Shown here in pieces: positions 1-64,000 of a DNA stretch of 64,000 bases. Source of the stretch: Spirochaetia bacterium (GTDB taxonomy: Bacteria; Spirochaetota; Spirochaetia; SZUA-6; Bin103). The stretch's first letter is position 1. Every line of letters starts with the position of its first letter. Made by a program: the position numbers and the translations under genes. The DNA lies in NCBI GenBank assembly GCA_965203905.1, contig CBDBDQ010000005.1, positions 2,880,001 to 2,944,000 on the forward strand. The letters are read 5' to 3'. The notes beneath the pieces were generated by a model that did no database searches, had not been told where the DNA came from, and saw nothing but the letters and a program-made list of their open reading frames with translations.

Positions 1-890
1 TTGTCCTGCACGTCGCCGCAGGCGAACACGCCCGGCTTGCTGGTGACCGTGGAGTCGCCCGGCGTGACCAGGTAGCCGGTGGCGTCGGTCTCCAACTGGC
101 CCGCCAGGAACCCGGTGTTGGGCTCGTGACCGATGGCGAAGAACAGCCCACCCGCTTCCAGCTCGCGGTCGACGTCGGTCTTGACGTTGCGCACGCGGAC
201 GCCGGCCACCAGGTCGTCGCCGACCACCTCGGTCAGGACCGTGTCCCAGATCACCTCGATCTTGTCGTTGTCGAACACCCGCTGCTGCATTGCCTTGGAA
301 GCCCGCATCTGATCGCGGCGCACCAGCATGCTGACGCCGCTGGCGTACTTGGTGAGGAAGGTTGATTCCTCGGCCGCGGTGTCGCCCCCGCCCACCACCA
401 CGAGGTGCTTGTCGCGGAACACCGGCAGGGCGCCGTCGCACACCGCGCAGGCGGAAATGCCGCGCTGCCAGAGGCGATCGGCACCCTCGACGTGGAGCCG
501 CTTGGCGGTAGCCCCGGTGGCGATGATCACGGTACGGGTGCGCACGGTGGTGCCGCTCTCGGTGGTCACCGCGTAGGGAGCGGATTCCAGATCCACTTCG
601 CTGACGGTCTCGGTGACGATGCGGGCGCCGCTGCGCTGGGACTGCTGACGCATCAGGAACATCAGCTCGGGGCCGCCGATTCCCTCGGGGAACCCGGGGT
701 AGTTCTCGACGTCGGTGGTGGTGGTGAGTTGGCCGCCGGCGGCCACCCCGCCGGCCATGAATCCTTCGTACATCAGCGGCTCCAGCATGGCGCGGCCGGC
801 GTACACCGCGGCGGTGTGCCCGGCCGGACCGGAGCCGATGATGACGCAGTTCTCGATCTTCTCGGGCCCGCCGCCGTTGCCGTTGGCCAT
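1..890 (-). CDS. trxB: Thioredoxin-disulfide reductase (3' end runs off window)
   Basis: Manual translation from ATG 890: IIGSGPAGHTAA, GGQLTTTTDVENYPGF, redox SACAVCDG, VVGGGDTAAEE, FFAIGHEPN, GVFACGDV. Confidence 0.95.
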   Translation of the reverse strand, partial: MANGNGGGPEKIENCVIIGSGPAGHTAAVYAGRAMLEPLMYEGFMAGGVAAGGQLTTTTDVENYPGFPEGIGGPELMFLMRQQSQRSGARIVTETVSEVDLESAPYAVTTESGTTVRTRTVIIATGATAKRLHVEGADRLWQRGISACAVCDGALPVFRDKHLVVVGGGDTAAEESTFLTKYASGVSMLVRRDQMRASKAMQQRVFDNDKIEVIWDTVLTEVVGDDLVAGVRVRNVKTDVDRELEAGGLFFAIGHEPNTGFLAGQLETDATGYLVTPGDSTVTSKPGVFACGDVQD

Positions 891-1062
891 GGCATGGTGG
901 CGCGCGCCCACCTGCGGCGGGGCAAGAATGGCGCCCGTCCGCTGCAGCGGCAGACGGCTGCGGCGCCCCGCTTCCCGGAGCGCCGTCAGGCCCGCCGTCC
1001 CGTCTCGGCTCCGGCCATCTGTCAGGCGTTGGATGCAGTACAGATGGTGAGCCATGGTCGCC

Positions 1063-1665
<603 letters not shown>

Positions 1666-1930
1666 CGGTAACTCCTCGTAATGGATCTGGAGGTGGTGGA
1701 TTCCGGGAGCCTCGGCAACGGCTCCCGCGCCGGCAGCCAGCGCCGGCGCACCTCAAGCGCAAAGTAACTATCGCACCCGGACCCCGTCAAGGTTGCGCGC
1801 CGGACGGGTCAGCTTCGGCGCGCAGGAAATTGCGGCTTACTGACGTCACCGGTAGCGAGTATGGCGCTGTCGGTTCCCGGCGCATCAGAATTCACGACCG
1901 CGCCCCGACAACGTATACTGATTTTCCGTC

Positions 1931-3436
1931 GTGGATTACGACCGCCAGGACTTCGCACCCTGCAGCACGCTTCACTTCCGTCCGGAGGGTGCACTGGTCG
2001 GGGATATGTCGTTCTTCTCCCGTGGAGACGAGTGTCACCTGTTCTACCTGACCAAGCGCAACGACGACCCGCCGCGGCTTCCCCACAACCAGCTCGACCA
2101 CGCGGTGAGCACCGACCTGCTGCACTGGGAACGGCTGCCGCCGGCGCTGCTGCCGGGCGCGCCGGGCAGCGCCGATGCAACCGGCATCGGCGGCTGCACC
2201 ATCGTGCCGGACCGCGGCGTCTATCACATGTTTTACGCCGGCACCGTCAACGAGGTGATCTACCATGCCCGCAGCACCGACCTGATCCGCTGGCAGAAGG
2301 ACTCGCCCCTGGAGCCGTTGGTAGTACCCGATCCGCGCTGGTACACGCCGCATACCGTGCCCCCCGACGAGGGGCGCGCCTGGCGTGACCCATTCCTGTT
2401 CCGCGACTCCGCCAGCGACCGCTACCTGCTGCTGGTGACCGCCCGTCTCAGACAGGGGGCGCCCACCGAGCGCGGCTGCGTGGGGCTGGCGGCGAGCGAG
2501 GACCTGGAGCATTGGGAGGTTCAGCCGCCTCTGTACGCTCCCCACGTCTGCAACGCCCCCGAGGTGTGCGAGCTGTTCGCCATGGACGGCCGCTACTACC
2601 TGTTCTTCTCGCACGGCGAGACCTTCACCTGCCGCTACCGGGTTGCCGAGCGGTGGGACGGCCCATACCGCTGCCCGCCCGACGACCTGCTGCTGACCCC
2701 CTGGACCTACGCGCCGCGCAGCGTGTGCATGGACGGTGACCGCTACCTGGTCCCCTGGGTCGCCGACCACCTGGGCGGTCAGGACGGCTATCAGCCCGAC
2801 TACGCGCCGGTGTGGGGCGGCGACGGATTCACCTGGGGTGGGGTGCTGGGCACCCCGCAACTCATGCGCACGCTGTCCGACGGCCGCCTCGTCCTGTGCT
2901 ACCCGGAGATCGTCGAGCGCCTGCTGGGAGCGCGCCTGGTTGCTCCCGGCGCGTGGCGGTGCGCGGCAACCGAGCGGGGCGCATGGGAGGCGGGCTCCGG
3001 CGGCATCACCGGCTCTTCGGACCAGGGGTTGGCGCGGGCAATGCTTCCGGCCGCGGGAGAGAACTTCCGCGTCTCCTGCACGATGACCATCGAAGCCGGT
3101 TGCGCGGCCGGCTTGATCGTGCGCGGCAACGAACGGGGCGACTCCGGCTATTACATCCGGATCGAGCCGGGGATGAAGTCGGTTTCGTTGTGGCGCTATC
3201 CCCGTCCCTGGGTGGTGGCACGGCCCCTGGCGGCGCGGATCTTGCCGAAGATCGACTACCACGCCGTATTGGAGATAAAGATCCTCCTGCACCGGCACGT
3301 GCTCGATGCCTACCTCGACGGCCGACACCTGTTCTCGGCGCCCGTACACGACTACCGTGAAGGCCGCTTCGGCGTGTTTGTTGAAGACTCCCGGACCCGG
3401 TTCGGCGAGGTCGACGGCCGCGAGTTGCACGAATAG
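1931..3436 (+). CDS. GH32-like glycoside hydrolase (beta-propeller plus beta-sandwich)
   Basis: GDMSFF, HAVSTDLLHW, WRDPF, YAPR motifs. Confidence 0.8.
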   Translation: MDYDRQDFAPCSTLHFRPEGALVGDMSFFSRGDECHLFYLTKRNDDPPRLPHNQLDHAVSTDLLHWERLPPALLPGAPGSADATGIGGCTIVPDRGVYHMFYAGTVNEVIYHARSTDLIRWQKDSPLEPLVVPDPRWYTPHTVPPDEGRAWRDPFLFRDSASDRYLLLVTARLRQGAPTERGCVGLAASEDLEHWEVQPPLYAPHVCNAPEVCELFAMDGRYYLFFSHGETFTCRYRVAERWDGPYRCPPDDLLLTPWTYAPRSVCMDGDRYLVPWVADHLGGQDGYQPDYAPVWGGDGFTWGGVLGTPQLMRTLSDGRLVLCYPEIVERLLGARLVAPGAWRCAATERGAWEAGSGGITGSSDQGLARAMLPAAGENFRVSCTMTIEAGCAAGLIVRGNERGDSGYYIRIEPGMKSVSLWRYPRPWVVARPLAARILPKIDYHAVLEIKILLHRHVLDAYLDGRHLFSAPVHDYREGRFGVFVEDSRTRFGEVDGRELHE

Positions 3437-3444
3437 CAGGCGCG

Positions 3445-4836
3445 ATGGACGAGGCGCAGCGCCCACAGTTTCACTATACCTGCCGTGCCGGCTGGCTGTG
3501 CGACGTCAACGGGCCGATCTTCCACGCCGGAGAGTACCACCTGTTCTACGAGTACAATCCCACCGGCCCCACCTGGACCTATGCCAACATGCACTGGGGC
3601 CACGCGGTCAGCACCGACCTGGTGCGCTGGCGCGAGCTGCCGCCGGTCCTCGCCCCCGACCGGCACGGACCGGTCAACTCCGGCTCGGTCGTCGTGGACT
3701 GGAACGACACCTGCGGCCTGGCCACGGCCGGGGACCCGGTCCTGGTGGCGCTGTACACCGAGGGCCGCTATCTGCTGCCGGCGAACCGGCCGGCGGCGCA
3801 ATCGCTTGCCTACAGCAACGACCGCGGACGAACCTGGACCAGATTCGCCGGCAACCCCGTGCTCGGACGCACCACCCATTATGCGCGCGATCCCAAGGTG
3901 CTGTGGCACGCGGCGAGCGGCCGCTGGATCATGGCGCTGATCCTGTCCGAGCACGGCGACGAGCGCGACCACAGGTTCGGCCTGTTCTCGTCGCCCGACC
4001 TGCGGCAGTGGCGCTGGGAGAGCACGTTTGACATGCCCACCGCGTGCGACTGCCCCGACCTGTTCGCGCTGCCGGCTGACGGCGATCTCGATGACTTGCG
4101 CTGGGTGTTCTGGGGTGGCGACGGCACCCATGCGACCGGGACGTTCGACGGGCGCAGTTTCACCCCGGAGGGCGCGATCGTGCCGCCGCTGGTGCCGTAC
4201 GATCGCAACGGCGCGGTGGGGTTCGCGGCCAAGGTGTTTGCCGATCTTCCCGCCACCGACCGCCGCGCGATCCAGATCGCCTGGCTGCGCAACGGCGACT
4301 ATCCCGGCATGCCGTTCAGTCAGCAGTTGACGTTTCCCTGCGAGCTGAGTCTGCGTACCGGCGCCGGTGCGGGGCGCGCAGCGGCACAGGTGTGCCGGCA
4401 GCCGGTGCGCGAGATCGAGCTGCTGTACCGCCGGCGGCACCAATGGCGGGATGCGGCGTTGGCACCGGGGTACGATCCGCTGGCCGCCGTCGCCGGCGAG
4501 CTGTTCGACATCGAGGTCGAGCTGCAGCCGGGCACTGCGCAGCGCGTGGCGTTCACGCTGCACGGCCAGACCGTGGCCTACGATGCCCGCACCCGACGCC
4601 TGGCCTGCATGGGCACGGAGGTCGAGCTGGCAGCGGAGCCGGACACGGACAGCCTCACGCTGCGGATGCTCCTGGACCGGAACTCGATCGAGATCTTCGC
4701 CGACGGGGGCGCGGTCGCGCTCGCCTTCTCCTTTGTGCCGCGTCCGGAGCAGAAGGGTCTGGAGCTGACCGCGGCCGGCGGCACGGCACGAATCGCTTCA
4801 CTGAACGTGTGGGAACTCGCCTCGATCCACGCCTAG
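3445..4836 (+). CDS. GH32 levanase/beta-fructosidase-like
   Basis: RPQFHY, GWLCDVNG, MHWGHAVSTDL, SGS, RDPKV, DCPDLF, DRNSIEIF. Confidence 0.88.
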   Translation: MDEAQRPQFHYTCRAGWLCDVNGPIFHAGEYHLFYEYNPTGPTWTYANMHWGHAVSTDLVRWRELPPVLAPDRHGPVNSGSVVVDWNDTCGLATAGDPVLVALYTEGRYLLPANRPAAQSLAYSNDRGRTWTRFAGNPVLGRTTHYARDPKVLWHAASGRWIMALILSEHGDERDHRFGLFSSPDLRQWRWESTFDMPTACDCPDLFALPADGDLDDLRWVFWGGDGTHATGTFDGRSFTPEGAIVPPLVPYDRNGAVGFAAKVFADLPATDRRAIQIAWLRNGDYPGMPFSQQLTFPCELSLRTGAGAGRAAAQVCRQPVREIELLYRRRHQWRDAALAPGYDPLAAVAGELFDIEVELQPGTAQRVAFTLHGQTVAYDARTRRLACMGTEVELAAEPDTDSLTLRMLLDRNSIEIFADGGAVALAFSFVPRPEQKGLELTAAGGTARIASLNVWELASIHA

Positions 4837-4958
4837 TCCGAAACCACGTCTGGCAGACGAACCAAGTGCACCGGGTTTCATGGTCTCTGGCGTCACGGAG
4901 TGGCCCTGCGTACTGATCACGTGCGCCGCCTGCGTTACAGCCCGCCGCGCCGCGCAAT

Positions 4959-4987
4959 TTGACGGCGCCGCGGAGCCTCCTTACAGT
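4959..4987 (+). promoter_or_regulatory. Putative sigma70 promoter of ABC operon
   Basis: TTGACG-17 nt-TACAGT upstream of GAGGAG RBS and ATG 5023. Confidence 0.55.
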
Positions 4988-5022
4988 GGCCCACACGCAA
5001 CTACCTTGAGGAGGTGTATTCA

Positions 5023-6252
5023 ATGCGAAGGAGAGCATTCCTGCTTACCGCCCTCGTGCTGGCGGGTGGGCTGATCTGGACGCAACAGGTACTGGCGCAG
5101 CGCGTCACCCTGAGCGTGTCGTTGGGGGCGTCGGAGGTGCACGAGGCCTGGTACCGGCTGTACGAGGAGCAGCACCCGAACGTCAAGATCGAGAGCTTCG
5201 TGGTGCCGGGCGCCTCGATGGAGGACTTTCTGCGCGCCCGCGCCGCTGCCGGCACGCTGCCCGACCTGTTCGCGATCAACAGCAACGCATTCGGCCACAA
5301 GTTCATGGCGGACGGCTTCGCCGCCGACCTCGCCGCCACCGCGGCCGCGGCCAACACCCTGCCGGGACTGCGCGAGCCGTTCACCACCCCGGCCGGACAG
5401 GTCTACGGCATTCCGGTGGGCACTGCCACCACCTGGATGTACTACAACCGCGACCTGATCGCGGAAGCGGGCATCTCGGCGATTCCGACCACCTGGGACG
5501 AGTTCATCGCGGCCCTCGAAAAGCTCAAGAGCAAGCGCATCGCCGGCACCATCATCGACAAGGACGGCTTCGGCAACTCCTGGTTCAGCTACATCTTCGC
5601 CCAGAAGGTGGTGCCCGGCGAGCCCGATTTCGTCGCCAAGATAGAGCGCGGCGAGTTCGACTTCACCCAGCCCGGCGTGGCCGACATCTTCGCCAAGGTG
5701 AAGTACCTGACCGACAACGGGTTGGCCCACAGGGCGTTCATGAGCACCAACAACGCCCAGGCCACCAGTCTGTTCCTGCAGGGACGCGCGGCGACCTTCT
5801 TCGCCGGCAGTTGGCAGGCAAACCAACTGCTCAGCGGTGACGTCGACGCCGGGATCTTCTTCCCGGCGGTCAGGGACGCTGGCGAAGCGACCATGGGCGT
5901 GCTGGTGCCCGAGACCGGCGCCGGCGTGAACGCGGCGTCCGAGAACCTTGACGCCGCCATCGATCTCCTCGACTGGATGTTCGGGGACGGCTACGCGTTC
6001 TACCAGAACGGCATGGGCAACATTCCGAGCGTGGTCGAGGTGATGGGCGAGGTGAAGCTCGATCCGCGCGTGATCCGGGTGCTCGACGAGGTGAAGGGCT
6101 ACCCGCAGACCCGGCTGTGGTTCCAGTACCTGCCGTCCGAGACGCTGCCCCTGGTCAACAAGCTGCTCGACCAGGTGTTGCTCGGGGAGCTGACTCCGCA
6201 GGAGGCGGCGGAAGAGCTCCACAACGCGGCCCGCGACGCCGTGATGCAATAG
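5023..6252 (+). CDS. Carbohydrate ABC transporter substrate-binding protein
   Basis: Signal peptide, LPDLF, YYNRDL, PTTWDEF; RBS before ATG 5023. Confidence 0.88.
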   Translation: MRRRAFLLTALVLAGGLIWTQQVLAQRVTLSVSLGASEVHEAWYRLYEEQHPNVKIESFVVPGASMEDFLRARAAAGTLPDLFAINSNAFGHKFMADGFAADLAATAAAANTLPGLREPFTTPAGQVYGIPVGTATTWMYYNRDLIAEAGISAIPTTWDEFIAALEKLKSKRIAGTIIDKDGFGNSWFSYIFAQKVVPGEPDFVAKIERGEFDFTQPGVADIFAKVKYLTDNGLAHRAFMSTNNAQATSLFLQGRAATFFAGSWQANQLLSGDVDAGIFFPAVRDAGEATMGVLVPETGAGVNAASENLDAAIDLLDWMFGDGYAFYQNGMGNIPSVVEVMGEVKLDPRVIRVLDEVKGYPQTRLWFQYLPSETLPLVNKLLDQVLLGELTPQEAAEELHNAARDAVMQ

Positions 6253-6303
6253 ACCTCGGGCTGCCTGAGCGCAGGGTGATCCGTTTCACCCTGCGCTCGC
6301 CGT

Positions 6304-7198
6304 ATGCAGATCAAGTATCACCAGCAGCGCTTCATCGCCGGCCTGCTGTTCGTGGTTCCGGCGCTGACCGTGGCGGTCGTGTTCTTCGTCTACCCGATCG
6401 CCCTGACCCTGCGCTACAGCTTTACCAACTGGGACGGCCTGTTTCCGCAGGCGGAGTTCGTGGGACTGAAGAACTTCGCCGTCGTGCTAGGGAGAACGTT
6501 CCATCAAGCGGGTGTTCTTCAACACCTTCTACCTGGTGGTGCTGTACGTACCGGTGCTCAACGTGCTGGCGGTGTTGATCGCCGTGCACATCCACAACGT
6601 GGTCCGGCTCAGGAACGTCTACAAGGCGATCATGTACCTGCCGCAGATGCTGTCGCTGACCGTGGTCGGGTTCGTGTGGAAGGTGATCTACTCGTACGAC
6701 GGCGGGCTGATCAATGAAGCGATGATCCTGCTCGGCCTGGAGTGGCATACCCAGGACTGGCTCGGGCAGCGCAACACCGTGCTGCCGGCGATGAGCCTGA
6801 CCATCGTCTGGTCGGCGCTCGGCTATTTCATCCTCATTTACCTGGCGGGGTTGCACGCGATTCCCCGCGAGCTGTACGAATCCGCCGACGTCGACGGCGC
6901 CGGCCCCTTCAAGCAGTTCCTGTTTATCACCATCCCAATGCTGGCGCAGGCGATCACCATCAGCGTCACCCTCTCCGCGATCGGCATCCTGGGGCTGTTC
7001 GACCTGCCGTTCGTGCTCACCGAAGGCGGCCCCGGCTACCTTTCGGAGACCCTCGCGCTGCGCGTCTACATGTACGCATTCGCGCAGTTGCGCATCGACT
7101 ACGGGCTGGCGATGGCGGTGATCCTGGGGATCATCTCGGTGCTGGCCGCACTGGTGCTGCTGAAGCTGTTCCGGAAGCGGGAGGAGGTGTACGGCTGA
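6304..7198 (+). CDS. Carbohydrate ABC permease, split by +1 frameshift near 6490 (possible sequencing error)
   Basis: N-part SFTNWDG..FVGLKNF joins VFFNT..ELYESADVDGA after removing one G from CTAGGGAGAA. Confidence 0.82.
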
Positions 7199-8037
7199 TG
7201 GCGGCGCCGGGCCACCGACGCAGATCCAGGCTGGTGTCGAACGCGGTGCTGGTGTTCTGCTGCATCCTTACCTTCATTCCGGTCTGGTACTTCCTGAACA
7301 ACGCTTTCAAGGAGGAGAAGTACGTATACCAGAATCCGCTCACCATCACGCCGCAGCAGTTCACCACCGAGAACGTGGTGCGCGCGTTCAACCACCTCAA
7401 GTACGGTCGCTCGTTCCTGAACAGCGTCATCTTCGTGACCACCTCGTGCGCGCTGCTGGTGTTTCTCGCTGCGCTCGCGTCCTTCGCCATAGCCGTGGTC
7501 AGGGGCAGGCTGTTAGGCTCCATCTACGTGGGCTTCGTGCTGATGATCACCCTGCCGTTCGGACTGGCGATGATTCCGCTGGTGTCGTTGCTCAGAGACC
7601 TGGGTCTGCTCAACACCTACCTGGGAACGTCGCTGGTCTACACCGCCACCGCCATTCCGTTCGCGGTGTTCCTGTACACCGGCTACATCAGGACCATCCC
7701 GCGCGACTTCGAAGACGCGGCCAGAATCGACGGCTGCGGCATGTTCCGTACCTTCGCATCCGTGTACCTGCCGCTGTTGGGCACGGTCACGGTCACGCTC
7801 CTGATTCTGCGCGGCGTGGCGATCTACAATGACCTGCTGATCCCGCTGCTGACGATCAGCGACGTATTCAAGGTGCCGCTGGCGTTGCGGCTGTACTCGT
7901 TCGCGACCGAGCGCATCATCTACTGGGAACTGCTGTTCGCCGGCACCTTTCTGGTGAGCATTCCGATCATCATGGCGTTTCTGTTCCTGCAGCGGTTCAT
8001 CACCAGCGAAGCGATCGGCGGCGCGATCAAGGGCTGA
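7198..8037 (+). CDS. Carbohydrate ABC permease
   Basis: IPRDFEDAARIDG (EAA loop), GAIKG end, TGATG coupling. Confidence 0.9.
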   Translation: MAAPGHRRRSRLVSNAVLVFCCILTFIPVWYFLNNAFKEEKYVYQNPLTITPQQFTTENVVRAFNHLKYGRSFLNSVIFVTTSCALLVFLAALASFAIAVVRGRLLGSIYVGFVLMITLPFGLAMIPLVSLLRDLGLLNTYLGTSLVYTATAIPFAVFLYTGYIRTIPRDFEDAARIDGCGMFRTFASVYLPLLGTVTVTLLILRGVAIYNDLLIPLLTISDVFKVPLALRLYSFATERIIYWELLFAGTFLVSIPIIMAFLFLQRFITSEAIGGAIKG

Positions 8038-9572
8038 TGACGGGAGATTCGGTCAGGCGACTGGGACACCTGGTGGAGCACGCCCGCGAGTTGCGCGAGC
8101 GCTACCAGGCCGACCCGCACCGACCGCGCTACCACTTCCTGGCGCCGGAGGGAGTATGCCATCCGTTCGATCCGCAGGGATGCATCTACTGGCGCGGGCG
8201 CTACCACCTGTTCTACGCCGTTCAGGCGGACGGGGTGGGGCTGTGGGGCCACGCATCCAGCACCGACCTGCTGCACTGGCGGCACCACCCGATTCCGCTG
8301 GGCATCGGGCCGGGCGATCCGGAGGAACAGGTGTACGCCGGCGGCGCCCTGATCACCAGGGAAGGTACGCCGGCGATGATCTACCACGGGGTCAACGCCG
8401 GTACCTGCATCGCCACCAGCGACGACGCCGGACTGTTGCGCTGGCGCAAGCACCCCGCCAATCCGGTGCTCCCGGTGCCGGGTGCCGGCGACCCGGGACA
8501 TGGGCGGTACCACGTATGGGATACCTGCGGCTGGGTGCACGGCGACGCGTACTACTCGATCAGCGGCAACAAGCCGGACACGCCGCCGCGGACCGAGGGA
8601 GACGTCGCTTACCTGTTCCGATCGTCGGACCTGGTGCACTGGGAGTACCTGCATCCGTTCTACGTCTCCGAGCGGCGCTGGACCGACGCCGACGAAGATT
8701 GCTCCTGTCCCGATTTCTTCCCGCTGGGAGACCGGCACGTGCTGATGTTCATCAGCCACACGCGCGGCACGCAGTACTACGTCGGCCGCTACACGGGGGA
8801 GCGGTTTCATCCCGAACGCCACGGGCGCCTGAACTGGGCCGGTGGCCCCAGCTTTGCCCAGGAGAGCCTACTGGACAGCTCCGGCCGCCGGATATTCTGG
8901 GCCTGGCTGTGCGAGTCGCGCACGCGCGATGCCCAGCTTCGGGCCGGCTGGGCCGGCGTGATGAGCCTGCCGCGGGTGCTGTCGCTGGGTTCCGACGGCA
9001 CCCTGGGCATCGCTCCGGCCGCGGAGCTGCGCAGGCTGCGGCTGAACCCACGCCGGTACGACCGCGTACGGGTGGCCGCCGGCGCTTGCCTGCCGCTGGA
9101 GGTGCACGGCGACTGCCTGGAGCTGGCGCTGAAGGTGGGGCCTGGCGAGGCGGAGTCGGAGTTCGGTGTCCTGGTCAGGCGCTCGCCGGACGGCGCCGAG
9201 CAGACGGAGGTCGCGTTCGACCCGGCGGCGAAGGTGCTGCGCATCGATACCAGCCGCTCCAGCCTGAGCAGCGAGATCGTCCAGTCGTGGCCGCAGCCGA
9301 GCGCCTCGTTTCTCTCCGATCCGCTGGCCGGCAGAGCCGACGTGCGGGTTCAGGAGGCGCCGTTTGCGCTGCGCCCGGGAGAGTCCCTGGAGCTACGGAT
9401 CTTCCTCGACCGGTCGGTGCTGGAGGTGTTCGCCAACGGCCGCCAGTGCATGGCGCAGCGGATCTACCCGACCCGCGGCGACAGCACCGGCATTGCGCTG
9501 TTCGGCCGCGGCCGTGCTGTCACGGTCCGGCGCCTGCGGACCTGGGACCTGGCCGCCACCAACCCCTGGTGA
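8037..9572 (+). CDS. GH32 family protein with atypical catalytic motifs
   Basis: RPRYHF, FDPQG, WGHASSTDLLHW, SCPDFF, MSLPR, DRSVLEVF. Confidence 0.85.
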   Translation: MTGDSVRRLGHLVEHARELRERYQADPHRPRYHFLAPEGVCHPFDPQGCIYWRGRYHLFYAVQADGVGLWGHASSTDLLHWRHHPIPLGIGPGDPEEQVYAGGALITREGTPAMIYHGVNAGTCIATSDDAGLLRWRKHPANPVLPVPGAGDPGHGRYHVWDTCGWVHGDAYYSISGNKPDTPPRTEGDVAYLFRSSDLVHWEYLHPFYVSERRWTDADEDCSCPDFFPLGDRHVLMFISHTRGTQYYVGRYTGERFHPERHGRLNWAGGPSFAQESLLDSSGRRIFWAWLCESRTRDAQLRAGWAGVMSLPRVLSLGSDGTLGIAPAAELRRLRLNPRRYDRVRVAAGACLPLEVHGDCLELALKVGPGEAESEFGVLVRRSPDGAEQTEVAFDPAAKVLRIDTSRSSLSSEIVQSWPQPSASFLSDPLAGRADVRVQEAPFALRPGESLELRIFLDRSVLEVFANGRQCMAQRIYPTRGDSTGIALFGRGRAVTVRRLRTWDLAATNPW

Positions 9573-9682
9573 ACCGCATGCATGCCCATTCGTAGTAGTT
9601 GGTGCCGCATTGGGTGAGGCATACGCGCCGCGGGAAGGGCTGCGGTTGCCAAATCTTGCCATCCAACCGTACGCTAGGTGGC

Positions 9683-9925
9683 GTGAACACCACCATGAAT
9701 GTGTCGCTGCCCGCCTCGCTCAAGTCCTTTGTGGACGAGCAGGTTACCGGGCACGGCTATGGGACCTGCAGCGAATATGTCCGTGCCCTGATCCGCCGGG
9801 ATCAGGAACGCCAGCATCTGCGCAGGCTGCTGCTCGAAGGTGCCGAATCCGCCGTGTCGCAGCCGGTGGACGCGGCCTACTTCGATGACCTGCGCGACCG
9901 CGTGCGCTCGCGTTCTCGCGGGTGA
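9683..9925 (+). CDS. ParD-family RHH antitoxin
   Basis: MNVSLPASLKSFVDEQV..SEYVRALIR; TTGCCA direct repeat at 9646-9661 upstream. Confidence 0.88.
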   Translation: MNTTMNVSLPASLKSFVDEQVTGHGYGTCSEYVRALIRRDQERQHLRRLLLEGAESAVSQPVDAAYFDDLRDRVRSRSRG

Positions 9926-10239
9926 CAGGCAAGTCGATAGTTCCGCGGGCGAGGGCTGTTCGCGATGTCGACGAAGCGCTCGCTTACTACCTGCGCGAAG
10001 GAGAAGCGCAAGCCGCGCTCGGTTTCATCGACGAACTGGAAAGAGCCTACGGCCACATTGCGCAGTATCCGGCTGCGGGCTCGTTGCGGTATGCGTGGGA
10101 GTTGGATGTGCCGGGACTGCGCTCCTGGCCACTGCAGCGCTACCCGTACCTGGTCTTCTACCGCGAGCACGAAGACCGCATCGACGTCTGGCGCGTGCTG
10201 CACGGCCAGCGCGACATCGCCGCCTGGATGCGTGAGTGA
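9922..10239 (+). CDS. ParE/RelE-family toxin
   Basis: YPYLVFY..IDVWRVLHGQRDI; GTGA overlap with antitoxin. Confidence 0.88.
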   Translation: MTGKSIVPRARAVRDVDEALAYYLREGEAQAALGFIDELERAYGHIAQYPAAGSLRYAWELDVPGLRSWPLQRYPYLVFYREHEDRIDVWRVLHGQRDIAAWMRE

Positions 10240-10251
10240 CGGTGCCGCCGT

Positions 10252-11682
10252 TCAGCGGGAGAGCAGGGCCGCGACCGCTGCCTCCCCGCGGCGGATGGCG
10301 CTCTCGTAGGGGGTCTGGCGGCGCGAGTCGCGGGCCGCGAGGTCGGCGCCCGCATCCAGCAGTGCGGCGACGACAAGATCGAGCTGGTCGATGTCGTCGC
10401 GCAGGTGGTGCAGGGGCGAGCCGCCATCCGGCAGGGTGGCGGTGGCGAAGCCGGGATGTTGCGCCAGGTACTGCCGCAGCGCCTCGACCCTGCCGAAGGA
10501 GACGAGGTCGAGCCCGTCGGGGCAACTGTCGAGGAGGTAGTCCCGCATCGCGGCGTTGCCGGCGTGGTTGGCCCACCCGGCCGGTGTCGACTCGTGGTTG
10601 GCGTCGCGCAGCGGGCGCGCGCCGTGCGCGACCAGGACTTCGGCGGCCGCGCGCCGGTCGTTCCAGGCGGCCTGATGCAGGGCGGTGGTCCCGTCGTCAG
10701 CGGTGGCATTCGGATCCGCGCCGAGGCTGAGCAGACACCGTACGGCGGCGACGTTGCCCAGGGACGCGGCCGCGTGCAGCGTACCGGGATCGGCCAGGGC
10801 GTCGGGGGCATGCTGCAGCGCCGCGCGCGCGGCGGCCTCGTCGCCGCTCATGCAGGCGGCCCGGAAACGGTCCTCCGGGCTCAACTCGACCGCCTCGGCA
10901 CCGGCGCGCACCAGCATCTCGGCGATCTCGCCGAATCCGTTCAGCAGTGCGTTTTCGTGGTGACTGCGCCCATCGTAGTAGTTGGCGCCGCGCGGATCGG
11001 CGCCATGCCGGAGCAGCAGCGCGGCCCGCTCGGTGAATCCCTTGACCACCGCGTGGCCGAGCATGAAGTCGAGTGTCCCTATCGGGTTGTCGGTCTTCCA
11101 GTTGACCCGGTCCGCGGCGCTGAGGCCTCGGTCGAGCAGAAGCTTCAGCCAGCGGTTGTCGGGCCGAAAGATCGTATTGTAGAGCCCCTGCGCATCGTTG
11201 GGATCCGCGCCGGCGTCGAGCAGTAGTGTCGCCAGCTCCCAGGCATGGGCGTGCGGCGGCTGGCTGACAATGCCGCCCTCACCTTCGCCCATCGCACCGG
11301 TGAGGGCGGTGAAGCGGTAGGTGCCATCCCACATGAAGTGCGCGTTCGGGTCGGCCCCGTGCTCCAGCAGCAGCCGCGCGGTGGCGACGGCATCGGCATC
11401 GGGAAGCTGCTCGGTGACCCGCGAGTAGCAGAGGTAGAGCAACGGTTGCCATTTGCGCGGCCCGCCGGCCGCAGACGCCCGGCGCGGATCCTCGCCCAGG
11501 AGCCGCCGCAGCGCCTCGACGCTCGCGGTGGCGGCGGCCGTATGGGCGTCGGCCGCCGCCAGCGCCGGCCGCGCCGTTAACATCTGCCGCGCCCGGTCGA
11601 CGCGCTCCGTCGAGTCGTTGCCGTAGGTCAGGCAGGCGAGGTCAAGAAACTGCTCCACCTCGCCGTTGCGTTGCTTCAACAT
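10252..11682 (-). CDS. Ankyrin repeat protein
   Basis: Repeated LLEHGADPN, LLDAGADPN, TALHQAA, GSPLH motifs. Confidence 0.88.
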   Translation of the reverse strand: MLKQRNGEVEQFLDLACLTYGNDSTERVDRARQMLTARPALAAADAHTAAATASVEALRRLLGEDPRRASAAGGPRKWQPLLYLCYSRVTEQLPDADAVATARLLLEHGADPNAHFMWDGTYRFTALTGAMGEGEGGIVSQPPHAHAWELATLLLDAGADPNDAQGLYNTIFRPDNRWLKLLLDRGLSAADRVNWKTDNPIGTLDFMLGHAVVKGFTERAALLLRHGADPRGANYYDGRSHHENALLNGFGEIAEMLVRAGAEAVELSPEDRFRAACMSGDEAAARAALQHAPDALADPGTLHAAASLGNVAAVRCLLSLGADPNATADDGTTALHQAAWNDRRAAAEVLVAHGARPLRDANHESTPAGWANHAGNAAMRDYLLDSCPDGLDLVSFGRVEALRQYLAQHPGFATATLPDGGSPLHHLRDDIDQLDLVVAALLDAGADLAARDSRRQTPYESAIRRGEAAVAALLSR

Positions 11683-11709
11683 TTGGATTCCTCTTATACC
11701 ATGCGTCCC

Positions 11710-12510
11710 TCACGCCGGTACGGCGGCGTCGAACGCCTCGGCCAGGGCGGCCACGGTGGGGTAGCGGGCAGCGGGATCGGGCGCGCACGCCACCTCCGTC
11801 ATCGTCCGCACCGAGTCTTCCAAGAAGATCGCCGCGGTTCGGCCCAGGGTGAACACCGTCGTCCGCTCGTCGATAAGCCGCCCGCGCTCGAACTCCTCGG
11901 GTGCCATGAAGCGGGTGGAACCGGGCATCCGGCCTACGGTATTGCGATAGGGCCCGGAGCGATAGTGGTCGAGGTCGCATACCCGCAAGGTTCCGGCGTC
12001 GAAGTCGTAGATCAGGCAGCCGTCGTAGAAGTCGCCCGCCACCCACCCTCGGCCGGCGAGCGCCCGGTGCAGATCGATGATCGACCGAACCGCGGCGATG
12101 CGTCCGGCCCGCGGCAGCGATCGGAACCTTCGAGCGGCACTGTCCGGGGCGCCCCGCCGGTGGCCGGGAACGTACAGGTTCTCGCCGTCCACCCACCGGT
12201 ACACCAACATGCGGCCCCAGGTGGACTCGATCGAGGTAACGAACTGCGTCAGGGCGGGATGCGAAACGCTGCGGGCCAGCCGCTCGGCGTTCTCAAGCCG
12301 TGCGATGCGTCTGCCATGGGCGCCCGCGTGCCGTTCCGGGCCCGCGGGGTCCCCCGCCGTCTTCACGAAGTACCGGGCCGCGGCGGCTGCCACGCCGAAG
12401 GAGATGTTTCCGGAATCCTGTTGGTCGATGTGCGCGAATATCCGGCCGACCGAGCTCAGGAACTCGGCAGGAGCGAGTTCGGTCGCCGGAGTGTGCCACG
12501 TGGCCAGCTC
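11710..12510 (-). CDS. Protein-kinase-like (Ser/Thr kinase fold) protein; start uncertain
   Basis: FVKT, GDFYDGCL, CDLDHY, FMAPEE, PAARYPTV. Confidence 0.7.
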   Translation of the reverse strand, partial: ELATWHTPATELAPAEFLSSVGRIFAHIDQQDSGNISFGVAAAAARYFVKTAGDPAGPERHAGAHGRRIARLENAERLARSVSHPALTQFVTSIESTWGRMLVYRWVDGENLYVPGHRRGAPDSAARRFRSLPRAGRIAAVRSIIDLHRALAGRGWVAGDFYDGCLIYDFDAGTLRVCDLDHYRSGPYRNTVGRMPGSTRFMAPEEFERGRLIDERTTVFTLGRTAAIFLEDSVRTMTEVACAPDPAARYPTVAALAEAFDAAVPA

Positions 12511-13600
12511 AGATGAACCGATCAGCGGCCTCGGCGCCGGGGGCGAAGATCGCGACCATCTCCGGTCGCAGGGGGTAGCGCAGCGGTTCGCCCGCGAAGT
12601 GGCGGCGCGCCTCGTGGCACTGGCCGAGGAACACGCCCAGGTGCGCGCCATAGGTGCCGCCGGCGCGATGCGGCGTGTGGATCACGTTGGGCAGCGTCCG
12701 CATGGGGTCGCCCGCCGGGGGCGGCTCCGGGCTGTACACGTCGATGCCGGCACGCAGCTCGCCGGCGGTGAGCCGTTCCAGCAGCGGCGGCTGCTCCACC
12801 ACCGCCATGCGCGACACCAGCACGAACACCGCCTCCGGCGGCAAGGCGTGGATCACGTCACGATTGATGATCCCGATCGTCTCCGGGGTCGGCGGGATGG
12901 CGATGCAGAACACCTCGCTGCGCGCGGCCATGGCGACCAGGTCGTCGACCTTGCGGCCGCCCAACGCCGCAATCCGGTCTTCCGGTATGTAGGGGTCGAA
13001 CGCTTCCCAGTCGGTGTCGAACGGCGCCAGCATGCGCGCCAGCTGGCGGTGGATCTCGCCGAACCCGGCCAGCCCTACCCGCCTGCCGTGCAGCCGGTCG
13101 GGTACGTCGGCCCACTCCGGGTGGTCGACCCAACGCACCCAGCCGTTGGCGCCCACCGTCTCATGCTCCTGGGGGAGGCTGCGCAGCGCGGCCAGCACCA
13201 GCGCCAACTCGTACTCCGCCACCCACGGCGACATGACGGGCGCGGTCTCGCTGATGGCGATGCCCTGCGCAACCGCCGCTTCCACGTCGATGAACTTGGC
13301 CTGCGTGTAGTGGCAGGTGGAACCGATGTAGCGCAACCGGCTGGCCCGGGCGAGCCGTTCGGCGGACAGGTAACCGATGCCTTGCGGGCCCCAGCCGCGC
13401 AGCACCATGCCGTCGGCATCGGCGAGCGCGGCATCCACCTGCGACGCACGTTCCTCTTGCGTCTGCTCAGGCTGCAGGCGAACCTCTACCCGCTCGGCGA
13501 ACGAGTCGAGCACCTCCGCCGCCCGCTTGCTCCAGTGCTGTTCGATTTCCGGCCTCCGTAACCGGGACCCATGCACCACGACAATCCTGGGACGTGCCAT
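12509..13600 (-). CDS. D-isomer-specific 2-hydroxyacid dehydrogenase
   Basis: GLAGFGEI, PPTPET, SRMAVV, IDVYSPEP, HTPHRAG. Confidence 0.85.
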   Translation of the reverse strand: MARPRIVVVHGSRLRRPEIEQHWSKRAAEVLDSFAERVEVRLQPEQTQEERASQVDAALADADGMVLRGWGPQGIGYLSAERLARASRLRYIGSTCHYTQAKFIDVEAAVAQGIAISETAPVMSPWVAEYELALVLAALRSLPQEHETVGANGWVRWVDHPEWADVPDRLHGRRVGLAGFGEIHRQLARMLAPFDTDWEAFDPYIPEDRIAALGGRKVDDLVAMAARSEVFCIAIPPTPETIGIINRDVIHALPPEAVFVLVSRMAVVEQPPLLERLTAGELRAGIDVYSPEPPPAGDPMRTLPNVIHTPHRAGGTYGAHLGVFLGQCHEARRHFAGEPLRYPLRPEMVAIFAPGAEAADRFI

Positions 13601-13682
13601 CCTTTACCTCCTTATGCGGCGAGAGCAGGTCTCATGGGTAACGCCTGTCGCTTGCGCTTACCCAAAATGGCGGCCACCGTGC

Positions 13683-13848
13683 CTAGCAGCCCGTGGCGCA
13701 ACACCGGCTGCATTCGAGCGGCGATCCATCCCGGCTGGCTGCGTTGCTCCTCGCTCACATATGCCCTGATATGCTCGTTCGTCGCGCCTTGCCAGCCGGG
13801 CGCCTCGCCGCTCTCGGTGCGACGCCGGGTTCCACCACGGGCTGCTTG
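13683..13848. mobile_element. Non-autonomous MITE-like element (166 bp including flanking 4-mers)
   Basis: Ends CTAGCAGCCCGTGG / CCACGGGCTGCTTG, internal stem CCGGCTGGC..GCCAGCCGG, empty-site homologue at ~33636-33680. Confidence 0.75.
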
Positions 13849-13916
13849 CCCCATGCGCCGTTTCCATGGTCTTCCGTGGCACGGAGTGACCGTGGTGACT
13901 CCTGCGCGGCTCTGTC

Positions 13917-14183
13917 TCATTTCTCGTAGTGATAGCGGCAGGAGATGATGGTGACGTTGGCGTCGTCGACGGCATAGACCAGGCGGTTGGTGTCGTCGAT
14001 TCGCCTGGACCAGAATCCGCTCAGATTCTCCTTCAACGCTTCCGGCTTGCCTACCCCTGCGAACGGCGAACGAAGGGCGTCGGAGATCAGCCGGTTTATT
14101 CGCCGCAGCGTCCTCCGATCCTGTGTCTGCCATTGCACGTAGTCGTCCCAGGCCGCGTGAGTCCAGGCCAACCTGCGCTTCAC
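13917..14183 (-). CDS. yoeB: Txe/YoeB-family toxin
   Basis: AWDDYVQWQ, GVGKPEALK, WSRRIDDTNRLVY, SCRYHY. Confidence 0.92.
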   Translation of the reverse strand: MKRRLAWTHAAWDDYVQWQTQDRRTLRRINRLISDALRSPFAGVGKPEALKENLSGFWSRRIDDTNRLVYAVDDANVTIISCRYHYEK

Positions 14184-14440
14184 GGCTGCTCGGCGAGAGT
14201 ATCTCGCTCGACCACCATGCCGGCGCGGAACTGCTCGATCGATTCGGAGAGGTGCGCGGCGTTGGCGGGAGACTTCAGCAGATAAACCGTCTCGATCAGG
14301 CTGTTGTAGTAGTCGAGCGACATTACCACGGCGTCCTCGGCATCTCGACGCGTGATGATCGCGACGTCGGCATCTCCCGTCACTCCATCGAGGAGTGACT
14401 TCAGCCCGTTCCGGGCATCGGTGAACGACACGGTTCGCAT
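14180..14440 (-). CDS. yefM: Phd/YefM antitoxin
   Basis: SFTDARNGL, VVMSLDYYNSLIETVYLLKSPANA. Confidence 0.92.
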   Translation of the reverse strand: MRTVSFTDARNGLKSLLDGVTGDADVAIITRRDAEDAVVMSLDYYNSLIETVYLLKSPANAAHLSESIEQFRAGMVVERDTLAEQP

Positions 14441-14554
14441 GCAGGAATCCTATCACATGGGGAGAGACCTGTACCACTAACCGGACAGCTCGCACAGCTC
14501 ACTCCTGCAGGAGGGGTGCCGCTGCTCGCCCCCCAACTGCGCTCTTCGAACGGG

Positions 14555-16018
14555 TCACTGGATGGGGGGCCGGCGGTCGGACCAGGGGCGGGCCGCCTCG
14601 AGCTGCGCGGAGAGCCGGAACAGGAGATCCTCGCGGCCGTAGGCGGCGATGAGCTGTACCCCGACCGGAAGCCCTTCCTCGCTCCAGTGCAGCGGCAGGG
14701 TGATGGCGGGCTGCCCCGACACGTTGTAATGCCCGGTGAAGGCGGCCAGGCCCAGCGGCTTCTCACCGCCATCCCCGCGGGGCAGGTTCAGCGCCCGCAG
14801 GCGACCGGGTTCGACCGCGCCCTCCTTGAAACGGAACGGCAGCGTCGCCAGCGTCGGCGTAACGAGGATGTCGAAACCGTCCGCCCACCACTGCGCCAGG
14901 CGGCGCGCGTAGCGGTGCTGTGCAGCCATGGCCTGCATCAGTTGCACGCCGCTCACCTGGCGCGCCGCATCCGCCGCGCTCCAGGTGTTCGGTTCCACGT
15001 CCCCGGCGCCCAGCTCGCGGCCGAGCAACGCGCCGATGCGGTCGAGTTCGCTGGCTACGTGCGCGTACTTGATCGGGTACATCGCTTCGATCATCGGGCG
15101 ATCTTCCAGAATGTCGAGACAGGCTGGCCTGTCGTCCTCCGCCTCGTGTCCGAGATCCGCCAGCAGGCTGACGGTGGACTCGACCGCGGCGGCGCAGGCG
15201 GGGTCCCACCCCCGTTCGTCCGCGCGCAGGGTGCGGAAGCCGATGCGCAGGCGGCCGGGATCGGCCCCCACCTCGTCGCGCCACGGACGCAGCGGCGGCG
15301 GCGCCATGCAGGGGTCGCCGGGCGCGGGACCGGCGCACGCGTCCAGCACCGCCGCCGAGTCGCGCACCGAGCGGGTGAGGACGTGCTCGCAGGTCTTCTG
15401 GCCGAAGCGCTCGCCGAAGTCCGGTCCGAGGGTGATACGCCCGCGGGACGGCTTGAGGCCGACCACGCCGCAACAGCTCGCCGGAATCCGGATCGACCCG
15501 CCCGAGTCACTGCCGTGCGCCGCCGGCACGAACCCGGCGGCCACGGCCGCGGCCGCACCGCCGCTGGAGCCGCCGGCCGTGCGCTGCAGGTCCCAGGGGT
15601 TGAGGGTGGCCCCGTATGCCACGGAGTCGGTGATCGGGCTGAGGGCCATCTCGGAGAGGTTGCTCTTGCCGAGGATGGCGAACCCGGCGCGCTTGTAGCG
15701 TGCCCCGAGGTAGCTGTCGTGGTCGGAGCGGTAGCCGGCCTCCTTCAGGACCCGCATGCCCGCATGGAAGGGCTCGCCCTCGATCTGGCAGAGAACGTCC
15801 TTGAGCAGGAACGGCACGCCGCGGAAGGGCCCGTCGGGAAGCCCGGCGCGGGCCTCTTCGCGCACGCGATCGAAGCGGCGCAGGATCACGGCGTTGAGCT
15901 GCGCGTCAAGCCGCTCGATGCGGGCGATGGCGGCATCGACCAGCTCCAAGGCCGCAACCTGCCCACTGCGCACCAGCTCCGCTTGTGCCGTCGCGTCCAG
16001 GCGAGTCACGTTGTCCAT
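14555..16018 (-). CDS. Amidase-signature family enzyme, copy 2
   Basis: [30 protein letters not shown]. Confidence 0.92.
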   Translation of the reverse strand: MDNVTRLDATAQAELVRSGQVAALELVDAAIARIERLDAQLNAVILRRFDRVREEARAGLPDGPFRGVPFLLKDVLCQIEGEPFHAGMRVLKEAGYRSDHDSYLGARYKRAGFAILGKSNLSEMALSPITDSVAYGATLNPWDLQRTAGGSSGGAAAAVAAGFVPAAHGSDSGGSIRIPASCCGVVGLKPSRGRITLGPDFGERFGQKTCEHVLTRSVRDSAAVLDACAGPAPGDPCMAPPPLRPWRDEVGADPGRLRIGFRTLRADERGWDPACAAAVESTVSLLADLGHEAEDDRPACLDILEDRPMIEAMYPIKYAHVASELDRIGALLGRELGAGDVEPNTWSAADAARQVSGVQLMQAMAAQHRYARRLAQWWADGFDILVTPTLATLPFRFKEGAVEPGRLRALNLPRGDGGEKPLGLAAFTGHYNVSGQPAITLPLHWSEEGLPVGVQLIAAYGREDLLFRLSAQLEAARPWSDRRPPIQ

Positions 16019-16075
16019 GGATCGCACTATATCGAAGCGCGTCGGACCGCGTTGGCACGCACGCTTGACCTCAGG

Positions 16076-17539
16076 TCACTGGACAGGCGGCCGCCGGTCG
16101 GCCCAGGGGAGGGCCGCCTCGAGCTGCGCGGCGAGCCGGAACAGCAGATCCTCGCGGCCGTAGGCGGCGATGAACTGTACCCCGACCGGGAGCCCCTCCT
16201 CGGTCCAGTGCAGCGGCAGGGAGATGGCGGGCTGCCCCGACACGTTGTACTGCCAGGTGAGGGTGGCCAAGCCCGGCGCCTTGTCCGCACCGCATTTTCC
16301 GGGCAGGTCCAGCGCGCGCAGGCGACCGGGTTCGACTCCGCCCTCCCTGAACCGGAACGGCAGCGTCGCTAGCGTCGGCGTCACCAGGACCTCGGACCCG
16401 TCCTCCCACCACTGGGTCAGGCGGCGCCCAACTTGGTGCTGCTCGGCCATGGCTTGCAGCAGTTGCACGCCGCTCACCCCGCGGCCCGCCTCCGCCGCGT
16501 TCCAGGTATTCGGCTCCACGTCCCGGGCACCGAGCTCGCGGCCCAGTAGCGCGCCGATGTGCTCGAGCTCGCTGGCCACCTGGGCGTCATTGATCAGGTG
16601 CATCGCCTCGATGATCGGATGATCGACGAGAATGTCGAGGCAGGCGGGGCTGTCGTCCTCCACCTCGTGCCCGAGATCCGCCAGCAGTGTGACGGCAGCT
16701 TCGACGGCGGCGGCACAGTCGGGGTCCCACCACCGTTCGTCCGCCCGCAGGGTGCGGAAGCCGATGCGCAGGCGGCCGGGATCGGCCCCCACCTCGTCGC
16801 GCCACGGGCGCAGCGGCGGCGGCGCCGTGTAGGGGTCGCCGGGCGCGGGCCCGGCGCACGCGTCCAGCACCGCCGCCGAGTCGCGCACCGAGCGGGTGAG
16901 GACGTGCTCGCACGTCTTCAGCCCGAAGCGTTCGCCGAAGTCCGGCCCGAGCGTGGTGCGCCCGCGCGAAGGCTTGAGGCCTACCACGCCGCAGCAGCTC
17001 GCGGGAATCCGGATCGACCCGCCCGAGTCGCTGCCATGCGCCACCGGCACGAACCCTGCGGCCACGGCCGCGCCTGCACCGCCGCTGGAGCCGCCGGTCG
17101 TACGTTGCAGGTCCCAGGGGTTGCGGGTCGGCCCGTAGGCGACGGAGTCGGTGATCGGGCTCAGGGCAAGTTCGGGCAGGTTGCTCTTACCGAGGATGGC
17201 GAACCCGGCGCGCTTGTAGCGTGCCCCGAGATAGCTGTCGTGGTCGGAGTGGTAGCCGGCCTCCTTCAGCGCTCGCATGCCCGCATGGAAGGGCTCGCCT
17301 TCGATCTGGCAGAGGACGTCCTTGAGCAGGAACGGCACGCCGCGGAAGGGCCCGTCGGGAAGCCCGGCGCGGGCCTCTTCGCGCACGCGATCGAAGCGGC
17401 GCAGGATAACGGCGTTGAGCTGCGCGTCGAGCCGCTCGATGCGGGCGATCGCGGCATCGACCAGTTCGACGGCAGCAACCTCTCCGTTCCGCACCATTTC
17501 CGCCTGTGCAGTCGCGTCCAACCAGAGCAGGTCGTCCAT
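16076..17539 (-). CDS. Amidase-signature family enzyme, copy 1
   Basis: Same triad motifs; tandem paralogue of 14555-16018. Confidence 0.92.
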
Positions 17540-17625
17540 GATGGCACTATACCCGGAGGCCCATGGCTGGTCGCACATCAGTGCCCGCGCGAAAGCGATA
17601 CCGATATCGGCGAGTTGTATGGAGT

Positions 17626-17805
17626 ATGGCGAAAGTCAGGGACGCCATCCGGCTGGTCCGCACCAAGGGGAGCCACCGCCAGTATCAACATGCGGAAAAA
17701 TCGGGCACGATTACGATAGCCGGGAAGATGAGCAAGGATCTGGCGCCGGGGACGTGGATCCACATTCTGAAGCAGGCACGGCTGACCAAAGGAGACCGAC
17801 GATGA
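17626..17805 (+). CDS. hicA: HicA-family toxin, apparently with internal deletion
   Basis: TKGSHRQY, DLAPGT..ILKQA; lacks usual LxxDGW segment. Confidence 0.75.
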   Translation: MAKVRDAIRLVRTKGSHRQYQHAEKSGTITIAGKMSKDLAPGTWIHILKQARLTKGDRR

Positions 17806-18008
17806 GATACGCGGTGGTGATCGAGAGGACAGACAACGGCTACTCGGCCTACGCTCCGGATCTGCCTGGATGTATCGCCGCCGGTGACTCGCGGGCGGAA
17901 ACCGAGCGTTTGATCCGCGAAGCGATTGCGATGCACGTCCAGTCGCTCAAGGAACAGGGACACCCGGTCCCCGATCCCTCCACTTCTACCGCGTCAGTTC
18001 AAGTGTGA
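17802..18008 (+). CDS. hicB: HicB-family antitoxin (short form)
   Basis: YAVVIE, YSAYAPDLPGCIAAG, IREAIAMH, PVPDP; ATGA overlap. Confidence 0.88.
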   Translation: MRYAVVIERTDNGYSAYAPDLPGCIAAGDSRAETERLIREAIAMHVQSLKEQGHPVPDPSTSTASVQV

Positions 18009-18305
18009 CGAATACGTAGGGCCTGGCACTCGACGTTTGAGTCGTCCTGCGGCGACCAGGCGCTGAGGTCGGTCGGCCACCGCCTTCGCCGGCGTGCGCT
18101 CGGCCACCCGGGAACGAGCTTGAAGACTCCGCCCCTGTCGGGTACAAGATCAGATGCCCGTCATCGGGCCGCGCGTCATGCAATGGGGTATGAGGTCGTC
18201 ACCCACCGGTAGTCCGACCCGAACTGGCCGCCCGCCGGCTCCGGGCAGGGCGCCGCCTCGTGGTTGCGAACGGCCACGGACCGGCGCCGCCGGCCGCGCG
18301 CACTG

Positions 18306-19295
18306 ATGCTGCAGTTTCTCGGCCGGCGGATCCTGCTGGCGATTCCCACTTTACTCATCATCTCCATCGTTTCCTTCCTCATCATCCAGCTTCCTCCCGG
18401 TGACTTCGTCACCGTCACCGTGGCCCAGGCCAGAGAGTCGGGCAGCTTTCTCGACGAAGAGGAAGTAGCCGCCATGCGCAAGCGCTACGGCATCGATCAG
18501 CCGGTGTACGTGCAGTATCTCAAGTGGTTGCGCAACCTGGTGCAGGGCAACCTCGGGGTGTCGTTCATGTGGACCAAGCCGATCGGGAGGCTGGTCGTCG
18601 AGCGGCTTCCCTGGACCCTGCTGCTCTCCTCGGTGGCGTTGGTGTTCGTCTACCTGGTCGCGATCCCGGTCGGCGTGCTGGCGGCCACCCACCAGTACTC
18701 GGTGAGCGACTTCGTGGCCACGTTCGTGGGCTTCGTGGGCCTGGCGATTCCCAACTTCCTGTTCGCGCTGGTGTTTCTCTGGTTGGCCTTTCTGGCAACC
18801 GGCAAGGCGGTGGTGGGGCTGTTCTCGCCGGAGTATGTCTCGGCGGCGTGGAGCTTCGCCAAGTTCGTCGACCTGCTGAAGCACCTGATCATTCCGGTGG
18901 TCGTCATCGGCACCGCCGGCACCGCGGGCCTCATCAGGGTTATGCGTGCGAACCTGTTGGATGAATTGAAAAAACAGTACGTGATCGTGGCCCGCGCCAA
19001 GGGCCTGGCCGAACGCAGGCTGCTGTTCCGCTACCCGGTGCGGATCGCGGTCAACCCGATCCTGAGCACGATCGGCTGGACCCTGCCGGGGCTGGTGAAC
19101 GGCGAGTTGCTTACCGCCCTGGTGCTGGGGCTGCCGACCCTCGCTCCCATCTTCCTGCAGTCGCTGCTGACCCAGGACATGTACCTGGCTGGGAGCATCG
19201 TCTTCATTCTGAGCACGCTGACGGTGATCGGCACCATCATCTCGGACCTGCTGCTGGCGTGGAGCGATCCCCGCATCCGGGAGGCCGCGCTATGA
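18306..19295 (+). CDS. Peptide/oligosaccharide (Opp/Dpp-type) ABC permease B
   Basis: IIQLPPGD, ARAKGL, DPRIR. Confidence 0.9.
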   Translation: MLQFLGRRILLAIPTLLIISIVSFLIIQLPPGDFVTVTVAQARESGSFLDEEEVAAMRKRYGIDQPVYVQYLKWLRNLVQGNLGVSFMWTKPIGRLVVERLPWTLLLSSVALVFVYLVAIPVGVLAATHQYSVSDFVATFVGFVGLAIPNFLFALVFLWLAFLATGKAVVGLFSPEYVSAAWSFAKFVDLLKHLIIPVVVIGTAGTAGLIRVMRANLLDELKKQYVIVARAKGLAERRLLFRYPVRIAVNPILSTIGWTLPGLVNGELLTALVLGLPTLAPIFLQSLLTQDMYLAGSIVFILSTLTVIGTIISDLLLAWSDPRIREAAL

Positions 19296-20404
19296 AGCGC
19301 ACGTCGAAGCGGCCCTCCGAGGAGCGGCTCTACGTCGCGTCCCAGTGGCAACTGTTCCGCTGGAAGCTGGCCCGACACCGGGTGGCGATGGTCTCGATGG
19401 TGGTGCTGGGGATCTTCTACCTGGCGGCGCTGTGCGCCGAGTTCGTGGCGCCCTACGATCCCAACGAGTTCGACAAGGACCTGGTGCTGGCTCCGATCCT
19501 GCGCCCGCGCTTCATCGACGACAGCGGCAAGCTGCACCTGCGGCCGTTCGTGTACCGGCTGGAGAAGTCGGTGAACGAACACTGGCAGATCATCTACCGT
19601 GAGGATCGCTCGGTGCGGTATCCGATTCGGCTCTTCGTGCACGGCGACCGCTACAAGCTGTGGGGACTGATCCCCGGCGATCTGCACCTGTTCGGTACCG
19701 ACGAGGGGGTGTTCTCGCCCCTGGGCCGGGACCGGGGAGGGCGCGACCTGTTCTCGCGCATCGTGTTCAGCAGCCGCGTCTCGCTCACCATCGGGCTGCT
19801 GGGCGTGGCCCTGAGCCTGCTCATCGGGATCATCCTGGGTGGGATATCCGGCTACTACGGCGGCCGGCTCGACCTTCTCATTCAGCGTCTCATCGAGGCG
19901 CTGCAATCGATTCCGACGATCCCGCTGTGGATGGGCCTGCGCGCGGCGCTGCCGTATCACTGGTCGATCACCGCCACCTACTTCGCCATCGTGGTGATCC
20001 TGTCGCTGGTGGGTTGGACCGGCATGGCGCGGGTGGTGCGCGGCAAGTTCCTGGCGTTGCGCAGCGAGGACTTCGTGGTTGCCGCGCGCATTGCCGGGGC
20101 CAGGGACGGCGCGGTGATCTTCGGCCACCTGCTGCCGTCGTTCATCAGCCACATCATCGCATCGGTCACGCTGGCGGTGCCGGGGATGATCCTGGCCGAG
20201 ACCGCGTTGAGCTTCATCGGGCTGGGGATGCAGGCGCCGGCGATGAGTTGGGGAGTGCTGCTGCAGGAGGCGCAGAGCATCGAGACCCTGGCCAAGGCGC
20301 CCTGGATATTGACGCCGGCGATCTTCGTGGTGGTGAGCATCCTGGGCTTCAACTTCCTGGGCGACGGCCTGCGCGATGCGGCCGATCCGTACGGGAACCT
20401 GTAG
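19292..20404 (+). CDS. Opp/Dpp-type ABC permease C
   Basis: GRDLFSRI, ETALSFIGLG, LGDGLRDAADP. Confidence 0.9.
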   Translation: MKRTSKRPSEERLYVASQWQLFRWKLARHRVAMVSMVVLGIFYLAALCAEFVAPYDPNEFDKDLVLAPILRPRFIDDSGKLHLRPFVYRLEKSVNEHWQIIYREDRSVRYPIRLFVHGDRYKLWGLIPGDLHLFGTDEGVFSPLGRDRGGRDLFSRIVFSSRVSLTIGLLGVALSLLIGIILGGISGYYGGRLDLLIQRLIEALQSIPTIPLWMGLRAALPYHWSITATYFAIVVILSLVGWTGMARVVRGKFLALRSEDFVVAARIAGARDGAVIFGHLLPSFISHIIASVTLAVPGMILAETALSFIGLGMQAPAMSWGVLLQEAQSIETLAKAPWILTPAIFVVVSILGFNFLGDGLRDAADPYGNL

Positions 20405-20492
20405 CGGCAGCGTGCCGGGCGTGCCGAAAGCGGACGTTCGCAACTGGTGGGCGGACGGCGGGCACGGCGGGCAAAACGGCGGGCGCACGCAT

Positions 20493-20521
20493 TTGACAGG
20501 TGGGTTGGGCCGGGATAGGTT
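20493..20521 (+). promoter_or_regulatory. Putative internal sigma70 promoter for SBP
   Basis: TTGACA-17 nt-TAGGTT. Confidence 0.5.
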
Positions 20522-20615
20522 GGGCAAGTTTCGTTCCGGACCGTGGGCCGAAAGAAACACTCGCAGGCTGGCAGCTACCGGGTCCGTGGTTCGTTGCACA
20601 CGAGGAGGTGTTTGC

Positions 20616-22628
20616 ATGAAACGTGGTATCGCAATTGTGGCAGCGCTCCTGGCAGTTGGCGGGCTGGCGTTTGCCGCCGCGGCCGGGGAGAGCGCCGCGA
20701 GCGCTCCGATGGAGGAGGCTCCGACCGGGCTCTATCCGGAGCACTGGCAGTTTGCCGATCTGGAGGCTATGGCGCTCGTAACCGGCAACATGATCACGGA
20801 GTTCCACGAGGCTCCAATGCTTGCCGAGATGGTTGCCGCGGGCGAGTTGCCGCCGGTGGACGAGCGCGTTCCCGCCCAGCCCCTGGTGATCGTGCGCAAC
20901 GAGATCGGATCCTACGGCGGAACCCTGAGAACCGCACACGAGGGCACGGTAACCGGCGTCGTGCTGACGATCGGGAAGTTCATGGAAGAGTTCGCGCTGT
21001 CGTGGAACCCGGAGCTGACCGAGACCGGCCCGAACATCCTGCGTGGCGTGGACGTGTCCGCCGATGCTACCGAGTTCACCTTCCACCTGCGTGAGGGCAT
21101 GAAGTGGAGTGACGGCGAGCCGTATACCGCCGACGACTACCTCTTCATGTACGAAGCGGATGCCAGCAACGCGGAACTGCGTCCGAACGGCCTGGGACAG
21201 CTCAAGATCGGCGGCGAGATGGGCGTGCCCACCAAGATCGACGACTACACGGTCAAGTGGACGTTCCCGTCGGCGTTCGGCTACTGGCCGATGATCCTGG
21301 CCCAGACCTGGCAGATCGTCGCGCTGCCGGAGCACTACCTGAGCCAGTTCCATCCCGACTATGCCGCCAAGGCCGACCTCGACAGTCGGATCAAGGAAGA
21401 GGGCTACGAGGACTGGGTGACCCTGTGGAGCTCGAAGAAGACGTGGGTGATCAACGAGAACCCCGACATGCCGAGCATCCGGAGCTGGCTGGTGCTCACC
21501 GACGGCATGGCGCCGGTCAACCGGATGGTACGCAATCCCTACTACTGGAAGATCGACCTTGCGGGCAATCAGCTCCCCTACATCGACGAGATCGAGAGCG
21601 TGCTGGTGGAACGCGAGGCGATGAAGCTCAAGGTGATTGCCGGGGAGATCGACTACATCACCGGCGAGCTGCTCGACCTCTGGTCCGCGGAGACCTACGC
21701 GCTGCTCAAGGAGTACGAGGAGCAGGGCAACTTCACGGTACGCACCTCGCGCGGCGCGGTGATCAACATCGGGTCGATCAATCTCAACCTGACCCATGCC
21801 GACCCCTTCTACCGCGAGCTGTTCAACCAGAAGGACTTCCGGGTAGCGCTTTCGGTCGGTGTCGATCGCGACGAGATCAACGAGGTCGTGTTCCGCGGCT
21901 CGGCGATTCCGGCGCAGGTCGGCCCCACCTACAAGGACGACGGATGGTCCGACACGTACATGGTGTATACCGAGTACGACCCGGATGAGGCGAACCGGCG
22001 GCTGGACGGCCTGGGCCTGCAGTGGAACGGCGACCGGTCCGCCAGGCTGCGCCCCGACGGCCAGCCGATCAAGCTGGTGGCGCTGGTGGAGAGCTGGCGC
22101 ATCGGCGCGGTGGAGATGACCGAGATGTACGCCCAGACCTGGAAGGATCTCGGGCTCGAGGTTGCGGTGAAGCCGATGGTGCCGGGAGGCCAGAACCCCG
22201 AGCGGGACGAGGGCAGGTACGAGATGATCGTCGGCAAGTCGTACGGCGGCAGCGCCACGGCTCCGATCATAGATGACGACGAGCTGGTGCCGTACGCCGG
22301 CGGCTACTGGGCGGTCAGCAACGAGTGGGCCGCCTGGGTGATCTCCGGCGGTGAGGAAGGCGAGGCGCCCCCTGCGGAACTGCAGGCGGACGTCACGCGG
22401 CTGTGGGAAATCGTCAACGAGTTCCAGCCGGAACCGGACGCCGCCGTGCGCGAGGGGATGCTGCAGGAGGTGTACGACATCAACCTGAACCACCTGTGGA
22501 CGATCGGCGGCATGAACCAGAACCCGGACCTGACCTTCAACCCCTACAACAACAACCTCAGGAACGTGGTCGGCAAGACCTACGCCTGGCAGGCGCACGT
22601 GCCCGCGGGGTGGTTCTACGCCCAGTAG
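20616..22628 (+). CDS. ABC substrate-binding protein, family 5
   Basis: Signal peptide, GELPPVDERVP, LREGMKWSDG, RNPYYWKID..QLPYID; GAGGAGG RBS. Confidence 0.9.
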   Translation: MKRGIAIVAALLAVGGLAFAAAAGESAASAPMEEAPTGLYPEHWQFADLEAMALVTGNMITEFHEAPMLAEMVAAGELPPVDERVPAQPLVIVRNEIGSYGGTLRTAHEGTVTGVVLTIGKFMEEFALSWNPELTETGPNILRGVDVSADATEFTFHLREGMKWSDGEPYTADDYLFMYEADASNAELRPNGLGQLKIGGEMGVPTKIDDYTVKWTFPSAFGYWPMILAQTWQIVALPEHYLSQFHPDYAAKADLDSRIKEEGYEDWVTLWSSKKTWVINENPDMPSIRSWLVLTDGMAPVNRMVRNPYYWKIDLAGNQLPYIDEIESVLVEREAMKLKVIAGEIDYITGELLDLWSAETYALLKEYEEQGNFTVRTSRGAVINIGSINLNLTHADPFYRELFNQKDFRVALSVGVDRDEINEVVFRGSAIPAQVGPTYKDDGWSDTYMVYTEYDPDEANRRLDGLGLQWNGDRSARLRPDGQPIKLVALVESWRIGAVEMTEMYAQTWKDLGLEVAVKPMVPGGQNPERDEGRYEMIVGKSYGGSATAPIIDDDELVPYAGGYWAVSNEWAAWVISGGEEGEAPPAELQADVTRLWEIVNEFQPEPDAAVREGMLQEVYDINLNHLWTIGGMNQNPDLTFNPYNNNLRNVVGKTYAWQAHVPAGWFYAQ

Positions 22629-22652
22629 GCGTGTAGACAGTCCGTTTTTTTG

Positions 22653-22683
22653 AAGACCCGGCGCGCCCCCGCCGGGTCTTTTT
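22653..22683 (+). terminator. Rho-independent terminator
   Basis: AAGACCCGGCG/CGCCGGGTCTT stem followed by T run. Confidence 0.75.
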
Positions 22684-22717
22684 CGTACCGGCAACTCATG
22701 GAAGAATCCAGGCTGAC

Positions 22718-24172
22718 ATGATCATCAAGAGCAACCCCGGCCACGTCGACACCGAGCGCGTCGTGCTGTTCCCGTTCGACGACCATGGCCTGCCGTTCCG
22801 CCAGGGGCTGCGGCTCCACCTGGTGAGCTTCAAGACGCCGGTGGACCGCACCCGCATCGTGGTCCCGCTCGGACCGCCCGGCGCGCCCGACAGCAAGCGC
22901 GTCATCTACTACGGCACCGTCCTGCGCGTCGGCGACGAGCTGTGGATGTGGTACCTCGGCCAGGGCGACGACGACCACTGGCATCAGCGGGTGTGCCTGG
23001 CGAAGAGCCGCGACGGGTACAACTGGGAGAAGCCGACCCTGGGCCTGGTGGAGTACCAGGGCTCCACGCAGAACAACCTGGTGGACATGCTCGGCGGCGC
23101 GCACTCGATTGTCGCCTGCGTGGTGTACCACGACCCGGACGACCCCGATCCGGAGCGGCGCTTCAAGGCGGTGATCGAGACCAAGGATCGCCCGCAACTG
23201 TTCGGGGTGCTGTTCTCTCCTGACGGTTTGCGCTGGCGCGAATTCGACGTCGGACCGGAGACCCCGCAGTGCGAGCCTGCCGGCGGCACCAGGTTCAACG
23301 GCTGCTACTACCTGAGCGCCCACGGCGGCCGCCACTTCGGCGCGCCGCGGCAGTTGGTTACGTATGTCTCATATGACTTCGAGCACTGGATCGAAGCCTC
23401 CTGCCTGGGGTTGCGCCGCGACGACATTCCGCCGCGGCCGTACCGGGAGATGTTCGCGGGCGGCGAGCAGGTGCACATAGGGGCGGCGCTGTGGAACCGC
23501 GGCAACGTGATCGTCGGCCTGTACGGCCAGTGGCACGGCCCCGCCAACAACGACCGCCGCCACGTCGAGATGGACCTGGGACTGGTGGTGAGCAATGACG
23601 GGCTGCACTACACCGAGCCGATCCCCGACTTCCCGATGGTGGCGGCCGCCGAGGACGGCATGAACCACCTGCCGCACCCATGGAACTTCAAGCACGCCGC
23701 CCTGGCCCAGGGGCAGGGCTTCGAGAACATCGGCGACGAGACCCTGTTCTGGTACGCGCCTTGGCCGGAGCAGTTGAGCGACGGCGTGCGCGTGGCCACC
23801 TGGCAGCGCGACCGCCTGGGCTACCTGCAGCCGTTCGATCAGCGCAAGTTGCAGGTGGCCAACGGCTGCCACGTGATCTCCGCGCCCATCGACCTGGGTG
23901 ACAAGCCGACGCGGGTGTTCCTGAACGTGGACGGCCTCTCCGAGTACGCGCAGGTCACCGTCGAGGTCCTGGACGAGCAGTTCCGGCCGCTCGACGGATA
24001 CTCGCACCGCGAGTGCCTGCCGCTCGAATCGGGCCTCAAGCAGCCGGTAGCCTGGACCAACCGCGAATTCGTGGAAGCGGCGGGTGGCTCGATCCGGATC
24101 CGGCTCAACTACACGGGAATCCGCCCCGAGGACCCCCGCCTCTACGCCATCTACGTGGAACCCGGCGCGTAG
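22718..24172 (+). CDS. Hypothetical five-bladed beta-propeller glycosidase-like protein
   Basis: Repeated SxDGxxW motifs (SRDGYNWEKP, SPDGLRW, SNDGLHY), YGTVL..WMWY. Confidence 0.6.
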   Translation: MIIKSNPGHVDTERVVLFPFDDHGLPFRQGLRLHLVSFKTPVDRTRIVVPLGPPGAPDSKRVIYYGTVLRVGDELWMWYLGQGDDDHWHQRVCLAKSRDGYNWEKPTLGLVEYQGSTQNNLVDMLGGAHSIVACVVYHDPDDPDPERRFKAVIETKDRPQLFGVLFSPDGLRWREFDVGPETPQCEPAGGTRFNGCYYLSAHGGRHFGAPRQLVTYVSYDFEHWIEASCLGLRRDDIPPRPYREMFAGGEQVHIGAALWNRGNVIVGLYGQWHGPANNDRRHVEMDLGLVVSNDGLHYTEPIPDFPMVAAAEDGMNHLPHPWNFKHAALAQGQGFENIGDETLFWYAPWPEQLSDGVRVATWQRDRLGYLQPFDQRKLQVANGCHVISAPIDLGDKPTRVFLNVDGLSEYAQVTVEVLDEQFRPLDGYSHRECLPLESGLKQPVAWTNREFVEAAGGSIRIRLNYTGIRPEDPRLYAIYVEPGA

Positions 24173-24312
24173 CCCGAACCGTCGATACCGGCGTGGGCGT
24201 CGGCGGCCGCGCCGGCCGCGGCGCCGGCCCGCCCCATACGGCGCAGGCCGTTCGACGAGCAGACGCGGCAACTCCGACACACGCGCGAACGGGTCGTTGG
24301 TTGGGGTCGCGC

Positions 24313-24342
24313 TTGACACGGATTTGGGCCGGCCTCTACACT
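24313..24342 (+). promoter_or_regulatory. Putative sigma70 promoter
   Basis: TTGACA-18 nt-TACACT. Confidence 0.5.
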
Positions 24343-24889
24343 CGTTCGCGAATGGGCACTGACACCATCCAGCCCGACTACCGACTAATAGCCGCGCAGC
24401 AGCCGACCTCGCGGCGCCGGTGCTGAGCGCGGCACCATCGATCGGTGTGGCGCACTGCCGCCACGCATCCGCACGTCTAACGGCCGACAGCGTCGGCCGC
24501 AAATTCCACCGGTCCACAGCAGCGTGCGTAGCGACACTCGCCGGTACCTCTATACAGACAACTGACACATCTGTGCCCGACCACAGTTGTCGACGACAGA
24601 TGCTCGCGAGCCGCGCCACCGGCTGGTCCGATGGCCGAGCCAGCGTCCTTCAAGCTCCCCAAAATAGCTCAAGAAAGGAGGTGCAAATGATTCTCAAAGA
24701 GCCGGAGGCGCGCGCGACGTGAGCCCGGGTGAACTACGGGCCTGGTTCCCACTCACCCGGTGAGTCACACGCCGCGCGCTTCTGACAACTTGACTCAGAC
24801 TGGCAGCCTGCGTTGCAGGCGTGAGAGTAGCCAGGGAGCGGCAGTCCGCTCCGCAATATTCTCAAAAAGACAAATTCAAGGAGAATACC

Positions 24890-26716
24890 ATGGCCTATAT
24901 CGTAAGCATTACAAGGGCCTTCGCGGTTGCGTTGGTCCTTGTCCTGACCGCAACCGGCCTGTGGGCCGCTGGCGCAGAAGAGGCACCGGCAGCCGCCGCC
25001 GAGAAGGAAATGGTGCTCGACCCGACCACCGGCGAGATGGTGGAGGCCCCACGCTATGGCGGGTCGATAACCGTTCTCAGTCATGATTGGGCTCCTGCGA
25101 CTATGGACCCGTATTTTTCGGCCCCTCAGGCCCTTCAGTATCTCACACAGGTTTTGGAGAAGCTAGCCATTGGCGACTGGGGAATAGATAGGGACGTATA
25201 TGACTGGTCTGGCCCCCCGGTTTTTCCTATGAGTGCCATGCGAGGGGCGTTGGCGGAAAGCTGGGAGATCTCCTCGGACAACCTCACCTTTACCTTCAAC
25301 ATCCGCCAGGGCGTTCACTTCCACGATAAGGCACCGGTGAACGGACGCGAGATGACTGCCAAGGATGTAGAATATAGCTTTCACCGCATGTTGGGAAATA
25401 AACTGACAGGGACCGAGTTCAGTGACACCGAACCTTCCCCCCACATCGGTACTTGGAAAACTAGAGAGGTCGAATCGGTAACGGCAACGGACCAATGGAC
25501 GGTTGTTTTGAAGCTGAAACAGCCAGACCCCATGGCCCTGCGGGATAGCATCGACACGAGTGTGTTTTATGTGATTCCAAGGGAGGTAATCGACACATAC
25601 GGTGACATGAAGGATTGGAGGAACGCGGTCGGCACCGGACCCTTTGAGATGACTGAGTATGTCGAGGGCAGCTCTATAACCTATACCAAGCATCCCAACT
25701 ACTGGAGCTTCGACGAGAAATTTCCGCAGAACCGCCTGCCCTATGTTGACGAGATGAGGTTCTTGTTCATGACGGAGCCAGCAACACGAATTGCGGCGCT
25801 GCGCACGGCTAAGGTCGATCTCCAGGGCAGTCTCACGTACGCGCTCAAAAACAAGGACGACATGGAGAGGCTGCAACGGACCAACCCTGAAATCGTGATA
25901 ACCGAGCATCCTAACCGGTCGGACTATGGTATCGGCATGAACACGCAGAAGGCGCCATTTGATGACATCCGGGTACGCAAGGCAATGCAGATGGCACTGG
26001 ACCGTGAGACACTTCACAATACCTACTTCAAAGGGTGGGGAAGCTGGACACCTCATTCATTGCTAGCCAACGATATGCCAGTGGTTGGCACCGCATTTGA
26101 AGAGTGGCCCGAAGAGCTCAAGAAAATCTATGACTACGACCCGGCTGAGGCCGAGAGGCTCCTTGATGAGGCGGGGTATCCGCGCGCGGCCGACGGCATC
26201 AGGTTCAAGCTCACAATGGGACATTGGGACGGGGGCGATCTGGACTATGCACAATTGGTAGCCGTTACCTACTATCGTGACATTGGCGTTGAAATAGAGG
26301 TTGAGCCAGTGCCAGGTGCGGAGTGGGCCAGTTACATTAACGCCGCACAGTGGGACATGTTTGGTGGTATGACAATGGCGGCGAAATATGGTAATCCCTT
26401 GGGTTTCTTGAGTCAGCTCGGGACTGGCGCTTCTGCCAACCGCTGCAATTGCGCCGATCCCGCTTATGACGCCATTTTAGAAGCCGCCGCAGGTGCCGCC
26501 ACGGAAGAGGAGTTTTTGCTGCAGGTGAGAGAGCTGATTGAGCACATGAAAGAGCAGGTCTGGTTCGTATCGGGTCCGCAAATTCCATTAATAGGCGTGC
26601 ACCAACCGTGGGTCAAGGGTCTCAACAACGAATTTTGGCTGGGATCCAACAAGACAAATGCCATCGTCCCCCGCCTCTGGGTCGACCAGGAGTTGAAGGC
26701 AGCGATGGGTTTTTAG
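24890..26716 (+). CDS. ABC substrate-binding protein, family 5
   Basis: LAESWEIS, VGTGPF, LPYVD, APFDDIRVRKAM; AAGGAG RBS. Confidence 0.9.
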   Translation: MAYIVSITRAFAVALVLVLTATGLWAAGAEEAPAAAAEKEMVLDPTTGEMVEAPRYGGSITVLSHDWAPATMDPYFSAPQALQYLTQVLEKLAIGDWGIDRDVYDWSGPPVFPMSAMRGALAESWEISSDNLTFTFNIRQGVHFHDKAPVNGREMTAKDVEYSFHRMLGNKLTGTEFSDTEPSPHIGTWKTREVESVTATDQWTVVLKLKQPDPMALRDSIDTSVFYVIPREVIDTYGDMKDWRNAVGTGPFEMTEYVEGSSITYTKHPNYWSFDEKFPQNRLPYVDEMRFLFMTEPATRIAALRTAKVDLQGSLTYALKNKDDMERLQRTNPEIVITEHPNRSDYGIGMNTQKAPFDDIRVRKAMQMALDRETLHNTYFKGWGSWTPHSLLANDMPVVGTAFEEWPEELKKIYDYDPAEAERLLDEAGYPRAADGIRFKLTMGHWDGGDLDYAQLVAVTYYRDIGVEIEVEPVPGAEWASYINAAQWDMFGGMTMAAKYGNPLGFLSQLGTGASANRCNCADPAYDAILEAAAGAATEEEFLLQVRELIEHMKEQVWFVSGPQIPLIGVHQPWVKGLNNEFWLGSNKTNAIVPRLWVDQELKAAMGF

Positions 26717-26750
26717 GCGTTTCACCCGTTGTGGCTGACCTTGAGGAAAG

Positions 26751-26785
26751 AGGGAGCTGGGAGGCTCAGGCTTCCCCAGCTCCCT
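26751..26785 (+). terminator. Intergenic hairpin after SBP (terminator or mRNA stabiliser)
   Basis: AGGGAGCTGGG..CCCAGCTCCCT stem. Confidence 0.6.
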
Positions 26786-26829
26786 AACCTTTTCCCGGAT
26801 GATATGGCTGGAGTAATGAGGTCTATCAC

Positions 26830-27840
26830 ATGAGAGCCTATATCATCAGGAGGTTATTGCTCATAATCCCCACCTTGTGGATATTGAGCATCCTGGTCTT
26901 TCTCTCGGTCCGCTTCATCCCCGGCGATGCAATAGACGTGTGGGTGGCTAGGATGGCGACCTATGGCGAGGCCATCCAGGACTTTGAGCGTGAAGATTTT
27001 GAGCGCTTTCTGGGATTGGACGTGCCTGTGCACGTGCAGTATGGACGCTGGATAGGAGTGCTGCCGAGCCCTGACTGGGTTACCGGTGAGTTCCACTTTA
27101 GAGGTCTCCTCCAGGGCACCCTTGGCGAATCAATAGGGGGCAGCGCCGCTTCGATAGAGGAAAGGCTAATAGGTAGATTGCCGGTTACCATTCAGCTTGG
27201 CGGCATGGCAATCGTAATCGGGCTACTGATAGCCCTGCCGGTCGGCATCTACTCGGCGATTCGCCAGGATACGGCCGCCGACTACGTAGGGCGTACCGCG
27301 GGGATCATCGGCATGTCAGTGCCTAACTTCTGGCTGGCAATTATGGTCATGATCTACCCGGTAATCTGGTGGGGCTGGTCGCCACCGCTGGAGTGGGTTG
27401 CTTTCACCGAAGACCCACTGGGAAGTCTCAAGGGGTTATTCATTCCCAGCCTGATTCTGGGGACGGGAATGTCTGCGGGCACGATGCGGTTGACGCGCAC
27501 CACGATGCTGGAGGTGCTTAGGCAAGACTATATCAGGACCGCCTGGTCCAAGGGTCTCAATGAGAGGGTAGTTGTTGTGAGACACGCCGTCAAGAATGCC
27601 CTCATCCCGGTAGTTACTGTGATAGGCATGCAGTTGCCTCTGCTGGTAGGTGGCTCCGTTATCATAGAGAACATATTTAACCTGCCGGGGGTGGGTCGTC
27701 TCTTTCTGACCGCACTCACTGAGCGAGACTACCCGATGGTCTCCGGAGTCAACCTGTTTTTGGCGACCGTGATTGTAGGGACCAATCTGATCATCGACCT
27801 GGTTTATCCGTACTTGGACCCCAGGGTCCGATACAGCTAA
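26830..27840 (+). CDS. Opp/Dpp-type ABC permease B
   Basis: QDYIRTAWSKGL, LDPRVRY. Confidence 0.92.
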   Translation: MRAYIIRRLLLIIPTLWILSILVFLSVRFIPGDAIDVWVARMATYGEAIQDFEREDFERFLGLDVPVHVQYGRWIGVLPSPDWVTGEFHFRGLLQGTLGESIGGSAASIEERLIGRLPVTIQLGGMAIVIGLLIALPVGIYSAIRQDTAADYVGRTAGIIGMSVPNFWLAIMVMIYPVIWWGWSPPLEWVAFTEDPLGSLKGLFIPSLILGTGMSAGTMRLTRTTMLEVLRQDYIRTAWSKGLNERVVVVRHAVKNALIPVVTVIGMQLPLLVGGSVIIENIFNLPGVGRLFLTALTERDYPMVSGVNLFLATVIVGTNLIIDLVYPYLDPRVRYS

Positions 27841-27857
27841 AGGGGGGGATCGGGCAT

Positions 27858-28808
27858 ATGAGCGACGCCACAGGGATACCATTACCAGTAAACGAGCCAG
27901 AGAGACGTAGCAGGTTGGCTGATTTCTTTATCAGGCTGGTCAGGGAGAAACCGGTGGGTACTGCCAGCGGGATTGTCATATTGATATTGATTTTTGTCGC
28001 AATCTTTGGCGGTGTTCTGACTCCTTATCCATATGATGAAGCACACATTTCTGACATGATGAAGGGTCCATCAGCCCAGTATCTGCTGGGTACCGACCAG
28101 TTGGGGCGAGACTTATTGAGCCGCATAATCTACGGGGCTCGTATTTCGATACTTGTCGGTCTGACAGTGACCACTATCAGTGTTGCCACCAGTACCCTGA
28201 TAGGCGGCACTTCAGGATTCATTGGTGGTAAATTGGACCTGGGTGTGCAAAGATTTGTCGATGCCTGGCTGGCTTTCCCGGGACTGCTCCTGCTGTTGAC
28301 GATGATGTCCATAGTCGGGCGAGGTCTGCCGCAGATAATACTGGTCCTGGGGATATCAGGAGGCATTGGCGGCAGTCGAGTAATCAGAGGCGCCGTGATC
28401 GGCATCAAAGAGAATGTGTATTTTCAGGCGGCCGACGCCGTTGGCTCCTCGAGATTGCGAACATTCATGCGCCACGTGGTGCCGAATATCGTGCCTATCG
28501 TGATCATAATGTTCAGCGTGAGCATAGGCGGCGTAATCCTCGCTTTGGCTTCTCTGGGCTTCCTCGGATTTGGTCTGCCTCCCGGGACTCCTGATTGGGG
28601 GGGGCTGCTCAGCCGGGAGGGACGCCAGTATATGGAGGCAGCGCCGCGGCTGGCGTTCTGGCCCGGTCTGTGCCTGACTATCACCGTCTTCAGTCTCAAC
28701 ATGTTCGGCGACGCCGTGCGAGACCTGCTCGACCCGCGGCTGAAGGGCGGTGTGGGTCGTCTGGGCGCCGATAATCGCGCCGGTTCGGTACGCGCACGGG
28801 GAGCATGA
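27858..28808 (+). CDS. Opp/Dpp-type ABC permease C
   Basis: LGTDQLGRDLLSRII, GDAVRDLLDPR. Confidence 0.92.
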   Translation: MSDATGIPLPVNEPERRSRLADFFIRLVREKPVGTASGIVILILIFVAIFGGVLTPYPYDEAHISDMMKGPSAQYLLGTDQLGRDLLSRIIYGARISILVGLTVTTISVATSTLIGGTSGFIGGKLDLGVQRFVDAWLAFPGLLLLLTMMSIVGRGLPQIILVLGISGGIGGSRVIRGAVIGIKENVYFQAADAVGSSRLRTFMRHVVPNIVPIVIIMFSVSIGGVILALASLGFLGFGLPPGTPDWGGLLSREGRQYMEAAPRLAFWPGLCLTITVFSLNMFGDAVRDLLDPRLKGGVGRLGADNRAGSVRARGA

Positions 28809-29020
28809 AGGGTACTGCTCAGCGCATACGCTGGCGGCGTGCTACGCGACGTTGACCGCCCTGCCATTGGAGACGCGTATCGTGCCCGGAGAGGCGGGAA
28901 GCTGCAAATGGACTGCGCGCGCCAGGTGGCCGCGGACCAGATCCTTTCCTGCAACGTGTCTCATTTCGACCGCTTCCAGGTGCCCGGTATCACGATCAGG
29001 GAACAGTAATCGGGATTACG

Positions 29021-29809
29021 TCACCAGCGAGGGATCCCGCCGAGCAGCAGCTTCTGCTCCGGGGTGCCGTTCTCGCTCAGGGCGGTCATCTTCGGCCCGT
29101 CGAAGGTCTCGCGGGACTTCATCCACGCGTTCTGGTAGCACATCAGGCACACCCGCCGCTTCGTATCCGAGTTGTTGGCCGCCCCGCGGTGGTAGAGCCA
29201 GCCGCTGAACAGCACCGCCTGTCCCGGCTTGGCGAGCACCCAGAGCTCGTCCGGGAACTCCGCGGGGCTGTCCTTCGGCGGCTTGAAGATTGCCCGGTGG
29301 CTGCCCGGGACGATGACGATGGGCCCGTTGTCCCTGGTCAGCTCGTCCAGGTAGTAGCCGCAGTTGATCTGCCCCGGGATCGAGCCGAAGGGGGTGCCGT
29401 CGGGATCCTGGGGCCACGGTCCGTCGCGGTGCCAGTTCTGCTCGGGCGTGCCGGGCGGGGTGACGCGGCCGGAGGCGCTGTGGAGCTGCACCGCGTTGCC
29501 GAGGAGCGCCTTCATGCGGGTGAGGACCGGCGGGTTGTCGAGCAGGAAGGCGAAGCGGTCGTCCTCCTCCAACAACTCCCGGAACAGGCTGCCGGTCGGC
29601 CCCGGGTTGGGCTCCCCGTTCCAGCCCACGGTGTCGCGGGAGTCGGCGTCGTCCATGGCCGCGCGCAGGACCTCGACCTGCTCCGGGGTGATGGCGTCGT
29701 CGACGACGAGGTACCCCCACTTCTGGAAGAAGCGCACCTCCCGCTCCAACTCGGGCGTGAGGTCCGGATTCAGTCGCTCCGGAACGATCGAATGGTCGGG
29801 ACGAGCCAT
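29021..29809 (-). CDS. Phytanoyl-CoA dioxygenase (PhyH) family Fe/2OG oxygenase
   Basis: GYLVVDD, WHRD, VPGSH, LYHRG..N..R. Confidence 0.88.
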   Translation of the reverse strand: MARPDHSIVPERLNPDLTPELEREVRFFQKWGYLVVDDAITPEQVEVLRAAMDDADSRDTVGWNGEPNPGPTGSLFRELLEEDDRFAFLLDNPPVLTRMKALLGNAVQLHSASGRVTPPGTPEQNWHRDGPWPQDPDGTPFGSIPGQINCGYYLDELTRDNGPIVIVPGSHRAIFKPPKDSPAEFPDELWVLAKPGQAVLFSGWLYHRGAANNSDTKRRVCLMCYQNAWMKSRETFDGPKMTALSENGTPEQKLLLGGIPRW

Positions 29810-29839
29810 GGCATGCTCCGTTTGGTGGTTTCCATCATT

Positions 29840-30094
29840 ACGTCGAGCGTCCACCGCCAGAGTCAAGCCAGCGCTGGTCCTGGTGAGCGTCCCCTCCGCG
29901 ACGCTCACGCGTCACTATCGGGTAGCAAAGCACTCCCTTCACGGCGAGTTCCACGACCTCTTGTGCGTGGCGCACGGTGATGTTCCACGAATCGCGGTCG
30001 AGGGCGGCCTTGATCTCGTCCAGGTACTCTTGAGCGGCCGCCAGTAGCTTGCGCCCTCGTTCGTCGTTGCTCAGGGCAGTTGCTCCCGGTTCAC
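29840..30094 (-). pseudogene. Truncated, frameshifted HEPN-domain toxin of an MNT-HEPN pair
   Basis: Manual translation: AQEYLDEIKAAL..WNITVRHAQEVVELAVKGVL, then homology is lost; early TGA. Confidence 0.65.
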
Positions 30095-30594
30095 AGGGTG
30101 ACGATCTCCCCCGGACGCAGGTCGGGCTTGAGGTCCCAGTACCAGGAGCCGTCGCCGAGCTCGATACGCCGCGAACCGAGTTCCGCGAGCCGCTTCCGCA
30201 CGTGTGCCAGCTTCCTGGCGAGGACGTCGCGAGGATCGAACAGCACGATGCCGTGGTGGGCTATGTCGAGCAGCAGCCACGGAGTGTCGGCCAGGCTCGT
30301 TTCGCTGCGGAACACCGGCATCGGCTTGGTGGGCGCACCGCGGGTCCGCAACTTGGCCGTAAGGGGATCGTCGCGGAGGCCGATCTCCACTTCGACGAAG
30401 CTGCACAGGGCCTCGTGGCGGTCGCCGCGGTGAACTATGAACAAGTCGATGTCGCTGGTTGGGCGCGCCGCCTGGCGAGCGACCGACCCGTACAGGGCCA
30501 TGGCTACCAGGCGCTCACCCAGTACGGCACGCAGATCGGTCAGGAGCCGGTCGGTGAGCGGTTTCACGTCGGCGTAGCCGCTCAGGACAGCCAT
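30091..30594 (-). CDS. Minimal nucleotidyltransferase (MNT) antitoxin-like
   Basis: LYGSVAR..SDIDL motif, WYWDLKPD tail. Confidence 0.85.
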   Translation of the reverse strand: MAVLSGYADVKPLTDRLLTDLRAVLGERLVAMALYGSVARQAARPTSDIDLFIVHRGDRHEALCSFVEVEIGLRDDPLTAKLRTRGAPTKPMPVFRSETSLADTPWLLLDIAHHGIVLFDPRDVLARKLAHVRKRLAELGSRRIELGDGSWYWDLKPDLRPGEIVTL

Positions 30595-30737
30595 GTCGAA
30601 ACGATAGCACAAACCCGCAGCGCATGGATGCTTGTACGGCATCCCGGCCATTCCGCCCAGGACGATCCTACGCTATAGGGATAATGGGCCCAGCACCGCC
30701 CCTGCCTACAGCCGCCTTGCATCCTTCCTGACTTTGC

Positions 30738-30750
30738 ATGACAATGTCAT
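30738..30750. promoter_or_regulatory. Palindromic operator of DinJ/RelB-YafQ module
   Basis: ATGACA-A-TGTCAT 28 nt upstream of antitoxin start. Confidence 0.6.
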
Positions 30751-30778
30751 TCATTCGACGGGAGAGGGAGAATCGACC

Positions 30779-31042
30779 ATGGCTTCAAATCAGCTCGTCC
30801 AGGCCCGCATCGACGGAGCCGTGAAAGAAGAGGCGGCCGCCGTACTGGCCGCAATGGGCATGACCGTGTCCGATGCCGTGCGGCTACTGCTGACCCGGAT
30901 TGCGCAGGAAAAGGCCCTGCCATTCGCACCACTGATTCCAAACGCCGTCACCATTGAGGCGATGAAGGAAGCCCGCAAGGGCGGCCTCCCGCAGTTCGAC
31001 AGCGTGCAAGGTCTTATGAACGATCTGCATGCGCAAGATTGA
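30779..31042 (+). CDS. RelB/DinJ-family antitoxin
   Basis: VQARID..GMTVSDAVRLLL..LPF..PNAVTIEAM. Confidence 0.9.
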   Translation: MASNQLVQARIDGAVKEEAAAVLAAMGMTVSDAVRLLLTRIAQEKALPFAPLIPNAVTIEAMKEARKGGLPQFDSVQGLMNDLHAQD

Positions 31043-31282
31043 GCGCACCGGCCAGTTCAAGCGCGATTACAAGCGCGAGGCCAAGGGGCAGCACCGGACG
31101 TCACTCGACGCCGACCTGGTGCCCGTCCTGGTTGCGCTGGCCGATGACCAGCCGCTGGAGCCTGGCACCACGACCATGCGCTGAGCGGCGACTGGAAAGA
31201 TCACCGCGATTGCCACGTAAAGCCCGACGCCGCAACACTGCGGCTTGTTCGCCTCGGATCACATTCGGAACTCGGGTTCTGA
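31029..31282 (+). pseudogene. yafQ: YafQ-family toxin, frameshifted with internal deletion
   Basis: FKRDYKR..; shifted frame DHALSGDWKDHRDCHVKPD..LVRLGSHSEL; LVLIY segment absent. Confidence 0.82.
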
Positions 31283-31461
31283 CCCGTTTACCCCTCGTTT
31301 AGCCCCGTTTAGAGCGACCATGTTGGTGGCTTGTTTTCCCGCCAAGCTCGTGGTCACGAAGCCGGCGTCCCATCTCTGGTACGCGCGGGAGGTTCGAGTG
31401 GCGCGGGCCGCGGATCGCCGCGGTAGACCGTGCAGGATGCGGTGTGCCACAGTGCACTGCG

Positions 31462-32622
31462 ATGAGCAAACGCATTGTGATCATTGGCCACACCGGTAAG
31501 GGAGACTACGGTCACAGTCTCGACCAGGCGTTCGTGGGCGTGGAGGGGGCGGAGATCGTCGCCCTGGCCGACCCCGACGCGGCGGGCCGGCGGCGGTTCG
31601 CCGAGCTGACCGGCGCCGCCGCCACCTACGCCGACTACCGCGAGATGCTGGCCGCCGAGAAGCCGGACATCGCGGTGATCGCCACCCACGAGATGAGCGG
31701 CCACCTGGAGATGGTGCTGGCGGCGGCCGCCGCGGGCGCCCACGTCTACGTCGAGAAGCCGCTGGCCACCACGCTCGGCGAGGTGGACCGGATGCTGGAA
31801 GCCTGTGACCGCGCCGGCGTGCTGCTGGTGATGGCGCACCCGTGGCGCGGCCGCCCGCAGATCCAGCAGCACGCGATCCCGATGATTCGCGGCGGCGAGA
31901 TCGGCGAGCCGCGCTGGGTGCGGCTGTACGGACATCCCTCCGGCCGGCCTACCGCGTACGGGGTATTCAGCGGCGACGCCTGGATGATCGACCTCTATCC
32001 GCACCTGTTCGACTTCGCCTGCCAACTGTTCGGAGCGCCGCTCTGGTGCCAGTCGCTCATTACCACCGACGGCCGGCCGGCCACGCCGGACGACCTGGTC
32101 GAGGGGCCGTTCGGGATGGGCCCCACCGCCGGCAACGGCCTCGCCGCACAGTTTCAGTTCCCGGACTGCACCGTGGAGTTCGTCTCCTACTGGGCCAGCC
32201 GCACGGGCTGGCAGCACGGCGAGTCCCTGCCCTACGGCGCGGAGGTGCACGGCACCGCCGGCACGCTGTGCCTGCCCGGACCCACCATTGAGGGCCCCGA
32301 CCTGTACCTGCACCCCTTCACCCACTCCCGCGGCCCCACCTGGGGCAACCCGCACCCCGCGCTCGCCGGCGCCCCGCAGTGGCAGGTGCTGGCGCACGAG
32401 GAGGTCCAGTCGCGCCAGAAGTGGGTGAATGCGCACCACCGCATGGCGCGCTCCCTGCTCGACCTGCTCGACGGCCGGCAGCCGGAGTACGAGCTGTGCA
32501 TCGGCCAGGCCGCCCGCCTGCTGGTGGAGATGGCGACCGCGGTGCGGCTGGCGCACATCCGCGGCGCACGCGTCGCCTTCCCGGTCACCGAAGCCGGCAA
32601 CCCGTTCGAGAACTGGAGCTGA
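31462..32622 (+). CDS. Gfo/Idh/MocA oxidoreductase
   Basis: DYREML, HVYVEKPLA motif. Confidence 0.88.
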   Translation: MSKRIVIIGHTGKGDYGHSLDQAFVGVEGAEIVALADPDAAGRRRFAELTGAAATYADYREMLAAEKPDIAVIATHEMSGHLEMVLAAAAAGAHVYVEKPLATTLGEVDRMLEACDRAGVLLVMAHPWRGRPQIQQHAIPMIRGGEIGEPRWVRLYGHPSGRPTAYGVFSGDAWMIDLYPHLFDFACQLFGAPLWCQSLITTDGRPATPDDLVEGPFGMGPTAGNGLAAQFQFPDCTVEFVSYWASRTGWQHGESLPYGAEVHGTAGTLCLPGPTIEGPDLYLHPFTHSRGPTWGNPHPALAGAPQWQVLAHEEVQSRQKWVNAHHRMARSLLDLLDGRQPEYELCIGQAARLLVEMATAVRLAHIRGARVAFPVTEAGNPFENWS

Positions 32623-32639
32623 TCTGCCATGATGCGGCC

Positions 32640-33569
32640 ATGAAGCTGATCTACGCGTTTCGTGGGCGCATCTTCTTTCCCTTTTACCACAAGAAGCCGT
32701 TTCCCGTGTTCCTGCCTCCACCGGAAGTGCGCACCCGGTGGTTGAGCAAGGTGCGCGACATCGGCTTCGAGGGGCTGGAGCTTGGCCTCGATGACCTGAT
32801 CGACAGGAGCGACGCCGAAGTCGACGACCTGGGCCGGGAGCTGCGCGATGCCGGCCTGCCCTGTCTCGGCATCCGCGGCGGCGGCGGGCTGCACCATCCG
32901 CGGGTCGCGAGGCAGAACCGCGCCCGCCTGGAACGCGGCATCGACCTGGCGGCGCGGATCGGGGCCGGCGTCCTCAACACGCTGACCAACGCGCCGCTGG
33001 AGCCCGACCTGCCGGGCGCCGGCAGCGGCTGGGGAGGGCTGGTGTCGCAGAACTCCAGCCGGGGGGCGAGCGAGTCGGACTACCGCTGCAACGCCGAGGG
33101 GCTCGCCGCGGTCGCGGAGCGGGCCGCCGACCTGGGCGTAGCGATCAGCATCGAGCTGCACCAGAACACCATCTGCGACAACAGTTGGTCGCTGATCCAC
33201 CTGCTGGAGCTGATCGACCGGCCCAACGTGGGCGCCAATCCCGACCTGGGCAACGTCTACTGGACCTACGAGACTCCGGAGGAGAGCTGCGAGGAAGCGA
33301 TCCTGGCCCTCGCTCCGCATGCCAACTACTGGCACATGAAGAACCTGCTGCGGGTCCCGCTGCCCGGGATGCAGCGCGCGGTGTACCTGCGCCGCCCGAT
33401 CCCGGACGGCGAGATCAACTACCGCTTCGCGGTGGCCGCCATGCTCGACGCGGGCTACGACGGCTGCTTCGGGGTGGAGGGCATGATCGCCGGCGACCAG
33501 CTTACCGACGACGCCCGCAGCTACCGCCGCATCAGGAGCCTGATCAAAGAGACTCAAGGCGTCCCGTAG
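32640..33569 (+). CDS. Sugar phosphate isomerase/epimerase (xylose-isomerase-like TIM barrel)
   Basis: GFEGLE, IELH, NPDLGN, HMKN, GEINY, GVE. Confidence 0.85.
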   Translation: MKLIYAFRGRIFFPFYHKKPFPVFLPPPEVRTRWLSKVRDIGFEGLELGLDDLIDRSDAEVDDLGRELRDAGLPCLGIRGGGGLHHPRVARQNRARLERGIDLAARIGAGVLNTLTNAPLEPDLPGAGSGWGGLVSQNSSRGASESDYRCNAEGLAAVAERAADLGVAISIELHQNTICDNSWSLIHLLELIDRPNVGANPDLGNVYWTYETPEESCEEAILALAPHANYWHMKNLLRVPLPGMQRAVYLRRPIPDGEINYRFAVAAMLDAGYDGCFGVEGMIAGDQLTDDARSYRRIRSLIKETQGVP

Positions 33570-33739
33570 CATCCGGCCCGGCCCGCGCAACCGCCGCCGG
33601 AAGTGGCCGAAGCTACCAGCCTATGCCCTGGTCCGAAAGTGGCGGCCACCGTGCACTGCCCCCATGCGCTGTTTTCATGGCCAGAGGCCGAAGAAGGGCA
33701 GCAATGATGATTGGCAGCACCCGCACGATCGGGATGCGC

Positions 33740-33999
33740 GGATCAACATTCTCAAGCGGATGCTGATCCATGTCTGGGCGTTCAACCTGAGCCTGATCAT
33801 GCGCCGGTCGTTCGGCTACGGCACACCCCGTGGTCTCGCGAGCGCGCTCTCGCGCCTACTCGTTTGCGGTCGCCATCACCTCCAGCGCATCTGCCATCAC
33901 CTGCGGAGGATGATTCAAATCCTCATATCGACCCGTTCGGCTCAGCCGTCTCTCACCGGCACCGCCCTCGCTGGCCGGTGCTTCGCCACGGGCTGCTAG
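33740..33999 (+). mobile_element. C-terminal remnant and right end of IS1182/IS5-like transposase
   Basis: NILKRMLIHVWAFNLSLIMR..GTPRGL; ends CGCCACGGGCTGCTAG. Confidence 0.65.
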
Positions 34000-34049
34000 T
34001 GCTGGTTGACTTCTTCCCGCAATCTGGGATACCGTCAAAAGAAGGCGAC

Positions 34050-34517
34050 GTTGAGCCAGGTGCCCAAGCAACGCCAGCTGCTGACGAAGATTCCGTATCA
34101 GGCCAGCGAGCGCCGGGCGCGGGAAAAGAAGCGGGTGTTTCAGAACTGGTGTCTTGGTCACGGCTATGAGCGGGCCGCCGAGCTGATCGACGAGAACTGG
34201 GAGCAGATGGTGAGTTTCTACCGGTTCCCGCGCGGCCACTGGCGGCACCAACAAGCGACCAACGTGGTGGAGTCGCCGTTTGCGGCGTTGCGGCTGCGCA
34301 CGGACGCGGCGAAACGATTCAAGAAGGTCGCCAACGCGACCGCCGTGGTATGGAAGATGTTGTTGGTCGCCGAACGCAAGTTCCGGCGACTCAACTCGCC
34401 TGAGCTACTGCCGGCCGTAGCCGCCGGGCAGCAGTATCACGACGGCCTACTGATCAGAGGAGGCTAAGACCAAGAGGCTGCCGCCTGATCTGTTTACACG
34501 CCTATTGACGGAACCTC
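34050..34517 (+). mobile_element. IS256-family transposase 3' remnant with right IR
   Basis: FYRFPRGHW..TNVVESPFAALRLRT; end TTTACACGCCTATTGACGGAACCTC. Confidence 0.8.
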
Positions 34518-34635
34518 CCGCAATTCAAATCTAGTTATAGCGTGCTTCCGGGTTCTGTGTGGGTGTAGTGTACCAAGCGCTCGTCGGTATCGAGCGTCGT
34601 GGTACTCGAGTTGCAAAACCGTTGGAGGACCAAAC

Positions 34636-36357
34636 ATGTTCAAAGGAAACCAAACCTGCCTTGCAATCTTGATTTTCGCGCTTTCGGTATCTTCCGTCTT
34701 TGCCGAAGGTTCACAAGAGCAGGAAGCCGTCGAAGTGGAGGAAGGCGTACCCACATACGGTGGGACGCTTACCTATTATGAGAGGGACCATTCGACCGAA
34801 CCAGAAAGCCCGGGCATTGCTAATGCTGCTTATTTCTCACTCACTTGGCTCTGCCACATTCAAGAGAAGCCAGTGCTTGGCGATCTGGAGAAATACGGGC
34901 CCAGAGGCAGCGGTGAAACCAATTTTCAGGTGACTGCGCTTATTCCCGAGAGGTTCCAAAGAGGTCACTTAATCGAAAGTTGGGAGATTACTCCTGACGA
35001 GATAACCTGGCACGTACGTCCAGGAATCCATTGGGCGGCGGACAACGTCGATTGGATGGAAAACAGGGAACTAACTGCGGAGGACCTCGCCCTTGACATA
35101 ATCGCCTTCTGGAAATCTCCATGGGGCGGAAGGTTCGAGGGAATACTAGCTGATGTATACGCCACGGATAGATACACCTTAGTGATCGAATTCGAAAACT
35201 ATTCTGGTCAGCTTATGTATTACCTGAGTTATGAGGATCGTGCGATATATAGTCCACCCGAATTGGAAGCCAATGGTCCTGATAAGTGGGAAAATCAGGT
35301 TGGCACTGGACCGTTCATGTTCGAAGAGTATGTCATTGGTTCTCATATGAGCTTCGTAAGGAATCCCAATTACTGGAAAACGACAACCATTGACGGTGTG
35401 GAATATCAACTACCGTTTGCAGACAGGCTGGTCGCGCCCATCATTCCCGATGTGTCTACCCAAATGGCCGCCCTGCGAACAGGGACGATTGACATGTATG
35501 GGTTCGCTCCTGTCTCGACTTTCAATACCTTGGACAGGGTGCCCGAGCTGAAAAACGCCAAGTATTCGGATGTAGGGTTTGGCGTGATGTTAAGGAATGA
35601 CGAGCCACCTTTCAATGATGTAAACGTTCGCCGAGCTATGATGCTTGGCACAGACCTGAAAGCCTTCGCCAGATTCGGGCAGGCAGGAGACCTGCCAGCA
35701 CACTGGTGGCCGAGCCACTCGGGGAATCCTGACGTTTACACGCCACAGGAAGAGCTGAATGAGGACAGCCAAACACTGTACGAGTATGACCCAGAAACAG
35801 CTAGGCAGATGCTGGCAGACGCGGGCTACCCCAATGGCTTTGAGATCGATTATTTCATTACGCCTAAAATTCCGCCACTGGGGTCCGAAGATCTCGCGGC
35901 TCTGGTTAAAGACAGTTGGGCTAAGATTGGTGTTGAGGTCAACATAAGGTCTTTCGATTCCACTACCTTTACGATGTATCGACAGACGAACTCCTATACC
36001 GACGCTATGCAGCTTGGTACGCAGGTCGGAAACCCACTTAATGTGATCGCTGACATAGGCACGATAGGCGGAGAATTCAACGTTGCTCGGTATCGCAACG
36101 AGCTTGTTGATGAGCTGGTGACCGAGGCGAAGGCGGAGATGGATTTCGTGCAGCGAGACCGGCTACTGAAAGAGGCAAGTGTCCACATAATCGATGAGGT
36201 CCCGTTTGTGCCTCTCTACCTTGCGCCGCAGGGCCACTATTGGTGGCCGTGGCTGAGAAACTACTTTGGCGAACTTAGTATTAGCGACGGGTTTTTGACT
36301 GAAATCCTACCCTACATCTGGATTGACCAAGACCTAAAGGCAGATATGGGGTTTTAG
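34636..36357 (+). CDS. ABC substrate-binding protein, family 5 (lower GC)
   Basis: PTYGG, VGTGPF, RNPNYW, PPFNDVNVRRAM. Confidence 0.9.
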   Translation: MFKGNQTCLAILIFALSVSSVFAEGSQEQEAVEVEEGVPTYGGTLTYYERDHSTEPESPGIANAAYFSLTWLCHIQEKPVLGDLEKYGPRGSGETNFQVTALIPERFQRGHLIESWEITPDEITWHVRPGIHWAADNVDWMENRELTAEDLALDIIAFWKSPWGGRFEGILADVYATDRYTLVIEFENYSGQLMYYLSYEDRAIYSPPELEANGPDKWENQVGTGPFMFEEYVIGSHMSFVRNPNYWKTTTIDGVEYQLPFADRLVAPIIPDVSTQMAALRTGTIDMYGFAPVSTFNTLDRVPELKNAKYSDVGFGVMLRNDEPPFNDVNVRRAMMLGTDLKAFARFGQAGDLPAHWWPSHSGNPDVYTPQEELNEDSQTLYEYDPETARQMLADAGYPNGFEIDYFITPKIPPLGSEDLAALVKDSWAKIGVEVNIRSFDSTTFTMYRQTNSYTDAMQLGTQVGNPLNVIADIGTIGGEFNVARYRNELVDELVTEAKAEMDFVQRDRLLKEASVHIIDEVPFVPLYLAPQGHYWWPWLRNYFGELSISDGFLTEILPYIWIDQDLKADMGF

Positions 36358-36454
36358 GTAGTGGTAGCTATCGCTGGGGCTTCGGCAGTTCCCGATATGG
36401 GAGAGGGGTAGGGACCTATAAGGGGGGCTTTCACAGCGGCTGAGCGAAGGCGGT

Positions 36455-37432
36455 ATGCGTGCTTACGTAATCAGAAGGTTGTTGCTAGTCATACCCACTG
36501 TGCTCGTTGTCAGTGTAGTGATCTTCTACCTGGTCGACTTGCTTCCAGGTGATATAATATCCGCGATGCGGACAGCCGATTTCGGCAGCACACTCGACAT
36601 GTCTGCTATTGAGGAGGCGTTGGGGCTGAATGCCCCAGCGCTCACCCGGTATGGACGCTGGCTCGGGGTCGCGCCGCAGGCGGACGGCGAGTTCAGTGGT
36701 ATTCTTCAGGGTGAGCTTGGGCTTTCCTGGTGGCGACGGATGCCCGTGCTTGAACTCCTGTCCACTAAATGGCCGGTAACCCTTGAGCTTGGCCTCCTGT
36801 CTCTAGCCATCAGCCAAATAATTGCCTTGCCCATAGGTATATATTCCGCGCTACGGCAGGACACCTGGGGTGACTATCTCGGCCGCACTTTCGCCATATT
36901 GTGTATCTCTGTCCCTGGTTTCTGGTTGGGGACCATGGTGATGGTCTTACCGGCAATCTGGTGGGGCTACATGCCGCCGATAATGCTTATCCCCTTTACC
37001 GAGGACCCAATTGCCAACCTGAGAATGTTCATAATCCCCGCTACCATTCTGGCGATGGCTATGGGCGGAATGGTCATGAGGATGACCCGAACGATGATGC
37101 TGGAGGTGCTGCGGCAGGACTACATAAGGACGGCGTGGGCAAAGGGCCTCAAGGAAAGGGTAATCGTGATGCGACATGCCCTGAAGAATGCGCTAATCCC
37201 GGTAGTCACCATAATAGGGATTCAGATACCGTTTCTAATTGGCGGTACGGTTGTCATAGAGCAGATATTTAGCCTGCCGGGGATGGGCCGCCTGATAGTA
37301 GATGCTATCAATCAGCGGGATTACCCGCTGATTAGCGGTACCGCGCTGCTTTTTACAGTCGTTTTGGTATTAGTCAACCTAGTCATTGATCTGTCCTACG
37401 CCTATTTGGACCCCAGAGTTCATTATGGATAG
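36455..37432 (+). CDS. Opp/Dpp-type ABC permease B
   Basis: QDYIRTAWAKGL, LDPRV. Confidence 0.92.
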   Translation: MRAYVIRRLLLVIPTVLVVSVVIFYLVDLLPGDIISAMRTADFGSTLDMSAIEEALGLNAPALTRYGRWLGVAPQADGEFSGILQGELGLSWWRRMPVLELLSTKWPVTLELGLLSLAISQIIALPIGIYSALRQDTWGDYLGRTFAILCISVPGFWLGTMVMVLPAIWWGYMPPIMLIPFTEDPIANLRMFIIPATILAMAMGGMVMRMTRTMMLEVLRQDYIRTAWAKGLKERVIVMRHALKNALIPVVTIIGIQIPFLIGGTVVIEQIFSLPGMGRLIVDAINQRDYPLISGTALLFTVVLVLVNLVIDLSYAYLDPRVHYG

Positions 37433-38363
37433 CGGGAAGATCGGCGAAGGTCGTGGTGTGAAGACCAGCGAGAGATCAGTGGTCGCTCAGAAAAGGAAAC
37501 ACTCCTGGCTGGTCGGTTCCTTGATAAAGCTGATAAAAGAGAAGAGACTCGGTGCTGCTGGCGGTATTGTGACCCTATTTCTGCTGCTGATCGGGATTTT
37601 TGCGGACTTCCTTGCCCCCTATGGTATGAACGAGACCTGGGTGGGAGATTTCATAGCACCGCCATCAGCCGAATTCTGGTTGGGGACGGATAATGTGGGG
37701 CGAGACTTGCTGTCGCGGGTCATCTTTGGGGCCCGTGTCTCGGTGATAGTGGGATTGGGTTCCTCTACCATGGCTACCGCCATTTCTTTAGTCATTGGTA
37801 TGGTGAGTGGCTATATTGGCGGCAAGCTTGACCTGCTAGTGCAGAGGATCGTTGATATATGGATGGTCTTGCCTGGGCTGATCATCATGATGATTATGAT
37901 AACTATCATCGGGCCAGGTGTGTGGCAGATAATCATCGTTATAGGGATAACATCAGGTGTGCCCGGTTCCAGAATAGTGAGAAGTGCGGTGATCGGTGTT
38001 AAGGAGAATGACTATGTAGGGGTGGCGGTGGCGATCGGCTGTCGCGCCAGCAGAATACTTGTCCGGCACATCCTCCCTAATATTCTGGCGCCCACAATCA
38101 TCGTGTTTACCACGCGCGTGCCGAATGCGATTCTGGTTGAGGCTAGCTTGAGCTTCCTCGGCTTTGGCATACCTCCCCCGACTCCCAGCTGGGGCGGCAT
38201 GCTTAGTGGCACTGGGCGTGCCTTCATGTTCGATGCCCCATGGATGGTCATATGGCCCGGTCTGGCCCTAGCCACAGTGGTCTATGCTATAAATATGTTT
38301 GGCGATGCGGTAAGGGATCTGTTGGATCCGAAGTTGAGGGGAGCGTCGGACGCTATGGGCTGA
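37425..38363 (+). CDS. Opp/Dpp-type ABC permease C
   Basis: LGTDNVGRDLLSR, EASLSFLG, GDAVRDLLDP. Confidence 0.92.
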   Translation: MDSGKIGEGRGVKTSERSVVAQKRKHSWLVGSLIKLIKEKRLGAAGGIVTLFLLLIGIFADFLAPYGMNETWVGDFIAPPSAEFWLGTDNVGRDLLSRVIFGARVSVIVGLGSSTMATAISLVIGMVSGYIGGKLDLLVQRIVDIWMVLPGLIIMMIMITIIGPGVWQIIIVIGITSGVPGSRIVRSAVIGVKENDYVGVAVAIGCRASRILVRHILPNILAPTIIVFTTRVPNAILVEASLSFLGFGIPPPTPSWGGMLSGTGRAFMFDAPWMVIWPGLALATVVYAINMFGDAVRDLLDPKLRGASDAMG

Positions 38364-38450
38364 CATTGCAGAGAAGATAGAGTTGCCATCGCGGTGGAGG
38401 TCTACATATCCGGAACTGCTCGTGGCACACAACGATAGTAGGAGCTGATT

Positions 38451-39287
38451 GTGCTTGGAGACCTTGCAGGTAGGGTAGCCTTCATAACGGGGGCAAGTCA
38501 GGGGATAGGCCGAAGCATCTGTCTGATCATGGCAGCGCAAGGGGCTGACATAGTTGCGGCGGATATAGACACGGAAGGGGCCCGTGAGGTAGCCACGGAG
38601 ATAGAGATGCTAGGTCGCAAGCCCTTGGTGGTGCAACTGGACGTTGCCCAGCGGGACTCAGCGGTCGCCGCTGTCAAGCAGGCTCTGGATGCCTTCGGCA
38701 ACGTTGACATCTTGGTCAACAACGCCTCGGTTGTGTCTGCCCCCAACAGCACGTCTCATGAAGACGGTATGGATACGGATGAGGATTGGCGCGTCGTCTT
38801 CGCCGTGAACGTGTTGGGCCCGATACATTGCTGTGAGGCCGTCATACCGCATATGAGGGAAAGGCGGTACGGAAAGATAATCAACATCGGTTCCGTTGCA
38901 GCACACGCCGGCCGTCCCCCACGGGTAGCAGGGATGGGATACCCGAATGCCTACCCGGTGAGCAAAGCGGCACTCCTCAGATATACCAAAGCGCTTGTTC
39001 ACCAGGTCTCTGCATTCAACATCAACGTGAACGCAATCTGCCCTTCAATGGTATGGACACCAAGCGTGCGCCGGTCGATCGAAGAGATGATCCGCCTGAG
39101 CCCCGAACTAGCCAACAAGGACCCGCACGATGTGTACCTGGATATGCGCCGCGCAGAGGTACCGCTAGGCCGCGAGCAGGCACCAGAGGAGATTGCCAAG
39201 ATGGCGGCGTTCCTTGCTTCGGAAGACGCGCGTAACGTGACGGGACAATGCATACACGTGGACGGAGGGATGATATTGCGCGACTAA
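38451..39287 (+). CDS. Short-chain dehydrogenase/reductase
   Basis: TGASQGIG, VNNA, YPVSK, VTGQCIHVDGG. Confidence 0.92.
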   Translation: MLGDLAGRVAFITGASQGIGRSICLIMAAQGADIVAADIDTEGAREVATEIEMLGRKPLVVQLDVAQRDSAVAAVKQALDAFGNVDILVNNASVVSAPNSTSHEDGMDTDEDWRVVFAVNVLGPIHCCEAVIPHMRERRYGKIINIGSVAAHAGRPPRVAGMGYPNAYPVSKAALLRYTKALVHQVSAFNINVNAICPSMVWTPSVRRSIEEMIRLSPELANKDPHDVYLDMRRAEVPLGREQAPEEIAKMAAFLASEDARNVTGQCIHVDGGMILRD

Positions 39288-39348
39288 AGTTCAATATCAC
39301 GGCAAACCCGCATCGAACGATAGCATTTGGCAAAATGGAGGTGATGAC

Positions 39349-40434
39349 TTGGCCAACCGAATTGCAGTACTAGGAGCCGGGGCTGTTGGCAGTTGCATCG
39401 GGGCCTACCTCGCACTGGAAGGCCATGATGTGACGTTGATAGACCAGTGGCCGGAGCATGTGGACAGGATGAAGCGCGACGGTCTCACGGTGAGGGATCC
39501 GGAGAAAGAGTTCACCGTGCCGGTCAAGGCCTTACACTTGTGCGAGGTAAGCGGCCTTCAGGACCAGTTCGATATAGTTTTCCTGGCGGTCAAGTCCTAC
39601 GACACCCTTTGGTCGACACACTTCATCGCACCATACCTGAAGCCCACGGGGCTTATGCTCTCCGCGCAGAACGGTATGAACGACGAGGTGGTGGCTGGTG
39701 TTGTCGGTTTCGACCGCACCGCGGGATGCGTGGTGCAGTTGGGGGCGGCAACGTACGAGCCGGGTTATGTTGTCCGCACCGAACCTATCAATGTTCACAC
39801 TTTTGCCGTTGGGGAACTTGCTGGTGCAGCGACGCCGCGGGTGCGCAACGTAGCCGACTCCTTGAGGGCTGCGGGCCCGAGCGAGGTGACGAGCAACATT
39901 GAAGGGGCACGGTGGTCCAAGATGGTAGTCAATTGCATGGGCAATGCTCTGGCCGGTCTGCTGGGACCTGCGGCATCCTCACTGACCCTGGAGCAGCAGG
40001 AGCTTGCCGCCCTTGTCAGGATGGTGCTCGGCAGGGAGGTAGTGTTGGTAGCGCAGAAGCTTGGGGTGGAGGTCGAGCCGATATATGGCGTTTCCGTTCA
40101 GGAGTTTGCCGAAGCAACCACACCTGACGCGCTGACGGCCTTGAGGGCCAAGCTGGAATCGGGCTCGCGTGATAGAAGCCTGACCCCCGACCAAGCGCGT
40201 TTGCTGGGCGTGCCACCACGCGCATCCCTGCTGCAGGATGTGATCAAGGGGAGGCGGACGGAAATAGATTATCTCAACGGTTACGTTGTGCACCGAGGCC
40301 GAGAGGTAGGAGTATTCATACCGTTAAACCAGGCAATGGTAGAGCTGGTGAAGCAGGTGGAGCGCGGAGAGGCGCAGCCCGGACCATCGAACCTGCAGCA
40401 ACTTGAGCACCACTTGGCATTCCAGGTCCATTAA
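39349..40434 (+). CDS. Ketopantoate reductase (PanE/ApbA) family protein
   Basis: GAGAVG, AVKSYD, QNG, WSKMVVN, SLLQD..RTEIDYLNG. Confidence 0.88.
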   Translation: MANRIAVLGAGAVGSCIGAYLALEGHDVTLIDQWPEHVDRMKRDGLTVRDPEKEFTVPVKALHLCEVSGLQDQFDIVFLAVKSYDTLWSTHFIAPYLKPTGLMLSAQNGMNDEVVAGVVGFDRTAGCVVQLGAATYEPGYVVRTEPINVHTFAVGELAGAATPRVRNVADSLRAAGPSEVTSNIEGARWSKMVVNCMGNALAGLLGPAASSLTLEQQELAALVRMVLGREVVLVAQKLGVEVEPIYGVSVQEFAEATTPDALTALRAKLESGSRDRSLTPDQARLLGVPPRASLLQDVIKGRRTEIDYLNGYVVHRGREVGVFIPLNQAMVELVKQVERGEAQPGPSNLQQLEHHLAFQVH

Positions 40435-40450
40435 ACGAAGGAGAAAAAAG

Positions 40451-41167
40451 ATGCATAGCAACAAAATATTGGCCAAGGTCAAGGCCGGTGAGAAGGCGGT
40501 GGGGCTGCAAATACCGTTTTGCAGTCCTGACTTGGTGGAACTTATGGGGATAACCGGGATCGATTATGTTTTCGTGGATTGCGAACACGGTTCCTTCTCC
40601 TTGAGTGATGTCGAGACGATGTGCCGGGCGGCGGAGCTGGCCGGGATAACTCCTGTCGTGCGCGTGGTCGATGTCGAGCCCAGCACCATTTTGCGCTTCA
40701 TCGTCAGGGGTGCCATGGGGATTATCGGTCCCCATATAAGAACCAAGGCTCAGGCCGAGCAACTGGTGGGAGCATGCCTTTTCGCACCCCGGGGTATGCG
40801 CAGTTACGGCAATGCCCGTGGCGATTACTACGGCACCCCCGACTCAGCCAGTGAGCATATGCGCCGCGCGAACGAAGAGATGTTTATCTGTGGAATGATC
40901 GAGGAGGAGGAAGGGTTCGACAACTTGCCGGAGATTCTGACCGTAGACGGGCTGGACTTTTTCAAGTTCGGTGTACATGACATCTCGCTGGATATGAAAC
41001 TGCCTGGTCAGTTCGACCATCCGAAAGTCAAACAAGCGATCGAGGGGGCAACGCAGCAGATACGTGCCGCAGGCAAAATGGTGACCGACGACGTGATGTG
41101 GGAAGATACCGTATCGGACCTGTTCCTGGGTGCAGCGAGGGAATTCGCTATCAGGGGTAGGACCTGA
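40451..41167 (+). CDS. HpcH/HpaI aldolase family
   Basis: FVDCEHG, VRV, MIE, GVHDIS. Confidence 0.88.
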   Translation: MHSNKILAKVKAGEKAVGLQIPFCSPDLVELMGITGIDYVFVDCEHGSFSLSDVETMCRAAELAGITPVVRVVDVEPSTILRFIVRGAMGIIGPHIRTKAQAEQLVGACLFAPRGMRSYGNARGDYYGTPDSASEHMRRANEEMFICGMIEEEEGFDNLPEILTVDGLDFFKFGVHDISLDMKLPGQFDHPKVKQAIEGATQQIRAAGKMVTDDVMWEDTVSDLFLGAAREFAIRGRT

Positions 41168-41221
41168 AACCAACAATAGTCAACAACGTGAGCAATCGTT
41201 AATGCGGATAGCGTGCGGCGC

Positions 41222-42187
41222 ATGAAGTCCGTGCTCGTGAACCAGGCCATGGCCGAGGGGATGGATGAGGTGTTCGGCCCGCGCGACGACATCGAAGTCC
41301 GGGTGGTCGAGGAACAGACCGAAAGTGCGCTGCTGCGCCACCTCCCCGGCGCGCACGGGCTGGTGCTGGGGTCGGCGCCGATGACCGAGCGCGTGATCGA
41401 GATTGCGCGCGGTACGCTGAAGGTGGTGGCGCGCCGGGGCGTGGGATACGACAACGTGGACGTGGCGGCGCTCACGAGAGCCGGTATTCCGCTTACCGTG
41501 GTGGGCACCGCCAACTCGGTGTCGGTTGCCGAGCACGCCCTGCACCTGATGCTGGCGCTCGCCAAGCAGAGCCACGTGCAGGACGTGCGGCTGCGCACGG
41601 CAACCTGGAACGACGCGCGCCTGGTGCGTCCGGTGGATCTCGCCGGGCGCCGCGTGCTGGTGCTCGGCCTGGGCCGCATCGGACGCCTGCTGGCGGCTCG
41701 GCTGCGGGCGATGGAGATGGAGGTGCTGGTGCACGACCCGTTCGTGGCCGACGCCGAGATTGCGGCCGCCGGCGCCACCGCGACCGCCGACTGGCGCGCG
41801 GCGCTGCCGGAGATCGACTTCCTCACCGTGAACTGCCCCAAGACTCCCGAGACCACCGGCATGGTGGGCGCCGCCGAGCTGGCGGCGATGAAGACCACCG
41901 CCTTCGTGGTCAACACCGCGCGCGGCGGCATCATCGACGAGGCGGCGCTGCACGCGGCGCTGCGCGACCGCGCCATCGGCGGCGCCGGCATCGACGCGTT
42001 CGACCAGGAACCGGCGCCGCCCGACCACCCGCTGTTCGAGCTGGACAACGCCATCTTCACGCCGCACGTGGCCGGGCTGACCACCGAGGCGGTGTACCGG
42101 ATGAACGTGCGCGCCGCCCGCAACGTGGTCGACGCGTGCGACGGCGTCCTCGACCCGGAGTACGTAGTGAACCGCGAAGTCCTGTAG
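41222..42187 (+). CDS. Phosphoglycerate-dehydrogenase-like 2-hydroxyacid dehydrogenase
   Basis: GVGYDNVD, GLGRIG, NTARGG, TPHVAG. Confidence 0.9.
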   Translation: MKSVLVNQAMAEGMDEVFGPRDDIEVRVVEEQTESALLRHLPGAHGLVLGSAPMTERVIEIARGTLKVVARRGVGYDNVDVAALTRAGIPLTVVGTANSVSVAEHALHLMLALAKQSHVQDVRLRTATWNDARLVRPVDLAGRRVLVLGLGRIGRLLAARLRAMEMEVLVHDPFVADAEIAAAGATATADWRAALPEIDFLTVNCPKTPETTGMVGAAELAAMKTTAFVVNTARGGIIDEAALHAALRDRAIGGAGIDAFDQEPAPPDHPLFELDNAIFTPHVAGLTTEAVYRMNVRAARNVVDACDGVLDPEYVVNREVL

Positions 42188-42326
42188 TCGATGCAGCCAG
42201 CCGGACGCTTGTTGCGACGTATTTGCCGCGCGTGGTAGGTTCGCCGGCGATGCTGGCGGCGGACCACCGCGGACGAGCGCGAACGTGTGGCAGCCGCCGG
42301 CGGCAGGACCAACAGGAGGAACAGGA

Positions 42327-44006
42327 ATGAATCGAATCAGGACCAGTCTGCTGGTGGCGGCCGCGATGCTGCTGGCGGCGGCGCCGCTGGCGCTGGCGGG
42401 CGGCGAGGAGGAGGCGTCGGGCGCCGGCGCGAGCACCATTCCCGCCGGCTACTTCGGCACCTACGAGCCGGCCATCGACATGGAGTGGATCAAGAGCACG
42501 TGGCAGTCCGCGCGTGAGCGGGTCAACAACGATCTCGAACCGGCCACCGGGGAGACCTTCGAGGACAACCGCTGGACGCGGGCGATGCGCGACGAGTTGG
42601 GCATCAATGTGACCTACAAGTGGGTCGTGGACGGTGCGCAGGCGCAGGAGAAGCTGAAGCTGGCCATGGCATCGGGCGACCTGCCCGACGTGATCACCCT
42701 GGAGGGCGCCCAGCGCCTGGTGGACTTCCAGCAGCTTGCCGAGGCGGATCTGCTGGCCGACATGACCGACGTGTGGGAGCAGTACGCGTCGCCGCTCGCC
42801 AAGGAGGTGGTGGGCGCCGACGGGCAGGTGATCTTCAACGCCGTCAGCCACGGCGGACGCATGAAGGGCATCCCCGGCCCCTCGGCGGGACTGGATTCCT
42901 ACAGCTACTTCTGGGTGCGCCAGGACTGGCTGGACAACCTGGGGCTGGAGCCGCCGCGCACCACCGACGACCTCTTGGAGATGGCGCGCGCCTTTACCCA
43001 CGACGATCCGGACGGCAACGGCGAGGACGACACCTTCGCGATGATGCTGGACAAGGGCCTGTGGTACCGGTCGGAGGGCTTCTTCTGGTCGTTCGGCGCC
43101 TATCCCGACGCTTGGCTGGAAGCCCCCGGCGGCGGCCTGATGTTCGGCGCCATCCAGCCGGAGGTGAAGGACGCGCTGGCCGCGCTGCGCCACATGCACG
43201 CCGACGGTCAGCTCGACCCGGAGTGGGCGGTAAAGGATGGCGCCAAGGCCAACGAGGCGTTCGCCCGCAACGCCGTGGGCATCTCCTACGGCGGCCACTG
43301 GATCTCCTACGACTTCCTGCCCGGCTGGGAGAACGACAACAGCATCGACTGGAGCGTGTACCCGCAGCCGGGCGTGGACGGCATGACCCCGAAGGGTGAG
43401 CTGGAGCTGGGCATGGCGCGGATCTACGCGGTGAGCAAGGACTACGCGCACCCCGAGGCGGTGGTGAAGGCGTACAACCTGTACTGGGAGAAGCTGTACG
43501 GCGAGACCGGCGACTACGAGTACTGGGGCAACGACGATATCATGGACGGCATCTGGTGGATCGGGCCGTTCGCCGCCTTCCACCCGTGGGTCAACATCCC
43601 GCCCTACTACGACATCCAGGCGGTATACGCGGGCGACAAGGACCCCGCGGAGCTCACGGGCGTGTCGCTGGACTACTACAACAACACCGAGAACAACCCC
43701 CACCCGGCCCAGCAGTGGGCGTGGCAGGAGATGTTCACCGATCCGGCGACCTCGCCGTTCGGCCACATCACCCGGCGCGTGGACGAGGGCAGCCTGTTCG
43801 TCGACAACTTCGTCGCCGCGCCGACCCCGACCATGGTGGACCGCTGGGGCACCCTGGAGGAGTTGAAGATCACCACCTTCACCCGCATCATCGTCGGCGA
43901 CCTGGACCTGGAGAGCGGGTTCGCGGAGTTCGTCGAGGACTGGAAGAAGCTGGGCGGCGACCAGATCACCGCAGAGGTGAGCGACTGGCACCGCGCCAAC
44001 CAGTAG
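42327..44006 (+). CDS. Carbohydrate ABC substrate-binding protein (LplA-like)
   Basis: Signal peptide, SGDLPD, RQDWLDNLGL, DPDGNGEDDT. Confidence 0.9.
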   Translation: MNRIRTSLLVAAAMLLAAAPLALAGGEEEASGAGASTIPAGYFGTYEPAIDMEWIKSTWQSARERVNNDLEPATGETFEDNRWTRAMRDELGINVTYKWVVDGAQAQEKLKLAMASGDLPDVITLEGAQRLVDFQQLAEADLLADMTDVWEQYASPLAKEVVGADGQVIFNAVSHGGRMKGIPGPSAGLDSYSYFWVRQDWLDNLGLEPPRTTDDLLEMARAFTHDDPDGNGEDDTFAMMLDKGLWYRSEGFFWSFGAYPDAWLEAPGGGLMFGAIQPEVKDALAALRHMHADGQLDPEWAVKDGAKANEAFARNAVGISYGGHWISYDFLPGWENDNSIDWSVYPQPGVDGMTPKGELELGMARIYAVSKDYAHPEAVVKAYNLYWEKLYGETGDYEYWGNDDIMDGIWWIGPFAAFHPWVNIPPYYDIQAVYAGDKDPAELTGVSLDYYNNTENNPHPAQQWAWQEMFTDPATSPFGHITRRVDEGSLFVDNFVAAPTPTMVDRWGTLEELKITTFTRIIVGDLDLESGFAEFVEDWKKLGGDQITAEVSDWHRANQ

Positions 44007-44086
44007 AGCGTTGTAACCGCAGACGGATCGCCGCCGTGAGCCGGCCGGTCGCCTGACCGGCGCGGCGGCGAATCCTCGATTCCGCC

Positions 44087-44986
44087 GTGGCCTCCAGACG
44101 CACCAACACGCTCCCCTATCACCTCATGCTGCTGCCGGGCGTGCTGCTGGTGCTGGTGTTTTCCTACGTCCCGATCTACGGCGTCGTCATCGCCTTTCAG
44201 CGCTTCATCCCCGCGCGCGGCATGTTCGGGGACCAGACCTGGGTGGGGTTGGGCAACTTCGACTACCTGCTGGCCCTGCCGACCGTGTGGCAGGTATTCG
44301 CCAACACGCTGATCATCGCCATCCTCAAGATCGCCGGCGGCACCGTGCTGCCGATCGTGGTGTCGCTGCTGCTCAACGAGGTGCGCAGCGGGCTGTTCCG
44401 GCGCAGCGTGCAGACCATCATCTACTTTCCCTACTTCATCTCCTGGATCGTGTTCGGCGGCATCATGGTGGACCTGCTGTCGCCCAACGACGGCATCGTG
44501 AACCAGGTGATCGTGGCGCTCGGGTTCGAGCCGGCCTACTTCCTGGGGGACGTGGACCTGTTCCGCGGCTCCCTGGTGGTCACCGACGTGTGGAAGACCT
44601 TCGGCTTCATCACGGTGATCTACCTGGCCGCCATCACCTCGATCGACCCGACCCTGTACGAGGTGGCGTCGATCGACGGTGCCGGCCGCTGGCAGAAGGC
44701 GTGGCACATCACGATTCCGGGCATGGGCATGGTGATCGTGCTGCTGATGGTGCTCAACCTGGGCAACATCCTCAACGCCGGTTTCGAGCAGGTGTTCGTG
44801 CTGTACAGCCCGCTGGTGTACGAGACCGGCGACATCATCGATACCCTGGTCTACCGTCTCGGCCTGCTGCAGGCGCAGTTCGGGGTGGCCACCGCGGTGG
44901 GGCTGCTGAAGGGCGTGATCTCGTTCGGCCTGATCTCCGCCTCCTACTACATCGCCTACCGGTTCTTCTCCTACCGGCTGTTCTGA
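44087..44986 (+). CDS. Carbohydrate ABC permease (LplB-like)
   Basis: PYFISW, LYEVASIDGAGR, DIIDTLVY. Confidence 0.9.
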   Translation: MASRRTNTLPYHLMLLPGVLLVLVFSYVPIYGVVIAFQRFIPARGMFGDQTWVGLGNFDYLLALPTVWQVFANTLIIAILKIAGGTVLPIVVSLLLNEVRSGLFRRSVQTIIYFPYFISWIVFGGIMVDLLSPNDGIVNQVIVALGFEPAYFLGDVDLFRGSLVVTDVWKTFGFITVIYLAAITSIDPTLYEVASIDGAGRWQKAWHITIPGMGMVIVLLMVLNLGNILNAGFEQVFVLYSPLVYETGDIIDTLVYRLGLLQAQFGVATAVGLLKGVISFGLISASYYIAYRFFSYRLF

Positions 44987-45897
44987 TGGCTGTGGTCGCC
45001 CGCTCCCTGGCCTTGCGGCCGCGCCGCCCGCGGCTGTCGGCGTTCTCGGTGGTCAACGGCATCGTGCTGTCGCTGGTCGCCGCCACTTGCCTGTTCCCGA
45101 TGATTCACATGGTGGCGGTGTCGTTCAGCACCCGCGCCCTGGTGCTGGCCGGCGAGGTGGTGTTCTGGCCGCGCGGATTCAACACCGCCTCCTACGCCTG
45201 GGTGCTGCTGCAGGGCGGGTTCTGGACCTCCCTGTGGGTGTCGGCGCAGCGCATGGTGGTGGGGATTGCCATCAACGTGGTGCTGGTGCTGCTGCTGGCG
45301 TTCCCGCTGTCCAAGGAGAAGCACGAGTTCCGCGCCCGCGCCCTGTACGTGTGGTTCTTCTTTTTCACCATGCTGTTCGAGGGCGGGCTGATCCCGCTCT
45401 ATATGACGGTGGCGACGCTGGGCCTGCTGGATACCATCTGGGCACTGGTGCTGCCGCGCGGGGTGCAGGTGTTCCTGGTATTGCTGATGCTCAACTTCTT
45501 CCGCCAGGTGCCCGGGGAGCTGCAGGACGCGGCGGAGATCGACGGCGCCGGCAAGTGGCGCATCCTGTGGCAGGTGTACGTGCCGGTGTCGCTGCCGGCG
45601 ATCGCCACCATCACGCTGTTCTCCGGCGTGTTCCACTGGAATTCGTGGTTCGACGGTCTGATCTACGCCAACCACCCGGACCGCTACCCGGTGCAGACCT
45701 ACCTGCAGATCCTGCTGCGCGGCGACATCCTGTCGCAGGCGACGTCGCTGAGCGAGATCTCGGAGATCTACCACCTCTCCAACCGCACCGTGCGGTCGGC
45801 CTACATCGTGATCGGCATCGTCCCGATCCTGGCGCTGTACCCGTTCCTGCAGCGCTACTTCATCAAGGGCATCGTGATCGGCAGCGTGAAGGGATAG
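44986..45897 (+). CDS. Carbohydrate ABC permease (LplC-like)
   Basis: GGLIP, ELQDAAEIDGA, YPFLQRYFIKG..GSVKG. Confidence 0.9.
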   Translation: MAVVARSLALRPRRPRLSAFSVVNGIVLSLVAATCLFPMIHMVAVSFSTRALVLAGEVVFWPRGFNTASYAWVLLQGGFWTSLWVSAQRMVVGIAINVVLVLLLAFPLSKEKHEFRARALYVWFFFFTMLFEGGLIPLYMTVATLGLLDTIWALVLPRGVQVFLVLLMLNFFRQVPGELQDAAEIDGAGKWRILWQVYVPVSLPAIATITLFSGVFHWNSWFDGLIYANHPDRYPVQTYLQILLRGDILSQATSLSEISEIYHLSNRTVRSAYIVIGIVPILALYPFLQRYFIKGIVIGSVKG

Positions 45898-45915
45898 TCG
45901 ACGGCGCGAAGAGAA

Positions 45916-45989
45916 CGGGGACGACGGGATTTGAACCCGTGGCCTCCGGCTTGACAAGCCGGCGCGATAACCATCTACGCCACGCCCAC
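45916..45989 (-). tRNA. tRNA-Asp(GTC), CCA not encoded
   Basis: Anticodon arm CCGGC-TTGTCAA-GCCGG, T arm ACGGG-TTCAAAT-CCCGT, acceptor GTGGGCG/CGTCCCC, discriminator G. Confidence 0.9.
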
Positions 45990-46005
45990 TGGTTGGAAGG
46001 CGATC

Positions 46006-46035
46006 AATATAGGATCCGTGGCAACCGGACGTCAA
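46006..46035 (-). promoter_or_regulatory. Putative sigma70 promoter of tRNA-Asp
   Basis: TTGACG-18 nt-TATATT on minus strand. Confidence 0.6.
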
Positions 46036-46142
46036 CTTTCGCTTCGTCGTGTTCGTCGTGGGTCACAAGGACATCTCCCGTTACCCAACCGTGGGCCGCA
46101 GGCCTGCTCCGTCTATGATCGGACGCGCGTGCAGCGCCGCGG

Positions 46143-47017
46143 TTACGTCGCCGCGGTCCGGCTCCGTACCGCCTCCAGGTTCAGCACCTGCATCGTCTCG
46201 TCTCCCATCGCCAACGCGTAGATCCCGTGCCGCGTCAGGTAGGTCACCAGGTCTTCCGGTATGCTCAGCGACGAGAACGCCGGCACGATCGGGACTGTCT
46301 CATATTCGGGATAGTACAGCCGGAATTCGCCGCTGCGCAGAAACTCTACGAACGCTCGCGCATACGAACGCACGCCTGGGGGCGAGGCGACGACTTGGTC
46401 TCGTTCAGCAACACCGCCCGCGTCCCGACGTAGAGCGCGTCGAACTCCCGCGTGCGGGAGCGGTCGTCGCTCCGCGTCACGGCCTGGCGCGTGGTGAAGC
46501 GTACCAGCTCGCCGCAGCCGAACACCTCGCGCGCCAGGCGCCGGACGCTCGGCGCCACGATGTCTTCCACCACCGTACCCATCTTGTTGGCCAGCTCGCC
46601 CCACCGCTTGTTCATCTCCCGCCGTTCGCGGGCGGCCTCCTCGCGGTCCTGAGCGGCTATCGCGCGTTCGCGCTCGCGTTCGCGGGCGGCTTCCTCGCGG
46701 TCCTGGGCGGCCATCGAGCGTTCGCGGGCGGCTTCCTCACGTTCGCGGACTCCCTCCTGCACATAGTGCTGGACGATACGCTCGAGGCGCGCGATAGACT
46801 CGTCGGTCCGTGCGACGGACTCGTTGGTCCGCGCGATAGACTCGTCGGTCCGTGCGACGGACTCATTGGTCCGCGCGATAGACTCGTCGGTCCGTACGAC
46901 GGACTCGTTGGTCCGCGCGATAGACTCGTCCGTGTGAGCCATGAAGCGGGCCAGGATGGACTCCAGATTGGCCACCCGCTCTTCGACCGCCCCTGTCCGT
47001 TGTGCAAGCGTAGCCAT
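46143..47017 (-). pseudogene. Coiled-coil plus PD-(D/E)XK-like protein, frameshifted near 46370
   Basis: WGELANKMGTVVEDIVAP, REFDAL, LNETKS; C-part continues in another frame. Confidence 0.65.
46788..46934. repeat. Seven 21-bp tandem units alternating A/B (TDESIAR/TNESVAR heptads)
   Basis: CGCGCGATAGACTCGTCGGTC alternating with CGTGCGACGGACTCGTTGGTC. Confidence 0.92.
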
Positions 47018-47164
47018 GGTGCCCCTGTCTGCCTCAGGGTAGCCCTGGGGCGGCTGCAGGACAAGTGCACCGGGGAGTGAGTGCGCCGGGCAGCATCAAT
47101 CGGGGCGGCGCGCGTGATGTGGCCGCCAGGCGCATCGCGGCAGCGTTCTCAGGCGCTTCAGTCG

Positions 47165-47197
47165 AAGGGTATCTTAATCGGCAGCGTGAGGGGATAA
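47165..47197 (+). repeat. Degenerate copy of permease 3' end (45865-45897)
   Basis: AAGGGTATCTTAATCGGCAGCGTGAGGGGATAA vs AAGGGCATCGTGATCGGCAGCGTGAAGGGATAG, 28/33 identical. Confidence 0.8.
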
Positions 47198-47221
47198 TTG
47201 CTGACAAGAAGGAGGCGGGAA

Positions 47222-48103
47222 ATGACCGACAGACAGGCGGTGCGGCCGGCGGTGGCCGCGGATGACTGGGACCGCCTGGCCGTGGCGCCGCTGCCAGAGC
47301 TGGACGGCGAGTATCCGCTCAGCGAGGCGCAGGTCGCGGGCTTCTGGGAGAACGGCTTCATCGTCCTGGAAGAGGTGCTCGACCGGGCCGAGATCAATGC
47401 CTACGGCGAGGCGATCCGCGACGTGGCGATGGCCCACTTCCGCGCCCGCAACCTGGCGCTGTCGTTCGGCGGCGCCTTCCTGCAGCAGCTCAACCTGCGC
47501 TACTGCTCGGACGCGGTACGCAGCTTCGTGCTCAGCCCGCGCTTCGGGCGCATCGCCAGCCGCCTGCTGCGCGCGCCCGCTGTGCGCCTGTACCACGAGC
47601 AGGCGCTGTTCAAGCCGCCCGGCGGCACCGACTCGCACTGGCACCAGGACCAGTACTACTTCCCGTTCGACGACACCTTCACCATGGGCCTGTGGATGCC
47701 GCTGGTGGACTGCTCGCTGGACATGGGCCCGCTGCGCTTCGTGGCCGGCTCCCACAAGTACGGCAACCTGGAGGGCATGTCGATCAGCGAGGAGTCGAAA
47801 CGCTTCTTCGACGACTTCATCGAGCGCGAGGGGCTGGAGGTGGTGCAGGTGCCGGGGCTCAAGGCGGGCGACTGCTCCATCCACCTGGGCTGGACCGTGC
47901 ACGGCGCGCCGGCCAACCGCACCGACAAGGTGCGCGAGGCGATGACCGCCAACTACTTTCCCGACGGCGCCCGCATCACCGACATGTCGCGCTCGCCGGA
48001 CGGGCTGCGTTTTGTCGGTGGCCTGCTGCCCGGCCAGCTCGCCAACAGCGTGATGAACCCGATCGTGTTCTCGGAAAACGGGTCGGAGGCGGACGCGAAA
48101 TGA
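47222..48103 (+). CDS. PhyH family Fe/2OG dioxygenase
   Basis: GFIVL, WHQD, GSHK, TVHGAPAN..R; AAGGAGG RBS. Confidence 0.88.
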   Translation: MTDRQAVRPAVAADDWDRLAVAPLPELDGEYPLSEAQVAGFWENGFIVLEEVLDRAEINAYGEAIRDVAMAHFRARNLALSFGGAFLQQLNLRYCSDAVRSFVLSPRFGRIASRLLRAPAVRLYHEQALFKPPGGTDSHWHQDQYYFPFDDTFTMGLWMPLVDCSLDMGPLRFVAGSHKYGNLEGMSISEESKRFFDDFIEREGLEVVQVPGLKAGDCSIHLGWTVHGAPANRTDKVREAMTANYFPDGARITDMSRSPDGLRFVGGLLPGQLANSVMNPIVFSENGSEADAK

Positions 48104-49641
48104 CCGGCCAGTGGAGCGCCGAGCAGGCCAACAAGTGGTTCGCCTCGATCCCGTTGCCGTTCGGCTGCAACTTCCTGCCGAGCACGGCGGTGAACAGCAC
48201 CGAGATGTGGCAGGCGGAGACCTTCGACGCCGCGACCATCGAGCGCGAGCTGCAGCTCGCCGCAGGGCTCGGCTACAACACGGTGCGCGTGTTCCTGCAG
48301 TTCATGGTCTGGGAGGCCGACCCGGCCGGCCACAACGAGCGCCTGGAAACCTTCTTGCGGCTGGCTGACGCGGCCGGCATCAGCATGATGCCGATCCTGT
48401 TCGACGACTGCCGCTTCGACGACCGCGACCCCTACCCGGGGCGCCAGGACGACCCCAAGCCGGGGGTGCACAACAGCCGCTGGACGCCGAGCCCCGGCTA
48501 TGCCACCGCCGACGACCCCTCACGCTGGGCGCAACTCGAAGCCTACGTCAGCGACGTGGTCGGGGCCTTCGGCAGCGACCGCCGGGTGCTGGTGTGGGAT
48601 CTGTACAACGAGCCGGGCGGGGATCGCCCCAAGGAGAGCCTGCCGCTGGTGGAGGCGGCATTCCGCTGGGCGCGCGCCGCCGATCCGCGGCAGCCGCTGA
48701 CCGTGGGCTCGTTCTTCTGGCACGACTACATGACCGAGATCCGGCTGTGCGGGGAACGCAACTCCGACGTGGTGTCGTTCCACAGCTACGGCAACCTGCA
48801 CGAGGTGCGCGAGCGCCTCGACGAACTGGAGCAGTACGGGCGCCCCGTGCTGTGCACCGAGTGGCTGGCGCGCCACCACGGCTCCAAGTTCGCCAGCCAC
48901 CTGCCGCTGTTCCGCGAGCGCAACGTCGGCGTCTACCAGTGGGGCCTGGTGGCAGGCCGCACCCAGACCTGGCTGCACTGGTACACCCGCTACAGCCCGG
49001 AGCCGGAGGGCGAGCCGCGCCTGTGGCTGCACGACGTGATACGGCCCGACGGCTCGCTATTCGACCCGGCCGAGGCCGACGCGCTGCGCGAACACGCCGG
49101 CCAGGACCTGGCACTGGAGCCGGTGCCGATGACCGCGCAACTCATGGCCCACCTGGAGGAGCTGGGACTGATCATCCGCCTGCGCCCCGGCGGCCACGAC
49201 CTGGCGGCGCAGCCGGGCGAGACGCTGGGCGAGTCGATATACGAGACCGCCGACCGCTACGGCCCGCACAAGCTGATCGCCGTCACCGTGAACCGCGCCG
49301 AGTTCGCCGCCTTCGGCAGCCACCCCGACAACGAGGAGTTCCTGCTGCTCGGCAACCCCGACAGCCAGCCGATGTACCTCGCCGTGGCCCTGTGCCTGCG
49401 CGAAGAGTTCGAGGACAAGCTGAAGACCGGCCGCCTGACCGCCGCCGACCTGGTGATGATCGAGTGCCGCTACAACGACCCCGAGGTGAGCTTCTTCGTG
49501 ATGCGCGCCGACGTCCCCCACGGCGAGGCGATCGTCCCGGCAGCGGGCAAGCCGCCCCCCAGCTTTTACGTCACCGAATCCCGCGACCTGCCCCTGGACC
49601 TCATCGACCTCCGCAAGTACCGCCTCCGGGTCGCACGCTGA
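48100..49641 (+). CDS. Clan GH-A (GH5-like) glycoside hydrolase fused to a cupin-like domain
   Basis: NTVRVFL, WDLYNEP (acid/base), SFHSY, CTEW (nucleophile); C-domain HPDNEE..PH. Confidence 0.8.
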   Translation: MTGQWSAEQANKWFASIPLPFGCNFLPSTAVNSTEMWQAETFDAATIERELQLAAGLGYNTVRVFLQFMVWEADPAGHNERLETFLRLADAAGISMMPILFDDCRFDDRDPYPGRQDDPKPGVHNSRWTPSPGYATADDPSRWAQLEAYVSDVVGAFGSDRRVLVWDLYNEPGGDRPKESLPLVEAAFRWARAADPRQPLTVGSFFWHDYMTEIRLCGERNSDVVSFHSYGNLHEVRERLDELEQYGRPVLCTEWLARHHGSKFASHLPLFRERNVGVYQWGLVAGRTQTWLHWYTRYSPEPEGEPRLWLHDVIRPDGSLFDPAEADALREHAGQDLALEPVPMTAQLMAHLEELGLIIRLRPGGHDLAAQPGETLGESIYETADRYGPHKLIAVTVNRAEFAAFGSHPDNEEFLLLGNPDSQPMYLAVALCLREEFEDKLKTGRLTAADLVMIECRYNDPEVSFFVMRADVPHGEAIVPAAGKPPPSFYVTESRDLPLDLIDLRKYRLRVAR

Positions 49642-49986
49642 CCTCACGGTAGCGGCGTCGTTGTGGCTGAGTGCTCTCACCGTTACCAGGGCTATAGCCG
49701 CAATCCTGAACCTGAGGACCGGCCTATCGATCCGCGCTACCCGGCAGACCTCTCCCAGGCTTGATCCCGTTCCGTAGAAGTGATACATATGATACATCAC
49801 TAACGTGACCGATGTGATCGAACGAATCCATAGCCCCTACACGTTGTGCAAAGGGATAGCATTCTGCGCCGAAAACGAATACGGGATCCTGATGCTGGTC
49901 TATCCCGGCGTGAGTCAGTCATACGCTACGCCCACTTTGATGTCGTCCCATCCTCACATTATGGTTCGTCAAGGAAGTAACTTATA

Positions 49987-51648
49987 GTGGTTTTCAAGGA
50001 ACATCAGACGCCACGTAAGCTTCGTGGTGGATACTACACACCACCTGAGCTTACAGACTTTCTCTGCCGCTGGGTAGCAAGGATTCGTCCAACCTCCCTC
50101 CTTGAACCAAGTTGTGGAGATGGGGCGTTCTTCGATAGCATTTCACGTCACCTCGATAATCCGTCTTTAGTCGCATTTGAGATAGACGACGGCGAGGCGG
50201 TACGAGCGCGTCAGAAAGCAAGCACTAATGGATTGACTCGAACAACGATCGAGACCAAGGATTTCCTTGGTTGGGCGTCGGAGGCGCTTCTGAACAAGAG
50301 TGCTGTATTCGACGCTATAGTCGGGAACCCTCCATTTATCCGCTATCAGTATCTCCCGCCTCGGTTCCAGCAACGTGCTGAGTTGGTATTCCGAGTGTTG
50401 GACTGCAAATTTACGCGACACACTAACGCTTGGGTGCCATTCGTGCTGGCGTCGTTAGCCTTGCTTCGGCCCGGTGGACGCATAGGGCTTGTAGTACCAG
50501 CAGAGATCATTCATGTCATGCACGCTCAATCTTTGCGAACTTATCTCGCTAGGAATTGCCAGCGTGTCGTAATCGTCGATCCAGAGGAACTCTGGTTTCC
50601 AGACACTCTTCAAGGTGCAGTCTTACTCCTTGCGGAGAAGCGTCGTGATTCTTGGGATCATGTAGAGGGAGTCGGGATCTACACTGTTCGAGGCATGGAG
50701 TTCGTAAACGATGATCCCGATCGGGTTTTCTATGGTGCTCAGACTAGCAATGGGAGGTCTATTCACGGTAAGTGGACTACCGCCCTTGTGGAACCTTACA
50801 TGCGTACGCTGCTAGACGCCTTGGCTGAGAACGAGGCCGTGCGACGTTTCGAGGATATCGCCGACGTAGATGTTGGGATAGTGACGGGAGCAAACAAGTT
50901 CTTTCTTGTGCCGGACGAGACGATCCGCACGTATGGTTTGGAGCAGTGGGCGCATCCGATGTTTGGACGGAGCGAACACTGTCCCGGCGTTATTTATGAT
51001 AATCAGCAGCACCAAGCGAACGCTGCACGGGGCAGTGCGACGAATTTCCTGTGGTTCCCCGACTCGGAGATCGAGAGCCATTCTGGGGCGCTAGCCTATG
51101 TCCGCAAGGGAGAAAACAGCCGACTTCATGTGCGCTATAAGTGTCGTATACGAAATCCTTGGTACAGCGTTCCATCGGTATATTCGACAGAGATTGGGAT
51201 GCTGAAGCGGGCACACAATACACCGCGGCTGATACTTAACAGCTTACGGGCATATACAACAGACACGGCGTACCGGGTGCGTATAAAGCAAGGCAGCAGC
51301 GAACAGCTCGTATATTGCTTTGTGAATGCACTTACCGCGCTGACGGCCGAACTCGTGGGGCGACACTACGGCGGTGGCGTACTTGAGCTTGTCCCGTCCG
51401 AGATCGAGAACCTATGGATCCCATTGCCATCCATAGTCGACGTGAATCTGGTGTTGTTGGATAGAATAGTTCGCACCTCGTCAATCGAGTCAGTTCTTGA
51501 GCAGCAGTCGAGACATGTTCTCGGCGCAATCGGCCTTCGCCCATACGAACAAGACGAACTACTCAGTTCATGGAAGAAACTCCGAGATCGACGCCACCGA
51601 AACATGTCTGGAGAACAAGACCGTACACCTAATCTATTTCCAGCGTGA
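49987..51648 (+). CDS. N6-adenine DNA methyltransferase, gamma class
   Basis: GGYYTP, LEPSCGDG (motif I) before GNPPF (motif IV), YGGGVLEL. Confidence 0.9.
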   Translation: MVFKEHQTPRKLRGGYYTPPELTDFLCRWVARIRPTSLLEPSCGDGAFFDSISRHLDNPSLVAFEIDDGEAVRARQKASTNGLTRTTIETKDFLGWASEALLNKSAVFDAIVGNPPFIRYQYLPPRFQQRAELVFRVLDCKFTRHTNAWVPFVLASLALLRPGGRIGLVVPAEIIHVMHAQSLRTYLARNCQRVVIVDPEELWFPDTLQGAVLLLAEKRRDSWDHVEGVGIYTVRGMEFVNDDPDRVFYGAQTSNGRSIHGKWTTALVEPYMRTLLDALAENEAVRRFEDIADVDVGIVTGANKFFLVPDETIRTYGLEQWAHPMFGRSEHCPGVIYDNQQHQANAARGSATNFLWFPDSEIESHSGALAYVRKGENSRLHVRYKCRIRNPWYSVPSVYSTEIGMLKRAHNTPRLILNSLRAYTTDTAYRVRIKQGSSEQLVYCFVNALTALTAELVGRHYGGGVLELVPSEIENLWIPLPSIVDVNLVLLDRIVRTSSIESVLEQQSRHVLGAIGLRPYEQDELLSSWKKLRDRRHRNMSGEQDRTPNLFPA

Positions 51649-52783
51649 AGTGGTCCGTCTCTTGGTACAGATACATCGATCGTCCGATAAGATCTTCTTT
51701 GGCAATCATATTCCGCACCTCGCCCCAGTGTAGCTGTGTCATGCTGTTTCCTTGACTATACGTCCGAGTGTCGGTGCGAGTATTGTGAGAGACCCGTAGG
51801 TTGAATATACCGTAATCGACATTACGTACAACAATCCTGAATCTAGCATCCGCGCGTTCGTAGTGCGTGAGCGTAGCGTCGATTATCCACGGCAAGCTTG
51901 AGAACACATCGTCTCGAAAATAGTGTCGTTGATCGATTCCCTCGATAGCTCCTTTCGAGAATAGCATTGATCCAGTGGGATTGGTGCTCGATGCAGTTGG
52001 TATATTTAGGTCTCGACGTGTGAGCGGGTTACTCTGCCACACAAGTTTCGAACGTAGCCTCGCATCAGAATCTCCTATGAGTTCCGCATCTTCAGGCGAC
52101 TGGTCCATTCTTTTTCTGCGGAAAGGAAACGCCGGCGTCTTGAGCGGCATTCTATTCAGCACATCTATCTCTGAGTAACTCGATCGCATTGTATGCTCTG
52201 GTGCAGGATCTGCCATCTCATCGACCACACGACCAGAATCAAAAAAACGCCGGATATCTTTGATATCGGAAATCAGACAAACGTGATCAGTGTACTCTGC
52301 CACAAGTTGTTGAAACACACCTTCGAGCTTCGAAGAAACGGCAGCGTCGCTATCGTTACATAACTCTAGCGTCAACGCAAGGCTAGCCTCTACATTTGAA
52401 ACTAGTCCGCCGAAAGTTAGGTTAGCACTACCAACTACTATGCGTGCTTCCTCACGGTTCCGCGCATAGTATACCTTAGGATGGAAGACGATGTTGCGAG
52501 ATCCGGTGTCGACAGTGTAAGTCCGGCAGCCTATGTCCATGCTCAATCTGAGCGCCTGTGCCGAAGTTATTCCGTTTCGAATACCCGCAAATACCGTTGT
52601 CGACTCTGCGATGGGTTCTATCGTGTCTTGCAGGATGGAGAGACCAGCCTTCGTCATGAACGCAGTGCTCAGCACTATCATCTGCGGCTCTGGAAGAGAT
52701 AGCAGGCTTTTTAGTAGGGCTAGGTGATTGTCGTGGACGACACCCTGTAGGAGGAACTTGGTCTTAGGCACTTTCGCTGACAC
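51629..52783 (-). CDS. PLD-family (HKD) restriction endonuclease
   Basis: FHPKVY, VGSANLT, NVEAS; convergent with the MTase. Confidence 0.8.
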   Translation of the reverse strand: MSAKVPKTKFLLQGVVHDNHLALLKSLLSLPEPQMIVLSTAFMTKAGLSILQDTIEPIAESTTVFAGIRNGITSAQALRLSMDIGCRTYTVDTGSRNIVFHPKVYYARNREEARIVVGSANLTFGGLVSNVEASLALTLELCNDSDAAVSSKLEGVFQQLVAEYTDHVCLISDIKDIRRFFDSGRVVDEMADPAPEHTMRSSYSEIDVLNRMPLKTPAFPFRRKRMDQSPEDAELIGDSDARLRSKLVWQSNPLTRRDLNIPTASSTNPTGSMLFSKGAIEGIDQRHYFRDDVFSSLPWIIDATLTHYERADARFRIVVRNVDYGIFNLRVSHNTRTDTRTYSQGNSMTQLHWGEVRNMIAKEDLIGRSMYLYQETDHFTLEID

Positions 52784-53017
52784 GATGGTTCGGTACGGAT
52801 TTATACAATAGTGTCGGCATTGGGCCCTGCGGAGGTTAGCCGTTTACTCGCTACTCTCGGCCGCATGTAATTTCGGCTATCTTCAGGATAGGACGAAACC
52901 GTGCGGGGCGTAGAGACAACGTACAGGAATGCGCGTTAACGTAGCAATCAGGTCAGGGCCTACGAACAGCGTGCGGGTGGCCTGATGCGTTTGCGTCGAA
53001 GAAATTGAAACTGGACC

Positions 53018-53634
53018 GACTCTGACCGTGCCGTCGTTCCACAGCTACGGCGCCCCCAAGGAGGTGCGCGGGCACCTCGACAAGCTGGAGGAGTACGGTT
53101 GCCCCGCCGCAGTACATGGAGCGGCGGCGCGGCACCACGGCGCCAAGTTTCGCAGCCACGCGCCACTGTTCCGCGAACGCAACGTCTGCATCTACCAACT
53201 GGGATTGGTGGCGGGGCGCACGTAGGCGTTGCTTTCACTGTGGTACACCCGCTACAGCCCGGAGCCGGGGCGCGAGCCGCGCTTGTGGCTGCACGACGTG
53301 ATGCGGTCCGACGGCTACTGCTCTACCCCGGCCGAGGCCGCCGCCCTGCGCCAACACCCCCGGCGAGGGCCTCGGCGCTGGAGCCGATGTCGATAACGCC
53401 GAAGCTGCTGGAGCACCCAGAAAAGCTTCAGATTGATCAACCGCCTATGGCCCCGTCGGCCACGACGTGGCCGCACAGCTGGGCGAGGCCCTCGGCTACG
53501 AAACTGCCGATCGCTAACGGCATGCGCATACTTATAGCCGCGACCGTGAACCACGCCGAGCTCGCCGCATCAAGCACTACCCCGACACCGAGAAGTGCAT
53601 GCTGATCGGAGTCCCGACAGCCAGCCGAGATACC
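53018..53634 (+). pseudogene. Heavily decayed internal copy of the GH-A/cupin gene (matches ~48760-49380)
   Basis: SFHSYG, RHHGAKF, LFRERNV, TGGTACACCCGCTACAGCCCGGAGCCGG retained; many stops and indels. Confidence 0.85.
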
Positions 53635-53838
53635 CTGTCGTGACGATAGTGCGGTCGACGCCCCTATGACGATCTAGTGTAGTCCGCGAACAGAACCTGC
53701 GCCACTCACGCCTGTCCCGCCAACGCACACTATGAGCGTCACAGTCCATCACGGACGCTCCTTGCTTGCGACGCCACCGGCTGCTTTATTGTCGTAACAC
53801 CTACCACTGTCCCAACAAAATCGCAACAAGGCAAGTCA

Positions 53839-56015
53839 ATGACCAGTATCACCGTTTCCCTCAAGAATTGCTACGGTATTCGTAAGCTTGATCACCGATT
53901 CGACTTCCGCGACCGAGACGCATATTCTATATACGCTCCGAACGGCTCTATGAAGTCCTCTTTTGCCCAGACTTTCAAGGATCTTGCCGAAGGAACATCA
54001 TCTTGCGACAGGATTTTCCCGTCACGCGAAACGACGCGTCTGATTATAGATGAAACAGGCACGGAAATATCAAACGAACAAATCCTCGTCCTACCGCCAT
54101 ACGACGAGTTTTTAGCCACAACGAAAAGACCTCCACTCTACTCGTAAACAACACCCTCCGCCAAGAATACGAACTACTGCACGCGGACATCGAGAAGTCG
54201 AAGACTGATTTCCTATCTGCTATGAAGGACCAGTCAAGATCAAGGAAGCCGCTCGAGGCCGAAATCGCGCTGACCTTCACGAAAGGAAATGATGAAGAAT
54301 CTTTCTACGTCGCTCTTGAACGCATTGCTCCTGAGATAGAAGACCAGTCCCACGCACCATTTGCCGACGTTCCCTACGACATAGTATTTGATCCCAAGGT
54401 ACTCGAAGCACTCGCGTCAAGCGATTTACGATCCGCTATCGAAGACTACATTACTCGCTATAATCAGGTAATTGAGTCTTCCAAATACTTTGCTCAGGGT
54501 ATCTTCGAACATTACAACGCAGCTCAGATTGCCAAGAACCTTGCTTCCAATGGGTTCTTCAGTGCCCGACACACAGTTACTCTAAACGCTACCAAAAAAA
54601 TGGTGATATCCTCCAAGAAGCAGCTCGAGGACCTAGTCGCGGGTGAGCTATCTGAGATCACAAAAGACAGCCAGCTGAAGAAACGTTTCGCGGCTGTCCG
54701 AAAACAGTTGGAACGCAACCTGCAACTACGTCAGTTCCAGCGATACCTGTGTTCCAACGTCCTACTTCTCCCACACCTTTCTAACGTGGAGCTTTTTAGG
54801 GAACAAGTGTGGAAGTCATATTTCAAAGCTAAGGAGCCTGTATACGCCGAACTCCTGTCAAAGTACAGGATGGTCAAGGCTCGTCGTAAGGAAATCGAAC
54901 AGGAGGCACAGAAAGAGCAAACGCTGTGGGAAGACGCGATCCATCTCTTCAACGATCGATTTTTTGTACCCTTCACGCTCTACGCCAAGAACAAAGCGGC
55001 CGTGATGTTGCGGGGCGAAGACGACCTTGAGCTCGGGTATAGGTTTCGGGACGGCAATGATGAGGTCGAGGTGCCGCGCGACGAGCTGATGAAAACCCTT
55101 AGTCAGGGCGAGAAGAAGGCTCTCTATATTCTAAACATAATTTTCGAGATAGAAGTTCGTCGGAAGAACCAACAAGAGACACTATTCGTGGTTGACGACA
55201 TAGCAGATTCCTTTGACTATAAGAACAAGTACGCTATCATACAATACCTTCAGGATGTCTCGGATGTGCCGAATTTTCGACAGATCATATTGACGCACAA
55301 CTTCGACTTCTTTAGGACGATTAGCAGTCGGTTCGTGGGTTACGCCGGATGTCTGACGGCAACGAAGTCGAGTGACGGGGTGGCGCTGTCCCAGGCGTTT
55401 GGGATTCGGAACCCGTTTCTGCGTGATTGGAAGCACGAGTTCTTCGTTGATCCCAAGAAGCGGATCGCATCGATCTCGTTCATGCGCAACCTTGTCGAGC
55501 ACGTATTCGGCGAGTCGGATCCAAACTACTTACGACTGACATCGCTTCTACATTGGAAGACTGACTCGCTAGCCATAACACAGTCAGATCTGGATAGGAT
55601 CTACGCGAATGTTTTTTCTTCAAACGGGTCGCGGTTCACGAACGGAAATGAACCCGTGGTTGATATGATCAAGAGGGAGGCGAACGATTGCCTCAGCGCG
55701 CGTTCCGGAATCAATTTCGAAAACAAGATCGTGCTCTCGATCGCCATTAGATTGAGCTCGGAGCGTTTCATGGCTGGCATGATTAGTGACTCTGTGTTTC
55801 TCGCCGAACTTGGAAGGAATCAAACGAATGCTCTCTTGAAGAGGTTCATACAAGATTTTGGATACCGTGACGAACAGATACGCATATTGAGGAAGGTCAT
55901 GCTCATGACGCCAGAGCATATACACCTTAACGCGTTTATGTATGAGCCTATTCTCGATATGTCAGATGATTCGCTGAGAGCATTGTACCGTGAAGTACAG
56001 AACCTGTCGCTTTGA
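53839..56015 (+). CDS. ABC/AAA ATPase (RloC/PrrC-like architecture), frameshift at T5 54109-54113
   Basis: YAPNGSMKSS, LSQGEK, VVDDIADSFD, LTHNFDF; one extra T joins the two ORFs. Confidence 0.78.
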
Positions 56016-56150
56016 TTTGAGCGGGTCTTGACTCGCCTGCAACCGGTGATGGTTCCGGTGGGATGCACGATCTGGTGCACTCTCTATTGGTTGAAAGAGG
56101 GGATGGTTGGCGCGGCCCGGAGTGAGTCCGTGGCTCAATGTGGCACGAAT

Positions 56151-58088
56151 GGCCTGTGGATGCCGCTGGTGGACTGCTCGCTGGACATGGGCCCGCTGCG
56201 CTTCGTGGCCGGCTCCCACAAGTACGGCAACCTGGAAGGCATGTCGATCAGCGAGGAGTCGAGACGCTTCTTCGACGACTTCATCGAGCGCGAGGGGCTG
56301 GAGGTGGTGCAGGTGCCCGGTCTCAAGGCGGGCGACTGCTCCATCCACCTGGGCTGGACCGTGCACGGCGCGCCGGCAAACCGCACCGACAAGGTGCGCG
56401 AGGCGATGACCGCCAACTACTTTCCCGACGGCGCCCGCATCACCGACATGTCGCGCTCGCCGGACGGGCTGCGTTTTGTCGGTGGCCTGCTGCCGGGCCA
56501 GCTCGCCAACGGCGCCATGAACCCGATCGTGTATTCCGAGAAGGGCGCGGAGGCTCAGACCAAGTGAAGGAGCAGTGGAGCGCCGAGCAGGCCAACGAGT
56601 GGTTCGCGTCGATCCCGTTGCCGTTCGGCTGCAACTTCCTGCCGAGCACGGCGGTGAACAGCACCGAGATGTGGCAGGCGGAGACCTTCGACGCCGCCAC
56701 CATCGAGCGCGAGCTGCAGCTCGTTGGCCGGGCTCGGCTACAACACGGTGCGCGTGTTCCTGCAGTTCATGGTGTGGGAGGCCGACCCGGCCGGCCACAA
56801 CGAGCGCCTGGAGATTTTCTTGAGGTTGGCCGACGTGGCCGGCATCACGATGATGCCGATCCTGTTCGACGACTGCCGCTTCGACGACCGCGACCCCTAC
56901 CCGGGGCGCCAGGACGACCCCAAGCCGGGGGTGCACAACAGCCGCTGGACACCGAGCCCCGGCTACGTCACCGCCGATGACCCCTCACGCTGGCCGCAAC
57001 TCGAAGCCTACGTCAGCGACGTGGTCGGAGCTTTTGCCAGCGACCGCCGGGTGCTGGTGTGGGACCTGTACAACGAGCCGGGCGGGGACCGCCCCAAGGA
57101 GAGCCTGCCGCTGGTGGAGGCGGCATTCCGCTGGGCGCGCGCCGCCGATCCGCGGCAGCCGCTGACCGTGGGCTCGTTCTTCTGGCACGACTACATGACC
57201 GAGATCCGGCTGTGCGGGGAACGCAACTCCGACGTGGTGTCGTTCCACAGCTACGGCAACCTGCACGAGGTGCGCGAGCGCCTCGACGAGCTGGCGCGCT
57301 ACGGCCGCCCGCTGCTGTGCACGGAGTGGCTGGCGCGCCACCACGGCTCCAAGTTCGCCAGCCACCTGCCGTTGTTCCGCGAGCGCAACGTCGGCGTCTA
57401 CCAGTGGGGCCTGGTGGCAGGCCGCACCCAGACCTGGCTGCACTGGTACACCCGCTACAGCCCGGAGCCGGAGGGCGAGCCGCGCCTGTGGCTGCACGAC
57501 GTGATTCGGCCCGACGGCTCGCTGTTCGACCCGACCGAGGCCATCGTGCTGCGCGAACACGCCGGCGAGGACCTGGCACTGGAGCCGGTGCCGATGACCG
57601 CGCAACTCATGGCCCACCTGGAGGAGCTGGGACTGGTCATCCGCCTGCGCCCCGGCGGCCACGACCTGGCGGCGCAGCCGGGCGAGACGCTGGGCGAGTC
57701 GATCTACGAGACCGCCGACCGCTACGGCCCGCACAAGCTGATCGCCGTCACCGTGAACCGCGCCGAGTTCGCCGCCTTCGGCAGCCACCCCGACAACGAG
57801 GAGTTCCTGCTGCTCGGCAACCCCGACAGCCAGCCGATGTACCTCGCCGTGGCCCTGTGCCTGCGCGAGGAATTCGAGGAAAAGGTCAAGACCGGCCGCC
57901 TGTCAGCCTCCGACTTGGTGATGATCGAGTGCCGCTACAACGACCCCGAGGTGAGCTTCTTCGTGATGCGCGCCGACGTCCCCCACGGCGAGGCGATCGT
58001 CCCGGCAGCGGGCAAGCCGCCCCCCAGCTTCTACGTCACCGAATCCCGCGACCTTCCCCTGGACCTCATCGACCTCCGCAAGTACCGC
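56151..58088 (+). repeat. Near-identical direct repeat of 47687-49623 (5'-truncated phyH plus GH-A/cupin with +1 frameshift near 56723)
   Basis: Colinear from GGCCTGTGGATGCCG to AAGTACCGC; 1938 vs 1937 bp. Confidence 0.95.
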
Positions 58089-58523
58089 ATGCGTATAACG
58101 ATCACCCGAGTCTCGCAACGCCCCGTACCACTTCCCACCCTCAGCGACCACTCCAGCACGTAGCGCTTCAAGCACCGTCATTACGGGCTTTGACCGAACT
58201 GCGGTCGCGCATACGACGCAGGTAGGAGGGGTCACCTGGGCCGCACCGGCCTCCACCTCCCAAAGCACAGAGGCCGATTTGGTCGAACCGGACAGCGCCC
58301 ATCCCCCTCCGACCCTCCCAACCGCGGCTGCTGACGCACCTCCTTACGGACCGCCACCATAGTCACCGTCCGATCGAAACGAAGCGATGTGAAGCAGCTG
58401 GGCACGATGCTACCCGTCATCGCACTCCAGAACCGGCACACTCCACTCGCAACGCCCCATACCATAGCTTGCACCATGCTAGGCGTCGATCTATCCTATG
58501 CCATACGGAGGACGCAAATCGCA

Positions 58524-60953
58524 ATGACCGTGGCCGATGAAAGCCCAGAACTACTACTTAGCATTCCCCAGTCCGAGAAAATAAAACGGCTGTCCAACAT
58601 GTCAGAGCAGGACTTTCGCGACAAGATCGTTCGGCCCCTGTTCCTTATGTTAGGATACCAAGACGGACGCGAATTGCACGGCCCCGACGAGCAAGGGAAA
58701 GATATCCTATTTGTCGAAGAAGACAAGCTCGGCGGAAAACGGATCATATGTGTGCAAACAAAAAAGGGAAAGATCACCATGGCGTCAAGACACTCTGAAA
58801 ACATACAGGACGTCATTACACAACTTCGCATGGCGTTGAATACTCGCGTATCACACCTTGAGAGCAGACAGCAATACTATCCTCATGACGTCTTTCTTTG
58901 TACCAGCGGGATCATCAATACGAACGCACGTCGTCATATAGTAACCGAACTGGACCGGGACCGACGGATAGAATTCCTGGATGCGCAATCGATAGTCAAT
59001 CTCGTCGACCAGAAATGCCCACAACTATGGCAGGGAATTAGTGCTGATATCTTCGCGCACTACGATACGATTCGCAAGCATGTCGAGTACAATACGTCGG
59101 ATATTATCGATCCGGGAGCGGCTAACGATGCTACTTTCGTGCAGCTTACATTTTATCGCGAAATAGAGAAGCCAGTAAAGAAGGGTGGCAATGTCCGTAG
59201 TGGACTTGAGTTCGAAGAAAAGAAGATCCATGACCTCATACACCAAGACGCTGCCACGGTGCTGATTGTCGGTGATGCCGGCAGCGGAAAGAGCACGGCT
59301 CTGTGGCGCATCGCGTATGAGATTGTGCGTCAAGACCGTGGCAGGGGATACCGAATCCCAATACTCCTGTTCTCCCGCGACCTTTCGCACAAGATCTCGA
59401 GTACTGAAGATGTGGTCGCCGAAATGCAGCGTCTATCGTGCGAGTTTTCATCGGTCAAGCAGGATCTCTTCCAATCGCGAGACATCGCCGAGGGTCGCAT
59501 CACGCTCCTAGTCGACGGAGTAGATGAGATTGCTGACTCCGTACGGCGCAATAGACTCGTACAAATCTTGTGTGAATTCCGAACCAAGTATCCGAGATGT
59601 TCGGTAATTGTAACAACGCGGCCAGACGGGAAGACCAAACAGTACTTCCGGGAGCACCGCCTAAAGATCTACAACGTGGCGCCTATCAGTTGGCGCCAAG
59701 TGAGAAGGATCATCACGCAGGTGCTGGCCGCCCGGCGCTTCACAGAGGGACAGTTGGAGAGTATCACGAGTGGCGCCCACAACGTCTTGCGACAGATAGA
59801 GGAAGTCCACGGCTTCCAGATTACTCCGCTCCTGGCCACAGTGTATGCCGCATCGGCGGACTACTCGCGGAGTGATATCCCTGCAAATATCACTGAGCTC
59901 TTCAAGAAGTACACTGAACTCATGTTGGGTCGATGGGATGAGCAGAAGGGGCTGTCACAGCAGTACCGCGCACCGTTAAAGGACTTTATCCTCAAGAAGG
60001 TCGCCTATGAGATGCACCGCAACAGATTACTGTACGTCACACGAGAGAACTTTACCGCGATGGTGAAGGAGCTTTTGACCGAGCGGGGCCATAGATTGGA
60101 GACACAGGAGATCGAAGACGAGCTGCTTGGCCGATCGCGTCTGTTGCGAGTGAGGCGCGAGGGCGTTGGATTTGCACACGTTCTCTTACAAGAGTTCTTC
60201 GCGGGTCGCTCAATGCCACCTAACATGGTCGAATCATACGTCAGTGACTCATGGTGGACTAAATCCATTGTATTCCATTATGGTGAGAACCCGGAACATG
60301 CTGGACATCTCCGCAAAGTTCAACAGAACGTGATGCAACGTAAGGATCAGAGTACGGTGTCGTATCGTGCTATCGGATTGGGTCTTCAAGCAGCGTACTT
60401 GTCGTTGCTGTCCGATAAGGTAGCGATCTGGTTGAATGTCGTCGCAAAATTGTCGGAATTCATGGCGACATATTTCGAAGATGGTGGACAACGGAGGTTG
60501 TTTCCGCTGACGGAGATGACTGTGAGCTACCTAGGGCTTCGTGACGCGGTGGCCTTTTCTTCGTTGTCAGACAAGGACGTTAGATCTCAGGTATTGGAGC
60601 ACTTTCGTAATCGGTACAAGAAGCCCGACCATGATGTGACCGAAGCTATGCACTTTTGGTATGTCATCGCTTTGCTAGAGAGCGGATTTACAGAGCAGGC
60701 TGAGGAAATGCTGAGCCGTTACAGATTTTGCGATCTGAGATACTACTTGTGGATTGTGATGGGTGCAAGGTTTATTGAGAAAATCCTTCCGGTTAGTCGA
60801 GAACAGAAAGAGACAGCACGGAGGATTCAACAGAACTATGAAGATCATGTTCGTGAGAATATGAAAGAATTAATGCGAGAGTTTCACGATTCCATGCTAC
60901 TTGAAATGAAGGGCGAGAGAGTTGTAGAGGTTCCTGACCAAGCGGACGAGTGA
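58524..60953 (+). CDS. Restriction-endonuclease-fold plus NACHT NTPase protein
   Basis: HGPDEQGKDI..VQTK, GDAGSGKS, LLVDGVDE, TTR, TPLL, FAHVLLQEFFA. Confidence 0.85.
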   Translation: MTVADESPELLLSIPQSEKIKRLSNMSEQDFRDKIVRPLFLMLGYQDGRELHGPDEQGKDILFVEEDKLGGKRIICVQTKKGKITMASRHSENIQDVITQLRMALNTRVSHLESRQQYYPHDVFLCTSGIINTNARRHIVTELDRDRRIEFLDAQSIVNLVDQKCPQLWQGISADIFAHYDTIRKHVEYNTSDIIDPGAANDATFVQLTFYREIEKPVKKGGNVRSGLEFEEKKIHDLIHQDAATVLIVGDAGSGKSTALWRIAYEIVRQDRGRGYRIPILLFSRDLSHKISSTEDVVAEMQRLSCEFSSVKQDLFQSRDIAEGRITLLVDGVDEIADSVRRNRLVQILCEFRTKYPRCSVIVTTRPDGKTKQYFREHRLKIYNVAPISWRQVRRIITQVLAARRFTEGQLESITSGAHNVLRQIEEVHGFQITPLLATVYAASADYSRSDIPANITELFKKYTELMLGRWDEQKGLSQQYRAPLKDFILKKVAYEMHRNRLLYVTRENFTAMVKELLTERGHRLETQEIEDELLGRSRLLRVRREGVGFAHVLLQEFFAGRSMPPNMVESYVSDSWWTKSIVFHYGENPEHAGHLRKVQQNVMQRKDQSTVSYRAIGLGLQAAYLSLLSDKVAIWLNVVAKLSEFMATYFEDGGQRRLFPLTEMTVSYLGLRDAVAFSSLSDKDVRSQVLEHFRNRYKKPDHDVTEAMHFWYVIALLESGFTEQAEEMLSRYRFCDLRYYLWIVMGARFIEKILPVSREQKETARRIQQNYEDHVRENMKELMREFHDSMLLEMKGERVVEVPDQADE

Positions 60954-61468
60954 CGCGAATGGGACAATTGGGTTTTGGGAATCGTACCGTCGCCATTCCA
61001 TGCCGCTCGCGAGACGACGCGGCCGATCAGGTCCAGCTTGAGCACACCTGCACGATACGCGGTGCGACGCGATCTAGCTCACGCGGGGACATGAACCGCG
61101 CAACAAGCCCGCGGTGTCGGCAAGGCCAACGACGGCGGCGTCGCGCGGGTGCGGAATGGCGTCGCTGAACAGTATCGCCATGATCCGTCGCCTACGTCCC
61201 GGTCTGTCGCGGGGTCGCCGGTCGGGTAGCGTTGCGGCGGAAATACCCACAGGAACCGCCCCTCGCGACGATGGAGGTTGCCACGGTCGACGAGACGTTT
61301 CAATACACGGGCCCCGATGAGATGCGCCTGATCTGCTTGCGGATAGTGCAAGGGTTCGGGTAGGCTGTGCTTGTTGAACAACAAGCAACGAAGGCTGGCC
61401 TCGTGCTACCGTCTTCACGGATCCGGTGTCGGTCACCGCAGCGGGCGAGAGCGTGCTTGTGCACCTCC

Positions 61469-61789
61469 ACGAGCAACACCATGACCTACAAGGGGTATGC
61501 GGCCCGGATCGAGTATGACGACGACGGAATGTTTACGGGACGGATCGCAGGAATACGGGAAGGTGTGGGTTCCATGCCGATTCGGTGGAGGGCCTGAGAC
61601 AAGCCTTCCACGAAGCAGTCGAGGATTACCTCGCGATCTGCGCCAAGATAGGCAAGGAGCCCCCAGAAGGCGTACTCGGTCCGGGTTCCGTGTCAACCCG
61701 GAAACGCACCGCAAGGCTGCTCTGGCGGCTGAACTGTTCGGCAAGAGTCTGAACCTGGGCCGAAGAGGTGCCGGAGCGCGCCGCGGCTG
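61469..61789 (+). pseudogene. Decayed HicB-family antitoxin
   Basis: MTYKGYAARIEYD..FHEAVEDYL..PETHRKAA..KSLN split across frames. Confidence 0.75.
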
Positions 61790-61852
61790 AGGGGTAGGCG
61801 CCGATCTCAACGATCTCACGCCCACGAGTGTGCTTGCTTGGCGTCCCTTTCG

Positions 61853-61990
61853 CTATCGAAGCACGGTACGGAGCCGGTCGATGGCTGCCTGCAGTGTCTC
61901 GAGGGAGCGGCAGAGGGCGAATCGCAGGTAGCGCTCGCCCTGGCGTCCGGTAGTGTAGAAGTTGTCGCCCGGTACCGTGGCCACCCCAGC
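61853..61990 (-). pseudogene. Orphan C-terminus of a class I/II PLP aminotransferase
   Basis: GVATVPGDNFY..YLRFALCRS.ETL.AA.DRL. Confidence 0.65.
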
Positions 61991-63239
61991 CCGCAGGAGC
62001 CCTCGGCGGCAGACCGCGAGGGCTTCTGCCAACACCGTCGCGCTGCCCCTCATTTTCACATCGCCCTGATGCACAGCGGCAGAGGCCAAGTCGTAGGCGT
62101 TCCGCAGACTGTCCCAAACACGGCGCCTGTCAGCGGGGTCTTCGCCGACGAGCCACGCCCCCGACGCCGCAAGACGGAACTTCAACTCCTGCTGGGGTTT
62201 CTCGGGTAGGAACAACGATTCAAGCGCGATACGGAGATCCAATGAACCGATCAGGGCGCCTGCGAGTATTGTCTTTTGCCATTTTCCATCGAGACACAGC
62301 CACGCGAATGCGAGCGTCCGCACGATGCAGTTGTCCGACAAGAAACCCAAGATTCTCCGCTGAGACATCTCGGATACCCTCGACGTCCACTTCGATACGG
62401 CCTTCGCGAGTCTCAAGGTCTTTCGATTCGCCCTTGAAGTGCCGCAGATGGCCAAGCGATCCGCGACCACGTATCCTGTGCTTTGCGAGGGCGTAATACT
62501 CACCGTAGTCATCCCAGGTTAGCCCCCGATCGACAAACATGTCACATTCCAGCGACAACGCTTCGCGGATGGTTTCCAGCGTGACCTGCGGAATCAGCGA
62601 CGGCCGCAAGTACCCCGTCTTTGGGCTCGGGCTTGACGGTCGGAAAAGTGCGGGCCTCGTTTCAGCAGCGATTGAGATAAGACACTGACCCAAGTAGTCG
62701 GTTCGGGGCCTCCCATGGTGGACAGGCAACCCGCCTGGAAGTTCCTGGGTGGACAATGCAAGAGGAATGATGTCAACGCCCTCGATCGGAGACAGCCTCC
62801 GAGTCAACGTTATGGGGACAACGGTACAAGTACGGTAGTTCATCGGCGCTCCACCCACCCAATCTGCGATCAGCCCCGCCACCCGCTCACATCCAGTCAC
62901 CGCAGCGCATCTGGTCAGCGAATCGGCGAGTTCCTCGAACGAAGAATACTGGGCCTCGGTATACAATTCCTCCTTCTCGACTTTCACCACGCCCCCACGA
63001 TCGCCTCCCATTGGGAAAGCGTGGCCAACACTGTCAGTCGAGTGATCTATGTAATCGTGCAGGAGTCTTCGCAGTGCTTCTGCAAGGCCGTTCCGAGAAT
63101 TCCGTCTCCATTCGAACCATGGGTATGTGACCGCGCGCAACTGAGTTGTACTCCGATCTCGACCGTTCGTAGAGCTCGCGAAGGGCCTTAGCGTCGAGCG
63201 TCTCCTCCGGGCGGCCAGCGCAACTCGAGACGCTTCCAT
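61991..63239 (-). pseudogene. ApeA-like HEPN-domain protein, frameshift near 62240, start uncertain
   Basis: RW..DRFIDLRIALESLF..FRLA..YDLASAAVHQG. Confidence 0.65.
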
Positions 63240-63639
63240 CAGGATGCTCTATATCGACCCGTCCGAGATCGAATGTTGCGCTTGAGAGTGCCCGGCGGAG
63301 GGCTTTTTTCGAGATCTTCGCTGGTAACGGTCATTTGGCGACTCTTTGTAGAGGCCAGTTCAGTCGGTTCCGGAGTCATCGACAGTACACACGGGTCCGT
63401 GAAGTGTGATCACGACGCCGCAGTCGTGAGAGCATGTGAGTGGAGATTGAACCATCCACGTAGCGAAGGTGCGCATCGAAGACGCCGAAAAGCAAGAGCC
63501 TCCGAGGAGGGCCCGCTCCGTGCGGTCAAAACCGCAAGGGGTGTTGCCCAAACCTAATTGCACTCGCGCCCAAGATCAAGCTCGATAGAGGTTCGCCTCT
63601 ACGATTCGCGACGCGCGGTAGTCGTCTGTGGTTCGGCAA

Positions 63640-64000
63640 TCATGCCGAGGTGATCTTGCGTCGGGCGAATGTCACGCCGATGCCGACTGCCAGCGGCAGG
63701 AGGGCGAGGAGGATCAGGGCGCCGGCCGGTGAGGATCGGTTCAGCAGCCGGATGCGGCGCATCGAGCCATCGATGATGGCCCCGTGGCTGTCGATCAGCG
63801 CGACCCGGATGCGGGCGCCGTACCGTTCCAGGTCGATGTGAAACGCCGCCAGGCTCGGCTCGCGATCGACGTGCGTGCCCTCGGGGTCGAACGGGACGAT
63901 CCGGTATCCGTGTGAGGTGGCCCGCTCCTGCTCCACGAAGTAGGGAAGCTTGTCGATGGGCGTCATGGCCCCCGAGCCCAGAACGGCAATTCGGAGGTCG
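63640..64000 (-). CDS. Hypothetical protein 3' end with C-terminal membrane anchor (partial)
   Basis: High-GC frame ending in a hydrophobic helix plus RRK. Confidence 0.5.
   Translation of the reverse strand, partial: DLRIAVLGSGAMTPIDKLPYFVEQERATSHGYRIVPFDPEGTHVDREPSLAAFHIDLERYGARIRVALIDSHGAIIDGSMRRIRLLNRSSPAGALILLALLPLAVGIGVTFARRKITSA

What the first reader, a model, noticed from the sequence alone, without database searches (positions are those of the whole stretch)
47687..60953. Defence cassettes stacked behind serial copies of one metabolic gene, with no integrase
Seen: three same-orientation copies of the GH-A/cupin gene: intact (48100-49641), heavily decayed (53018-53634) and near-identical with truncated phyH (56151-58088). 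Each is followed within about 200-450 bp by a different lower-GC defence-type cassette: MTase plus PLD nuclease, ABC-ATPase/HEPN-like, and REase-NACHT. No integrase, transposase or attC-like site is visible. Inference: the 3' flank of this gene is a variable defence slot, and alleles from relatives were added by homologous recombination using the metabolic gene as anchor. Differing decay would record acquisition order. The 1.9-kb repeats could also excise or amplify the first two cassettes as an 8.46-kb unit.
Basis: partly seen in the sequence, partly recalled or inferred. Interest (0 to 1): 0.85.

Follow-up and report, generated by a model that had tools for sequence, protein, structure and literature searches.

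The report
Defence genes stacked behind repeated anchor gene
An 11.8-kb stretch with three different anti-phage gene sets sits behind a sugar-metabolism gene, and two leftover copies of that gene suggest whole versions of the locus from related bacteria were added side by side by recombination, without any mobile-element enzyme.

Summary
Window 47687-49623 and 56151-58088 are 95.7% identical over 1940 nt, and 53019-53628 is a 77% fragment. Each copy precedes a different low-GC cassette: a type II methyltransferase with a PLD nuclease, a frameshifted PDC-S46 gene, and an Mrr-NACHT gene.

Relatives G007 and G004 keep both flanks but carry other cargo. G004, and one contig of an independent run, join the GH stop codon directly to a hicB-like remnant at 61465. 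The island is therefore 49642-61464. No tyrosine integrase lies within about 165 kb, and no shared junction motif was found.

Copies 1 and 3 are sister sequences that diverged under purifying selection (dN/dS 0.22), including the truncated phyH piece. One copy therefore most likely came from a related lineage.

Plain double crossover would replace a cassette, not stack it. The best model is one homologous anchor plus one illegitimate join, or a Campbell-type single crossover. Which flank was the anchor is unresolved.

A BREX island elsewhere in the genome shows the same pattern. This is a new variant of known processes and is moderately interesting.

The parts
47198..48103 (+). Intact phyH (PhyH dioxygenase). 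The likely true start is near 47222, where homology to relatives begins.
   Evidence: Pfam PhyH 2.3e-30; relatives align from 47222.
48100..49641 (+). Anchor copy 1: intact GH5-like gene, 513 aa. The C-terminal 180 residues are of unknown fold.
   Evidence: Pfam Cellulase 2.7e-9. Full-length orthologues at 87-92% identity in 7 of 40 relatives.
47687..49623 (+). Left 1.94-kb repeat. It starts inside phyH and ends 18 nt before the GH stop.
49987..51648 (+). Cassette A: type II N6-adenine DNA methyltransferase (M.Eco57I-like).
   Evidence: Pfam M_Eco57I_C 1.4e-84; PADLOC MTase_II 1.6e-188.
51629..52783 (-). Cassette A: PLD-domain protein, the putative restriction nuclease, convergent with the methyltransferase.
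   Evidence: PLDc_2 scores 21.4 bits, below the 27-bit cut-off. PADLOC REase_II 3e-4. PDB 2c1l (titled restriction endonuclease) E=0.039. Weak support.
53019..53650 (+). Anchor copy 2: internal GH fragment (equivalent to 48765-49395), with many indels.
   Evidence: 77% identity; alignment and long branch of 0.42; dS 0.49, dN/dS 0.53.
53839..56015 (+). Cassette B: PDC-S46 candidate defence ATPase, split by one frameshift near 54105-54120.
   Evidence: PADLOC PDC-S46 2.9e-32 (profile positions 1-92) and 9.2e-214 (positions 127-718 of 719); frames.
56151..58088 (+). Anchor copy 3 (right 1.94-kb repeat): 5'-truncated phyH (to 56567) plus GH with a 1-nt insertion near 56725 and the last 6 codons replaced.
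   Evidence: Pfam PhyH on 56028-56567 covers profile positions 128-213 only.
58389..60953 (+). Cassette C: Mrr_cat restriction-nuclease domain fused to a NACHT NTPase and a C-terminal region (STAND-type defence architecture).
   Evidence: Pfam NACHT 9.6e-14, Mrr_cat 4.9e-6; PADLOC hits are only weak.
61079..61384 (-). GPP34-like gene fragment inside the GC-rich tail of cassette C. It is 79% identical to a stretch beside an integrase gene on contig C3, but is not itself a recombinase.
   Evidence: Pfam GPP34 1.7e-7.
61481..61790 (+). hicB-like antitoxin pseudogene. This is the sequence that directly follows the GH stop in G004 and in a contig of run X1, so it marks the right edge of the island.
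   Evidence: 61467-61548 is 85% identical to G004 immediately after its GH stop. Pfam HicB 3.7e-5. X1 joint 49641>61465.
49642..61464 (.). The whole island: three cassettes plus two extra anchor copies, 11.8 kb.
61849..61994 (.). 146-nt duplicate (85%) of the 3' end of the right-flank aminotransferase gene at window-equivalent 69701-69847.

Best explanation
The 3' end of a phyH-GH5 sugar-utilisation operon is an accessory-gene hotspot with no recombinase. In the ancestral state the GH stop codon was followed directly by a hicB-like gene.

Different lineages of this group each acquired their own cassette there. On two occasions DNA from a diverged relative, carrying a piece of the anchor operon plus that relative's cassette, was added to the resident locus instead of replacing it.

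This needs homologous pairing at one end only. The other end is either an illegitimate join (homology-facilitated illegitimate recombination) or the result of a single Campbell-type crossover of a circularised fragment. Each event left a 5'-truncated anchor copy in front of the cassette that now lies to its right.

**Shown:** the structure, the empty-site form, the absence of a recombinase gene, and purifying-selection divergence of the copies.

**Inferred:** the recombination mechanism. Whether the left (phyH-GH) or the right (hicB and beyond) flank served as the homologous anchor is open, and so is whether the leftmost or the rightmost cassette is the newest.
For: 1. Structure and coordinates.
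2. Empty-site form: G004 has the hicB-like remnant 1 nt after its GH stop, 85% identical to 61467-61548. One contig of the independent run X1 joins 49641 to 61465 with 11 letters between.
3. Same flanks, other cargo in G007 and G004.
4. No PF00589 match in the window (0 of 29 genome matches). No significant shared motif among the 6 junction segments. Weak inverted repeats in only 2 of the 6.
5. Copies 1 and 3 are sisters (100/100) with branches of 0.024 and 0.031, against 0.017 and 0.024 for the two species G004 and G006.
6. dN/dS of copy 1 against copy 3 is 0.22 for GH (35 synonymous, 26 non-synonymous, 508 codons) and 0.21 for the phyH piece. Orthologues between species give 0.16-0.27.
7. 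The combined counts reject an omega of 0.6, which is what one neutral copy would give, at p=1.4e-5. The phyH piece alone gives p=0.023.
8. Polarised with 6 outgroups, the copy-3 branch has 22 synonymous and 21 non-synonymous changes, p=1e-4 against neutrality. The truncated phyH part has 9 and 6.
9. Reads: the unique cassettes are at depth 9.1 and 9.3, the repeat at about 19, and contigs run from the cassettes into the repeat.
10. The pattern recurs. A BREX cluster of 14.2 kb at C5:883943-898139 lies between a broken copy and an intact copy of a DegT aminotransferase gene (994 nt, 94.2%, dN/dS 0.20).
Against: - No donor allele (GH with only one of the cassettes) was found. PDC-S46 was found in 0 of 40 relatives. 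NACHT was found in G019 (55%), with a fragment in G001. PLD was found in G011, G015 and G019 (about 50%). None of these lies beside a GH gene.
- A metagenome scan returned no GH relative above 53% identity.
- The dN/dS signature would also arise if both GH copies stayed functional in one genome for a long time, or if a later allelic replacement overwrote one copy.
- The phyH-only test rests on 22 changes.
- The copy-3 branch has a somewhat higher non-synonymous share than copy 1 (0.49 against 0.38; Fisher p=0.47).
- Microhomology at the 56150/56151 junction is only patchy, and the pre-insertion sequence is unknown.
- The ThrS-locus duplicate gives omega 0.61 and the gene beside it 0.36. Not every such repeat in the genome carries the signature.
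- Junction contigs reach 30 letters into the repeat, not 31, and the X1 joint has a side of only 24 letters.
Confidence: 0.6

Rival explanations
1. [quoted passage not shown] The anchor was duplicated within this genome when a cassette inserted. The 4.3% difference arose later, either while both copies were still under selection or through later allelic replacement of one copy by recombination with a relative.
For: Restriction-modification genes flanked by long direct target repeats with no mobility genes are a described class, with repeats of 46-423 bp in the tables I read (PMC2853133, passages). The unit between the 1.94-kb repeats begins with a restriction-modification pair. GH copy 3 has only one frameshift, so it may have been functional until recently.
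Against: The truncated phyH piece cannot have been functional after truncation, yet it shows 13 synonymous and 9 non-synonymous differences (omega 0.21, p=0.023 against 0.6). On the copy-3 branch it shows 9 and 6. This model needs two events where one suffices. The copies are as diverged as two separate species, while the low-GC cassettes remain unameliorated.
Confidence: 0.17
2. Site-specific mobile elements that target the 3' end of the GH gene and carry a replacement gene end. Their recombinase acts in trans or has been lost.
For: The break in synteny lies exactly at the GH stop codon in all 8 relatives printed. Duplicated gene 3' ends also flank two neighbouring inserts: 47 nt of the permease gene and 146 nt of the aminotransferase gene. 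The genome has 29 PF00589 matches elsewhere.
Against: The island has no recombinase gene and no shared junction motif. The repeats are 0.6-1.9 kb long and begin at different internal points (inside phyH; inside GH), unlike att sites. Cassette C joins 18 nt inside the gene, while cassette A starts after the stop. Cassette C carries a fragment of an unrelated GPP34-like gene, a scar of an earlier context.
Confidence: 0.1
3. Assembly artefact. Two strain haplotypes of the locus were strung in series, or the 8.46-kb unit is really a separate circle.
For: Relatives' records are titled as metagenome-assembled genomes. G000 has 7.9% estimated contamination. The last 33 nt of the repeat are identical in both copies, so the short-word contigs cannot link a given set of copy variants to a given exit. 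Those contigs are equally compatible with a chromosome holding one copy plus an equimolar circle.
Against: The new junction, from the end of cassette B into the middle of phyH, is present in contigs with 0 differences. It has the same depth (9.1) as cassettes A, B and C (9.1-9.3), and the repeat is at about twice that depth. The same cassettes and the GH3-NACHT junction contig occur in a second sample, X10, with 0-1 differences. C5 is a 7.79-Mb contig.
Confidence: 0.06

Closest known systems
Arrays built by homology-facilitated illegitimate recombination: Vibrio cholerae T6SS orphan-immunity arrays, and Rhs/CDI C-terminal displacement (Kirchberger et al. 2017, PMC5361080; passages read)
   Same: Cassettes from other strains are added serially next to a conserved anchor. 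Older modules are kept and displaced rather than replaced, remnants of the conserved gene lie between modules, and no integrase is involved.
   Different: Here the anchor is an unrelated metabolic operon, not part of the cargo system. The remnants are kb-sized (1.94 and 0.63 kb). The cargo is three unrelated anti-phage systems. The direction of anchoring is unresolved.
Insertion of restriction-modification genes with long target duplication (Furuta, Abe and Kobayashi 2010, PMC2853133; passages read)
   Same: Restriction and modification genes in an insert under 20 kb, without mobility genes, flanked by long direct repeats that align to a single copy in an empty-site genome. The repeats could allow amplification.
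   Different: Repeats in the tables I read are 46-423 bp and mostly near-identical. Here they are 1.94 kb at 95.7%, with a between-lineage (purifying-selection) pattern of differences. The unit also carries a second cassette and an older anchor fragment.
MGE-free defence hotspots between conserved core genes: P. aeruginosa cDHS1/2 (Johnson et al. 2023, PMC10250203; passages read) and Neisseria minimal mobile elements (Bentley et al. 2007, PMC1797815; passages read)
   Same: Conserved flanking genes, different cargo at the same place in different genomes, low GC, no consistent mobile-element genes. Exchange through flanking homology has been proposed.
   Different: Those models predict replacement without scars. 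This locus keeps scars (anchor copies) that show addition. Both flanks are conserved in only 2 of 9 relatives fetched, so 'core hotspot' holds only for the nearest species.

Membership tests
Insertion with long target duplication (RM mobility class) | R and M gene homologues inside the insert | tested here: inconclusive
   The M gene is strong (PADLOC 1.6e-188). The R candidate is a PLD protein below the Pfam cut-off (21.4 against 27 bits), with PDB 2c1l at E=0.039.
Insertion with long target duplication (RM mobility class) | Insert under 20 kb, no mobility genes, direct repeats over 30 bp that align to one copy in an empty-site genome | tested here: met
   The gap between the repeats is 6.5 kb and the whole island is 11.8 kb. 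There is no integrase. G007 and G004 have a single copy.
Insertion with long target duplication (RM mobility class) | The repeats are duplicates of the recipient's own target | tested here: not met
   95.7% identity with dN/dS 0.22; the copy-3 branch is non-neutral (p=1e-4). Alternative readings are not excluded.
HFIR-built cassette array (T6SS immunity / Rhs type) | Serial cassettes separated by remnants of the conserved anchor gene | tested here: met
   Copies at 48100, 53019 and 56151, each before a different cassette.
HFIR-built cassette array (T6SS immunity / Rhs type) | Remnants derive from other strains' alleles rather than from local duplication | tested here: inconclusive
   The selection signature and tree favour it. 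No donor allele was found in 40 relatives or in a metagenome scan.
HFIR-built cassette array (T6SS immunity / Rhs type) | Microhomology at the illegitimate junction | tested here: inconclusive
   Similarity left of 56151 is patchy, and the pre-insertion partner sequence is unknown.
MGE-free core defence hotspot / minimal mobile element | Both flanking genes conserved, with different cargo between genomes | tested here: met
   G000, G007 and G004 share the left flank and the right flank from 63444-63626 on. Their cargo is 13.8, 15.7 and 6.1 kb and unrelated. This holds for 2 of 9 relatives fetched.
MGE-free core defence hotspot / minimal mobile element | No mobile-element genes in the slot | tested here: inconclusive
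   None in G000. G004's slot holds an IS4-type DDE transposase.
Integron | IntI integrase and attC hairpins at cassette ends | tested here: not met
   No PF00589 match in the window. Weak inverted repeats in 2 of 6 junctions and no shared motif. No attC covariance model was available.
tRNA-targeting integrative island | Integrase plus att repeats derived from a tRNA gene | tested here: not met
   tRNA-Asp at 45916-45989 is real (62 bits). It lies in a separate 1.26-kb insert upstream of phyH. No integrase is present and no repeat of it lies in the island.
PDC-S46 (PADLOC candidate system) | Full-length match to the family profile in one open frame | tested here: not met
   The match covers profile positions 1-92 and 127-718 of 719, but in two frames.
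STAND/NACHT anti-phage proteins (bNACHT / Avs-like) | NACHT NTPase with an N-terminal effector domain | tested here: met
   NACHT 52 bits (cut-off 26.7); Mrr_cat 27.1 bits (cut-off 21).
STAND/NACHT anti-phage proteins (bNACHT / Avs-like) | Membership of a validated defence family model | tested here: inconclusive
   PADLOC Avs2 3.4e-5 and PDC-S60 9.4e-6. NCBIfam DS8_antiphage scores 20.8 bits against a 790-bit cut-off.

The most novel reading that the evidence does not exclude
Homology-anchored stacking is a general route, needing no recombinase, by which this lineage builds islands. A cassette travels with a piece of its neighbour gene as its own homology arm. It is added beside the resident allele, and the leftover anchor copies form a datable record of successive acquisitions. 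The 8.46-kb unit between the 1.94-kb repeats could loop out as a circle carrying anchor plus cassettes and re-enter any relative by a single crossover. That would make it a minimal 'homing by homology' mobile unit.
Probability: 0.2. Interest if true: 0.7.

Novelty: new variant of a known kind. Interest (0 to 1): 0.45.

Why it matters
How defence hotspots that lack mobile-element genes are built is stated as an open question for the P. aeruginosa core hotspots (PMC10250203, Discussion passage). Exchange through flanking homology is usually assumed, but it leaves no trace.

This locus keeps the traces. It has kb-sized anchor copies whose pattern of differences points to import from diverged relatives, an identifiable empty site, and one clear illegitimate junction. 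That turns the question into testable predictions:
- single-cassette alleles should exist in sister strains;
- one flank should share ancestry with one anchor copy.

It also shows that resident systems can be kept when a new one arrives, so defence repertoires can grow by addition. The same signature at a BREX island and at loci with metabolic cargo suggests the process is general horizontal-transfer mechanics rather than something specific to defence.

Tried and rejected
**Searches for donors and alleles**
- Metagenome scan with the GH protein: 80 loci kept, best identity 53%. No close alleles, so no donor test was possible.
- The family holds only 24 genomes, and all were already searched.
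No habitat or strain statement is drawn from them.

**Fold and family checks**
- GH C-terminal 'cupin' label: Pfam, NCBIfam and the Atlas gave nothing.
- An AlphaFold model built from 8 near-identical sequences had mean pLDDT 39, so no fold search was run.
- PDB sequence searches of the PLD, GH and NACHT proteins gave only weak hits.

**Leads that turned out not to bear on the question**
- The 61099-61333 match beside an integrase on contig C3 looked like an att or integrase remnant. It is a GPP34-like gene fragment.
- GH fragments in the sister genus (G013:C1, G018, G020) looked like hitch-hiking anchor scars. They are deletion remnants in a conserved native context.
- The orthologous locus of the BREX/DegT island in G004 shares only the DegT gene, so no empty site could be shown there.
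- Copy 2 could not be placed in the tree (branch 0.42).

**Limits of the read evidence**
- Read depth in X10 is too patchy to phase alleles.
- No joint for the 8.46-kb deletion or circle was listed, but contigs cannot show rare forms. This is no evidence either way.

**Supplements.** No supplementary files were opened. Supplementary tables of PMC2853133 and PMC10250203 may list longer repeats or scarred hotspots that I did not see.

**Literature searches.** Searches found no description of defence islands stacked with kb-sized copies of a flanking metabolic gene. This is six keyword searches, not proof of absence.

Full report
**Setting.** The window is G000:C5:2880001-2944000. C5 is a 7.79-Mb contig of a 7.99-Mb genome with 66% GC. 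Records of the nearest relatives are titled 'MAG: Spirochaetia bacterium'. The family holds 24 genomes in the collection, and all were searched.

**Observation.**
- A self-BLAST confirms three same-strand copies of one segment. 47687-49623 and 56151-58088 are 95.7% identical over 1940 nt, and 53019-53628 is 77-78% identical to both.
- The left repeat edge lies inside phyH. The right edge lies 18 nt before the GH stop codon.
- Copy 1 keeps the native end that relatives share. Copy 3 has a foreign tail and a 1-nt insertion near 56725.
- Copy 2 is an internal piece, equivalent to 48765-49395, with many indels.
- GC drops from about 0.69 in the copies to 0.47-0.54 in between.

**Cassettes.**
- A: an M.Eco57I-like methyltransferase (PADLOC 1.6e-188) convergent with a PLD-domain protein. 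Its assignment as the nuclease is weak.
- B: PDC-S46, matched over nearly the whole profile but split by one frameshift.
- C: an Mrr_cat-NACHT protein, followed by a GC-rich tail that holds a GPP34-like gene fragment.

**Limits of the island.**
- G007 and G004 share the left flank (an ABC sugar transporter, phyH and GH). They also share a right flank that begins at 63444-63626. Between the flanks they carry 15.7 and 6.1 kb of unrelated DNA.
- In G004 a hicB-like remnant starts 1 nt after the GH stop. Its homologue in G000 is at 61467-61548 (85%).
- One contig of an independent run, X1, joins 49641 to 61465 with 11 letters between. Its shorter side is only 24 letters, below the tool's 30-letter caution.
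- Together these two observations define an empty site and an 11.8-kb island, 49642-61464.
- The stretch from 61.5 to 63.4 kb is a patchwork that includes a 146-nt duplicate of the 3' end of the right-flank aminotransferase gene.

**Survey of relatives.**
- 7 of 40 relatives have a full-length GH gene, and 8 more in the family have only fragments.
- The sequence after the stop codon differs from G000 in all 8 relatives printed.
- Of 8 relatives whose downstream genes I scanned, 3 have defence-type genes:
  - G007: a GmrSD-like protein (PADLOC Orf5 1.6e-191) and an NYN/HEC-09 protein.
  - G010: RadC, SLFN/AlbA_2 and a Mod/Res pair.
  - G009: a PDC-S01 fragment.
- The other 5 do not:
  - G004: an HNH protein, a desaturase and an IS4 transposase.
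  - G008 and G017: aldo-keto reductases.
  - G013: a binding protein and a helicase.
  - G001: a PRiA4_ORF3-like protein.
- G005 and G006 were not scanned.

**Is it an artefact?**
- In run X9 a 6582-nt contig covers 49599-56180 without a difference at depth 9.1. A second covers 58059 onwards at depth 9.3. The repeat reads at about 19.
- A second sample, X10, holds the same cassettes with 0-1 differences.
- These contigs end 30 letters inside the repeat, one short of the tool's own bridging rule. This would be the k-1 overhang of a k=31 graph, although the tool does not state Logan's k. They cannot phase the copy variants.
- Long reads were not available to me.

**Mechanism.**
- No tyrosine recombinase is near.
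- No motif is shared by the six junction segments, and hairpin-like repeats are weak and present in 2 of 6.
- Copies 1 and 3 are sisters in the tree, but as far apart as two species of the genus.
- Their differences are mostly synonymous. dN/dS is 0.22 for GH and 0.21 for the truncated phyH piece, the same as between orthologues of different species (0.16-0.27).
- An omega of 0.6, expected if one copy had drifted neutrally since a local duplication, is rejected (p=1.4e-5 for both parts together, p=0.023 for phyH alone).
- With six outgroups the copy-3 branch has 22 synonymous and 21 non-synonymous changes (p=1e-4 against neutrality), and the copy-1 branch has 18 and 11. Ten sites could not be polarised.
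- Most of the divergence therefore arose while both were working genes, most simply in separate lineages.
- Copy 2 (dS 0.49, dN/dS 0.53) fits import from a more distant relative followed by decay.

**Why not plain homologous recombination.** A double crossover in both flanks replaces cargo. Stacking needs one homologous end plus one illegitimate join, or a single crossover of a circle. Three variants give the observed order:
1. Left-anchored: the incoming DNA is copy 1 plus cassettes A and B, and the resident is copy 3 plus cassette C.
2. Right-anchored: the reverse.
3. Campbell-type single crossover of a circularised fragment.

In all three, copy 2 was truncated before copy 3. The order in which the cassettes arrived differs between them. 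I could not tell the variants apart.

**Generality.**
- On C5, 95 direct-repeat pairs meet the thresholds (at least 300 nt, at least 85% identity, 1.5-25 kb apart). Four of them have host-GC repeats around a gap with GC of 0.58 or less.
- A BREX cluster just above that GC threshold lies between a broken and an intact DegT aminotransferase gene (994 nt, 94.2%, dN/dS 0.20).
- A threonine-synthase locus has 1599-nt repeats at 95.9% around unknown ORFs, with omega 0.61 and 0.36.
- A fourth locus carries metabolic cargo.
- The process is therefore not specific to defence genes.

**Comparison with what is known.**
- The closest mechanism in print is homology-facilitated illegitimate recombination, proposed for T6SS orphan-immunity arrays and Rhs displacement (PMC5361080, passages).
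- The closest structural class is restriction-modification insertion with long target duplication (PMC2853133, passages).
- The closest ecological concept is the MGE-free core defence hotspot or minimal mobile element (PMC10250203 and PMC1797815, passages).
- This locus differs in three ways: the anchor is an unrelated metabolic operon, the scars are kb-sized, and the scars carry a between-lineage signature.

**Verdict.** It is a new variant of known processes. Interest is 0.45.

Noticed in passing
window 45865-47211: A 1.26-kb insert between the second ABC permease gene and phyH. It carries a real tRNA-Asp(GTC) gene (45916-45989, minus strand; one of two in the genome) and a 223-aa ORF with 21-nt periodic repeats (46346-47017). 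It is flanked by a 47-nt, 77% duplicate of the permease 3' end. It is absent in G007 and partly present in G004.
   Followed up: partly
window 61849-61994 and window-equivalent 69701-69847 (L038:5701-5847): A 146-nt, 85% duplicate of the 3' end of the right-flank class I/II aminotransferase gene. G017 has that gene directly at the edge of its slot. G007 and G004 lack the extra fragment.
   Followed up: partly
G000:C5:882950-899131 (L129): A 14.2-kb BREX-type cluster (BrxL, PglX-like methyltransferase, weak sub-threshold DUF6079 match) lies between a broken and an intact copy of a DegT aminotransferase gene (994 nt, 94.2%, dN/dS 0.20). No integrase match is nearby. No empty site could be shown in G004.
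   Followed up: partly
G000:C5:1096816-1103569 (L130): 1599-nt repeats at 95.9%, covering a truncated threonine-synthase-like gene plus its neighbour, flank a 3.6-kb lower-GC insert with two ORFs that have no family match. dN/dS is 0.61 and 0.36.
   Followed up: partly
G000:C5:5827815-5851186 (L131): 979-nt repeats at 87% flank 21 kb of low-GC metabolic cargo (peptidases, enolase-superfamily enzyme, ABC permeases, GDSL lipase, BNR protein). The cargo contains internal 2-kb repeats at 97%.
   Followed up: partly
window 14555-17578: Two tandem amidase genes (490 and 500 aa, minus strand), 88% identical over 1.48 kb.
   Followed up: partly
relatives G001, G005, G014, G017, G018, G020, G021, G023: In 8 of 23 other family genomes the GH gene survives only as fragments. 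In G018, G020 and G013:C1 these are deletion remnants in a conserved native context, so the gene is being lost repeatedly.
   Followed up: partly
window 49643 (run X10): In the second sample, one contig follows the GH stop codon with a sequence unlike G000 and unlike the 8 relatives printed. This is possibly a further allele of the slot in the same community.
   Followed up: no
window 24821-28808 and 34636-41167; 34006-34467: Two lower-GC3 peptide/sugar ABC transporter clusters, with a 212-nt 76% repeat between them, and a Mutator-family transposase fragment. The wider region upstream also looks horizontally acquired.
   Followed up: no
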